Of a stretch of DNA of 64,000 bases, positions 1-64,000 are shown one piece after another. The stretch covers positions 4,340,001-4,404,000 of the forward strand of contig NC_043025.1 in the NCBI RefSeq assembly GCF_006345805.1. Reading direction: 5' to 3'. Source of the DNA: Octopus sinensis. Its lineage: Eukaryota. Each line of letters begins with the position of its first letter. The stretch's first letter is position 1. Under the pieces are notes generated by a model. It saw only the letters and a list, made by a program, of their open reading frames with translations, made no database searches and was not told where the DNA came from. The position numbers and the translations under genes are program-made.

Positions 1-140
1 CCATGCTAGCATGGGTAGGACGGTTCAACTGGGGTCTGTGAAGCCAGACGGCTGCATCGGGTCCAGTCTGATCTGGCAGTGTTTCTACGGCTGGATGCCC
101 TTCCTAACGCTAACCAGTCCGTGAGTGTAGTGGCTGCTTT
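1..140 (-). mobile_element. SINE family D fragment (AGGAAGGGCATCCAGC core, (ATG)n tail)
   Basis: Matches copies at 4458-4945, 14172-14408, 33745-34205 and 56700-57215 (ctggatgcccttcctaacgccaacc). Confidence 0.75.
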
Positions 141-247
141 TTATATATATATATATATAATTATTAATATTTGAGGGAATAAAATCCAAAACTTACAAGG
201 AAAAAAAATTCAATTTAGAAGTACTAAATCAAATTTCACACAATATA

Positions 248-300
<53 letters not shown>

Positions 301-499
301 TATATAAATAAAAATTAGAAAAAAACCACCTTTTATCAATTCAAAATGAACAATTAAATTACACCATCCAGAAAATTACACTTAAAAGAAATATTAACAT
401 TAAAATAACAATAAAATGTCAATGACTAAGTAAATTGCAAAAAAAAAAATAATAATATCTTATGTAAAATGTGTATATATGTATATATATGAGTGTGTA

Positions 500-806
500 G
501 AGGCGCAATCGCCCAGTGGTTAGGGCAGCAGACTCGCGGTTGTAGGGTCGCAGTTTCGATTCCCAGAACGGGCGTTGTGAGTGTTTATTGAGCGAAAGCA
601 CCTAAAGCTCCACGAGGCTCCGGCAGGGGGTGGTGTCGCACCCTGCTGTACTCCTTCACCACTCTTTCTCTTTCTCTTTCTTCTGTTGCCCTGCTCGCTT
701 AGCCAGCGGGGTGGTGTCATTTGAAGGCTAAAACAATGTGAAGCGCATTGTGACCAGCGATGTGGAGAAACATCTGATGGCGTGGTCGGTCACGGTAATC
801 ACGGTG
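500..806 (+). mobile_element. tRNA-derived SINE family C
   Basis: Head ggcgcaatcgcccagtggttagggcagc with A/B-box-like motifs and a (TA)n tail; near-identical copies at 17457-17747 and 17880-18162, and a 3' half at 35990-36097. Confidence 0.8.
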
Positions 807-859
<53 letters not shown>

Positions 860-911
860 GTTTAAATATTTGTTGTGCAAGATTTTTATGTGAAGTCGTG
901 TGTTGAAACAG

Positions 912-1303
912 ATATTGTTGTATTTAGGAATGGTCATATTGCCAGTTTAGCCAATAAAAACACACGTGCTATATATTTGGTGTTACTTTGCTTCAGTGTT
1001 ATTTATTTTTTACATTAATCTTAATCTTATTTCAGCCAGAGTTCTTTCGTCACACTCCTATGACCGCATCAGTGGTCCTTTGTTTTCTTCTTTCTTATTT
1101 GTGTCTCTCCTTACTAACCGTCAGCCATTTTGTATTTCTATTGTGATGCGGTCACAGGAGTGTGACGAAAGAACTCTGGCCGAAATAAGATTAAGATTAA
1201 TGTAAAAAATAAATAACACTGAAGCAAAGTAACACCAAATATATAGTGCGTGTGTTTTTATTGGCTAAACTGGCAAAATGACCATTCCTAAATACAACAA
1301 TAT
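912..1303. mobile_element. Foldback MITE-like element with ~160-bp inverted arms and a ~72-bp spacer
   Basis: 912-1071 is the reverse complement of 1144-1303 with a few mismatches; (TA)n lies directly on the right and ~60 bp away on the left. Confidence 0.75.
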
Positions 1304-1321
1304 ATATATATATATATATAT

Positions 1322-1356
<35 letters not shown>

Positions 1357-1404
1357 AAAACACACTCACAAACATACTCATTATGATGTTTTTTTCTGTT
1401 TTAG

Positions 1405-1575
1405 ACTCGAAAGTCACGATCTCACTCCAGAAGTCGGTCCAGATCAAAATCAAGATCACCCTACCGGTCAGCTCGCACTTCCCGCCATCGACGTAAGAAG
1501 CATAGCTTTAGGTCAAAGTCACGGTCGCACTCTAGGAGCCGGCGCTACCGCAGGTCCCGCTCACCTCACAAAAGA
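1405..1575 (+). CDS. RSRC2: RSRC2 (arginine/serine-rich coiled-coil protein 2), first coding exon visible in the window; earlier exons lie upstream
   Basis: Acceptor ttttctgttttag|ACT and donor AGA|gtaagt; 171 nt, phase 0-0; translates to TRKSRSHSRSRSRSKSRSPYRSARTSRHRRKKHSFRSKSRSHSRSRRYRRSRSPHKR. This frame is not in the ORF track. Confidence 0.85.
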
Positions 1576-1752
1576 GTAAGTTTTTTTTTTTTTTTTTAAT
1601 GTTTATCATCGCATCAATGTGGCTGTTCCATGGGAATCTATGTTACTGTTGTTTTTAACCCCAGGAGAATCCTCCTCCCACAGGTTATCAATGCAACCTG
1701 CACCTGATAAATATATTGCACGCAGGGAAGCGAAACCCTGCCATCTTCTAGC

Positions 1753-1914
1753 ACAGTGCCTCTTAAACTATGGGTCACGACCCCCAAATGGGGTTGTGAA
1801 AATTAAATTCAAACACTTGAATTTCAGTTTATATGTTATTTCATAAATGCATATCTAATACTGGGGTCACAAAAAATCTGGTGATGATAAATGGGGTCAT
1901 GAATGAAAAGAGGT
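1753..1914. mobile_element. hAT/Charlie-like MITE, interrupted at its right end by the piggyBac-like array
   Basis: Starts cagtgcctcttaaactatgggtcacgacccc and has internal ggggtca motifs typical of Charlie-type MITEs. Confidence 0.45.
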
Positions 1915-3308
1915 TTAACCCTTTTGTTACCATATTTCTGTTGAGGTGCTCTGTGTTTCTTTCAATTATTTTAAATATAACAAAGAATTTAGTAAAATAA
2001 CATCGTTATAATTAAGCTAGTTTTAGAAACATAAGTTGTGACTAAGGCTTGGTGGAAGATTTTAATTCAAAACTTATGAAAACAAGACTTTTGTACTACA
2101 GAGCCAGAGGTGGTTTCAGCCGGGTTGGTATCGAAAGGGTTAAAAATATCATGGGGACTTTAACCCTTTTGTTACCATATTTCTGTTGAGATGCTCTGTT
2201 TCTTTCAATTAATTTTAAATATAACAAAGAAATTAGTAATTAACTTGGTTATCATTCAGCTGGTGTTAGGAACATAAATTGTGACTAAGGTTTGGTGGAA
2301 GATTTTAATTCAGAACTTATGAAAACAAGGCATTTGTACTACAGAGCCAGGTTGGTATCAAAAGGGTTAAAAATATCATGGTGACTTTAACCCTTTTGTT
2401 ACCATATTTCTGTTGAGATGCTCTGTGTTTCTTTTAATTAATTTTAAGTATAACAAAGAATTTAGTAAAATATAGTTATCATTCAGCTAGTGTTAGGAAC
2501 ATAAATTGTGACTAAGGTTTGATGGAAGATTTTAATTCAAAACTTATGGAAACAAGACATTTGTAGTCAGAGCCAGAGGCAGTTTCTGCCGGGTTGGTAT
2601 CGAAAGGGTTAAAAATATCATGGTGACTTTAACCCTTTTGTTACCATATTTCTGTTGAGATGCTCTGTGTTTCTTTTAATTAATTTTAAGTATAACAAAG
2701 AATTTAGTAAAATATAGTTATCATTCAGCTAGTGTTAGGAACATATATTGTGACTAAGGTTTGATGGAAGATTTTAATTCAAAACTTATGAAAACAAGAC
2801 ATTTGTAGTCAGAGCCAGGTTGGTATCAAAAGGGTTAAAAATATCATGGTGACTTTAACCCTTTTGTTACCATATTTCTGTTGAGATGCTCTGTGTTTCT
2901 TTTAATTAATTTTAAGTATAACAAAGAATTTAGTAAAATATAGTTATCATTCAGCTAGTGTTAGGAACATATATTGTGACTAAGGTTTGATGGAAGATTT
3001 TAATTCAAAACTTATGAAAAGAAGACATTTGTACTACAGAGCCAGGTTGGTATCAAAAGGGTTAAAAATATCATGGTGACTTTAACCCTTTTGTTACCAT
3101 ATTTCTGTTGAGATGCTCTGTGATTCTTTTAATTAATTTTAAGTATAACAAAGAATTTAGTAAAATATAGTTATCATTCAGCTAGTGTTAGGAACATAAA
3201 TTGTGACTAAGGTTTGGTGGAAGATTTTAATTCAAAACTTATGAAAACAAGACATTTGTACTACAGATCCAGAGCTGGTTTCAGCAGGGTTGGTATCAAA
3301 AGGGTTAA
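1915..3308. mobile_element. Tandem array of six ~210-225-bp piggyBac-like MITEs (family E)
   Basis: Each unit is TTAA-CCCTTT(T/C)GTTACC...GGTATC(A/G)AAAGGG-TTAA; units start near 1919, 2164, 2391, 2633, 2859 and 3086 and are separated by the 16-bp spacer aaatatcatggtgact. Confidence 0.85.
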
Positions 3309-3351
3309 CCCTTTACTATTCAGATTATTGTTTCAAACATAATGCATAATG

Positions 3352-3744
3352 GGTGCAGGAGTGGCTGTGTGGTAAGTAGCTTGCTTACCAACCACATGGT
3401 TCCGGGTTCAGTCCCACTGCGTGACACCTCGGGCAAGTGTCTTCTACTATAGCCTCGGGCCAACCAAAGCCTTGTGAGTGGATTTGGTAGACGGAAACTG
3501 AAAGAAGCCTGTCGTATATATGTATATACTTATATATATTTGTGTGTCTGTGTTTGTCCCCCCAACATCGCTTGACAACCGATGCTGGTGTGTTTACGTC
3601 CCCGTGACTTAGCGGTTCGGCAAAAGAGACCGATAGAATAAGCACTAGGCTTACAAAGAATAAGTCCCGGGGTCGATTTGTTCGACTAAAGGTGGTGCTC
3701 CAGCATGGCCGCAGTCAAATGACTGAAACAAGTACACAAAAGAG
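3352..3744 (+). mobile_element. tRNA-derived SINE family A (~400 bp), the most abundant SINE in the window
   Basis: Head ggagtggctgtgtggtaag...ggttcagtccc, internal (TA)/(TG) tract and (GTAAAAGA)n-like tail. Other copies at about 5210-5605(-), 7255-7615(+), 13540-13975(-), 22265-22710(+), 41496-41897(+), 42150-42567(-), 46776-47180(+), 47880-48272(-) and 57310-57960(+). Confidence 0.85.
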
Positions 3745-3909
3745 TAGCATATGTATTCACGTGATTTAAAATTAATCATGCATTATTTCATAGCTTTGAG
3801 ATTTTGATGATGAGATGGTTTATTTTTAAAATGACTGTGTAGGGCAGGTGTGAAAGGCCAGATATGACCAGTTTGATGATAAAATAGGTTAGAATATTTC
3901 TGCCAGATA

Positions 3910-4945
3910 CATCATCATCATCATTTAATGTCCGCCTTCCATGCTGACATGGATAGAATGCTTTGACAGGAGCCAGCCAGGCAGAAGCCTGCATCAGATT
4001 TTTGTGTCTGTTTTGGCAGGATTTTTACAGCTGGATGCCCTTCCTAACACCAATCACTCTGCAGAGTGGACTGAGTGCTTTTTATGTGGCACAAGCACAG
4101 GTGAGGTCAGTTTTGGCAAGGTTTTTATAGCTGGATGCCCTTCCTAATACCAATCACTCTGCAGAGTGGACTGAGTGCTTTTTATGTGGCACAAGCACAG
4201 GTGAGGTCAGTTTTGGCAAGGTTTTTACAGCTGGATGCCCTTCCTAACACCAACCACTCTGCAGAGTGGAACAAGTTGAGGACTTAGTTTGCTTGAGTGC
4301 TTGTGGGTCATTTGCTATGTTTTTTCTTGAGTGAACAGCAAGGCCTGCTCTGCTTTGTGCCTCAAAACCACAATGACAGGTTTAGAGGAGCAGCGCTTTG
4401 CCAGTGTGCCTTCATGTTTGCGTGATGTTGGTCCCGATGTTGGAATCAACTTAGCTCGTATCATCATCATCATCATCGTTTAACGTCCGTTCTCCATGCT
4501 AGCATGGGTTGGACGGTTCGACCGGGGATCTGGGAAGCCAGAAGGCTGCACCAGGCTCCGGTCTTATCTGGCAAAGTTTCTACAGCTGGATGCCCTTCCT
4601 AACGCCAACCACTCCGTGAGTGTAGTGGGTGCTTTTTACGTGCCAGGCGAGGCTGGCATCGGCCACGGTTGGATTGGTGCATTTTATGGAAGCCAGTCAA
4701 GGCGGCACTGGCTTCGGCTACGATTCGGATGGTGCTTTTTACGTGCCACCGACACGGAAGCCAGTCGAGGCGGAGTTGGCATCGGCCACAATTCGGATGG
4801 TGCATTTTATGGAAGCCAGTCGAGGCGGCACTGGCTTCGGCTATGATTCGGATGGTGCTTTTTACGTGCCACTGACACGGAAGCCAGTCGGGGCAGCACT
4901 GGCATCGGCCACAATTCGGATAGTGCTTTTTACGTACCTCCAGTC
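3910..4945 (-). mobile_element. Two SINE family D copies with internal tandem repeats
   Basis: catcatcatc tails at 3911 and 4460; a ~107-bp duplication in the first copy and alternating ~40-60-bp units (gtgccaccgacacggaagccagtc...) in the second. This explains ORFs 4496..4846, 4599..4955 and 4629..5336. Confidence 0.75.
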
Positions 4946-4999
4946 CCAGGGCCATGGCATCTGCCAGGTGTTAGTCATAGGATTGATTCAATTTCGATC

Positions 5000-5033
<34 letters not shown>

Positions 5034-5655
5034 ACAGGCTCCCTTCAGTTTCTGTCTACCAAATCTACTCAAGGATTTGGTTGGCCTGAGGCTATTGTAG
5101 AAGGCACGTGTCCAAAGTGCTGCGCAGCAGGATCGAACCAGAACCATGTGGTTGGGAAGCAAGCTTCTTACCACACAGCCACACCTGTGTCTATGATTAA
5201 AAAGATTTCATTACTCTTTTACTTGTTTCAGTCATTTGACTGCGGCCATGCTGGAGCACCGCCTTTAATCGAGCAACTCGACCCCGGACTTATTCTTTGT
5301 AAGCCCAGTACTTATTCTATCGGTCTCTTTTGCTGAACCGCTAAGTGACGGGGACGTAAACACACCAGCGTCGGTTGTCAAGCAATGCTAGGTGGACAAA
5401 CACAGACACACATACATACACGCACACATATATATATTCATATATACGACGGGTTTCTTTCAGTTTCCGTCTACCAAATCCACTAACAAGGCATTGGTTG
5501 GCCCGGGGCTATAGCAGAAGACACTTGCCCAAGGTGCCACGCAGTGGGACTGAACCCGGAACCATGTGGTTGGTTAGCAAGCTACTTACCACACAGCCAC
5601 TCCTACAAAGATTTTTCACTTCTCTATATTATGTAATGTGTCTATTTGTTTACAG

Positions 5656-6085
5656 AGCAAACATCGGCGCCGAAGTCGTTCTCGAGAGCAATACCGATCA
5701 AAAGAGAAACGGCGGTCACGCTCTAGGGATCGGTTTGGACGGAGCACTCGCGGAAGAGACTACTACAAAGAGCGCAGCAGCCCACCATCGAGGCGCAAGA
5801 GTCGAAGTCGGGACAGGAGTCGAGAGAGAAGTCGTGATCGGAGTCGCGACAGGAGCCGAGATAGGAGTCGCGACAGGAGTCGAGATAGGAGTCGTGACCG
5901 AGAGTCACACCGCGGCAACAGTTCACGGGATCATACTCGCCGTGATCACAGAGACAGCACGTCGGGACGCAGCAAAGAGAAGCAATTGAACTTTAAGGAA
6001 CAGATGCGACAGGGCCTACTTAAAGCCAGTAAAATGTGGACTGAATCGAACGGATCATTCAGCGAATTCATTGAGGAGAAGAAAG
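5656..6085 (+). CDS. RSRC2: RSRC2 exon, RS/RD dipeptide-rich region
   Basis: Acceptor tttgtttacag|AGC and donor AAAG|gttagt; 430 nt, phase 0-1; in frame with ORF 5638..6090 (SKHRRRSRSRE...SRDRSRDR...EEKK). Confidence 0.92.
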
Positions 6086-6175
6086 GTTAGTGAAGTTTTT
6101 TTTTCTTTCTTTTTCTTTGTGGGGTGGGGCGACGGGGGGCTTTCAAAATGATGTATTTTATTTCGTGAAAATCTG

Positions 6176-7020
6176 TCATCATCATCATTGTTCGACCGTG
6201 GTCGAGACAATGGAATTTACCATGCTACGCCAGACTTCACGGTCCATCATGGCATTACGGAGATCCTGTTGCTGGATGCCTGTATCCCTGGAGATTACAT
6301 CAGGGTAGGAGAGTGTGCGCCCTCTGGTATTGCGAGTAGATGGCTTCCAGAGGAGAAGAGCAGAAATTACCTCTTTTTCAGCTCTACAACAATGTCCAGC
6401 AAACTGGACTCTCCTACCTTTCACAAGAGATGACACAGGTGGTAGTTTCCCATACATTTGTACTTTAGTTGGATGACTCTTCCATGAGAGATTTTGAGCT
6501 CTCATAAGGAGGCGAGTGTAGGTTCCATCCAACCGCCTCTCGAAGAGTGGGCGCCCCCTGGTATCGCGAGCAGATGGGCTTCCAGAGGAGAAGAGCAGAA
6601 AGTACCTCGTTTTCGGCTCTCCAACAATGTCCAGCAAACTGGACTCTCCTACCTTTCACAAGAGATGACACAGGTGGTAGTTTCCCATATATTTGTACTT
6701 TGGTTGGATGACGCTTCCACGAGAGATTTTGAGCTCTCATAAGGAGGCAAGTGTAGGTTCCATCCAACCGCCTCTCAAGCTTCTTTGATAACGTCCAGGT
6801 TTCTGAGCCATATAGTAGAATTGGTTCGACTGTGGCTTTGAAGATTTCAAGTTTGAAGTCTCTACTTAGATTTGATGACCACATCTTATGCATGTCATAA
6901 CAGGCTGACCAGGCCATACCCTTTCTAGTTAGAAAATCTTTTCCAGATGATGATATGTATGACCCAAGATATTTGTAATCAGAAACCATATTTAAGGGCG
7001 CATCTGTAGTTTTTATCGCC
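6176..7020 (-). mobile_element. 5'-truncated RTE-clade LINE 3' end with a ~235-bp internal duplication
   Basis: DYKYLGS...LLYGSETWTL...RRLDGTYTRLL...FAGHCWR in ORFs 6465..6989 and 6185..6637; (ATG)n tail. Confidence 0.85.
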
Positions 7021-8140
7021 TTTTATCTTGTACTTGTTTCCAGCATATCAGACTATGGCCATGCTGGGGCACCACCTTGAAGGACTTTTATTCGAATGAA
7101 TAAGCCCCAGTAGTTTTTTTTTTTTTTAAGCCTGGCTCTTATTTTTTCAGCCTCCTTTGCTGAACTACTAAGTTATGGGAACGTAAACACACCAGTGCAG
7201 ATTGTCAAGTGTAAGAGTGTCAAGGGTCAAAGACACACACACACATACATATATGTATGTGGTAAGTAGCTTGCTAACCAGCCATATGGTTCCGGGTTCA
7301 GTCCCACTGCATGGCATCTTGGGCAAGTGTCTTCAGCTATAGCCCCGTGCCGACCAATGCCTTGTGAGTGGATTTGGTAGACGGAAGCTGAAAGAAGCCC
7401 GTCGTATATATGTATATATATATGCATGTGTGTGTTTGTGTGTCTGTGTTTGTCTCCCTAGCATTGCTTGACAACCGATGCTGGTGTGTTTACGTCCCCA
7501 TCACTTAAGTACTGGGCTTACAAAGAATAAGTCCCGGGGTCGATTTGCTCGACTAAAGGCGGTGCTTCAGCATGGCCGCAGTCAAATGACTGAAACAAGT
7601 AAAAGAGTAAAAGAGTAATATATATATACACACACATACACATCTGCGAAGGGCTTCTTTCAGTTTCCATCTACTAAATTCACTGACAAGGTTTTGGTCT
7701 ACCCAAGGCTATAGTAGAAAGGACTTGTCCATGGTGCCACACAGTAGGACTGAACCCAGAACCATGTTATCAGGAAGCAAATTTCTTACCACACAACCAC
7801 ATCTGCACCTATGTATACACACACACACACACACACGTATATCTCTGTATGTGCTCTACCACCACTTGACGACCAGTGTTGGTTTGTTTACACCCCTGTA
7901 ACTTACCAGTTTGACAAAAGAAAACTGATAGATTTTGAAAAAAGCCTAAGTACTGGGGTAGATTTGTTTTGACTGAAAACCCTCTCAATGCAGGTGCCCC
8001 AGCATGGCCACATTCCAGTAAATGGAATAAGTGAAAAATAAACAATGAAGTTCCACTTGATTTTAACACCTGACAAAGATTGTTCATGGAATGCCACCTG
8101 TTGGTCTAAAATGTTTTGTTGTTTTCTCCTTTGATAGCAG

Positions 8141-8265
8141 AGCCCTCAACGGAAACCCCAAATAGCCTAAACACAGCCATCCTAAACAACCTGGCAGCAG
8201 TGCAGAATTCTACAGTGACACCTCAAGTGGCCCTACTTCAAACGATGGCTGCCATGAACAAAAAG
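8141..8265 (+). CDS. RSRC2: RSRC2 exon
   Basis: Acceptor ctcctttgatagcag| (NAGNAG) and donor AAG|gtatgc; 125 nt completes the phase-1 codon; EPSTETPNSLNTAILNNLAAVQNSTVTPQVALLQTMAAMNKK, where VTPQ..A...MAA matches the RSRC2 motif before the conserved block. Confidence 0.88.
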
Positions 8266-8330
8266 GTATGCGTGTGGATTGATTAATTAATTAATTAATT
8301 ACGCTTTTGACACTCGTTTTTAGAATTGTG

Positions 8331-8727
8331 GGATCTTTTCGGTTTGACCGGCAGTTTTTTCTAGTGGTGTCATATGAAATTGTCACCCATAATTATGACC
8401 CTAGTATCGATCTATTGCATTTCAATCAGTGTTAGGGTTAGGGGGAAGGATATCTTTTTTCTTCAGAAATGTAAATAAACCCAATCTGTTTCTTAAACGA
8501 GGAACATATTCATACGGCACAGAATGTTTTTTTTTTTACCTCAATAGACGTCAGTGATTGGTTGAAATTGCAGAAATTGAAGAAAAAAAAAACAACAAAT
8601 ATCTTACAAACTATAGAATTTTCTCAATAAAGCCAAGAGAAAAAAGATGTTTTATAAACACATTCTACCAGTATGTTTAGTTACCTAGAAATTATGTTAA
8701 AATCTGCCGTTCAAACCGTAAAGATCC
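8331..8727. mobile_element. Merlin-like MITE (family G), single copy
   Basis: TIRs GGATCTTTTCGGTTTGACCGGCAG / CTGCCGTTCAAACCGTAAAGATCC and an 8-bp TSD GAATTGTG on both sides (8323-8330, 8728-8735). GG termini with an 8-bp TSD fit the Merlin superfamily (inference). Confidence 0.8.
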
Positions 8728-8905
8728 GAATTGTGGGTCACCTGGCTTAATGTCGGTCTCTGTCAGAAGCCACCAGTCACTGGTGGATGTTTTGGTATTG
8801 GCAATTCGATGCTGGCTTCTTTGACATCAGACGTTTGTGGTTGTATGTTATCGTTATCTCTCTCTCTCTCTCCCACTCTATCTCCCCCTCTCTCTAATTG
8901 TATGC

Positions 8906-9608
8906 TTAACCCTTTCGTTACCAACCCGGCTGAAACTGCCCCTGGCTCTGTAGTACAAATGTCTTATTTTCATAAGTCTTGAATTAAAATCTTCCACCAA
9001 ACCTTAGTCACAATTTATGTTCCTAAAACTAGCTTAATGATAACTAAGTTATTTTACTAAATTCTTTGTTATATTTAAAATTGAAAGAAACACAGAGCAT
9101 CTCAACAGAAATATGGTAACAAAAGGGTTAAAGTCACCATGATATTTTTAACCCTTTCAATACCAAACCTGGTTCTGTAGTACAAATGTCTTGTTTTCAT
9201 AAGTTTTGAATTAAAATCTTCCACCAAACCTTAGTCACAATTTATGTTCCTAATACCAGCTGAATGATAACTAAGTTATTTTACTGAATTCTTTGTTATA
9301 TTTAAAATTAATTGAAAGAAACACAGAGCATCTCAACAGAAATATGGTAACAAAAGGGTTCAAGTCACCAAGATATTTTTAACCCTTTTGATACCAACCC
9401 AGCTGAAACCACCTCTGGCTCTGTAGTACAAATGTTTTGTTTTCAAAAGTTCTGAATTAAAATCTTCCACCAAACCTTAGTCACAATTTATGTTCCTAAT
9501 ACCAGCTGAATGATAACTAAGTTATTTTACTGAATTCTTTGTTATATTTAAAATTAATTGAAAGAAACACAGAGCATCTCAAAATAAATACAGTAACGAA
9601 AGGGTTAA
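8906..9608. mobile_element. Three-unit family E MITE array, inverted relative to 1915-3308
   Basis: Reverse complement of the same unit and spacer (agtcaccatgatattt); a further partial-plus-full pair lies at 12749-13077. Confidence 0.85.
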
Positions 9609-9765
9609 GAAGTGAGCTTCTTCGTCACACAGCCATGTTTGTATTTAACCTCATTTTGACCCTGATCAAGCTCAATGCCGTTCCCACCATGGCTGTTTCT
9701 CCTAACCTTAATTATTGCTGTTGTAGCTATTGCTATTGTTTTATTTATTCATTTATTTATTTAAG

Positions 9766-9894
9766 GCCCAAGAGATGACTGGAATCGCTGTGCCCAAGTA
9801 TTATAACCCCGCTGCTGTAAATCCCTTGAAATACGCTGAGCAAGTACAGAAGAGGAAATTACTGTGGTCCCGCACACCGAAAGACAAAGTGAAG
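9766..9894 (+). CDS. RSRC2: RSRC2 exon, conserved GIAVPxYYNPAAVNP block
   Basis: Acceptor tttatttaag|GCC and donor AAG|gtgagt; 129 nt, phase 0-0; AQEMTGIAVPKYYNPAAVNPLKYAEQVQKRKLLWSRTPKDKVK, compared with vertebrate ETGIAVPSYYNPAAVNPMKFAEQEKKRKMLW as recalled. Confidence 0.95.
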
Positions 9895-10005
9895 GTGAGT
9901 AATCTCTGCGTACTGGCACAGGGAGATGAAATTCTGATTCTGTAAGATGGGGAGCATGTTTTGACTCATCAGATGGGACTATGTTTTATTACTATTAGGG
10001 CAGTT

Positions 10006-11425
10006 GGATCTTTTCGGTTTGAATGGCAGTTTTTAACATAATTTTTAGGGAACTAAAAAATTTTAAACGTCGTATACTGGTAGGATGTGTTTATAAAACA
10101 ACTTTTTCTCTTGGCTTTATTGAGAAAATTCTATAGTTTGTAAGATATTTGTTGTTGTTTTTTTTCTTCAATTTCTGCAATTTCAACCAATCAGTGACGT
10201 CTATTGAGGTAAAAAGTATTCTGTGCCGTATGAATATTCCCTCATTTAAGAAACAGGGATCTTTTCGGTTTGACCGGCAGTTTTTTAAAATAATTTCCAC
10301 GCAGCTAAACACTTTTAAACTTCATATACTGGTAGGATGTGTTTATAAAACATCTTTTTCTCTTGGCTTTATTGAGAAAATTCTATAGTTTGTAAGATAT
10401 TTGTTGTTGTTTTTTTTCTTCAATTTCTGCAATTTCAACCAATCAGTGACGTCTATTGAGGTAAAAAGTATTCTCTGCCGTATGAATATTCCCTCATTAA
10501 GAAGAAACAGGGATCTTTTCGGTTTGACCGGCAGTTTTTTAAAATAATTTCCACGCAGCTAAACACTTTTAAACTTCATATACTGGTAGGATGTGTTATA
10601 AAACATCTTTTTCTCTGGCTTTATTGAGAAAATTCTATAGTTTGTAAGATATTTGTTGTTGTTTTTTTTCTTCAATTTCTGCAATTTCAACCAATCAGTG
10701 ACGTCTATTGAGTAAAAAGTATTCTGTGCCGTATGAATATTCCCTCATTTAAGAAACAGGGATCTTTTCGGTTTGACCGGCAGTTTTTTAAAATAATTTC
10801 CACGCAGCTAAACACTTTTAAACTTCATATACTGGTAGGATGTGTTTATAAAACAACTTTTTCTCTTGGCTTTATTGAGAAAATTCTATAGTTTGTAAGA
10901 TATTTGTTGTTGTTTTTTTTCTTCAATTTCTGCAATTTCAACCAATCAGTGACGTCTATTGAGGTAAAAAGTATTCTGTGCCGTATGAATATTCCCTCAT
11001 TTAAGAAACAGGGATCTTTTCGGTTTGACCGGCAGTTTTTTAAAATAATTTCCACGCAGCTAAACACTTTTAAACTTCATATACTGGTAGGATGTGTTTA
11101 TAAAACATCTTTTTCTCTTGGCTTTATTGAGAAAATTCTATAGTTTGTAAGATATTTCTTGTTGTTTTTTTCTGCAATTTCAACCAATCACTGACGTCCA
11201 TTGAGGTAAAAAACATTCTGTGTCGTATGAATATGTCCCTCGTTTAAGAAACAGATTGGGTTTATTTACATTTCTGAAGAAAAAAAAGATACCCTTCCCC
11301 CCCTACCCTTAACCCTATCTCTAAAATAGATTGAAATACAATAGATCGATACTAGGGTCATAATTATGGGTGACAATTTCATATGACACCGCTAGAAAAA
11401 ACTCCCGTTCAAACAGAAAATATCC
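10006..11425. mobile_element. Family G MITE expanded into five head-to-tail ~251-bp units
   Basis: GGATCTTTTCGG restarts at 10006, 10257, 10511, 10760 and 11012; there is one right TIR at 11401-11425; the whole array is flanked by the 8-bp TSD GGGCAGTT. Confidence 0.85.
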
Positions 11426-11699
11426 GGGCAGTTTTCCATGCCTTGCGGATGGCAGAGTAACACGGGATTTTTGTGTGGGGGTTTACCTCGGATTACCCCG
11501 AGTGAACTGCCCCACTATTAAGGATTCTATTTATTTATTTATTTCTCTAGTTTCTATCATATATCCTCTGTTATATCTCTTAATGTGGTAGTATCTCCTT
11601 TTGATTGAAGTAAACCCCCACCCGCCCACCCACCTGTTTTGGGTTTTGTTTTGTTCTGTGTGATGTAACCTCTCCTTTAGTATTGTCCTCATTTTTACT

Positions 11700-11998
11700 A
11701 TTTTACTTCTCAGAGCTCTTGGTCTTACTTGCTCTGGTTGGTTCTGCGAGAGCGGACAGCAACCTGTTGTCAGAGGTCTCACAGGGTCCCTTTCTGCAAA
11801 TTATAAGACTTGGTTACTTGGATATTAACTATCATAGAAGACACTCAACACCCAGTCACCAATCTCAAAATCCTAACTGTCCCCAATAGAGCAAATTTTC
11901 AGGGCCTGCTGTGCTCTCATGTCAATTCCAATTTCTCCTACATATTTCTTGAACTTGGTTGTTAGTGCTCTGAGTGCCCCTACAACTACTGGGATAAC

Positions 11999-12000
<2 letters not shown>
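11700..12000 (-). mobile_element. R4/Dong-like (RLE-type) non-LTR retrotransposon 3' fragment
   Basis: VIPVVVGALRALTTKFKKYVGEIGIDM then, after a frameshift, ALLGTVRILRLVTGC and stop, the typical C-terminus of RLE-clade elements; truncated at a (TAA)n tract. Confidence 0.6.
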
Positions 12001-12033
<33 letters not shown>

Positions 12034-13224
12034 GATTAAGGTGGTGAGCTGGCAGATTCGTTAGCACACCAGGCAAAATGCTTAGCGGTATTTCATCTTT
12101 ATGTTCTGAGTTCAAATTCTGCCGAGGTCTACTTTGCCTTTCATCCTTTCGGGATCGATAAAATCAAGTACCAGTGAAACACTGGGGTTGATGTAATCAA
12201 TACATCTCCTCCCCAAAATTGGCTCGCCTTGTGCCAAAACTTAAAGCCATTATTATTATCATCATTATTATTATTATTATTATGAAATGCATAGTGGCAT
12301 TGCATCCTTCTTGAGTTCAATTTCTATCAAGGTTGACTAAGCTTTTCATCCTTTCAGGGTTGATAAAATTGATGAAATAAATACCAGTTGTATACTGGGA
12401 TTGATATAATTGACTAGCCCACCTTGTTCCCCAAAATTTCAAACCTTGTCCCTTTAAGTAGAAATAACAATTATTATTTACTGTTCACTTTTCCATGCTT
12501 GCATGGGTCAGACAGAATCTGTTGAAGCAGGGTTTTCTACAGCAGGATACCCTTCCTGTCACCAACCCTTGCTTGTATGATGATGATGATGATGCTCATT
12601 TACAACCATCACATTCACCCGCATGATGGACTTCTTTCATTTTCCGTCTAGCAAATTCACTTAAGGGCTATAGTAGTGGGATTGAACCTAAAACCACATG
12701 ATTGTAAATAAAGCAAGCTTCTTAACCACACAGCTGTGGAAATGTTTATACCTTTTGATACCAACCTGACTGAATTAATTGAAAGAAACACAGAGCATCT
12801 CAACAGAAATATGGTAACAAAAGGGTTAAAGTCACCATGATATTTTTAACCCTTTTGTTACCAACCTGGCTGAAACCAGCTCTGGCTCTGTAGTACAAAT
12901 GTCTTGTTTTCATAAGTTTTGAATTAGAATCTTCCACCAAACCTTAGTCACAATTTATGTTCCTAACACTAGCTGAATGATAACTAAGTTATTTTACTAA
13001 ATTCTTTGTTATATTTAAAATTAATTGAAAGAAACTCAGAGCATCTCAACAGAAATACAGTGACGAAAGGGTTAAATATATTTCCTCTAAAGATTAGATT
13101 TATTGCACAAACATATAATTCCATTAGTAATAATTCATCTCAGATATCTATTACTGAAGCTGGGATGGTCACGGCTGGGAAGCCTTTGATTTGTATAATT
13201 GTATTACTCTTTATTTTATTCTTA

Positions 13225-13755
13225 ACCATTTAGCATTTAAACCAGCCACTTCAGGCTAAAATATTCTACCTGTTTTATGTTAATGTTGGCCAGATTCAGC
13301 CTCTCTCACCTATCCGGCAATGTCATTTTAAAAGTCGCGACAAGATAATGCCAGATTAATTCAGAACAATGTGAATAAATAAGCTTTACATTTGGCAGAG
13401 TGATCTGAATGCCAAAGGGCGAACCCTTTAATGTTTAAACCTGCCAGATTTGGCCTCTCTTACCTACCCTACAATGTCATTCTAAAAGTAAACAGTCACA
13501 TCGAGATCTTGCAGCTATGGAGATACTCTCTCTCTCTCTCTTTTACTCTTTTACTTGTTTCAGTCATTTGACTGCGGCCATGCTGGAGCACCGCCTTTAG
13601 TCGAGCAACTCCACCCCGGGACTTATTCTTTTGTAAGCCCAGTACTTATTCTATCGGTCTCTTTTGCCGAACCGCTAAGTAACAGGGACATAAACACACC
13701 AGCATCGGTTGTCAAGCAATGCTAGGGGGACAAACACATACACACAAACATACAC

Positions 13756-13816
<61 letters not shown>

Positions 13817-14920
13817 TATATATGATGGGCTTCTTTCAGTTTCCGTCTACCAGATCCACTCACAAGGCTTTGGTCGGCCCGAGGCTATAGTAGAAGACAC
13901 TTGCCCAAGATGCCACGCAGTGGGACTGAACCCAGAACCATGTGGTTGGTAAACAAGCTACTTACCACACAGCCTATGAATAATGAATAAATTAAAAACG
14001 ATTTGAATAATCACTGCATTTGACAGAGTAACCTGAATGCCAAACGGTTAACTCTAGCATTTAAACCAGTCGTATCCAGCTAAAATATTCTACGTGTTTT
14101 ATGATTAAGCCATCCCAATCCAGCCTCTCACAACTTCCCTACAATGTTGTTCTAAAAATAAACAATCACATCCATGCCAGCGGCGTGTAAAGAGCACCAA
14201 CCGATCGTGGCCGTTGCCAGCCTCCTCTGGCACGTAAAAAGCACCTACTACACTATCGGAGTGCTTGGCGTTAGGAAGGGCATCCAGCTGTAGAAACACT
14301 GCCAGATCAGACTGGAGCCTGGTGCAGCCTCCTGGCTTCCCAAACCCCAGTCAAGCCGTCTATCATCCATGCCAGCATGGAAAACAGACGTTAAACGATG
14401 ATGATGACATCATTGAAATCTCAAAGCTATAAGATAATATATTGATTAATTAAAAACAGTATAAATAAATAAGCAATTATATCTGAATGCTAATGTGTTG
14501 GCCTTTCAGCGTTTAAACCAGCCAGATCCAGCTTCTCAGACCTACCCTACAATGTCATTCAAAAAATGGCTACAAGATAATGCATGATTAATTCAAATCA
14601 GTGTGATTTAATAAGCATCAGATTTGACCAAATAATCTGATTGCGAAAGGATTTAATCCTTTAGTGTTCAGATTATTCTATCAAACATAATGCTTACTCT
14701 TTACTCTTTTACTTGTTTCAGTCATTTGACTGCGGCCATGCTGGAGCACCGCCTTTAGTCGAGCAAATCAACCCCGGGACTTATTCTTTGTAAACCCAGT
14801 AGTTATTCTATCGGTTTCTTTTGCCGAACCGCTAAGTGACGAGGACGTAAACACACCAGCATCGGTTGTCAAGCAATGCTAGGGGGACAAACCACACACA
14901 CACACACACACACATACACA

Positions 14921-14980
<60 letters not shown>

Positions 14981-15177
14981 TACATATATACGACAGGCTT
15001 CTTATTGATTTGAATTAATCATGCATTATCTCATATCTTCAAGATCTTGATGGTGTAACTACTTAATGTAGAATAACATTGTAGGGTAGGTGTGAGGGCC
15101 TGGATCTGGTCAGTTTGAACATAAAACAGATTAAATATTTTGGCCGGATATGGCCGGTTTAAATACTAATGGGTTAA
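13225..15177. mobile_element. Cluster of piggyBac-like MITE family F copies with nested SINE A and SINE D insertions
   Basis: Repeated TTAA-CCCTTTAGCATT...AATGCTAAAGGG-TTAA-type units with the internal motif cctaccctacaatgtcattctaaaa; a second cluster at 15980-17046. Confidence 0.7.
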
Positions 15178-15201
15178 TGTTGTTTTTCTTCACTTTTACA
15201 G

Positions 15202-15522
15202 GGGCCCGAGAGCCAGTGGGAGGGCACTCACTTCTCCACAGATCAGGATGGCAAGATGGCAGCCAAGTTCCGTAAGCTGATGGGTATGAAGCCAGAGGAA
15301 GGTTGCAGTGATGGTCAGCAGGGGTCACAGGGACCGTCAGCATCAGCTACACATAGCAGTGCTAGCAGTGGCAGTGGTGGAGCCACCAGCGATGACCGCA
15401 AGAAGCAACAGGAGGAGCTGTTCACTCGGCTGGACAAGGAATATGAGTTTGCTCGGATGACCACCCACACACACCGCGGGGTTGGGCTTGGCTTCCAGTC
15501 GCAGAACTTCTACCAGCACTGA
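15202..15522 (+). CDS. RSRC2: RSRC2 terminal coding exon (SMAP-like domain)
   Basis: Acceptor tttttcttcacttttacag|GGG; GPESQWEGTHF...KFRKLMGMK...QQEELFTRLDKEYEFARMTTHTHRGVGLGFQSQNFYQH then TGA; matches the RSRC2 C-terminal KFRKLMG and ARxxTHxxRGxGLGF motifs. Confidence 0.95.
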   Translation, partial: GPESQWEGTHFSTDQDGKMAAKFRKLMGMKPEEGCSDGQQGSQGPSASATHSSASSGSGGATSDDRKKQQEELFTRLDKEYEFARMTTHTHRGVGLGFQSQNFYQH

Positions 15523-16230
15523 TCCTGATTGTGGTCACGGTGGTTATCATAGTCATCATCGTCATTCTTGTCGTATATTGTCGACAGCAGCAACAACAGT
15601 AGTAGTAGTAGCAGCAGCAGCAGCAACAACAAAAACAGCAGCAAAACCCTGCAACTCTTGCACCACAGAGTAACTTGCACTGTTTTCTGCATATGCATTT
15701 TTGCCCTCACTTCTTCCAAATCTCCTTCCTCTTCCACTTCGATGAACTCTTCATCCTCAATTGAGAGATAGCGTGTTTGGCTTCTTTTTTTTTTTTTTGT
15801 TCTATTTAAATTAAGTTTTTATTGTTTATTTTCTTTGTTGATTAATTTTACTCCAACTCTCTGCTGTTCATCCCAAATTTGATAAAACAAAATCCATAGC
15901 CAAAGGACTTGGATCAGTTTTAAATCATCTGCTACCCCTTTCTTTCTTTCTCAAAATTTTGCTTCCTTTTCTTCTATTAAACTCTTTAGCATTTAAACTG
16001 GCTCTATCCAGCCCAAATATTCTACCTACTCTGCATTAAACCTGGCCAGATTCAGCTCCTTGCACCTACCTACACCTTCTTAACCCTTTAGTATTTAATC
16101 TGGCCATATCCGGCCTGAATATTCTACCTGTTTTGTCTTAAAGCCAACCATATCCAACCTCTTGCACCTACCCTACAATGTCATTCTAAAACTATGCAAA
16201 CACACCATTGAAATCTTGAAGATACAAGAT

Positions 16231-16846
16231 CTCTCTGTCTGCTCAGTCGAAGTCGACTCTTGGTCACTCGTTGGATCAGTGTCCTCCAGTCAGTTCTATC
16301 CTGGGCCGCTTCTTTCAGATTGGCCATGTCCATTCCGGTATCACTCTTGATGGTGTCAAGCCAACGGGTTCTTGGTCGGCCTCTTCCTCTCTTGCCACTG
16401 ACCTTTCCGAGCATGATTTCCTTCTCCAAGGATTTTCTCCGCATAATATGACCGAAATATGCCAATCTATGCTTGGTGATCCTAGCTTCTAGCGACATTT
16501 TCGGCCTTATCTGTTTAAGAACTTCTCCATTGGTGGGCCTCGCTGTCCATGGAATCAATCCGTAAAAGTCTTCTCCAACACCAAAGCTCGAATGCATTAA
16601 TTCTCTTCTGGTCAGCTTTCTTTAGTGTCCAGGTCTCGCATCCATATGTTGCTATTGGGAAGACAATTGCATTCACCAATCTGCATTTGGTAGCGAGTCT
16701 GATGTCTCTACTCTTCCAGACCCTGCTCATGCTGACCATTGCCTCTCTGCCTGGTTCTATCCGCCATCTTATTTCTGGAGTGCAGTCACCATCTTGATTT
16801 ATTTTGGAGCCAAGGAAGATGAAATCATCAACCACTTCAATCTCTT
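16231..16846 (-). mobile_element. BovB-like RTE LINE 3' fragment inserted into a family F MITE
   Basis: FIFLGSKINQDGDC..EI..RI...YGCETWTLKK...FELWCWRRLLRI (frameshift) PWTAR..N..VL...YFGHIMRR.SLEK.IMLGKV.GKRGRGRP..RWLD; putative TSD CAAGAT at 16225-16230 and 16847-16852. Confidence 0.85.
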
Positions 16847-17407
16847 CAAGATAACATGATACATTCAAAACAGCATGACTAAATAAGCAATACACTTGAT
16901 AGATTAATCTGAATGCTAAAAAGTGAAATATAAATTATCACATCATCGAAATCTTGAATCTATGAGGATAATGCTTGATTAACTCAAAACAATGTGGATA
17001 AATAAGAATTACATTTGACAGAGTAATTGTAATGCTAAAGGGTTAATTGGGTGATAATTGGCAGAATGGCTAGCTGAATGTAATGAACATTCTGCTGTGT
17101 TTAGTCACGTCCATATACGTCCTGAGTTCAATCTGTCCGAAGGTTAATAAATCATATTCAAGAACTGGCTGTCAGTGTCATTGAGCACTCCTGCTTCCTG
17201 TCATATTTGTGATCATGTGCCTTGCCCGTATCACAGAAATATCATTGATATTGTTATTGGAATGATGATGGCAGATGCTGGCAGAATTGTTAAGTGTGTT
17301 GGACAAAAATGCCTGGCAGCATTTCTTCACCGGGGCTTTACGCTCTAAGTTCAAATACCACTGAGGGTGAATTTATCTTTCATCTTTTCAGGGCCAATAA
17401 GATAAGT

Positions 17408-17455
<48 letters not shown>

Positions 17456-17456
17456 G

Positions 17457-18162
17457 AGGCGCAATGGCCCAGTGGTTAGGGCCGCGGACTCGCTGTTGTA
17501 GGATCGCGGTTTCGATTCCCAGGCCAGGCGTTGTGAGTGTTTATTGAGCGAAAACACCTAAAAGCTCCACGAGGCTCCGGCAGGGGGTGGCAATCCCTAC
17601 TGTACTCTTTCACCACTCTTTCTCCCACTCTTCTGTTGGCCTACTCGCTTAGCCAGCGGGGTGGCATCATTCAAAGGCTAAACTAATGCGAATGCATTGT
17701 AACCAGCGATGTGTAACAACATCTAATGGTCTGGTCGGTCACGTGATAGATATATATATATATATGTCCGCTGCCCTAACCACTGGGCCATTGCGCCTCC
17801 ACATATATATATATATCATCATCATCATCATCATCGTTAAACGACGATGATGATGATGATGATGATATATATATATATGTGGAGGCGCAATGGCCCAGTG
17901 GTTAGGGCAGCGGACTCGCGGTTGTAGGATCGCAGTTTTGATTCCCAGATCGAGTCTTTATTGAGCGAAAACACCTAAAGCTCCACGAGGCTCTGGCAGG
18001 GGCTGGTGGCGATCCCTGCTGTACTCTTTTGCCACAACTCTTTCTTCTGTTGGCCTGCTCGCTTAGCCAGCGGGGTGGTGTCATTTGAAGGCTAAAACAG
18101 TGCGAAGTGCATTGTGACCAGTGATGTGTAGCAACATCTGATAGCCTGGTCGGTCACGGTGA
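17457..18162 (+). mobile_element. Two tandem SINE C copies separated by an inverted duplication
   Basis: Heads at 17457 and 17880; a palindrome at 17766-17915 lies between them. Confidence 0.8.
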
Positions 18163-18258
<96 letters not shown>

Positions 18259-18291
18259 ACATACTTATGTATGTTTGTATATAAGTGCACA

Positions 18292-18495
18292 TGTATATGT
18301 TAGTTAGTTTGGCTCAAAAGCAAATAGCAAGGCCATGTAGGGGGACATGGAGTTAAGTACAGGGTGGTGTTCATGTAAAGAGTTCAGGCCACTTGAGGTC
18401 AAGGGAGGCTTTGAACAAAGCGGTCGTCGGCATCTTCACCATCTCGTCTGGCAGCTTGTTCCACGGATCCGCAACCCGGACGGAGAAAGCTCCTC
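18292..18495 (-). mobile_element. CR1-clade LINE 3' end
   Basis: The reverse strand reads AFSVRVADPWNKLPDEMVKMPTTALFKASLDLKWPELFT then stop, the CR1 C-terminal FF..RV...WN.LP motif. Confidence 0.7.
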
Positions 18496-19437
18496 TCCTT
18501 CGATACATATATGTGTGTGTATAATCAGAGTATACTTGGCCTGAAGGGTAGCTTGCAGTCTACCTCTTTTTTGGATAATTACTATTTCCAAGGGTCTGCT
18601 AGCTATGAAACATGTCGCCTGGATTTTATCTACCCCATTCCCTAATTTTTGGTTGTCTACTCGCATATACAACAAGCCCAGTTGCTAACCATGAACTATT
18701 AAATAACCTTTTTCTAGCTTATCGTACTTCGATATGGGGAAAATTGCCTGTCTTCTGCGCCAATAAACCATTGCTGTTCCTGAAAGTTGTTTTTTCATAT
18801 CTTCTACGGATTGCTTAAAGCTCACTAGTCTCCTACAGCTTGATCATTGGATCTTACCTTTACATATCTTTATATATGTGTGTGTGTGTGTGTATATGGT
18901 GGACTCTCCGGTCAAAGATGACATATGAGCGTCCAGCTTTTTCCAAACGACCTACACGTATGATTTGCTTATAGTGATCAAATGTCCGTGCCACACATTA
19001 GCTCGCTCTCTCCATCAAATTGACGTTGTCAGAACAGGTGCACTCAATGCCAAGCGTCAGGTGTCGAAGTGATCGTATATGGTATATCTGAGAATACGAC
19101 GACAAGATTGAGGTTTTAAATTTTGGAACCAGTATGGTTTGTCGTGTCCTGGCCAGGATATTTCATTTCATGTTCCTCTAATTCTTCTTGGCTGAATTAA
19201 GTACCATGTGCTGGTGTAGCCCTTCCATTATCTCTCCCACCCACCCACCCACTAGCTGTTGCATCCTACATTTTTTTTCTAAGATAGGTCAAACCAAAAA
19301 TTTGTCAAAAGGCATTCACAAGAAAATAGCTATTAATTAATTAATTGATTTTTTTGATTAATTGGAATTAATTCCTGCTCAGCGTGTTACCATTTGTGTT
19401 GCCCTTACAGACCTGATAATATATCTCAATAAATAAA

Positions 19438-20485
19438 GGCGGCGAGCTGGCAGAACCGTTAGCACGCCGGGCGAAATGCGTAGCTGTATTTCGTCTGCTG
19501 TTACGTTCTGAGTTCAAATTCCGCCGAGGTCGACTTTGCCTTTCATCCTTTCGGGGTCGATAAATTAAGCACCAATTACGCACTGGGGTTGATGTAATCG
19601 ACTTAATCCGTTTGTCTGTCCTTGTTTGTCTCCTCTGTGTTTAGCCCCTTGTGGGTAGTAAAGAAACGAATAATATATCTGAATAAATAAGGCGGCAAGC
19701 TGGCAGAAACGTTAGCATGCTGGGCGAAATGCTTAGCTGTATTTCGTCTGTCTTTATGTTCCAAGTTCAAATTCCACTGAGGTCAACTTTGCCTTTCATC
19801 CTTTCGGGGTCGATAAATTAAGTACCAGTTGCATACTGGGGTCGATCTAATTGACTGGCCCCCTCCCCGAAAATTTCAGGCCTTGTGCCTAGAGTAGAAA
19901 AGATTATTAAAAATATATGAAAAGCAAAACTGTTATCAAACTGAAATTTTATATGTCATTTAAATGCTAAAGGCTTTCTTCTCAGTCACCCATCTCCATC
20001 TATCCGTCTCCCTATCTATATATCTACTATCTGTCTGTCTGTTTTCAGTTATCTTTAACCAACCATCTCTATCTATTTGTTTCTCTCTCACTCTCTATAG
20101 AGTTTGTCAAGAGAGTGGTTAATATTAGGAAGGGCATCCATCCGTAAAAACCCTGCCAAAACAGATACAGTAGCCTGGTGTGGTCTAATGCTTGGCTAGC
20201 TTCATGTCAAACTGTCCAACCCATGCTTGCATCGAAGGCAGACGTTAAATGATTATGTGTATATATATACAGGCGGCGAGCTGGCAGAAACGTTAGCACG
20301 CCGGCCGGAATGCCTAGCAGTATTTCAGCCGCTGTTACGTTCTGAGTTCAAATTCTGCGAGGTCGACTTTGCCATTCATCCTTTCGGGGTCGATAAATTA
20401 AGTACCAGTTACACACTGGGGTCGATATAATCGACTTAATCCGTTTGTCTGTCCTTGTTTAGCCCATTGTGGGTAGTAAAGAAAC
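19438..20485 (+). mobile_element. Cluster of tRNA-type SINE family B copies (core gcctttcatcctttcggggtcgataaattaagtacc)
   Basis: Heads ggcggcgagctggcagaa at 19438, 19691 and 20271. Other copies at 12038, 22958, 23515, 25170-25455(-), 32375, 34250-34510(-), 41115-41280(-) and 46484. The central block resembles the MetaSINE-type conserved domain (tentative). Confidence 0.8.
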
Positions 20486-20487
20486 AG

Positions 20488-20515
<28 letters not shown>

Positions 20516-20520
<5 letters not shown>

Positions 20521-20743
20521 GTAAAATAATATGTGACAGTTATTCGGTAGCCAAGATAAAACTCTGAGTTTCGGATGCTGAGGTGGAAATCCACACCACC
20601 ATCTCTTCGGTCTTTTTCCATAGTGGTTTTTTCAGATGGCCAGATAACCGAAGAGATGGTGGTGTGGATTTCCACCTCGGCATCCGAAACTCAGAGTTTT
20701 ATCTTGGCTACCGAATAATTGTCACATGTTACATTTACAGATA
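20516..20743. mobile_element. Foldback MITE-like hairpin with ~96-bp arms
   Basis: 20516-20611 is the reverse complement of 20647-20743; adjacent to (TA)n. Confidence 0.75.
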
Positions 20744-20799
20744 AATTTCCTCTATTTACATAATATCGAGGTCTCTTTCTTTCTTTTGTTATCTTACCG

Positions 20800-20837
<38 letters not shown>

Positions 20838-20839
<2 letters not shown>

Positions 20840-21095
20840 GAACGGTTGTATACTGTCAATCTAACGTGAACGTGACAGTAGGGGGTTACACCACCGCTGT
20901 TTAGCCCTAGGAAGCATTGATGCTTCCTGATGGCTTTGACACATTATTCCTGTGTCCTTATATATATGAATAATGTGACACAGGAATAATGTGTCAAAGC
21001 CATCAGGAAGCGTCGATACTTCCTAGGGCTAAACAGCGGTGGTGTAAGCCCCTACTCTCACGTTCACGTTAGATTGACAGTATACAACCATTCTA
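20838..21095. mobile_element. Foldback MITE-like hairpin with ~119-bp arms
   Basis: 20838-20956 is the reverse complement of 20977-21095; 20-nt spacer; adjacent to (TA)n. Confidence 0.75.
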
Positions 21096-22450
21096 TCGCC
21101 CCACCACCGTACATATCTCTGAGATATTTAGAAATTCAATATTTCTTACTATATATATATATAATTATCTTTAGCTAGCCAACCATCTATCTCTCTCTCT
21201 CTCTCACTCCCCCTCCCACATATGTATGTATCTCTCTTCTTGATCCACCCCCTATGCTCACTGTATTAGCAATCCTTTGTGACCTTCACTCTTGGCTTCC
21301 TCTCCCATTTATCTAAAAACTATTTTCTCTACTCTTTCGCCATGGGTGGGTGGGTGGATGGCCTCTTATGTATACTTCTTCCTTGCAACTCTCTCTCTCT
21401 CTTTTTAATTTTTTTATATTTATTTATCTTTATTTTATTCTTTAGTGGAAAATATCAGAGTGAAAGCATCAAGCTGTGTATATATGTATGTATATATATA
21501 TGTTTTTTGTGGGTGTGTGCCTGACGAACTTTTAATTGCAAAAAAAAAAAAATTGTGAAGACTAGAAGGAAAAGTTGGAGAAGAAAAATTTAGAAAAAAA
21601 AAAAGAACAATCGAAAAATGTCCCCTTAAAACAAAAGTATTTGTTCCCCCATCCCCATCTCCTTTAGCTAAAAATGCAGTCTGTGTTGCTCCTTTTTTTT
21701 TTTTTCTGCCACTCTCTCACAGTACATCTTTACTCTCTTCAAGTAGTCTTAATAATGGTTTAGGAACACTGCTGTTTTCTTCACCCACCTCTATCCTTCC
21801 CCCACCTCATCAACCATCCCCCACCACCTACCTGCCAAGCCTTCCCCATATTTCCAGTTTTTTTTTTTTTTTCCATATAATTTTAAAATGTCATTTAACA
21901 AAAAAAGGAAAAAAAAAAGGATATCTTTTACAAATTCTATTTAATTTATTTTTTTATCTTACTCCCTTTTCTTTTCATTCATTCATTCATTCAGTTTATG
22001 TGTTCTAACTTAGGGATTGGATATATGCATATATTACTGTGGCTGGAATATTTACAATGGAGATTAAGTTTACCGAGTCTACAGCGATAGAAGGGTTGAT
22101 TGTTTATTGTGTTGAGCCAAGCTACGTCAGAGGTGAAGACCTGTCGCTGCTGCTGGTGTTTCATTGTTTTTCCACAGAACATTCTACTCCATTTTTTTTT
22201 GTTTGGTATGAACTGATGCAAGAGGGGAAGTCACTAAATCACTGAAAAGATCACAAACAGTAGGAGGCGTAGGAGTGGCTGTGTGGTAAGTAGCTTGCTT
22301 ACCAACCACATGGTTCCGGGTTCAGTCCCACTGCGTGGCACCTTGGGCAAGTGTCTTCTACTATAGCCTCGGGCCGACCAATGCCTTGTGAGTGGATTTG
22401 GTAGACGGAAACTGAAAGAAGCCCATCGTATATATATATATATATATATA

Positions 22451-22485
<35 letters not shown>

Positions 22486-22926
22486 ATATATATATATATA
22501 TATATATGTGTATATGTTTGTGTGTCTGTGTTCCAACATCGCTTGACAACCGATGCTGGTGTGTTTACGTCCCCGTCACTTAGCGGTTCGGCAAAAGAGA
22601 CCGATAGAATAAGTACTGGGCTTACAAAAGAATAAGTTCCGGGGTCGAGTTGCTCGAGTAAAGGCGGTGCTCCAGCATGGCCGCAGACTGAAATGAGTAA
22701 AAGAGTAAAACAGGCTTTACATTTGACAGAGTAGAGTTGAACCCATGTGTTAATATTATTGGCATAATGACTCTCTCAAGACACTACAAAATTCTACACT
22801 CTGTTTGCCTCAGTTCACCTTATCTGTCGGAATCTGGTACCACATCTAGCTGTGGATGTTCACAGTCTTTGTGATTGAAAATCCAGTTTCCCCTGAAAAT
22901 GCTGGTCTTGTGCCAAAATTTGAAAC

Positions 22927-22957
<31 letters not shown>

Positions 22958-23799
22958 GAAGGCGACAAACTGGCAGAATTGTTAACACACCGGGGAAAAA
23001 TGCATAGCGGTATTTTACCCGTCGCTGTGTTCCGAGGTCGACTTTGCCTTTCATCCTTTCGGGGTTGATTATATAAGTACCAGTTATGCACTGGGGTAAA
23101 TGTAATCAACTAGTCCCTTACCCGAAAATTTTAGGCTTTGCCCCTGTAGTCGAAAGTATTATTACTATGGAAAGCTGAGCTGGCAGAATTGCTAGCATGC
23201 CGGGCAAAATGCCTTATGGCATTTCATCCCTTTACGTTCTGAGTTCAAATTCCGTCAAATTCGACTTCAGTTCCTTGTATCAAGTATCAAACCCGGTGTT
23301 TTGGCATGGGTCAGTAGCTCAGTTGTCCTTCAGTGGAGTGTGAACACATTAGCGGCAGCAGCAGTCTTTATGTAGGAGTAAACAAATTCGATGGCGTTGG
23401 GTCACAGTTGAGGTTGGATGGTCAGTGTGGGCATGCTGTAGTCTATACAGGTGGCAGGGAGTTAAACGCCCTGCCCTTCTGTGTGGGGATAGCCAGGACA
23501 AGATGGTATATTTAGGGCGGAGAGCTGGCAGAAACTTAAGCACACCAGGTGAAATGCGTAGCCGTATTTCGTCTGCCGTTATGTTCTGAGTTCAAATTCC
23601 GCCGTGGTCGACTTTGCCTTTCATCCTTTCGGGGTTGATAAATTAAGTACCAGTTACGTACTGGGGTCGATATAATCAACTTAATCCATCTGTCTGTCCT
23701 TGTTTGTCCCCTCTGTGTTTAGCCCCTTGTGGGTAGTAAAGAAATAGGTATTTCTAGGTTGTCAACTGCCTACCATACACATACACTCATTTACATTTA

Positions 23800-24105
23800 G
23801 AAATGCCAGCATGGAAAGTACCAGGAGTCTGTTGGTTACAATGTCGGAGATTCCAGCTGACCTGATCAACGGAGCAGCCTGCTTGTGAAATTAACATGCA
23901 AGCAATTGGAACATGTAGCCTTCATGCAGTTCTCAGAGGTTCTGTGACAAGGCTGGGCGCTTTTGAATTACCGGTACAACACATTTTTGTCAGCTGGGTG
24001 CACTGGAGCAGCATGAACTCTAGAAGCATTTTGCTCAAGGACCCAACTCACTCACTGCTAGGAATTGAACTCCTGATTCCATGCACCTTCACTAAGCAAG
24101 GAACA
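23800..24105 (-). mobile_element. Diverged CORE-type tRNA SINE
   Basis: The reverse strand has ggagttcaattcc (B box) then ccttgagcaaaatgctt...gctccagtgcacccagctg (CORE-like). Confidence 0.55.
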
Positions 24106-24479
24106 TAGTCTTTTTTTTGTGTGTGTGTAAAGTTGATGACAGTGTAGCTACTTAATTTCACAAGTTGAGGATCAGTGTTAAGGTGTTAATGGGGGGCCTG
24201 GGTAGGGTTAGATGGTGGGCAGAATTAATACTGGTCTTTGAATCAATTTTACTCAAATATAATAGGAAAAGAAAACCCCAACACATGGTGTGTTTAATAA
24301 TCCCTACTTGAAATCCAGCCCTTTTTTTATATGTATATAGATCGCCAGTCTTCATGCTATGTTTGTTTCTCCATAATGGAGACTTTGTAAATAAAATAAC
24401 AATAAACCCTTGAAAATGAACAAGTCTTGCCTCTTAATTGTTTTGTTTTTTCTCTTGTGTGTGTGGACAGTGCTGGTGG

Positions 24480-25082
24480 CACATGAAAGGCACCCGTGAT
24501 AGTGACGACCGTGAAAAAGGCACCCATGATAGTGACACCCATGTAAAAGCCAACCCTGATTGTGACACCCACGTAAAAGGCAACCATGATTGTGACACCC
24601 ACGTAAAAGGCAACCATGATTGTGACACCCACGTAAAAGGCAACCCTGATTGTGACACCCACGTAAAAGGCAACCCTGATTGTGACACCCACGTAAAAGG
24701 CAACCATGATTGTGACACCCACGTAAAAGGCAACCATGATTGTGACACCCACGTAAAAGGCAACCATGATTGTGACACCCACGTAAAAGGCAACCATGAT
24801 TGTGACACCCACGTAAAAGGTAACCATGATTGTGACACCCACGTAAAAGGTAACCATGATTGTGACACCCACGTAAAAGGTAACCATGATTGTGACACCC
24901 ACGTAAAAGGCAACCATGATTGTGACACCCACGTAAAAGGTAACCATGATTGTGACACCCACGTAAAAGGCAACCATGATTGTGACACCCACGTAAAAGG
25001 CAACCATGATTGTGACACCCATGTAAAAGGTAACCCTGATTGTGACACCCACGTAAAAGGTAACCATAATGTTGGCATATAG
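24480..25082. repeat. 30-bp minisatellite, about 17 near-perfect units plus degenerate edge units
   Basis: Unit GACACCCACGTAAAAGG(C/T)AACC(A/C)TGATTGT; explains the four overlapping ORFs at 24352-25170. Confidence 0.95.
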
Positions 25083-25794
25083 ATGGCTCCCGTGATGGTG
25101 ACGCATAGATTGTATCCATGATGATGACACAAAAATCACCTGTGCTAGCGACCTGTAAAAAAGGGTTCAAATTCCGATGAGGTCAACTTTGTTTTTCATC
25201 ACTTTCAGGGTCAATGAAATAAGTACCTATTTCTTTACTACCCACAAGGGGCTAAACACAGGACAAACAAGGACAGACAGACGGATTAAGTCGATTATAT
25301 ATCAACCCCAGTGCGTAACTGGTATTTATTTAATCGACCCCGAAAGGATGAAAGGCAAAGTTGACTTCGGCGGAATTTGAACTCAGAACGTAACGGCAGA
25401 CGAAATACGGCTACGCATTTCGCCCGGCGTGCTAACGATTCTGCCAGCTCGCCGCCTTGGGTATTGGGGTTGATGTGATTTACTAGCCCCTTTCCCTAAA
25501 ATTGCTGGCCTTGTGCCAAAATTTGAAACCTTTAGCAGCATTTCACCCATCTTCACATTGAGTTCAAATTCTGGCAAGGCAGACTTTGCCTTTCATCCTT
25601 TCAGGGTCAATAAATTAAGTACCAGTTATGTACTGGGGGTGATGTAATTGGCGTACTCTCTCCCCAGAAACTACTGGCCTTGTGACAAAACTTGAAATTA
25701 TTATTATTATTAAGACAATGTAATTGGCTAGTCCCCTCTCCCAAATTTCAGACCTTGTGCCTATAGTAGAAAGGATTATTATTATTATTATTAT

Positions 25795-26354
25795 TATTGA
25801 GTGAGAGAGCAGCGCATGCCATCAAAGTGACACTGGGGTAAAATATACGAAGCCCACTATACCCATCATAACTACCTGTCTGATAAGGTTACACCAGGCA
25901 CATGCATCACAACCATATGTGCACGACAGTGCTCTCATATAAAGATAAACAGCACATGACCTTGCAGGTGGGTCCCATTGAGAATTTTCTTCAATTTGAG
26001 TAACCCATCCCGCTCAAAAGGTCCCTGAACAAGGGTTGTTTAAGGATGTTGAACAAAACACCCATGTTTCCAGAGGTGAATTATTCAAACCCCAAAGAAT
26101 CCCTCTCAACACATGGCTATGATGCTCCCCCACTACTTCTGCTCGTGGTCAGAGATGCACATATCGTCAGCCACCAAGGGACATACTCAACTGGTTAAGG
26201 TCAAACAACTGACAAGCAAATCTGTGGTATTGAGCAGAATATTTGCTGTAGCCCATCTTTAATACCAAGACAAAACAATGTATATGATGACACTTCCAAT
26301 CAGCTAAGATCAGAAGCCATGAGAACCACTGCCTGGTACTGCATCAGGACATTT
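25795..26354 (-). mobile_element. Unclassified ~560-bp retroposon (family H) with an (AAT)n tail
   Basis: A second copy at 32066-32317 has the same ends and a ~330-bp internal deletion joined at the microhomology CACT. Confidence 0.65.
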
Positions 26355-26444
26355 GTCGGTTGGGCGAAATTTTGCCCCTTCGGGGTGAAATTGCTCTTTA
26401 TTACATTGAAATTGACATTTTTTATGCACACACACATTTACAAA

Positions 26445-28318
26445 ATGGCTTTAAAACGAGCTGCTGGCTCTTCCCTCCTTCTTGCAACACCCCCTCCACA
26501 AGAACAAAAGGCAACGTCGCGGGTTACGTACAACCCATTTCAAGCCGTAAAAGGCAACAAAGATCCTCCTTCCGAACCGGAGAGCACGCGCTCGGTTCAA
26601 AAGGAGAATGCAAGCCAGGACGTCGCGTTCGACGTCACTCTTGATTTCCCTCCTCTGCCTTCAACAAGTGATGCTGTACCGAAGAGGGAGGAAAAGAAAC
26701 TTATAACAGACAAAAATACAGACAAGAACCAACAAAAAAATGTTAAAAACTCTAACGATTTTGCTTCTGCTGCGAAGCAAATTTCGGAAGATGTAGAAAT
26801 AACGATGGAGGACATAAAGATGGCACAAGATTTGTTGAGAAAGGAGGGGAACAGTGTTTTCCTCAACACACCTCAACAACTCACACAAGAGACAAACAAA
26901 AGAACAATCTTTTATAAAGTCTTCGAAAAGAAAACTAAAAAATTGTTTAACGCCACACCACAACAGTTAGAGATGGCTCTGAAGCCCATTTGGGGCCAGA
27001 AGAGCTATGTGACAAGAGGGAAGCGATTTGGAACCGTGGAGGTTCGCTTCCCAACAGAGGAGCTTGCAAGGGCGAACGCCATTTCGCCCTTGCAAAATGA
27101 ACATTTGTTCCTCGTCCCGACATACCTCGGGCGTAAGGTACAAAAAATAACTATAAGCACAATACCCCCCGAACAGAAAATCTCATGGCTAGTGGCGGCT
27201 GTCCTCTATGGCATAGAGGACAATGCCACTATTCTGAATGTTCGGAGGGTACGAGAAAAGAACTGGTCAGGCATGGGTATTCAACTGCTGGTACAGATCC
27301 AGCAGGAAAACATCAATGCCATACCTGACTTTGTCATCTTGCTGGATGGGACAAGGCTAAATGTTATTGTAGAGGGGTGAAAGCCAAAATGTTTCCTCTG
27401 CAGTAGCGAAAGCCACCTAAAAAGGGACTGCCCCATTCAAAAAAGAGAATGGAGGAATATAGCAAGAGGCAGCAGCAGCAACAACAACAACAACAACAAC
27501 AACAACACAAGCAACAACAACAGAAACAACAAAAACAGCAAGAAACACCAAAGGATGCCACACCACCAACACCAGCACCAAGACGAGCAACACCACCTCC
27601 AACAACAACAACCACCACCAAACCAACACCGACAACCACCAGCAAACCAACACCGACACCAGTACCTCGAAGGTCGACAGCAGCGACATCAACAGTAACA
27701 GGAGCAGCGGCACCACCGATACCGGTGGAACCAGAAACTTTTCGTCCTGCTACTGAAGCAGACCCCTCAACCATTCCTTTGCCGGATGAAGAGATCTCGG
27801 ATTGTGCGAGCTCCGATTCCAACAAAGGAGAATGGAACATAGTACCTCCAAAAAAGAAAAAAGGAAAAAAACAAAAAGATTTACAGGGGAAGCACGAACA
27901 AATAGTACTTCCCAACATCAACAACAACATCAACAACAACACACACGCACAACAACAAACAACAACAACAACACTTTCGACACCACTACTGCCACTACCA
28001 CAGACACAAACAAACACAGACACAATTACAGACACGATTACAGCAGTGAATACAAGAAACCAGGAACTGGTTGAGTATTTGAAAAACAAAACAAGCACAA
28101 ACATTACAAATTTCATAATACCTACACACAACACACCACCAGCACACATTCTCACAATTAAAATAAACAAAACAGTTTACAACGAAATAAAACAAATATT
28201 CCCTAACGATGTGGGATCGTTAGGGAAAAGTTTCTCTCAGAAACTTTACAAAAATATTATTAAAGCACCCGTGCAAAAGCACAAGGGAGCCACCCCCACC
28301 ACCAACAACAGTAAGTAG
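26445..28318 (+). pseudogene. Tx1-like ORF1 (RRM-like region, CCHC zinc knuckle, polyQ/Thr-rich tail)
   Basis: Reading through the TGA at 27378-27380 gives KPKCFLCSSESHLKRDCP (CX2CX4HX4C, 27390-27431); a 1-nt frameshift then leads into ORF 27449..28318. Confidence 0.8.
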
Positions 28319-28357
28319 AGCCTTTTTTCTCCTTTTTTTTTCCCTAACTTTTGAAAC

Positions 28358-31300
28358 ATGGCAAATCTTAGAATCGGTTGCTTGAATGTGAGAGGCCTCG
28401 GGTCACCTTGGAAACAGGGTCACCTGTTAAACGACCTGAGGTTTCATGATGTGGATGTAGCAGCCATCAGTGAAACCAGGCTCTCCGACCCGCAGGAACT
28501 CGCACCCTTTTCGGCGGATACGAGATATTTCTATCTCCGTGTCGGCCGGGAGCGGGCGGTGGTGGTACTGTGGTGTTGTTTCGGAAGGGCCTGGACCTGA
28601 AAATAAGGACAGTCTTCTTGGATCCGGAAGGTAAGTTGGTGGTCCTCGACGTCGACGGTAGTGACGGCGGTGCTTTCAGACTGCTGGCTGCCTACGCTCC
28701 GACAGGAGCAGGGCAGTCGGATTATTTCAAACGTCTGGAAGTTTTCCTGGGAACGTCACGCACTCTAGTACTAGTTGGGGATTGGAACGCTGTCTTAGAC
28801 GAACGTTTCGATCGGGTGGGCAGGGGAGCGTCTGATAGGAGAGGGGGAGGGTGCAAGAGCCTCGCCAACCTACTCGGCCGCTTTCAGCTGTCCGACAGGT
28901 TTCGACTAGACAACCCGAATGTGCCAATGTGGACTTGGACAAACCGCATCGGGTCGTCTAGATCGTACTTAGATAGAGTGTTTTGTAGGCCAGCGGATAA
29001 GGACAGCGTAGGGTGTCCACAATTCCACCTAGTCGAATATACGGACCACAAATTAGTGATCTGTACGGTCGACTTAGATAGGCTACATAGACAGGGACCC
29101 GGCTACTGGAAGCTGAACGCGTCGTTAACGGCGTGCAAAGCTTACAGAGACTGGATTAGTTTACTAGTTAAGCGGGCGCTCACGGGGGCAATCATCAACA
29201 ACAACTGGTGGTTTGCCCTCAAGAGAGCAATTAGAGTAGAGTCGATTAGGTATAGTAAGACTCTAGCTATTGAACGTAGGAAGAGAGAGCGGGATTTAGT
29301 TAAGAAACTAGACGAGGCTCTTGACACTGGCATCGCGACCGACGTGTTGGCGGCAAGGTTGGCCCTCGACCAACACATCGACGCCAAACACGAAGGCTGC
29401 GTTGTCAGAGCTAAGGCACGTTCGCTAAGCGGGGAGGGGACTAGAGCCGCTCGATGGGCCCGCGTGGCGGAGGCGACGCGAGGCAACAGAGCAACCATTC
29501 GGTCTTTGGTGGACCAGAACGGGCGCGAGGTTACCCAACCGAAGCAGATGTGTACGGTGCTTCAGCGGCACTTTGCTCAACTGTTTGGGACGAGCGGTGG
29601 AACGGACACCAACGGTACAGACTTCGGTGTGTACCTGGATGGACTGCCGCAACTCTCGGACAACGAGGCAGAGTGCTGCGAAGGACCGATATCTGCCTGG
29701 GAAGTACAGGAAGCGATGAAGAGTTGCACGAGAGGTAGATCGCCGGGTTTGGATGGTCTGCCCTACGAGCTTTACTTTTCAATGCCAGACTTGTTTGCGG
29801 ACCTGTTGGCAAACGTCTACTGCAACTGGCAGCAAAACGGGAGAATTCCTGCTTTTGTCTGTCGAGGGGTGGTGGCTTTGCTAAAGAAGGACCCAAACAA
29901 GGGGGACGTTATAGGGAATTTCCGGCCCATCACTCTGCTCAATGCAGAGTTGAAGATTTTGGCCAAGGTGCTAGCCAAGAGATTGGCGCTTGTCGTGGAC
30001 AAGCTGGTCGGCGGGACGCAGACATGCGCCGTGCCGACCAGGTCGATACACGACAACCTCCATCTCATGCGCTACATCATAGAGAGGGTGGGTAACGACG
30101 CTGGCGCGGGTGGGGCTTTGATCAACTTGGATCAGAGTAAAGCCTTCGATACCTGGCAGCTGTCCTCAAGGCAGCCGGCTTCGGTCCAGTCTTCCGCGGG
30201 TGGATCGCTGCTTTATACAGCAACATCTGCTCGGTGATACGGGTGAACGGTCACCTTTCGGAACCGTTCGACATCTCGCGTTCGGTCCGCCAAGGATGCC
30301 CTCTCTCCTCCCTCTTGTACATTTTGACTCTCGAGCCATTACTGCGCAAGTTGGAGGCTTTGAGGGGCATCCCGCGCGATCTAGGAGGCGGAAACAGCGT
30401 GTCTGCTTATGCCGACGACGTCACCGTGGTGGTGTCGATCCACAGGCACATTGGCCTGATTGGCGAGACGCTAAACCAGTACGAAGCGGTGACAGGGGCA
30501 AAGATTAACGCGGAAAAGTCTGTGGGCTTGCAACTAGGCACCTGGAGAGGCAAGCCCATGCCGTCCAACAGCGTCGTAGGGCGCTAGACAGACGTACCCG
30601 TTAAACTGCTCGGGGTCTGGTTCGGTCCGGACCTCCAGGTGGATAAGAACTGGGAAGAGGTGACGAGCAGGGTGGCACGTCTCACCCAGAAATGGGCCGA
30701 GAGGAAGCTGTCCCTGAAAGGTCGAGCGGAGGTGGCGAATGCGTACATCGCATCCGTCATCTATTACCGCTTGACCGTCGTCCCTTGTCCCGACCGCTGT
30801 TGGCCAAGCTGGTACGCCTGCTCTTCGACTTTTTGTGGAAGGGTCAGGTGCCACTGGTCAGGCGATCCATCTGCTGTCAACGACCGCTGAACGGAGGCCT
30901 TGGAATGCCGTGGTTGCTGTTGCGCAGACATGCGCTCAGGCTGCGGCATCTCAAGCGCTTCCTAGACGGTGAACAGGTGTGGTCGTCTTTTGTCAGACGC
31001 GATTTTCCGCAGCTCGTCTCTTTGACGGAGCTGCAGACCTGGATCAAACGTAGACCGAGAAAGGGCGCTTGGCACCTCGAGTGCCGTCAAGCCCTCTCCG
31101 CCCTCCGCCAGGCGGGCAATGCGGTCGGTTACAGCTCCACTCTAGCGTTCTATAGAGGGTTAGTGGAGGAAAAATGCGACGACGTTCTCGGGGAAACTCT
31201 AGGCGTTGAAGACGACGAACTGAGCGGTCTGTTCGGGAGGACTTTCGGGCCGGGGCCGATGGATAATTTCCAGAGGTCTCTCGCCTGGCAGTGCTACCGA

Positions 31301-31773
31301 GGGGCTCTGCCTGTTCGAGATAAACTCTACCGGCACGGAAGTGCCGTCAGCCGGGCCTGCCCGAGGTGTTGCCAGGACGACGAAACCGTTCTGCACGCAG
31401 CGTCCAGTGCCCGAGTATTGCTGAAATATGGGTTTATGTCGAACAGCTACTGTCACGTGTAGGACGGATCCGACTATCGGCCGAATCCATAGTGAAGATT
31501 GCCCCGCCGACCTCCTTTAACAAGGAGGGCGAGGCCGTTTTCTTGTGCCTTGTGGCTGTGGCGAAAGAAGTCGTGTGGTGGACTCGTTTGAAAGGGCTAA
31601 AGTCAGACACTTTCCTCTTTGGTCAAGGCCTCATCAACTTTTTCAAGTTTCACTTGAAAAGGAAGATGAGGTTAGAGAGGAAAGTGCTGTCCGATAGCAA
31701 GTTTTATGAAAGGTGGGTGAATTGTGCGAGACTGGCCTGTATAAATGGACCAGTTCTCAGGTTTCGCCTGTGA
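28358..31773 (+). pseudogene. Tx1-like ORF2 (APE endonuclease, reverse transcriptase, zf-RVT)
   Basis: LNVRGL, SETRL, LVGDWN, SYLDRV, TDHK; SPGLDGLPYE, FRPITLLN, QSKAFD, VRQGCPLS, YADD (~30407); CPRC..DDETVLHA. Broken by frameshifts near 28510, 30150, 30795 and 31395 and by a TAG at 30585-30587. Confidence 0.92.
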
Positions 31774-32341
31774 TTTCAAAGAAAAAGGTAATGTAAAAGG
31801 AGAAGAAAGGGGACTCTCTACACCCCCTTTTTTTGACCAGGCTCCCGTTGGCTTTTGTAGGGTTTTTTCCACCGGGAACATTTCGAGACGTCTCCCCATT
31901 TTGGGAGTTTTTCATTGTTGAATTTTATAAGTTGTTATAAAGATTTTTACTCTGTGTTTTTAAAAAACGGCAAAACCCTTTGTAACCTTTCGTCCTGTCT
32001 TGTCCCTTTATGTAATCATGCGTGTTAGCCCTTGTGGCCAATAAAAAAGAATTGATTATTATTATTATTGAGTGAGAGAGCAGTGCATGCCATCAAAGTG
32101 ACACTACTTCTGCTCATGATCAGGGATGCACATATCGTCAGCCACTAAGGGACATTCTCAACTGGTTATGGTCAAACAACTGGCAAGCAAATCTGTGGTA
32201 TTGAGCAGAATATTTTCTGTAGCCCATCTTTTATACCAAGACAAGACAATGTACATGATAACACTTCCAATCAGTTCAGATCAGAAGCCACTGCCTGGTA
32301 CTGCATCAGGGCATTTATAATTATTATTATCATTATTATTA

Positions 32342-32375
<34 letters not shown>

Positions 32376-32608
32376 GGTGATGAGCTGGCAGAATTGTTAG
32401 CACATCAGACAAAATGCTTAGAGGCATTTCATCCGTCTTCATGTTTTGAGTTCAAATTCTGCCAAGGTAGACTTTCCCTTTCATCTTTGTGGAGTTGATA
32501 AATTAAGTACCAGTCAAGTACTGGGGTTGGTGTGATTGACTTAACCCCTTCCCCCAAAATTTCAGGCCTTGTGCCTACAGTAGAAAGGATTATTATTACT
32601 ATTATTAT

Positions 32609-32995
32609 GATTTATGTCGAACAGCTACTGTCGCGTATAGGACGGATCCGGCTATCAGCTGAATCCATAGTGAAGATTGCCCCACCGACCTCCTTTAACC
32701 GGGAGGGCAAGGCAGTTTTCCTTTGCCTAGTGGCTGTAGCAAAAGAGGTTGTATGGTGGACCCGTTTGAAAGGGCTAAGGTCAGACACTTTCCTCTTTGG
32801 CCCAGGCCTCATCAAGAGTAGAGAGAGAAGTGCTGTCAGATAGCAAGTTTGCTGAAAGGTGGATAAATGTCGCAAGAATGGCTAGTATGAAAGGAGCCAT
32901 TCTGAGGTTACACCTGTAATTTAAAAAGGTAATATAAAAGGAGAAAGGGGCTCTCTACCCCACTTTTGACCAGGCTCCCGTTGGCTTTTATGGGT
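32609..32995 (+). mobile_element. 5'-truncated Tx1 3' fragment related to the full-length copy
   Basis: YVEQLLSRIGRIRLSAESIVKIAPP...; internal deletion after ctcatcaa; begins directly after (ATT)n. Confidence 0.85.
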
Positions 32996-33135
32996 TTCAT
33001 CCTTGATTATGATCATCTAGACCCCTCCCCACAAATTCCAGACCTTGTGCCTTTAGTAGAAAAGATTACTATTATCTTGGAAATGAAAAACAATACAATT
33101 ATCATTATAACCATTTATTATTATCATGATCATTA

Positions 33136-33615
33136 TTAGTCCAAGTGCTGTGTTTCTTCAGGTATTTTGCTACAGATATAGGCTACAGGGACCTGCAGGC
33201 TTCCTCGAAGGCACTGTTTTCTATCAGATGAGGGAAGCCACAAAACTTTGACCTTGACGTTGACTGGTTGGCATGCGTAGTCCATTGGACATTGGCTGAG
33301 AGCACTCGCCCGGGCAAATACAAGACTGGACGGCACTCTCTCTGGATTGTAATCTAGGTGTAAAGTCCACAGACACAACGAGGAATTGGCCGATGGTGCG
33401 AGTATGTTGCTGAGACTCGTGTGGTCGACATCAAGGTGGTGGTGTCGGTGTCCATGATGATGATGATGATGGTGGTGGTGGTATTCTTCGCTGCTGAGCG
33501 TATGTTGAGCACTAATGAACGTTGTAGCAATAATTACTACAATAATAAATAGATGACTACAAAATTGGTGTGGATGTTGCAGATGATGACGATGACAAGG
33601 AAGAGAATTTAACAT
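33136..33615 (-). CDS. IL-17-like cystine-knot secreted protein, 159 aa, with a His-rich N-terminus
   Basis: Intact ORF beginning right after a strong acceptor (ttttttttcttctcctttcag|ATG); hydrophobic stretch LFIIVVIIATTFISA; IL-17 signature SLCLW..LDYNPERVPSSL..AR...SQC....ACQPV.V.V.VL...C....VPVAYIC; AATAAA about 17 nt after the stop. Confidence 0.72.
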   Translation of the reverse strand: MLNSLPCHRHHLQHPHQFCSHLFIIVVIIATTFISAQHTLSSEEYHHHHHHHHHGHRHHHLDVDHTSLSNILAPSANSSLCLWTLHLDYNPERVPSSLVFARASALSQCPMDYACQPVNVKVKVLWLPSSDRKQCLRGSLQVPVAYICSKIPEETQHLD

Positions 33616-33744
33616 CTGAAAGGAGAAGAAAAAAAATTTGAAAAAATAAGATCAAAATAAAATGAAACAATTAGTAATTAATTAGGATAATGAAATTGAA
33701 GACTATTGTTTATTTGCTTATGTTGTATTCCTGTTATATATAAT

Positions 33745-34205
33745 GCCAGCTTCGTCTGGTCCCCGTGCCGGTGGCACGTAAAAAGCACCATCCGATCATG
33801 GCCATTTGCCAGCCCCGTCTGGCACGTAAAAAGCACCATCCGATCATGGCCATTTGCCAGCCCCGTCTGGCCCCTGTGCCGGTGGCACGTAAAAAGCACC
33901 ATCCGATCATGGCCATTTGCCAGCCCCGTCTGGCACGTAAAAAGCACCATCCGATCATGGCCATTTGCCAGCCCCATCTGGCACCTGTGCCGGTGGCACG
34001 TAAAAAGCACCATTCGATCGTGGCCGTTTGCCAGACTCGTCTGGCACCTGTGCCGGTGGCACGTAAAAAGCACCCAATACACTCACGGAGTGGTTGGCGT
34101 TAGGAAGGGCATCCAGCTGTAGAAACGCTGCCGGATCAGACTGGAGCCTGGTGCAGCCTTCTGGCTTCCCAGACCCCATTTGAACTGTCCAACCCATGCC
34201 AGCGA
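33745..34205 (+). mobile_element. SINE family D with an internal tandem array (42/56-bp units)
   Basis: Repeated ggcacgtaaaaagcaccatccgatcatggccatttgccagc followed by the ttggcgttaggaagggcatccagc core. Confidence 0.75.
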
Positions 34206-34599
34206 GCAGCAATTTTAGGGGAGGGAATGAGTTCATTAAATTGACCCTCCTGTGTGCAACTGGTACTTATTTTATTGAACCCTAAAGAATGAAAAGTAAA
34301 GTCAACCTTGGTGGAATTTGAACTCAGAACATCATGTCAGACAAAATACCTATTTCTTTATTACCCACAAGGGCTAAACACAGAGGGGACAAACAAGGAC
34401 AGACAGACGGATTAAGTCGATTATATCGATCCCAGTGCGTAACTGGTACTTATTTAATCGACCCCGAAAGGATGAAAGGCAAAGTTGACTTCGGCAGAAT
34501 TTGAACTCAGAATGCAGCAGCTGAACAAGAGTCTTTTTTGTGCATGGCGCAAAGGATTGTCCAGTAGCTAACCTGCCTAGGCCAAACACAAAGAAGGAA

Positions 34600-35990
34600 C
34601 CCTGCCCACCACTATGCAAGACCACCACAGTCAACAGACACAGGATGGCCTTCCCTAACGCCTGCACAGTCATCACCCCAATACTTTTACTAAATATTGG
34701 GGGCCTGTTGCATCAAAATAAAACAAAATTTCTTTCCTGGGAGATCTTACTGCATGCAGTCAAGCCTTATGTATAGCACTCGTGGAAACTCACCTCAGCC
34801 CTGATATAGAGGACGCAGAAGTACACGTACCAAACTATGCCATACTGCGAACAGACAGAAGGGAAAGGAGCCATGGTGGAGTTGCTGTATACATCCGTGA
34901 TGACCTCACACCCCAGGTCTTACTGACATACTCAAATTCGGTATGTGACACTTTAATTGTATACATAAGACAACATAATATAGTCATATGCAATACGTAT
35001 TGCCCACCGGATGCGCCAAATCACATAGGCAAGTTTGAAGATTGCCTCACAAGAATGAAAGAAATCCTCATGAATCTGGAACACCACGTGACCATATTTC
35101 TTATGGGTGATTTCAACTTCCCCAACGTCAAATGGCCCGAAGGTCTCATACTCTCAGGAATGAATCATTGCAAGCAAGTACAGGTGGAGTCCCTGCTCAA
35201 CCTCACCAATGCCTTATTCATGGAGCAAGTTGTACTCAAACCAACTAGGGTGAATAACACTCTGGATCTCTGCTTCACGAACAATATAGACATCATTCAT
35301 GATGTGAAAGTGACACCGACATTAGTCTTGGATCACAACATAATAGAGCTGTCTATGTTTGGGCCGAAAGTAACCAGAGACATACAGCCTAAAGGAAGCA
35401 CCCGAAATCTCTCCAATCAGAACTTCCACAAAGCAGATTGGAAATCGATCCAAAAAGAGATCCTCAGAGAGGACTGGCCGAAATGTCTCTCCACACCAGA
35501 CATTGACATGAAACTAGAATGTTTCATGTCTTCTGTGCAAGCTGTATGCCAGAAATATGTCCCAGAGCACAAGGCTAAAACAAATAGGAGCAAGATTCCA
35601 AGAGACATGAAGATCCTCATGAGACGACGGACGAAGGTTGCAAATCGACTCAACCAACATCCCAAAAGTAGCGAAACGTCCCGCCTAAAAACAACACTGA
35701 TGGAGATCGAAAAAAGGCTGCAACAATCCTATGTGAGGGAGAAAGCAGACAAAGAAGCTTGGGTTATAAAAAAACATTAAATCAAACCCAAAGGCCTTCT
35801 TTCATTACGCGAAAGAAACAGTCTCAGTACACTACAAGATAGGACCCCTCCTCCAAAAGGATGGCTCCCTCACAGACAGTCCAACTAAGATCAGTGAGAT
35901 ACTGAATGACCAGTTCAAAAGTGTCTTTACCACCCCGTTGGAACACAGACAAGTGAACGAACCAGTGGACTTCTTTGCTGCCTCACCTAT
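34600..35990 (+). mobile_element. CR1/Jockey-group LINE fragment: APE endonuclease and linker, 3' part missing
   Basis: LLLNIGGL, ALVETHL, RTDR..RSHGGVAVY, YCPPD, MGDFNFPNVKW, PTRVNNTLDLCFTN, LDHNII, then IKSNPKAFFHY after single-base frameshifts at ~34775 and ~35770. Confidence 0.85.
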
Positions 35991-36093
35991 AGCCAGCAGG
36001 GTGGCGTCATTTGAAGGCTAAAACAATGTGGAGCGCATTGTGACCAGCGATGTGTAGCAACATCTGATAGCCTGGTTGGTCACGATGATCACA

Positions 36094-36130
<37 letters not shown>

Positions 36131-37369
36131 CAGGCTTCCACACAGTTTCCATCTACCAAATCCACTCCCAAAGCTTTGATTGGCCCAGACACTTGCCCAA
36201 GGTGCCACGCAGTGGGATTGAACACAAAGCCAAATGGTTGCAAAGCAATTTTCTTAACTATACATTCACATCTGTACCTCTTTATATCTTTTACATGTTT
36301 TAGTCTGTGGCCATGCTGGGGCACCACCTTGAAGACTGTTTAGTCAAACGAATTGACTTCAGTACACATTTCTTTTTCAAACCTGGTATTTATTCTGTTA
36401 GTCTCTTTTGCTAAACTGCTAAGTTACGGAGATATAAACACACCGACACCGGTTGTCAAACAGTGGCGAGGGACAAACACTGACACACACACACACACGA
36501 TGGGCTTCTATCAGTTTCCGTCTGCAAAATCCACCCAAAAGGCTTTGGTTGACCTGATGCTATGGAAGAAGGCACTTGCCCAAGGTGCTACACAGTGGGA
36601 TTGAACCTAGAACCATGTGGTTGGGAAGCACACTTCATACCACAGAGCCTGTACCTATACATACACAAAAATACATTGACATACATTAACATATATTAAC
36701 ATACATTAACATATAGAAATCTAATTTCTTACCTTGAGATATTTCTGAGAAGTGCTGTGTTGTCTTATGCAATAAATAAATATATATATATATATGTATA
36801 GATGTTTCTGCTGAGATAAATAGTTATATGATATTATTTATGATTATTATGCATATAATATTATATGGTTCTGCTGAGATGAATATTAGTTATATAATAT
36901 TATTTGTAATTGTTATAATCTATAATATTATATGTTTCTGTTGAAGAGAATCACAACTGGCCTGCAATTCTGTTGAGTTGTTCTTGTCGTATGAAAGGTA
37001 TTTTTCTTGAATGAATGAATGCTGTAGCCTTCATATATATATATACATCTGTAGCAGGGCTAGTGTAAGAGTGGGTATTCTAGTTCCTATTGCATGGCAA
37101 AGTCATGACACTTAAATCTCATTTGTCAATCCTGGTAAAAATCCAATAATCTTATTTTTCATTCACAAAATTTCCATGTTGTTTATCTGTGTGTTCCTGT
37201 TTCCCGATTCCGTGTGTTAAAGCGTGGCTTTGATAAAAATACAGTTCAATAAAAATAGATAAAAGCACACACACACACACACATAAACCCAACAGCAAAC
37301 AAACATTTTCTGTACATATCAGTATGTATATGATTAAGTGTATATCTATATATATATCTAGATATATAT

Positions 37370-37568
37370 ATATCAACCTATTAGTCTATCTATCTGTGTA
37401 TCTATCTATCTGTGTATCTATCTATCTATGTGTCTGTCTGTCTGTCTGTCTGTCCATCCGTCCATCCATCTATCCATCTTTCTATCTATCTATCTATCTA
37501 TCTATCTGTCTGTCTGTGTGTCTGTCTGTCTGTCCGTCCGTCCATCCATCCATCCATCCATCCATCCT

Positions 37569-37635
<67 letters not shown>

Positions 37636-37639
37636 GTTA

Positions 37640-37683
<44 letters not shown>

Positions 37684-37718
37684 GTGTATCTATCTATCTA
37701 TCTATCTATCTATCTGTG

Positions 37719-37767
<49 letters not shown>

Positions 37768-38158
37768 GTCCCTCTATCTATCTATCCAACCATCTCTCTC
37801 TCTCTCTATCTATCTATCTCTCTATCTATCTATCTATCTATCCATCTATCTTTCTACCTATCTATCTATCTATACTTATTTGCAAATAAATGTGTTATCA
37901 CGTGACATTATTGACTGAGGTTACCGTGGTCTTTTCCGTAGGCTTTTCTTTCCATGGATAAACCTTATCTGCTTCCCCCTTTACACCATGACATTTCTGT
38001 GATACACGATCCCTATTGATCGCTTTTTTTTCCCCCTTTCCTTTTTACGATCCCTTTTGATCGAAAACCTACCCCGCTTTTTTTTTCCCCAAAAAGAAAA
38101 GCTCTACTTTGCAATTTGTCCCATCTGTGTTCAGCCCTGTTTGGCTAATAAAGAAACA

Positions 38159-38224
<66 letters not shown>

Positions 38225-38292
38225 CTATCCATCCATCTATATCTATCTATTTATCTATCTATCTATCCTTCCATCCATCCATCCATCCATCC

Positions 38293-38331
<39 letters not shown>

Positions 38332-38373
38332 CATCTATCCATCCATCCATCCATCCATCCATCCATCCATCCA

Positions 38374-38453
<80 letters not shown>

Positions 38454-38463
38454 CATCCATCCA

Positions 38464-38495
<32 letters not shown>

Positions 38496-38575
38496 CATCC
38501 ATCCATCCATCTATATCTATCTATCCATCCATCCATCCATCCATCCATCCATCTCTATCTATCTATCCATCCATC

Positions 38576-38625
<50 letters not shown>

Positions 38626-39468
38626 AGCCGAGTCTATCGTTAATATCGTCACGCCTCCTTCCTTCAAACGGGAAGGAAGAGCTATTTTTATCATACTTGT
38701 GGCTATGGCGAAAGAATGTATCTGGTGGACGCGTCTGAAAGGATTAGAGACAAACACTTTCCTCTCTGGTCAATCTCTCATCAACTTCTTCAAGTATCAC
38801 TTGAAGAAAAAAGTGAGAGTAGAGAGGCAAGTTTTGTCTAGTGAATGTTTTAAAAAAAGATGGGTGAATGTAGCAAGGATGGCACGTATGAATGACGAAG
38901 CCACCTTGACTATGATTCTATGAACCGTAAAAATTAATACAGAGAGTTGCTTATTTGCAAAAAAAAAAAAAAGAAATATAACATGTGACTTCATTGACCG
39001 AGGTTACCGTGGTCTTTTCCGTAGGCTTTTCTTTCCACGAGTAAACCTCACCTGTCCTCCCCTTTACACTTCATATTGGCATTTCTGTGATAACGATCCC
39101 TATTGATCAATTTTTTTTCCTCTCCCCCTTTTTTTTTTAACCCCCCCCCTTTTTTGTCCTCTTTCTCTCCTTTTACGATCCCTTTTGATCGTTCCCCCCT
39201 TTTTTATTTTATTTTATTTGTTATTTTATTATTTTTTTTTTAAACCTTCAAAAGAAAAGCTCTACCTTGTAATTTGTTCTATCTGTGTGCAGCCCTGTGT
39301 GGCTAATAAAGAAACATATCTATCTATCTATCTATCTATCTATCCATCTATCTATATCTATCTATCTTTCTATCCATCCATCCATCTATATCTATCTATC
39401 TATCTATCTATCTTTCTATCCATCCATCTATATCTATCTATCTATCTTTCTATCAATCCATCCATCTA

Positions 39469-39544
<76 letters not shown>

Positions 39545-39590
39545 ATCTATCTATCTATCTATCTGTCTATCTATTGATCTATCTGTCTAA
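37370..39590 (+). mobile_element. Two 5'-truncated copies of a second Tx1 family embedded in (TCTA)n/(TCCA)n
   Basis: Copy 1 is ~37875-38160 (3'UTR only). Copy 2 is ~38620-39319 (ORF2 C-terminus [15 protein letters not shown]...WWTRLKG plus 3'UTR). Both end ctaataaagaaacata-(TCTA)n and both are preceded by (TCTA)n. Confidence 0.8.
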
Positions 39591-40309
39591 TTATTTATTT
39601 ATCAATATATATATGCATTTGTCTATAAATATATGCACAAACACACACACACACACATACACACACACGTGCCATGCATGTACACACCAAACAAGGATTC
39701 TAATCCTAACATGACAACATGGAAATTTTATGAATGTCTTGCAAAGCTATTTTTACTCTATAATCGTATCTTATCCATAAGCAGACCAATGATATTTAAG
39801 TGTCATTATTGCCACATCAGATTAATGTGTGATGGTTTTTATAATAATTCTTTTACTTGTTTCAGTCATTTGCCTGTGGCCATGCTAGAGCACCACCTTT
39901 AGTCGAGCAAATCAACCCCAGGACCTATTCTTTGTGAGCCTAGTACTTATTCTATCAGTCTCTTTTGCCAAACCGCTAAGTTATGGGGATGTAAACACAC
40001 TAGCATTAAAGCCCTTTTCGGGGCTACTTTATTTGAATTCTTACAATCAGGTAACTAATTTCATGTTATTACATTACTGACTTCACAATTTGGGTTTTCG
40101 TAACTTATTGGGAATTCCTAAAAACAAGATCCTGTGTAAGACAGTTTGGTTTTCTTTGTGAATACACAAAAACCTTTTTAAGGGCTACATACTTTGTATT
40201 GTTGTTATTGGATTAGCAAAACAATTATGAGAACGGAACCAAGAGATAAGCCCCGCCTTCCCAGGAATTATCAGGTATGTCAGCTAGTTATAACATATAT
40301 ATATATATA

Positions 40310-40708
40310 TCTTTATATATAAAAGTCAAGTTGTGTGTCTGTCTCCTACGATTTAGATTCCTAACTACTCCCACATTTTGCGGTGCAGTTTAACCAAAAC
40401 CGGGTATCTTATAGTCGTGATTCATATCGAGCCCTTCTGGGTATTAGCGCGTGTCTACGATGAGTCTATGATTTAAAAAATAATTTACCATCATTTTTTT
40501 CCATCTTAATGCATTTTTTCGCTATTATATAAGGGAAGTAACTCTCTAAAAATGTCTACGATGAGTCAACGATTTAAAAAAAAATTTACCATAATTTTTT
40601 TCCCATTTTTAATGCATTTTTTTTCCTGTGTTTTGGCTACAACTCTCTAAAAATGCTTATATAGTTATTTCCCTTACAAACCCGAGCAACGCCGGGCAAT
40701 ACTGCTAG
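40310..40708 (+). mobile_element. Non-autonomous Helitron
   Basis: A|TC 5' end, subterminal hairpin cccgagcaacgccggg and CTAG|T 3' end; internal ~100-bp duplication. Confidence 0.8.
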
Positions 40709-40799
40709 TCTATATATATAATGCATACGGATTTCTTTTTATATAACTTTTTTATAATTGTTTTTTAATAATTTTGTTAGTCTTGTTTACATGTAAAAT

Positions 40800-41026
40800 C
40801 CTCACAACACACTCACATAAACACACACAACACAGCTCCCATGACTTTCGGAAACATTTTTTCACGCTCAGAGTTGCTGAAGCATGGAATAAACTGCCTG
40901 CGTCAGTTGTTGACTGCCATGACACTGCATCCTTTAAGGCCCTCATGCTTTCCGAAATCCGCCGAAACTACACCTGATTATATATACACTTTAGATGAGT
41001 TGTAGTGCACCTGAGCACTGTACACA

Positions 41027-41050
<24 letters not shown>
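40800..41050 (+). mobile_element. CR1-clade LINE 3' end with an (ATT)n tail
   Basis: HDFRKHFFTLRVAEAWNKLPASVVDCHDTASFK in ORF 40774..40977. Confidence 0.75.
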
Positions 41051-41059
<9 letters not shown>

Positions 41060-41656
41060 CAAACACACATTCTGTCTTTTGTCCTGTACTCTCCATAATT
41101 TTTTTCTTAATATATATTTCTTTATTGCCCACAAGGGGCTGAACATAGAGGGGACAAACAAGGACAGACAAAGGGATTAAATCGATTATATCAACCCCAG
41201 TGCGAAATTGGTACTTATTTAATCGACCCCGAAAGGATGAAAGGCAAAGCCGACCTCGGCGGAATTTGAACTCAGAACATAATCCCTTAGACTTCTCACC
41301 GCACGGTCACACCTCTTCAAATCAGCTTTATCAACCATTTTATGATTCCTATTTAGTTCCTTAGTAATAACAGTTCTTCTAAATTACCAGTCTTGTCAGA
41401 AGAAACACAGAAGTTAGTTGAGCATTTAGTCCTGGAGAGATATTCCTTGGCATTTCCTTTTTGGGAGGAGCTCAGATGATTAGAAAACTTTATCATGGCT
41501 GTGTGGTAAGTGGCTTGCTAACCAACCACATGGTTCCGGGTTCAGTCCCACTGCATGGCACCTTGGGCAAGTGTCTTCTGCCATAGCCCCGGGCCGACCA
41601 ATGCCTTGTGAGTGGATTTGGTAGACGGAAACTGAAAGAAGCCCGTCGTATATATG

Positions 41657-41687
<31 letters not shown>

Positions 41688-42095
41688 TTGTGTGTCTGTG
41701 TTTGTCCCCCTAGCATTGCTTGACAACCGATGCTGGTGTGTTTACGTCCCCGTCACTTAGCGGTTCGGCAAATGAGACCGATAGAAAAGTACTGGGCTTA
41801 CAAAGAATAAGTCCCGGGGTCGATTTGCTCGACTAAAGGCGGTGCTCCAGCATGGCCACAGTCAAATGACTGAAACAAGTAAAAGAGTAAAAGAGTAAGT
41901 CAATTACATTCAAAATTATCCGATAGACACTGGTATGGCTGTGGTTAAGAATATTGCTTTGTAACTACATGGTTTTGGGGTCTGTCCCACTCCATGGGAC
42001 AGCCTGGGCAAGTGTCTTCTACAATAGCCTCAGGTCGACCAATTGTCTTGTGAGAGAATTTGGTAGACAGAAACTATAAGGAATATATGGATGTA

Positions 42096-42885
42096 TTAGG
42101 TTGTCCGGAAAGTTCATGCCGATTTATAGTAGCTTACTCTCTCTCTCTCTTTTTACTCTTTTACTTGTTTCAGTCATTTGACTGCGGCCATGCTGGAGCA
42201 CCGCCTTTAGTCGAGCAAATCGACCCCGGTACTTATTCTATCGGTCTCTGTTGCCGAACCGCTAAGTGATGGGGACGTAAACACACCAGCACCGGTTGTC
42301 AAGCAATGCTAGAGGGACAAACGCAGACACACAAGCATATATACACACACACACACATATATATATACATATATATATACATATACATATATATATACAT
42401 ATATACGGCATGCTTCTTCCAGTTTCCGTCTACCAAATCCACTCACAAGGCTTTGGTCGGCCCGTGGTTATAGTAGAAGACACTTGCCCAAGGTGCCAGG
42501 CAGTGGGACTGAACCCGGAACCATGTGGCTGGTTAGCAAGCTATTTACCACACAGCCACTCCTGCGCCTTACCTTTCAACTTATTTTAGAACATGGTTGA
42601 GTCCACAAAATAGGATTTGACTACACAGTTTAAGCTATCTTTTCGTGGAAGAAGGTTTATGTTCCTATAACCTGTGTTAATTTTGTAACCCTTTAAAATG
42701 GAAGATAAGAAAGTTCATTTTCGGCACTTGATGCTTTTCTTTTTCCGCAAAGGGAAAAATGCCTCACAAGCAACCAAAGAAATATGCGCAGTTTACAGCG
42801 ATGTTTCTTTATCCGAAAGAACTGTACGTAAGTGGTTCGCAAGGTTCCGAGCTGGAGATTGTAGCATTATTGATAAAGAGCGATC
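42096..42885 (+). mobile_element. Mariner relic (left TIR and transposase N-terminus) interrupted by SINE A
   Basis: TA|TTAGGTTGTCCGGAAAG TIR; ORF MEDKKVHFRHLMLFFFRKGKNASQATKEICAVY...SERTVRKWFARFRAGD (Mos1-type HTH); the SINE at 42150-42567 has a short TTAC duplication. Confidence 0.8.
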
Positions 42886-43102
42886 AGAATCAATCGCGGT
42901 TTCAAAATCCACGGTTTCCCTAATCGAAATTTCACAACCAAAACGGTTTGTCACACCAGTTGAATCCGAGTGCTCTCCCTTACATATAAGCTTGCTTCTA
43001 CTAAAACTAGTTAAAGTGTTGAATGCCTCAAACCAGTTTATCACTCCGGAATATTGAGAAACCTCAGTTGCTACACAGCTAATGCCCTGTCTTATCTATA
43101 CG

Positions 43103-43772
43103 GGATCTTTTCGGTTTGACCGGCAGTTTTTTTAAATAATTTCCACGCAACTAAACACTTTTAAACTTCGTATACTGGTAGAATGTGTTTATAAAATATC
43201 TTTTTCTCTTGGCTTTATTGAGAAAATTCTATAGTTTGTAAGATATTTGTTGTTATTTTTTCTTTAATTTCTGCAATTTCAACCAATCACTGACGTCTAT
43301 TGAGGTAAAAAATATATTCTGTGCCGTATGAATATGTCCCTCGTTTAAGAAACAGGGATCTTTTCTGTTTGAACGGCAGTTTTTAAAAATAATTTCCACG
43401 TAACTAAAGACTTTTAGACTTCGTATACTGGTAGAATGTGTTTATAAAACATCTTTTTCTCTTGGCTTTATTGAGAAAATTCTACAGTTTGTAAGATATT
43501 TGTTGGGTTTTTTTCTTCAATTTCTGCAATTTCAACCAATCAATGACGTCTTTTGAGGTAAAAAAACATTCTGTGCCGTATGAATATGTCCCTCGTTTAA
43601 GAAACAGATTGGGTTTATTTACATTTGTGAAGAAAAAAAAGATATCCTTCCCCCTAACCCTAGCCCTAAAACAGATTGAAATGCAATAGATCGATTCTAG
43701 GGTCATAATAATGGGTGACGATTTCATATATGACACCGCTAGAAAAAACTACCGGTCAAACCGAAAAGATCC
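43103..43772. mobile_element. Family G MITE with a two-unit structure
   Basis: Internal restart at 43356 with the same AAGAAACAG|GGATCTTTT junction as 10006-11425; no TSD recognisable. Confidence 0.8.
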
Positions 43773-44155
43773 GTATTCTGTAGATCCGACTAATAACGAC
43801 GTCCATACAAAATGTGGAGAATATGTTGATGCTGGTAAAAAGAAAATTACGACGTCAATTTTGAACGTCAGATAATTTATTCGCTTCGTATTTACAGGAG
43901 TTTATATGGAGGAATTCGCATTTTTGAATGACCCTACCTCCAAACAAGGGAGGAAACTCTGAAAAGCAAGGAGAGGGTCCTAGCCGCTGATTACCTGAAG
44001 AGTCGAGACGAAGTCAAAACGCGTAACCAGACGGTGCCACGTTATGTTTATCTAATTTATCCATACTCTTAAGATAAAACATAAAATACGTATAACAGTG
44101 CAAGTAGTTAAATATTTAAGGAAAATAAAATCAACTTGGATACCAGGTACGTAAA

Positions 44156-46464
44156 TCTCTCTCTATATAAAGGTGAAGTTGTCTGTGTGTGGCAGGTTTG
44201 GTAGCCTTCAACTAACACTATCCCCTCCAAGACCAAAAGGTTAATATAGGGCGTAACAAATATCAGAAAATCAAAAAAAAAATGTGTGTAATAGGTGTAA
44301 AACAACTTCCTATGAACGAATATGAAAAAAAAAATTCGCGCACGCGAAAGGGGGGTGGGGGAGATGCCTCGGAAAATTCACATCGGGAAGTTCCGAAAGC
44401 GTCTGAGGAGCTGACCCGGGCACCAAAACAAAAAAAAAATAGTGTAATATGTGTAAAACAACTTGCTCTAAACGAATATGACAAAAAAAAATGCGCTCTC
44501 GCGAAAGAGGGGTGGGGGAGAGGCCTCGGAATATTTATATCGGGAATTTCCGAAAGCGTCTGAACCGGGCACAAAAACAAAAACAAAAACAGCGAAATAG
44601 TGTAAAACAACTTGCTCTAAACGACTATCATGAAAAAAATGCGCGCTCGCGAAAGGGGGGTGGGGGAGAGGCTTCGGAAATTTCACATCTTCAGTCCACG
44701 GCCTTTAAACTAAGAAAAAATAGTGTAATTGGTGTAAACTACTTGTTCTAAACGAGTATCAAGAACACACACTCACACATGAATCATAAACTCCGTATTT
44801 CGCAAAAAAAAAAAATAAAGAGAAGAAATTCTGGAAAAAGTGAAGAAATGTTGGATCTCCGCCATGTGAATCAAAATACGTGTCAGAAACATCTTGAAAT
44901 ACTACAGAAATTATGTTACGAAAATGATAATGTATACATACCTCTTTGAGTGGTCCATCGATAATGATGATAAAGAAATAAGTTGGATTTGAACTCAGAA
45001 TATTGACTAACACAACTACATACTACAAGACTCAAAATATTCAGCCAAGTCACCACCCTTTAACTAGCAATAATAATAACATCAATAACATAACAGCCAA
45101 AAGATTTATTTGTTCTGAAAATAACAATCATAGTAAATAAATATGTTCTTTAATATTCACATTCATGTGCACAGTTAAACACACTTACATACAAACAGTC
45201 ACGCATGCATAATACAAAACGGAACACATAAATGAAGGATGCATTACTTAGTATATATTACATCTAGAGAATTTTGATTAATAAGTCAAATATGCAAATT
45301 ATAAAGATAATTAATTGCTTTACTAAACAGTGTTGTAAAGGTGAAAAAATAAATTGGGAAAAAAATACACGCCAAAACTAATTAATAAAGGATAATTAGG
45401 GAAGGATTGACACAAAATAATAATTTTTTCTGTCTCTTTTTTTCTGATAAATGCATCTTAATAAGTGAGAAGAATTGCATGTATCTGAACTATTCAAAGA
45501 AAAGCATAAATTTAATGTTTAAAATAGCTTTAACCAAGGAATGAGATCCAACATTTCTTCACTTTTTCCAGAATTTCTTCTCTTTATTTTTTTTTTTGCG
45601 AAATACGGAGTTTATGATTCATGTGTGAGTGTGTGTTCTTGATACTCGTTTAGAACAAGTAGTTTTACACCAATTACACTATTTTTTCTTAGTTTAAAGG
45701 CCGTGGACTGAAGATGTGAAATTTCCGAAGCCTCTCCCCCACCACCCTTTCGCGAGCGCGCATTTTTTTCATGATAGTCGTTTAGAGCAAGTTGTTTTAC
45801 ACCTATTACGCTGTTTTTGTTTTTGTTTTTGTGCCCGGTTCAGACGCTTTCGGAAATTCCCGATATAAATATTCCGAGGCCTCTCCCCCACCCCTCTTTC
45901 GCGAGAGCGCATTTTTTTTTGTCATATTCGTTTAGAGCAAGTTGTTTTACACATATTACACTATTTTTTTTTTGTTTTGGTGCCCGGGTCAGCTCCTCAG
46001 ACGCTTTCGGAACTTCCCGATGTGAATTTTCCGAGGCCTCTCCCCCACCCCCCTTTCGCGTGCGCGAATTTTTTTTTTCATATTCGTTCATAGGAAGTTG
46101 TTTTACACCTATTACACACATTTTTTTTTTGATTTTCTGATATTTGTTACGCCCTATATTAACCGACCAAAATTGAGAGTATGATAGAAGAAGGCTTGCT
46201 CTTCCTTCTGTAGAAGAAAAAAATTCAAATTGGACCATGTTAACACCAAAAATTATTTACATCAAAAAGGTGCTTTTTTTCTATGAAAATCCCTATTTTT
46301 TACGATTTTTTGACAACTGTGTCACCATTTTTCGGTGTATTTCAACCAGAAAAATGTTCACTTAAAGAGAATAACAAGCTACATAATGCAAACTTTTTAC
46401 GTTTAAAAAATTCCAGTTTTAAAGGGTCGAAAGAAACCTGAGCAATGCCGGGCGATACTGCAGG
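44156..46464 (+). mobile_element. Helitron-like element hosting the foldback insertion
   Basis: A|TCTCTCTCTATATAAAGG start resembles the 40310 element; the 3' end cctgagcaatgccgggcgatactg-CAGG|T is a variant of the CTAG end. Confidence 0.6.
44239..46164. mobile_element. 1.9-kb foldback DNA transposon with ~620-bp TIRs (Merlin-like)
   Basis: Left TIR 44239-44859 and right TIR 45543-46164 are nearly perfect; termini GGTTAATATAGGGCG; 8-bp TSD GACCAAAA; ~156-bp subrepeats inside each TIR; non-coding AT-rich core. Confidence 0.88.
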
Positions 46465-46937
46465 TAATAACAATTGTTTATCAGGGCGGCGAGCAGGCAG
46501 AATCGTTAGCACGCCGGACGAAATGCTTAGCTGTATTTCGTCTGCCGTTGCGTTCTGAGTTCAAATTCCGCCGAGGTCGATTTTGCCCTTCATTCTTTCG
46601 CAAGCGTGTTGGCTTGCTTCAAAAATTTCCGTCAACTCTTAATGGTGTGCGACCGATTGGTGCATTTACTGCTGAATTGATGTTTTTTTACATATTTTCC
46701 TTCTTTCTCTTCCTTTCTTAGCTTATGTTTGTATTTTCTTCCGTTTGGAATTTGCATCTTAATGAGGTTTTAGTCGCAGGAGTGGCTGTGTGGTAAGTGG
46801 CTTGCTAACCAACCACATGGTTCCGGGTTCAGTCCCACTGCGTGGCACCTTGGGCAAGTGTCTTCTGCTATAGCCTCAGGCCGACCAAAGCCTTGTGAAT
46901 GGATTTGGTAGATGGAAACTGAAAGAAGCCTGTCGTA

Positions 46938-46978
<41 letters not shown>

Positions 46979-47333
46979 TTGTGTGTCTGTGTTTGTCCCC
47001 CTAGCATTGCTTGACAACCGATGCTGGTGTGTTTACGTCCCCGTTACCTATCGGTTCGGCAAAACAGACCGATAGAATAAGTACTGGGCTTACAAAGAAT
47101 AAGTCCCGGGGTTGATTTGCTGGACTAAAGGCAGTGCTCCAGCATTGCCGCAGTCAAATGACTGAAACAAGTAAAAGAGTATATGTGTTATGTATGTAAT
47201 GTCATATTAATACAGAAATCAAAAACCCTGAATTCTCTCCCCTTATACATAGCAAGTTTGATACAATAATTCCCTGGTTGCTCTACGGCGTCACACCTGT
47301 GGAAAGAGATGATTAGGAAGCGACTGTGTGGAC

Positions 47334-47520
47334 CAGTGCTTTTCAAACTTTTTGCTGGAGCGGAACCCCAAGGAAACATTCCACTGGCTCGAGGAACCCC
47401 TGTACAATAATTTAAGTCTTCTGCACAGGAGAATTAAAAATTACTGTCGATTTTAGCAGTTTTGTAACTTCTTACGGAACCCCTGGACTGTACTGGCGGA
47501 ACCCTGGTTGAAAACCACTG
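47334..47520. mobile_element. hAT-like MITE
   Basis: TIRs CAGTGCTTTTCAA / TTGAAAACCACTG and internal GGAACCCC motifs. Confidence 0.65.
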
Positions 47521-48608
47521 CTCTACGGAGTCACATCCGTGGAAAGAGATGATTAGGAAGCGACTGTGTGGACGCTGACAATTTGGTATGGTCGACTGGA
47601 TATCGGACCCGTTTTGGCACCGGAGACTAACACGCGTGCTTGCGCAGAAACATACACATGCAGAGAGATTGACAGAGAGAGAGAGAGAGAGAGAGAGATA
47701 CATCACACATACATACAAATATAACCAGATGCGGATCTTTTCCGTTTGACCGGCAGTTTTAAAAAATAATTTCTAGGTAACTAAACACTTTTAAACTTCA
47801 TATACTGGTAGAATGTGTTTATAAAACATCTTTTTCTCGTGGCTTTATTGAGAAAATTCTATAGTTTGTAAGATATTTACTCTTTTACTTGTTTCAGTCA
47901 TTTGACTGCAGCCATGCTGGAGCACCGCCTTTAGTCCAGCAAATCGACCCCGGGACTTATTCTTTGCAAGCCCAATACTTATTCTATCGGTCTCTTTTGC
48001 CGAACCGCTAAGTGACAGGGACGTAAACACACCAGCATCGGTTGTCAAGCAATGCTAGAGGGACAAACACAGACACACAAACATATACATACACACACAT
48101 ACATATATACGACGGGCTTCTTTCAGTTTCCGTTTACCAAATCCACTCACAAGGCATTGGTCGGCCCGAGGCTATAGTAGAAGACACTTGCCCAAGGTGC
48201 CGCCCAGTGGGACCGAACCCGGAACCATGTGGTTGGTAGGCAAGCTACTTACCACACAGCCACTCCTGCGCCTTTACAGACATAACAATTTTCAATGGGA
48301 GGGAAATTTTGTATATTCTGGTGAGTGTTTTCCATTTTTTCTTTTTGCTTTGTGTAGGAGTGGAATGGGTGAGTTTGGTGCCGGGAGGGGGGGGGTCTGA
48401 GAGGGTATGGGTAGGTGGGTATGGTTTAGGGGTTCTACTTCACTCTGTGTCCTTTCTTCCTCTTCCTTTTTCTCCCTTCAGCTACCATCTACTATTCTTT
48501 GTTTCTCTTTTCTTCCTGTTGCACCACCTCCGGCCCCTTTCCAACTTTCTCCTGACTTCTGCGCTTCTGTAGAGGGCAGTGTGCTCTAAAGTGACCTTTT
48601 TGGCCACG

Positions 48609-49487
48609 TTTAACCCTTTAGCGTTCAGATTACTCTGTTAAATGTAATAACTTTTCACTCAAATTGTTTGGAATTAATCCTGCATTATCTCATAGCTTTT
48701 GAGATTTCAATGATGTGATTGTTTATTTTAAGAATGACATTGTAGGGTAGGTGTGAGAGGCTGGATCTGGCCTTGTTTTCAATTAATCATGCATTATCTC
48801 ATAGCTTTTGAGATTTCAATGATGTGATTGTTTATTTTTAGAATGACATTGTAGGGTAGGTGTGAGAGGCTGGATCTGGCCTTGTTTTGAATTAATCATG
48901 CATTATCTCATAGGTTTGAGATTTCAATGATGTGATTGTTTATTTTAAGAATGACATTGTAGGGTAGGTGTGAGAGGCTGGATCTGGCCTTGTTTTGAAT
49001 TAATCCTGCATTATCTCATAGGTTTGAGATTTCAATGATGTGATTGTTTATTTTTAGAATGACATTGTAGGGTAGGTGTGAGAGGCAGGATCTGGCCTTG
49101 TTTTCAATTAATCATGCATTATCTCATAGGTTTGAGATTTCAATGATGTGATTGTTTATTTTTAGAATGACATTGTAGGGTAGGTGTGAGAGGCTGGATC
49201 TGGCCTTGTTTTGAATTAAACATGCATTATCTCATAGCTTTGAGATTTCAAAGATGTGATTGATTATTTTTAGAATGACATTGTAGGGTAGGTGTGAGAG
49301 GCTGGATCTGGCCTTGCTTTGAATTAATCATGCATTATCTCATAGCTTTGAGATTTCAATGATGTGATTGTTTATTTTTAGAATGACATTGTAGGGTAGG
49401 TGTGAGAGGCTAGATATCGCCAGTTTGAATATGAAACATGTAGAATATATTGGGCTGGATTTGGCCGGTTTAAACACTAAAGGGTTA
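48609..49487. mobile_element. Family F piggyBac-like MITE with seven internal ~108-bp tandem units
   Basis: TTAACCCTTTAGCG start and CTAAAGGGTTAA end; the unit restarts at ~48672, 48781, 48890, 48998, 49106, 49214 and 49322. Confidence 0.85.
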
Positions 49488-49707
49488 AAGCAACAAGGGG
49501 TTCTGCCTTCCACCCACTCTCTCAACACTTCATCTCCAATATTTTCCAGTGTTTCTACAGTACCCTGTATGACCAGATCCAATATTCGGCCCTTCCATAC
49601 CGAATTTTCTGTTTTTGTGGCTTAGAGGACGGTTATTTCTTCTTTACTAAGGGCACATTATTTAGATCAGATCCACTTGCATAGGCCACCTTTGCAACAT
49701 TCGCGCA

Positions 49708-51498
49708 CCTGTCTTTTACTCTTTATATTTTGTACTGTCGTTACTGTCCTGTTTCTGTTACCATTTTTACCCCTCCGCAAGAAGATCTCAAATTTTATTT
49801 AATTTGCTTTTCGTGGGAAGGAAAGTTTCTATCGAAGATGCATATCGCCTTCACCTTCGAAACGCAGAGTAGATGAAACCATGGCGACTGACGAAGGGGA
49901 ATTTTTCTTGGGTTATTTGTCCTGTACTCTATATTTTCGTTGTTTAAGAAAAATGTCCAGTTCCTTGGTTTTGTGTTTATGTTTTTGTTTCTCATTGTGT
50001 TAGACGTTTTTTGGTGTCCTGTACCCATATATGCATGTATATATACATGTAGAGGTAGGTACGTACATATATGTATGTATATATGCATATGTTTTATTTA
50101 TTAATTTATATATATATATATATATGTACACACAAATATGTATATCAGTGCAGACATTATATATATTCATATACATATATACATACACACATATATATAT
50201 ATATACATACATATACATATTAAACTTTTTAATACTTTTTGATAGTTATATATGTTTAAAAATAAATAAATAAAAAATAAAAAATATATAAAAATTTATA
50301 AATGTTTCTTTTCAGATATCATCAGAAAAAGGTAATTAAAATTCATTACAATGACAGATCTGTTGGACTTTCAAAGCGGTAAAATTGTTGGTGCTTGTAT
50401 TGTCTCAATGGTCCTGTGGGTAAAGACATACAGACCTATCAGCACATATACCCCTGGGACAAAGGTTCAATCTTAGCCCATACTGATTGTTTTTTTTTTG
50501 TTTTTTTCTTAATATAGGTTTAAATATATTATTTTCACACTAGCTTTTGTAGTTGTCTCAATGGTCTTGTGGGTAAAGTCATGGACATAACAACCCATGA
50601 ACCTTGTTAACATAGGTTCAATCTTGGTAAAAGTAGTCAGTGTTTTTTTTTTCTCTCCATTTACAGAAAAAATAAAATAAAATAAAATCCTATCACAGTC
50701 CCCCACCTGGGACTGAACCCTCCATCCATCTACCCCACTGTCTTGTTTGTGACCCCTCCCCCCTATCCACTGGCCCATAAGGCCAGTAATACTACTTGTA
50801 GCAAGAATGAGATACTTAAATCTATTTTAATGATTGGTCAGTAATTACATTAGTTTGATAAGTTTAAATATATTATTTTCAAAGTAGTTATTGTTGTTGT
50901 CTCAATGGTCTTGTGGGTAAAGACATGGACACAGCAATACATATATCCCTTGGACAAAGGTTCAAATCCTTGTAAATGTATTCAGTGATTATTTTTTTTT
51001 TTACACCCCTTCTTCATTTACAGAAAAAATAAAATCACATCGCACTCCCTACCTAAGACTGAAACCTCCATCTACCCCAGTGCTTTGTTTGTCACCAACC
51101 ACAAGGCCAGTAGTACTACTTATATAAAATATGAGATACTTGAATCAATTTTAATGATAGGTTCTCATAAATTCTCGTTTATTTATTTAATGAACGCGTT
51201 GTGTATTTATAATTGGTTTATTTTTTCAATGGTAGACATAAATGTATATAAATATATGGATCTGTATGTGTTTGTGTATATTGATGTATAAATGTACGTA
51301 TATATATATATATATTTGGTAGGACTGTATATATGTAGCTGTGGCTTTGTGTAAGAATATATCAATATTTATGTATATGTGTGGAAACATAAGAGAAGGA
51401 AAGCTCCAGAGAAGAGAAGACAGAGTAAAAAAAGTCGCCAACGGTACACACGAGGTCACATTTTGTGACATACATACATACATACATATATATGTATG

Positions 51499-51530
<32 letters not shown>

Positions 51531-51688
51531 TATATGTATGTATGTATATATATGTATGTATGTATGTATATATATGTATATATATATATGTATGTATATA
51601 TATGTATATATATATGTATGTATATATATGTATATATATATATATATCTATATGTATGTATGTATAAGTATGTATGTATATATGTATG

Positions 51689-51734
<46 letters not shown>

Positions 51735-52233
51735 GTATGTATGTATGTGTATGTATGTGTATGTATGTATGTGTATGTATGTATATGTTTGTATGTATGT
51801 GTATGTATGTATATATGTATGCATGTATATATGTATGTATGCATATATATATATGTATGTATATATGTATATTTGTATGTATATGTATGTATGTATGTAT
51901 ATATGTATATTTGTATGTATATGTATGTATGTATATATGTATGTATTTTTGTATGTATGTGTGTAAGTATATATGTATGTATATATGTATGAATGTATGT
52001 ATATATGTATGAATGTATATATGTATGTATGTATATATGTATGCATGTATATATGTATGTATATGTATATGTATATATATATATGTATGTGTATATATAT
52101 ATATATGTATATGTATATATATGTATATGTATGTATATATATATGTATATATATATATATGTACATGTATGAACATATATGTATGTATATATGTATGTAT
52201 GTATGTACATATATGTATGTATATATGTATGTA

Positions 52234-52283
<50 letters not shown>

Positions 52284-52299
52284 GAATGTATATATGTAC

Positions 52300-52346
<47 letters not shown>

Positions 52347-52411
52347 TGTATATATGTACGTACATATATATATATAATATATATATATATGAATGTATAT
52401 ATGTATGTACG

Positions 52412-52446
<35 letters not shown>

Positions 52447-52479
52447 ATATATATGTATGTATATATATGTGTATGTATG

Positions 52480-52510
<31 letters not shown>

Positions 52511-53303
52511 ACGTATATATATATATATATATGTATGTATATATATATGTATGTATGTATGAATATATATGTATGTATGAATATATATATGTATGTATGT
52601 ATATATATGTATGTATGTATATATATTATATATATATATATGTATTATATATATGTATATATTATGTATGTATATATATGTATATATATATATATATCTA
52701 TATATATGTATGTATAATGTATGTATGTATATATATGTATATGTATGTATATATATTATATATATATATATATATATAATATTATATATATGTATGTATG
52801 TGTGTGTGTATATATATATGTAGTTATGTATACATATTTATGTATATATATGTATGTATATCAAGAACAATCTTACTTAGAAATGGATGCGTGTGTTCCG
52901 TCCTATAATAAATTAATAAATAAAACATATGCATATATGTATATGTACGTACCTACCTCTACATGTATATATACATGCATATATGGGTACAGGACACCAA
53001 AAAACGTCGAACACAATGAGAAACAAAAACATAAACACAAAACCAAGGAACTGGACATTTTTCTTAAACAACGGATAAATAGAGTACAGGACAAATAACA
53101 CAAGGAAAATTCCCCTTCATCAGTCGCCATGGTTTCATCTACTCTGCGTTTCGAAGGTGAAGGCGATACGCATCTTCGATAGAAACTTTCCTTCCCGCGA
53201 AAAGCAAACCAAATAAAATTTGAGATCTTTTTGCGGAGGGGTAAAAATGGTAACAAAAACAGGACAGAAACGACAGTGCAAAATATAAACAGTATAAGAC
53301 AGG
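49708..53303. repeat. Pair of ~400-bp inverted repeats (49708-50108, 52903-53303) enclosing degenerate direct repeats and a 1.4-kb (TA/TATG)n tract
   Basis: Direct reverse-complement match of the arms; microsatellite at 51465-52860. Confidence 0.8.
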
Positions 53304-53648
53304 TGATGGTGACCCCCTTCGGTCAGACACTGACCATGGGTTTGCACCTAGAGAGTTACCCTCTGAGGCACAAGTCTGGGCAAGGTTGTTTTATGGAAGA
53401 CCAGCAGTCGCCCATGCATACCAGCCCCTCCTCTCCACACCACCGATGTTATCCAAGGGAAAGGCAAAGGGGCCAATACAGCTTGGCACCTGTGACTTTG
53501 TAACTCATTTCTACAGCTGAGTGAACTGGAGCAACGTGAAATAAAGTGCCTTGCTCAAGAACACAACACGCAGCCCGGTCCGGGATTCGAGCTCACAACC
53601 TCACGATCGTAAGCTCGACGCTCTAACCACTGAGCCACACGCCTTCAC
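53304..53648 (-). mobile_element. tRNA-derived CORE-type SINE with a 13-bp TSD
   Basis: Head ggcgtgtggctcagtggttagagcg...ctcgaatccc and CORE-like ttgagcaaggcact...gctccagttcactcagctg; TSD agta(t/a)aagacagg at 53291-53303 and 53649-53661. Confidence 0.8.
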
Positions 53649-53929
53649 AGTAAAAGACAGGACAAGGAGAATAACAAGACAAGAAGGGCTGTTAAGCCGA
53701 ACGAGATAAAGTGTTATGAACGCTATTTTTGAAAACGGCGAAGAAGCAACAGAAAATGCCGTATACACTTCAAGGAAGCTGGGTCAGAAAGACAGTAGCA
53801 GAGCTCTCGTCGCGGGTCAACGACGGGAGGGAGGAAGAGGAGTAAGATATACATACGTATGTATATATATGTATGTATGTATGTACGTATATATGTATGT
53901 TTGTATGTATATATGTATGTATGTATATT

Positions 53930-55292
53930 AGGTACCAGTTACGCACTGGGGTCGATATAATCAACTTAATCCATTTGTCTGTCCTTGTTTGTCCCCTCTG
54001 TGTTTAGCCCCTTGTGGGTAGTAAAGAAATAGGTATTTTGTCTGTCGTTATGTTCCGAGTTCTAATTCCGCCGAGGTCGACTTTGCCTTTCATCCTTTCG
54101 GGTCGATAAATTAAGTACCAGTTACGCACTGGGGTCGACGTAATCTCTTTGTCTGTCATTGTTTGTCCTCTCTGTGTTTAGCCCCTTGTGGGCAATAAAG
54201 AAATAGGTATTTTGTCTGCTGTTACATTCTGAGTTCAAATTTCGCCAAGGTCGACTTTGCCTTTCATCCTTTCGGGGCCGATAAATTAAGTACCAGTTAC
54301 GCACTGGGGTCGATGTAATCGATTTAATCCCTTTGTTTGTCCCTTCTGTGTTTAGCCCCTTGTGGGTAATAAAGAAATAGGTATTTTGTCTGCTGTTACG
54401 TTCTGAGTTCAAATTCCGCCAAGATCGACTTTGCCTTTCATCCTTTCGGGGTCGATTAAATAAGTACCAGTTACGCACTGGGGACGATATAATCGACTTA
54501 ATCCATTTGTCTGTCCTTGTTTGTCCTCTCTGTGTTTAGCCCCTTGTGGGCAATAAAGAAATAGGTATTTCGTCTGCTGTTACGTTCTGAGTTCAAATTC
54601 CGCTGAGGTCGACTTTGCCTTTCATCCTTTCGGGGTCGATAAATTAAGTACCAGTTACGCACTGGGGTCGATGTAATTGACTTAATCCCTTTGTCTGTCC
54701 TTGTTTGTCCTCTCTGTGTTTAGCCCCTTGTGGGCAATAAAGAAATAGGTATTTTGTCTGCTGTTACATTCTGAGTTCAAATTCGCCAAGGTCGACTTTG
54801 CCTTTCATCCTTTCGGGGCCGATATAAATAAGTACCAGTTACGCACTGGGGTCGATGTAATCGATTTAATCCCTTTGTTTGTACCTTCTGTGTTAGCCTG
54901 TGTGTGTGTATAAAGAAATAGGTATTTTGTCTGCTGTTACATTCTGAGTTCAAATTCCGCCAAGATCGACCTGCCTTTCATCCTTTCGGGGTCGATAAAT
55001 TAAGTACCAGTTACGCACTGGGGTCGATGTATGTAATTGACTTAATCCCTTTGTCTGTCCTTGTTTGTCCTCTCTGTGTTTAGCCCCTTGTGGTAGTAAA
55101 GAAAGAAATAGGTTTGTCTGCTGTATGTTCTGAGTTCAAATTCCGCCGAGGTCGACTTTGCCTTTCATCTTTTCGGGGTCGATAAATTAAGTACCAGTTA
55201 CGCACTGGGGTCGATGTAATCGATTTAATCCCTTTGTCTGTCCTTGTTTGTTCCCTCTGTGTTTAGCCCCTTCTGGGCAATAAAGAAATAAG
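53930..55292 (+). repeat. Head-to-tail array of headless SINE B units (~175-185 bp)
   Basis: The motif gtaccagttacgcactgggg occurs eight times; junction aaagaaata|ggtattt(t/c)gtctg. Confidence 0.9.
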
Positions 55293-55723
55293 ATGGATTT
55301 AGTACTGACAGTCTGTGCTGTGTACCAGTATTAGGCTGTTCAGTAACTACATGGTTTTCTGTACAAGGAATTTTACAGTGTATTTACTGATCATTGTCAG
55401 CGTGTGTGGGTTTGAAAACGTGGTGCTGCACAGAGCAAGACATCGCACCTCCCACACACACAGTGTTTTGATGTGGTCAGTCCCACTATCCATCTGCAAA
55501 GGGTTAACATTAGTTACAAAAGCCGGAACAACAAAGATTTCTAACATTGGCACAAAGTTGCAAATTTTCTGGGAGGGTCTAGTTGATAGCATCAACCTTG
55601 ATACTTGACAGGTACTTACCTTATCGAACCCTGGAGAGTGAAAAGCAAAGCTGAGCCTGCCTGCCTGCCAGGCTCAGCTTTGCTTTTGAACTTGGAACAT
55701 AATAGGATGTAACTAAACACAAG

Positions 55724-56650
55724 GGAGAGCTCTCATGGAGGCGCCATCCAACCAAAATGCAAATGTATGGGAAACTACCACCTATGTCATCTCTTGTGAA
55801 AGGTAGGAGAGTCCAGTTTGCTGGACATTGTTGTAGAGCTGGAAAAGAGGTAATTTCTACTCTTCTCCTCTGGAAGCCATCTACTCGCAATACCAGAGGG
55901 CGCACACTCTTCGAGAGGCAGTTGGATGGAACCTACACTCGCCTCCTTATGAGAGCTCAAAATCTCTCGTGGAAGCGCCATCCAACCAAAATGCAAATAT
56001 ATGGGAAACTACCACCTATGTCATCTCTTGTGAAAGGTAGGAGAGTCCAGTTTGCTGGACATTGTTGTAGAGCTGGAAAAGAGGTAATTTCTACTCTTCT
56101 CCTCTGGAAGCCATCTACTCGCAATACCAGAGGGCGCACACTCTTCGAGAGGCAGTTGGATGGAACCTACACTCGCCTCCTTATGAGAGCTCAAAATCTC
56201 TCGTGGAAGCGTCATCCAACCAAAATGCAAATATATGGGAAACTACCACCTGTGTCATCTCTTGTGAAAGGTAGGAGAGTCCAGTTTGCTGGACATTGTT
56301 GTAGAGCTGAAAAAGAAGTAATTTCTACTCTTCTCCTCTGGAAGCCATCTACTCGCGATACCAGAGGGCGCACACTCTCCTACCCTGATGTAATCTCCAG
56401 GGATACAGGCATCCAGCAACAGGACCTTCATAATGCTATGATGGACCGTGAAGTCTGGTGTAGCATGGGAAATTCCATTGTCTCGACCACGGTCGCAATA
56501 CCAGAGGGCACACACTCTCCTACCCTGATGTAATCTCCAGGGATACAGGCATCCAACAACAGGACCTCCGTAAGCCATGATGGACCGTGAAGTCCGGCGT
56601 AGCATGGTAAATTCCATTGTCTCGACCACAGTCGAAAAATGATGATGAAA
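55724..56650 (+). mobile_element. RTE-clade 3' fragment with in-frame 234-bp repeats and a duplicated tail
   Basis: The ORF 55757..56533 unit restarts at 55757, 55991 and 56225; same family as 6176-7020. Confidence 0.88.
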
Positions 56651-58808
56651 CACAAGGTATTCAGTCCAGTGCTATCATTGCTACCTCTTCACAGACCTCC
56701 ATCATCATTTAATGTCCGTTTTCCATGCTAGCATTGATTGGACGATTTTGACTGATGGCTGCACCAGGCTCCAATCTTGATCTGGCAGAGTTTCTACAGC
56801 TGGATGCCCTTCCTAACACCAATCACTCTGAGAGTGTAGTGGGTGCTTTTTACGTACCACCTGCATGGGGGCCAGTCAGGCGGTACTGACAATGACCTCG
56901 CTTGAATCTTTTTACATGTGCCGGTGGCACAGGTGCCAGTGAAGCGATGTTGGTAACGATCACACTCGAATGGTGCCCTTTTACGTGCCATGGGTACGGA
57001 AGCTAGTTGGCTGCTCTGGCAACGATCACGCTCGGATGGTGTTCTTGGCACCCTACTAGCACAGGTATAAGTGCCAGTAGGGCGACGCTGGTAACGATCA
57101 TACTCGAATGGTGCCTTTTAAGTGCCCCTGGCACAGAAGCTGGTTAGCCGCTCTGTCAATGATCACACTCGTATGATGCTCTTTGCACCCCGCAAGCACG
57201 GATGCCAGTCATCGAAATGATTTTGATTTTGATTTCCCTTACCTCAACAGGTCTCTGCAAGCAAAGTTTAGTGAACATATATAAATATCAAAAAGAAAAA
57301 CAAAAAAAAGGCGCAGGAGTGGCTGTGTGGTAAGTAGCTTGCTAACCAACCACATAGTTCCAGGTTCAGTCCCACTGCGTGGCATCTTGGGCAAGTGTCT
57401 TCTGCTATAGCCCCGGGCCGACCAATGCCTTGTGAGTGGATTTGGTAGACGGAAACTGAAAGAAGCCCGTCGTATATATGTATATATAGGCGGAGTGGCT
57501 GTGTGTGTTTGTGTGTCTGTGTTTGTCCCCCTAGCATTGCTTCACAACCGATGCTGGTGTAGTTTACGTCCCCATCACTTAGTGGTTCGGCAAAAGAGAC
57601 CGATAGAATAAGTACTGCGTGGCATCTTGGGCAAGTGTCTTCTGCTATAGCCTCGGGCTGACCAATGCCTTGTGAGTAGATTTGGCAGGCGGAAACTGAA
57701 AGAAGCCTGTCGTATATATGTATATATATATGTGTATGTGTATGTGTGTGCATGTATGTTTGTGTTTGTCTCCCTAGCATTGCTTCACAACCGATGCTGG
57801 TGTGTTTACGTCCCCGTCACCTTGCGGTTCGGCAAAAGAGACCGATAGAATAAGTACTGGGTTTACAAAAGAATAAGTCCCGGGGGTCGATTTGCTCGAC
57901 TAAAAAAGGCGGTGCTCCAGCATGGCCGCAGTCAAATGGCTGAAACAAGTAAAAGAGTAAAAAAAAAATAAAAAACAACTCAACAAAAATAATTATGACA
58001 AAGACAATAGCTAATGACAAATGTAAAATGAAAGTTTTAATTGTGAGACAACTGAAACAAATTATCCGATGTTAAACCCACCCCTTCCCTCCCACCCGAA
58101 CACAAAGAGGTGGGTCAATGAGGTCGTGTAGGGGTTGTCTCCGATGGCTAGATAGAATAAAATATGGCAGCAACACCAATAAAATGGAGGTTGGCTTACA
58201 TCTTAATTTCTTTTTTTTCTTTCTTTTGTTTTGTTAACGATATTTCACAACCATACATCAAAAATCAAAGTCCATACCATTAATTAAAACAGCTTAGAAT
58301 TAATACTGATGAACGGAAAAAATGCATATATAAATATACATACATAACCACATATACACAAACACACATAAATATATATATACATATACATATATATATA
58401 TATATAAATGTCTGCTTTTTATGTCAAGTTATAATATATTAAAAAAATGTCTCAACATTAAATTGAAGAACTACCCAATACAAGTACCTGCTTATTAAAC
58501 TTTTACTAGAAGAAGGGTGACAGTGACCGCGAAGGGTCCGGCTGTTGGTTTTTCACTGGACTCTCCAATGAGGGCTAGCAGTATGATACTTCGAAGTCAC
58601 TGTCAGCCGCCTTCTTGCAAAAGTTAAATATATATATTATACACACACACACATATATATATATATGTATGTATATATATGTATAAAGATGTATATATAT
58701 ATACACAAATTTATATATATATACACACATATATGGACACACATATATACACAGATATATACCTATACACACACACATGTATACAGATGCATATATAAAT
58801 ATTATATA

Positions 58809-58846
<38 letters not shown>

Positions 58847-59229
58847 TATTATGTATAATGATATTAGGGAGTATAGCTCCAAACTTAAAGGGAAAAATTT
58901 GATCAAGTATTGAATCAAATTTCACAGTTGTTTTATATTATTTTATCTTATTATATATTATATATATATATATATAGTATTATATATATATATATATATA
59001 TATATAAAGATGCACATGTATACAAAGTATATAACACACACACACACACACGCATGCATGTAGAAAGTGCTTCGCAGGATTAGATTTCCCTTGAAATAAA
59101 TCTGCTGACTTACTGTAGGTGTCACTGTGATTTTCTCATCCTTTCTTATTTATTTGTTCAGGTAGCAAATAGGGGGGGGGGGAAATCTCATCATTCTTGT
59201 TGCCTCAACGAAACCCAGAACAGCAACAG

Positions 59230-59267
59230 TCTAATATTAGTTTCATATAATCACACACACATGTATG

Positions 59268-59299
<32 letters not shown>

Positions 59300-59386
59300 T
59301 ATACATACATACATATATATATACATACATACATATATATATATATATGCATACATATATATATACATACATATATATATACATAC

Positions 59387-59421
<35 letters not shown>

Positions 59422-59810
59422 CATACATATATACATATATATATATACATACATATATATATATATACATACATATATATATACATACATATATATAAAC
59501 ATATATATATATATATATATATATGCATATATATACGCACATATATATACGCGCATACATATATATACATATATATATATACATATACATATATATATAT
59601 ATACACATATATATATATACACAGATATATACATATACATACATATATATATACACATATATATACATATACATACATATATATATATACATACATATAC
59701 ATATATATACATATACATATATATACATATACATACACACATATATATATAAACATATATACATACATAGATATATATTTACACACACACACATATATAT
59801 ATATATATAA
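59230..59810. repeat. (TA)n/(TACA)n microsatellite; similar tracts at 51465-52860 and 62255-62980
   Basis: Direct inspection. Confidence 0.95.
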
Positions 59811-60723
59811 GGATCTCACACATTTTCTCATATATAACTGCAAACCGTTAACTGAGTTGAATCAACAATAAATTTATTTATTCTACTACAAGTAGAAGCT
59901 TCTTTCTGTTGCTACTCTGGTTTTCACAAGAAATTCAGACAAGGAACAGCCCAAGTAATTTACCTATCTATCTATCCATCTATCTATTGATTTCTTTCTT
60001 TCTCTATAATATATATACATGCATACGCACTATACACATACATATATACATATATGTACATATACAGCCACATATACATACATATATACACACACAGACA
60101 CACATTGATATACTGACAAGATTGCTAGACATCGATCTGACAACAGGAATGCAAAGATAACTAGATATTTAAATTAACTAATTAATTGTAATTAAAAAAA
60201 TACAATTCCATAAGAATTAACAATTATGATTACCGACACAATTAATTAACTCTACCTACAACTATTATTATGACCAATTATCATAATATTAAAACAACAC
60301 AATCTAAATAATAATAACCATCATCATTATTATTATTATCAACATCATCATCATTTAATTAATCAAGGTTTTCCTTAATTATGATGCTAACAATATTAGG
60401 GAGAGGAGAAGTGGAAAGCAGATGTATTCAATTGATACAAGGCCAGTATATCACTGGTATTTCATTTCCACGCTGCCAACACACTCCTTCCCTGGGTGAA
60501 CTAACATAAAAACTAGCAGTAGCCTGATGCTCTTAAACATTGCTGCCAAACCATCATGGAATCGGTAGAGCAACAGACTTAAAGAACTTATGGTATTTAA
60601 ATACACATGTCCCTTTGAGTTCTGAGTTGAAAACCTTTTTGCAAAGAGGAGGAGGTGGAAGAGGAAGTAGTTAATTATATATTCATTATATATTCATTTA
60701 GTATTAAATATTGATTTTCCTCA

Positions 60724-61310
60724 AGTCCAAAATATATATATATATATATATGTATATATTTCTTTATTGTCCACAAGGGGCTAAACATAGAGGGGACAAA
60801 CAAGGACAGACAAAGGGATTAAGTCGATTACATCGACCCCAGTGCGAAACTGGTACTTTATTTATCGACCCCGAAAGGATGAAAGGCAAAGTCCAGAATA
60901 TATATATATATGTATATATTTCTTTACTGTTCACAAGGGGCTAAACATAGAGGGGACAAACAAGGACAGACAAAGGGATTAAGTCGATTATATCGACCCC
61001 AGTGCGAAACTGGTACTTTATTTATCGACCCCGAAAGGATGAAAGGCAAAGTCCAGAATATATATATATATATGTATATATTTCTTTACTGTTCACAAGG
61101 GGCTAAACATAGAGGGGACAAACAAGGACAGACAAAGGGATTAAGTCGATTACGTCGACCCCCAGTGCGAAACTGGTACTTTATTTATCGACCCCGAGAG
61201 GATGAAAGGCAAAGTTGACCTCGGCGGAATTTGAACTCAGAACGTAACGACAGACGAAATACCGCTAAGCATTTCGCCCGGTGCGCTAACGTTTCTACCA
61301 GCTCGCCGCC
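60724..61310 (-). mobile_element. SINE B with a local ~160-bp tandem duplication that includes flanking DNA
   Basis: Units are joined at aaag|tccagaatatata, using microhomology AAGT between the flank (60723) and the SINE body. Confidence 0.75.
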
Positions 61311-61348
61311 TATATGTATGTATATATATTAAAAGTAATGAAGTCAAT

Positions 61349-61608
61349 GTCCGGTCATAGAGTGACCGACGGTCTTGCATCCATAAAAGGCCTCTAAAGC
61401 CGAAGGCAAATGTAATCTTCCACCTCTGGCAGGAATCCATTATGGTCATCTGGTCAGTTAGTTGCTAAAACATGAATTGTCCGAAATTGATTCCTGCCTC
61501 CAAAAAATGAAGAATTACATTTGAATTCGATTTTAGACTCTGATGAGACATCCACAAGGCTAAGTCCTTTGTGGATGCAAAACCACTGGTCACTCTATGG
61601 CTGGATAT
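61349..61608. mobile_element. ~260-bp element with ~45-bp imperfect terminal inverted repeats
   Basis: tccggtcatagagtgaccgacggtcttgcatcc versus ggatgcaaaaccactggtcactctatggctgga. Confidence 0.55.
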
Positions 61609-61685
61609 AAACTCAGTTACTTTTAATATATAACTGCACTATGTTTTAGAGGGTACTTCTTGTTTGGATACATGAAACATAGACA

Positions 61686-61720
<35 letters not shown>

Positions 61721-62365
61721 ATATATAATATATATATATATAGATATAGATATATAGATAGATAGATATATATATTATATATACACATATGTATATAGGG
61801 GGGGTTAGAGAAGAGCATTCTAAGAGATAGACATTGACACCAGTATACCACTGGTATCAAGTTTAATAACAAACCCTTCCCCCATCCACTCTCCTCCACT
61901 CCATGACTAAGATTGTAGGAGCTGGTCTCAGAACTCAAACGGGTGAAACTAGAAACAGCAATGTCCATGGACCGAGATACCACCAGGTAGGACATTTAAG
62001 AACCATAACTCATGATGAATAACCATTTTTTTTTTCTTTTTTCTTTTTTAAACATAGGCACACAAAGCCAAAAGAGGGGGCATGTTGGAAAGGGGTGGGG
62101 TGGCAGGGCGTGGGGCTCCAGTATTGCACTGGTAAATATATTTCATTGACCACCAGGAAGTATGAAATATAAAGGTGACTCTGGTAGGGTTTGAACTCAG
62201 AACAATATTGATAATTTAATATTTATTGCTTCTAAACTAGGGGTTCAACATAATTTGTCTTACACACACACACACACACACACATTGTATATATGTGTAA
62301 ATATACAAATATACATGTACATGAGTGTGTGTATGTATGCAATATATATATATTTATATAACATA

Positions 62366-62408
<43 letters not shown>

Positions 62409-62419
62409 ATATTACACAC

Positions 62420-62450
<31 letters not shown>

Positions 62451-62819
62451 ATACATACATACATATATATGTAATATATATATATTAATACATATATATT
62501 GTATACATATGTATATATACAATATACATATGTACATTAGTGTATATGTATACATACACACACTCACACATCTATGTATGTATACATACATACATACATA
62601 TCTATAATATATATATATATATATATAGATAGATAGATGTGTGTATATATATATAATATATATAGATATATATATATATATATATTACACACATATACAT
62701 ATATATATAACACACATGCATATACATGCACACATGTGTGTATATATATATATTACACGCATATACATATATATAACTATATTTCTACACACACATGCAT
62801 ATACATGTACACATATGCG

Positions 62820-62864
<45 letters not shown>

Positions 62865-63152
62865 GAAATGCATGCACACATGCATAAATACACATGCACC
62901 CAGACACATACAGCATACAAACATACATAAACACATGTATGCATGTATGTATATCCCTATACACACACACACACACAATGCTAACAACTATTCACCTGTT
63001 CATCCATACTATAAAGAAAAAAAATATGTTGAAATTTTACGCCATTTTTCTCTTCCTCCCCCGGTCCTCAGAACATCATGCGTCATTAGTGATGGTCATG
63101 ATGAGAAGGGACAGCGAGAGAGGGCAAGGACTAGAACAACAACAACAGGCCA

Positions 63153-63203
63153 AAGGTCGGGGGCAAGGGTCGGGGGCAAGGGTCGGGGGCAAGGGTCGGG
63201 GGA
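63153..63203 (+). repeat. Four 13-bp G-rich units (AAGGGTCGGGGGC), potential G-quadruplex
   Basis: Direct inspection; lies downstream of the minus-strand terminal exon. Confidence 0.6.
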
Positions 63204-63520
63204 CAGGTAGTTCTTGTTCGAGTCAAAGTAGGGGCAGCGGGGTGGTGGGGGGTGGGGGTGGGGGGAGAATTGTATGAGGAGAAAAGAAGTGAGAGATGGT
63301 TATCTTTGTTTACAGTTGCCAAGGAGACATTATAATTAATTATCATTATTATTTTAAGTATCATTATTATTATTATTATTATTATCATCATTATAATTAT
63401 TATTAATGCTCATTTTTTTTTTCAATGTCATCATCAGTATCGACATAGTTCGATGAAGTGTGGACAAGGAGCTCATCCTCCTCCTCATCATCCTCATCCT
63501 CCTCCTCCCACTCCCGCTCC

Positions 63521-63679
63521 TCAGTACTGTGGCCGAGTTTCATAAGTGGTCGTTGTGGTGGTGCTCTCCACGTTGGCCATGTCTGGAGAGGCAGCCGAGG
63601 GATGCCTGGCTCCCTTGTAGTCTCGGTACAGGTAGACGCACTCGTAGGCGGCGACAGCCAGTGTGGCAAACAGGAAGAA
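63521..63679 (-). CDS. Terminal coding exon of a membrane protein, probably MARVEL/CMTM-like; upstream exons lie beyond the window end
   Basis: Acceptor tttctttctcttttgcag|TTC; 52 codons plus TGA: FFLFATLAVAAYECVYLYRDYKGARHPSAASPDMANVESTTTTTTYETRPQY; a hydrophobic helix then a polar tail, GC-rich against an AT-rich background. The family call is tentative. Confidence 0.6.
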   Translation of the reverse strand, partial: FFLFATLAVAAYECVYLYRDYKGARHPSAASPDMANVESTTTTTTYETRPQY

Positions 63680-63789
63680 CTGCAAAAGAGAAAGAAATAG
63701 ATCATAGAATGAATGGATGAATGAAGAGACGGATGGATGGATGGACACACGGACACACACACATATGTATACATGGTGGTTGACTACTC

Positions 63790-64000
63790 CTTGTGCAGAG
63801 TTTGACCACCTCCTGTACCTACCAATATTCTGAAAAGACACCCACACAGATTGCACCTCTGATTTGGGCCACCAAGAGCTGCAGATAAGTTCTGCTCTTT
63901 TTGGATCTTAACATGTCTTTTGAGGCCTCCGTTGGATTTGCAAACCTTCTGGCATACACTGCATTCAAAGGCGTGCACAGACATACAGGCAGAATAGTTG
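63790..64000 (-). mobile_element. Probable LINE (RTE-type) C-terminal zinc-finger remnant
   Basis: FECSVCQKVCKSNGGLKRHVKI followed by a decayed CNLCG finger; no flanking splice signals; lies upstream of the minus-strand acceptor at 63680, i.e. in the intron. Confidence 0.45.

What the first reader, a model, noticed from the sequence alone, without database searches (positions are those of the whole stretch)
33136..33615. Intact IL-17-like cytokine gene hidden among retrotransposons, with a poly-His N-terminus
Seen: a 159-aa ORF whose ATG follows a strong polypyrimidine-CAG acceptor, and only phase 0 is open. It has a signal-peptide-like stretch (HLFIIVVIIATTFISA), EEY-H9-GHRHHH, then SLCLWTLHLDYNPERVPSSLVFAR...C...ACQPVNVKVKVL...C...VPVAYIC, and AATAAA follows the stop. 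Established: W..x.D.(D/N)P.R.P..L..A, C.PV and a terminal C.C are IL-17 family hallmarks, and octopus genomes have an expanded IL-17-like family. Inference: a lineage-specific secreted IL-17-like protein whose His-rich extension could bind metal or sense pH. It sits alone here, not in a visible cluster.
Basis: partly seen in the sequence, partly recalled or inferred. Interest (0 to 1): 0.75.

Follow-up and report, generated by a model that had tools for sequence, protein, structure and literature searches.

The report
Divergent lone IL-17-like gene, octopod genome
A 159-codon open reading frame on the minus strand really does encode a distant relative of the IL-17 cytokine family, a family already known to be expanded in octopuses, but it has lost one of the family's two hallmark disulfide bonds, its poly-histidine run is an ordinary microsatellite, and nothing available here shows whether it is expressed.

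Summary
The ORF is real: 33136-33615, minus strand, 159 aa, ATG directly after a T-rich tract plus CAG, other two frames closed. Homology to IL-17 is real but indirect. Pfam IL17 scores only 16-17.5 bits (cutoff 24). An exhaustive search of 1.84 billion proteins finds two IL-17-domain proteins as the only true hits (E 4.7e-6 and 1.3e-4). A profile built from three relatives without the ORF scores it at 62 bits end to end. An alignment-guided AlphaFold model matches only IL-17A/F/IL-25 structures.

Restoring that pair in silico lifts Pfam to 28.5 bits. Expressed mussel IL-17s have a similar two-bridge pattern, so this does not prove decay.

The (CAY)9 His run is one of four such microsatellites in the window. 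The gene sits on a 668-bp unique island between LINE, SINE-like and tandem repeats, with no second copy in 64 kb. No identical or close protein, orthologue or transcript was found.

Verdict: a new, divergent member of a known expanded family; function about even odds; modest interest.

The parts
33616..33636 (-). Polypyrimidine tract plus CAG (CAG = 33618-33616), a 3' splice-acceptor-like site abutting the ATG
   Evidence: Read directly. 21 comparable sites on both strands of the window, and only this one is followed by ATG. The contig of relative P0003 also shows tttacag about 15 nt before its ATG. Use as an acceptor is inferred, not shown.
33136..33615 (-). 159-codon ORF (ATG 33615-33613, TAA 33138-33136) encoding the IL-17-like pre-protein
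   Evidence: The other two frames have 5 and 7 stops.
33508..33615 (-). Residues 1-36: His-rich n-region (MLNSLPCHRHHLQHPHQFCSH) followed by hydrophobic core LFIIVVIIATTFISA. Putative signal peptide with a possible I-S-A|Q cleavage site
   Evidence: Hydropathy up to 2.8. AT-rich, low-GC3 codons (GC3 0.28 for codons 1-60 against 0.52 for the domain). No signal-peptide predictor was available.
33436..33480 (-). His-rich linker H9-G-H-R-H3 (residues 46-60); the perfect (CAY)9 run is 33454-33480
   Evidence: One of four (CAY) runs of at least 6 units in the window. The full-ORF PDB matches were all His-tag artefacts.
33166..33387 (-). IL-17 domain, residues 77-150. Cys81, Cys109, Cys115, Cys135 and Cys148 are retained. 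Ala103, Ala105/Leu106 and Tyr146 stand where all three relatives have Cys
   Evidence: Pfam IL17 16.1-17.5 bits, profile positions 1-57 of 81. HMM of three relatives: 62.2 bits, positions 3-76 of 78. phmmer E 4.7e-6 to P0001. Alignments. Model strands at domain residues 23-29, 37-43, 53-66 and 76-90. Foldseek top 50 all IL-17 family.
33114..33119 (-). AATAAA, 17 nt after the stop codon
   Evidence: It lies within an AT-rich microsatellite-like stretch (family D3), so it is weak evidence for a poly(A) signal.
33076..33743 (.). The only segment around the ORF with no other copy in the window (668 bp: ORF plus 60 bp 3' and 128 bp 5')
   Evidence: Self-blastn.
33744..34203 (.). Tandem repeat (111/48/63-nt units) immediately upstream of the gene, with related copies near 4.5-4.9 kb, 14.2 kb and 56.8 kb
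32611..32997 (+). 5'-truncated duplicate of the LINE 3' end (78% identical to 31433-31865), about 140 bp beyond the gene's stop codon
28570..31462 (+). Degenerate LINE (endonuclease, reverse transcriptase, zf-RVT), split into two ORFs
   Evidence: Pfam. 76% nt identity over 2.9 kb to an intact copy in GCA_024449705.1. Best named protein hits are cephalopod.
34782..35780 (+). Second LINE endonuclease fragment
   Evidence: Pfam Exo_endo_phos_2, 39.2 bits.
34222..34524 (.). SINE-like element copies of a high-copy family (another copy at 32382-32601 in opposite orientation)
   Evidence: More than 15 copies in the window, including an array at 53.9-55.3 kb.

Best explanation
This is a single-coding-exon, lineage-specific paralogue of the expanded IL-17-like family in an octopod genome. 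The frame is intact. As translated, it gives three parts:

1. A signal-peptide-like N-terminus (residues 1-36).
2. A disordered His-rich linker, created by slippage of a CAY trinucleotide repeat (residues about 37-76).
3. A complete four-strand IL-17 domain (residues 77-150).

The domain has lost both partners of one canonical beta2-beta4 knot disulfide (Ala103 and Tyr146). It keeps the other beta2-beta4 bridge (Cys109-Cys148, inferred). It also keeps the invertebrate-type beta1-beta3 bridge (Cys81-Cys115, inferred). Cys135 probably has no intrachain partner.

If expressed, it would most likely be secreted and act as a dimeric IL-17-type ligand in epithelial or mucosal defence, like its relatives. 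The free Cys135 lies at the loop position that I recall (not verified here) as making the interchain bond in human IL-17A/F.

Shown: the ORF, the homology, the cysteine pattern, the repeat context. Inferred: secretion, disulfide pairing, dimerisation, receptor signalling, use of the acceptor.

I put IL-17 homology at about 0.95. I put 'currently functional, expressed gene' at about 0.5.
For: - Homology: exhaustive phmmer E 4.7e-6 and 1.3e-4 to P0001 and P0003 in 1.84e9 proteins. Both are Pfam IL17 above cutoff, at 60.4 and 28.3 bits.
- A Pinctada 'Interleukin 17-like protein' is recovered by the profile.
- The profile matches solved IL-17A/F chains at E about 6e-6 over 81 positions.
- An HMM built without the ORF scores it at 62.2 bits over positions 3-76 of 78.
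- The alignment-guided AF2 model has pLDDT 77, with the core at 81-94. The top 50 Foldseek matches are all IL-17 family.
- Non-cysteine core motifs are kept: W, NP.R.P, L..A, C.PV, VL, VPV.
- Putting Cys back at only A103 and Y146 raises Pfam from 17.5 to 28.5 bits and extends the match to 1-79 of 81. The weak score therefore reflects one lost disulfide pair, not general decay.
- Precedent: expressed, Vibrio-responsive mussel IL-17-3 has one beta1-beta3 plus one beta2-beta4 bridge, a pattern the paper reports for other mollusc IL-17s too (PMC10055819). Vertebrate IL-17s fold with two of three knot bridges. Sea-urchin subfamilies 3 and 9 lack the C-terminal cysteines.
- Gene-like layout: ATG, hydrophobic segment, linker, domain, then a stop 11 residues after the last Cys, as in P0003.
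Against: - The direct Pfam score is below the gathering cutoff.
- Two of the four family-defining knot cysteines are absent, and the mature protein would have an odd number of cysteines (5).
- The exact protein is not in a 15-billion-protein collection, is on no recorded contig, and has no relative above about 38% identity.
- The gene sits on a 668-bp unique island in dense repeats, with no identifiable promoter or upstream exon.
- The N-terminal 60 codons are AT-rich, low-complexity DNA (GC3 0.28) that might be open by chance.
- The fold model depends on an alignment made of IL-17s. The single-sequence control was uninformative.
Confidence: 0.6

Rival explanations
1. It is a non-functional relic: a dispersed duplicate of an IL-17-like gene that is decaying under relaxed constraint. 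Its frame happens still to be open, and it is stranded among later TE insertions.
For: - Three of eight conserved cysteines are lost, and Cys135 is left unpaired.
- Pfam is below cutoff.
- It is isolated from any cluster, whereas expanded IL-17 families typically sit in tandem arrays.
- Only 668 bp of unique DNA remains.
- No identical or similar protein is on record.
- 5 of 35 sea-urchin IL-17 loci are reported as either pseudogenes or assembly-truncated.
- Cys to Tyr at 146 is a single TGT to TAT transition.
Against: - There is no stop or frameshift in 160 codons, although the Cys-to-Ala changes need 2-3 substitutions each, which implies long divergence.
- Both partners of one disulfide are lost rather than one. 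This is weak evidence: about 43% of random three-cysteine losses would include a full pair (my calculation).
- All non-cysteine core motifs and the full domain length are retained.
- Functional mussel IL-17s show a comparable cysteine pattern.
Confidence: 0.3
2. The IL-17 domain is a real exon, but the N-terminal 60 or so residues are not as translated. Either the acceptor at 33616 joins an upstream coding exon carrying the true start and signal peptide, or the true exon starts further in and the His/Ile-rich stretch is low-complexity intron sequence that is open by chance.
For: - There is a strong acceptor-like site exactly at the ATG.
- A two-exon structure is the most common in mussel IL-17 genes, and missing signal peptides are often annotation artefacts.
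- The ORF of relative P0001 lacks a signal peptide and has a cctttgtag acceptor-like site about 150 nt upstream of the called ATG.
- Codons 1-60 differ in composition from the domain and look like CAT, ATT and CAY repeats.
- The 21-residue n-region is unusually long for a signal peptide.
Against: - No convincing acceptor lies between the His tract and the domain (reading).
- Under the open-by-chance variant, ATG, hydrophobic core, small residues at -3/-1 and 60 open codons in an AT-rich sequence would together be an unlikely coincidence: roughly 2% for the open frame alone (my estimate).
- P0003 has the same layout, with signal peptide, long linker and domain in one ORF and an acceptor-like site just before the ATG.
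Confidence: 0.12
3. The copy arose by LINE-mediated retroposition of an IL-17-like mRNA (a retrocopy), which would explain its solitary position among LINE fragments and its single coding exon.
For: - It is a lone copy flanked by LINE fragments.
- The coding region is uninterrupted, while many mollusc IL-17 genes have two or more exons.
Against: - There is no poly(A) remnant after AATAAA and no target-site duplication.
- The pyrimidine-CAG abutting the ATG looks like retained intron sequence, which a processed copy would lack.
- The flanking LINE and SINE pieces belong to high-copy families spread across the window, so adjacency is expected by chance.
Confidence: 0.08
4. It is a chance ORF in repeat-rich DNA with spurious motif resemblance to IL-17.
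For: - 26 ORFs of this size exist in the window, mostly in repeats.
- The direct Pfam E-value is only 0.015.
Against: - E 4.7e-6 in a 1.84e9-protein library to a protein with a 60-bit IL17 domain.
- 62 bits against an independent profile, with no other window segment above 7.3 bits.
- All of the top 50 structure matches are IL-17 family.
Confidence: 0.01

Closest known systems
Bivalve-type invertebrate IL-17 domain proteins (P0001 from an ENA metagenome contig; P0006, Pinctada imbricata 'Interleukin 17-like protein'; P0003 from Logan runs SRR26493826/8/9)
   Same: 35-38% identity in pairwise BLASTP with P0001 and P0006 over 82-88 residues. Shared features: C-[PLY]-W, NP.R.P, L..A, C.P[VI], VL and VPV..C; the same four-strand layout; the domain at the C-terminus, with the stop a few residues after the last Cys.
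   Different: All three have eight aligned cysteines; the ORF has five. F-A-R-C-R-C becomes F-A-R-A-S-A, and G-C-I-C becomes A-Y-I-C. None has a His-rich linker. Their contigs share no repeats with this window, so they are not shown to be cephalopod.
Mussel McIL-17-3 and related Mytilus IL-17s (PMC10055819)
   Same: Only two knot bridges, one beta1-beta3 and one beta2-beta4, with canonical cysteine sites substituted. These genes are expressed and respond to Vibrio challenge, which shows that such a pattern is compatible with function.
   Different: The mussel proteins are reported to have lost sites 2 and 6 (Thr, and Q/R/V). The ORF has lost sites 2 and 5 (Ala and Tyr). No direct sequence comparison was made here.
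Human IL-17A / IL-17F / IL-25 (solved structures)
   Same: Same fold by the alignment-guided model (TM 0.5-0.6, top 50 hits). Profile match over 81 positions. They fold with two of the three classical knot disulfides.
   Different: Vertebrates lack the beta1-beta3 bridge (Ser/Ser) and keep both beta2-beta4 bridges. The ORF keeps the beta1-beta3 bridge and one beta2-beta4 bridge. Identity is about 20%. Vertebrate IL-17s have no poly-His.
Octopus IL-17-like expansion (31 genes in Albertin et al. 2015; 36 genes in 23 clusters in Saco et al. 2021; also O. minor)
   Same: Probable taxon and family. Reported as a lineage-specific, fast-diverging repertoire, with 27 of 31 genes strongly expressed in suckers and skin.
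   Different: Expanded repertoires are typically in tandem arrays, whereas this copy is alone in 64 kb. No octopus IL-17 sequence could be retrieved here, so relatedness to annotated members is untested.
Sea-urchin SpIL17 subfamilies 3 and 9
   Same: Members of an expanded invertebrate IL-17 family that lack canonical C-terminal knot cysteines.
   Different: They lack both C-terminal cysteines and may be truncated predictions. The ORF lacks one of the two and is full length.

Membership tests
IL-17 (Pfam PF06083) | Score at or above the curated gathering threshold (24 bits) against the IL17 profile | tested here: not met
   16.1 bits for the full ORF and 17.5 bits for the domain alone, covering profile positions 1-57 of 81. 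Restoring two Cys in silico gives 28.5 bits over 1-79 of 81.
IL-17 (Pfam PF06083) | Significant sequence homology to accepted family members | tested here: met
   phmmer E 4.7e-6 and 1.3e-4 in 1.84e9 proteins to two proteins that pass the Pfam IL17 cutoff. 62.2 bits against an HMM of three relatives built without the ORF. Caveat: the relatives were chosen because they matched the ORF.
IL-17 (Pfam PF06083) | Four conserved cysteines forming two beta2-beta4 disulfides of the knot | tested here: not met
   Only two of the four are present (Cys109, Cys148). The other two positions are Ala103 and Tyr146.
Invertebrate-type IL-17 | Extra cysteine pair at the vertebrate Ser/Ser positions (CPW motif and C.P[VI]), 6-8 cysteines in the domain | tested here: inconclusive
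   C-L-W (Cys81) and C-Q-P-V (Cys115) are present, so the pair is met. The domain has only 5 cysteines, below the 6-8 range. Two mussel isoforms with 4 conserved cysteines are on record.
IL-17 fold | Two long antiparallel beta-hairpins (strands 1-2 and 3-4) superposable on solved IL-17 structures | tested here: met
   AF2 with a four-sequence alignment: pLDDT 77, four strands. Foldseek top 50 all IL-17A/F/IL-25, best E 7.9e-4, TM 0.5-0.6. This is not independent of the alignment: the single-sequence model (pLDDT 61.7) found no IL-17.
Secreted cytokine | Cleavable N-terminal signal peptide | tested here: inconclusive
   A hydrophobic core at residues 22-36 and I-S-A at positions -3 to -1 are present. 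The n-region is 21 residues long and the DNA is low-complexity. No SignalP-type tool was available.
IL-17 cytokine (functional) | Dimer that binds an IL-17 receptor and signals through SEFIR/Act1-TRAF6 | not testable with these tools
   Needs protein biochemistry and the species' receptor genes.
Octopus IL-17-like expansion | Orthology or paralogy to annotated octopus IL-17-like genes; tandem-cluster location; sucker or skin expression | tested here: inconclusive
   No second copy within 64 kb. No cephalopod IL-17 sequences or RNA-seq were reachable. An octopod origin is supported only by LINE relatives.

The most novel reading that the evidence does not exclude
The ORF is an expressed, octopod-specific IL-17-fold ligand with a rewired disulfide framework (one beta1-beta3 bridge, one beta2-beta4 bridge, and a free Cys135 for covalent dimerisation). 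Its microsatellite-born poly-His pro-region has been co-opted, for example for Zn/Cu/Ni binding or pH-dependent retention in mucus or sucker cuticle. That would make it a cytokine-derived protein with a new mode of localisation or activation.
Probability: 0.08. Interest if true: 0.55.

Novelty: new member of a known kind. Interest (0 to 1): 0.3.

Why it matters
IL-17 is one of the few cytokine families shared by vertebrates and invertebrates, and its large, fast-evolving octopus repertoire is poorly characterised. If this locus is expressed, it adds an apparently unrecorded, highly divergent member and a second molluscan example of an IL-17 fold that has dispensed with a canonical knot disulfide. 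That bears on how much of the 'defining' cysteine framework the fold really needs.

It also shows that domain-threshold annotation (Pfam cutoff) would miss such members, so published gene counts for the expansion may be underestimates.

If it is a relic, it is an ordinary by-product of birth-and-death evolution in a TE-rich genome.

Tried and rejected
1. Full-ORF search of PDB sequences: every hit was a His-tagged construct, so it was discarded as artefact. The domain alone gave no hit.
2. Word-indexed homologue search with the ORF: none at E <= 0.01. With a three-sequence profile it returned only P0001 and P0006.
3. Three of the five exhaustive-search hits (P0002, P0004, P0005) are repetitive translations with no IL17 domain, and were rejected.
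4. Exact-sequence look-ups of the ORF in the 15-billion-protein collection and in the contig index: absent.
5. Scan of JGI metagenome contigs for close relatives, tried because one such contig holds octopod-like LINE DNA: none found.
6. Single-sequence AlphaFold control: low confidence and no IL-17 matches, so uninformative.
7. Second copy or cluster in the window: none by tblastn or by HMM on all 1631 stop-to-stop segments.
8. Composite-element or cargo idea, prompted by the inverted ~100-nt repeats flanking the ORF: rejected, because the arms belong to a family with more than 15 copies in the window.
9. Rfam and tRNA scans of the flanks: nothing.
10. Other large ORFs in the window: only LINE domains or low-complexity artefacts, with no host gene found whose intron might hold the ORF.
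11. Albertin 2015 and Hymowitz 2001 are not held in the library. The IL-17F residue pairing (Cys72-Cys122, Cys77-Cys124, interchain Cys17-Cys107) and the equivalent IL-17A interchain bond (Cys10-Cys106) are therefore from my memory.
12. Species identity was not resolved. I could not name the organism of assembly GCA_024449705.1.
Full report
**1. What is in the sequence**

The ORF exists at 33136-33615 but on the minus strand. It runs ATG (33615-33613) to TAA (33138-33136) and encodes 159 aa. The other two frames of that strand carry 5 and 7 stops.

The ATG directly follows ttttttttcttctcctttCAG. Only 21 sites this pyrimidine-rich occur on the two strands of the window, and this is the only one followed by ATG.

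The translation has three parts:
- Residues 1-36: a His-rich n-region and a hydrophobic core, LFIIVVIIATTFISA (Kyte-Doolittle mean up to 2.8).
- Residues 37-76: a linker containing EEY-H9-G-H-R-H3.
- Residues 77-150: the conserved domain. The stop comes 11 residues after the last cysteine.

AATAAA lies 17 nt after the stop, but inside an AT-rich TAA/TGA stretch, so it says little.

An ORF of this length is not remarkable here. There are 26 ATG ORFs of at least 159 aa in the window against 0.28 in shuffles, and nearly all the others lie in TEs or simple repeats. The case rests on homology.

**2. Is it IL-17?**

Directly, only weakly. Pfam IL17 gives 16.1 bits (E 0.015) for the ORF and 17.5 bits for the domain alone. 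The cutoff is 24, and the match covers only profile positions 1-57 of 81. PDB sequence hits with the full ORF are all His-tag artefacts, and the domain alone finds nothing.

Indirectly, the evidence is strong:
- An exhaustive phmmer search of residues 61-159 against 1.84 billion representatives returned five hits. Three are repetitive junk. The other two, P0001 (E 4.7e-6, 38% identity) and P0003 (E 1.3e-4), are Pfam IL17 proteins above cutoff, at 60.4 and 28.3 bits.
- A profile search added a Pinctada imbricata 'Interleukin 17-like protein', P0006.
- The profile of the ORF plus two relatives matches solved human IL-17A/F chains end to end at E about 6e-6.
- An HMM built from the three relatives without the ORF scores the ORF at 62.2 bits over positions 3-76 of 78. 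No other of the 1631 stop-to-stop segments in the window exceeds 7.3 bits.
- An AlphaFold model guided by the four-sequence alignment has pLDDT 77, with the core at 81-94, and four long strands. Its top 50 Foldseek matches in the PDB are all IL-17A, IL-17F or IL-25, with TM 0.5-0.6.

Two caveats apply. The relatives were selected because they hit the ORF. The model also leans on an alignment made of IL-17s: a single-sequence control was low-confidence (pLDDT 61.7) and found no IL-17. So the structural evidence does not add independently to the sequence evidence.

**3.

All three relatives share eight aligned cysteines. The ORF has five of them:
- F-A-R-C-R-C-S-R-C in the relatives is F-A-R-A-S-A-L-S-Q-C here.
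- V-P-V-G-C-I-C is V-P-V-A-Y-I-C.

In the usual six-site numbering of the knot, the ORF keeps site 1 (Cys81, C-L-W for CPW), site 3 (Cys109), site 4 (Cys115, C-Q-P-V) and site 6 (Cys148). It has lost site 2 (Ala103) and site 5 (Tyr146).

The family is characterised by four conserved cysteines that make two beta2-beta4 bridges, and invertebrates add a pair where vertebrates have two serines. By my recollection of the IL-17F structure, which I could not retrieve, sites 2 and 5 pair with each other and sites 3 and 6 pair with each other. On that pairing, the ORF has lost exactly one whole bridge and keeps the other, plus the invertebrate beta1-beta3 bridge.

A diagnostic supports this placement. 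Putting Cys back at only A103 and Y146 lifts Pfam from 17.5 to 28.5 bits and extends the match to positions 1-79 of 81.

The eighth-cysteine pair is half lost. Ala105 (or Leu106) stands in for one partner, which leaves Cys135 in the beta3-beta4 loop probably unpaired. The alignment in that loop depends on the method.

**4. Does this mean a pseudogene?**

Not necessarily.
- Expressed, Vibrio-responsive mussel IL-17-3 has one beta1-beta3 and one beta2-beta4 bridge with canonical sites substituted, a pattern the paper reports for other mollusc IL-17s too (PMC10055819).
- Two mussel isoforms have only four conserved cysteines.
- Sea-urchin subfamilies 3 and 9 lack the C-terminal pair.
- Vertebrate IL-17s themselves fold with two of three bridges.
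- The Cys-to-Ala changes need two to three nucleotide substitutions each (GCG and GCT against TGY). That implies long divergence, yet the frame has no stop or frameshift and all non-cysteine motifs are kept.

Points against function:
- The paired loss is not statistically telling. About 43% of random three-of-eight losses include a full pair (my calculation).
- The mature protein would carry an odd cysteine.
- The protein and anything close to it are absent from a 15-billion-protein collection that does include eukaryotic runs and some mollusc proteomes.
- A scan of metagenome contigs found no close relative.

I cannot tell whether octopus proteomes are in those collections, so this absence is weak evidence.

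**5. The poly-His**

The nine-His run is a perfect (CAY)9 repeat at 33454-33480. Three other (CAY) runs of at least 6 units lie in non-coding parts of the same 64 kb, along with 13 perfect trinucleotide microsatellites of at least 6 units.

Codons 1-60 are compositionally unlike the domain (GC3 0.28 against 0.52) and read like degenerate CAT, ATT and CAY repeats. The simplest account is replication slippage in a tolerant, disordered linker. Metal binding or pH sensing is possible but has no support here. No His-rich IL-17 turned up in the literature search.

**6. Context**

- The neighbouring ORFs are LINE pieces: endonuclease plus RT plus zf-RVT at 28570-31462, and endonuclease at 34782-35780.
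- The best named relatives of that LINE are from Argonauta hians (55%) and Acanthosepion pharaonis. It is 76% identical in DNA over 2.9 kb to an intact copy in assembly GCA_024449705.1. This supports a cephalopod, probably octopod, origin. The species stays unknown.
- Self-comparison shows that 59% of the window has another copy within the window.
- The only unique DNA around the ORF is 33076-33743, which is 668 bp.
- Immediately upstream is a 111/48-nt tandem repeat (33744-34203), followed by SINE-like copies (34222-34524).
- Downstream are a repeat fragment, a 5'-truncated LINE 3' end (32611-32997) and another SINE-like copy.
- No promoter, upstream exon, poly(A) remnant or target-site duplication can be identified, and no host gene was found whose intron might contain the ORF.
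- The flanking inverted repeats belong to a family with more than 15 copies, so they do not define a mobile unit.

**7. Mechanism and odds**

Most likely this is a lineage-specific, divergent IL-17-like paralogue with a single coding exon. If expressed, I infer that:
- it is secreted after cleavage near I-S-A|Q;
- it carries a floppy His-rich N-terminal region;
- it folds into the IL-17 hairpin pair held by Cys81-Cys115 and Cys109-Cys148;
- it dimerises as its relatives do, possibly covalently through Cys135, which aligns with the loop cysteine that I recall (not verified here) as forming the interchain bond in human IL-17A/F.

My estimates:
- IL-17 homology: about 0.95.
- Functional gene: about 0.5.
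- Open-frame relic: about 0.3.
- N-terminus differently spliced: about 0.12.
- Retrocopy origin: about 0.08. This concerns origin rather than present status, so it overlaps with the estimates above.

**8. Comparison and novelty**

The family, its expansion in octopods and its reported sucker and skin expression are already known. This locus is a new, apparently unrecorded member with an unusual but not unprecedented cysteine pattern and a microsatellite-derived His tract.

Strict membership criteria are not met: the Pfam cutoff and the four-cysteine motif both fail. I therefore file it as a divergent IL-17-fold homologue rather than a canonical IL-17.

Interest is modest. It would rise if the orthologue and transcript tests in the next-steps field come out positive.

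Noticed in passing
window 28570-31462 (+), with L005 (GCA_024449705.1 contig JAANSU011340864.1): The LINE next to the gene is split into two ORFs (28570-30237 and 30692-31462). A 76%-identical copy in another assembly has an intact 912-aa RT ORF. Upstream ORFs at 26319-27380 and 27449-28318 have no Pfam match and may be the element's ORF1 region.
   Followed up: partly
window 31433-31865, 32611-32997, 38621-38894: Three copies of the same LINE 3' end (72-78% identical). Two are 5'-truncated, as expected of abortive LINE insertions. One ends about 140 bp from the IL-17-like stop codon.
   Followed up: partly
window 53927-55290; also 19.4-20.5 kb, 23.0-25.7 kb, 32382-32601, 34222-34524, 41.1-41.3 kb, 60.7-61.3 kb: A SINE-like element of about 170-185 nt is present in more than 15 copies, including a head-to-tail array of about 7.5 units. 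It contains a GGAATTTGAACTCAGAA motif. No tRNA or Rfam match was found in the parts scanned.
   Followed up: partly
window 33744-34203, related copies at 4498-4941, 14172-14376, 56754-57041: A tandem repeat with nested 48-, 63- and 111-nt periods lies directly upstream of the ORF. It is open in several frames and produces spurious 76-138-aa ORFs on both strands.
   Followed up: partly
window 1914-3260, 10006-11254, 43102-43607, 48664-49415: Large satellite-like arrays (227-, 252- and 108-nt units, 90-96% matches). The 252-nt unit recurs at two places 32 kb apart.
   Followed up: no
window 44267-44689 and 45713-46136: Two 157-nt-period arrays whose consensus units look like reverse complements of each other, about 1 kb apart. 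This could be the inverted ends of a larger element.
   Followed up: no
window 24352-25170, 37343-38625, 51362-52861, 59205-59871: ORFs open in nearly all frames correspond to a 30-nt minisatellite, (TATC)n and (TA)n-like tracts. The Pfam 'PMG' hit at 24352-25170 is a low-complexity artefact.
   Followed up: yes
L001 560-760; L002 1130-1260: The two closest IL-17 relatives also have acceptor-like pyrimidine-AG sites shortly upstream of their called start codons. P0001 lacks a signal peptide in its ORF, which suggests an upstream exon. Their source organisms are unknown.
   Followed up: partly
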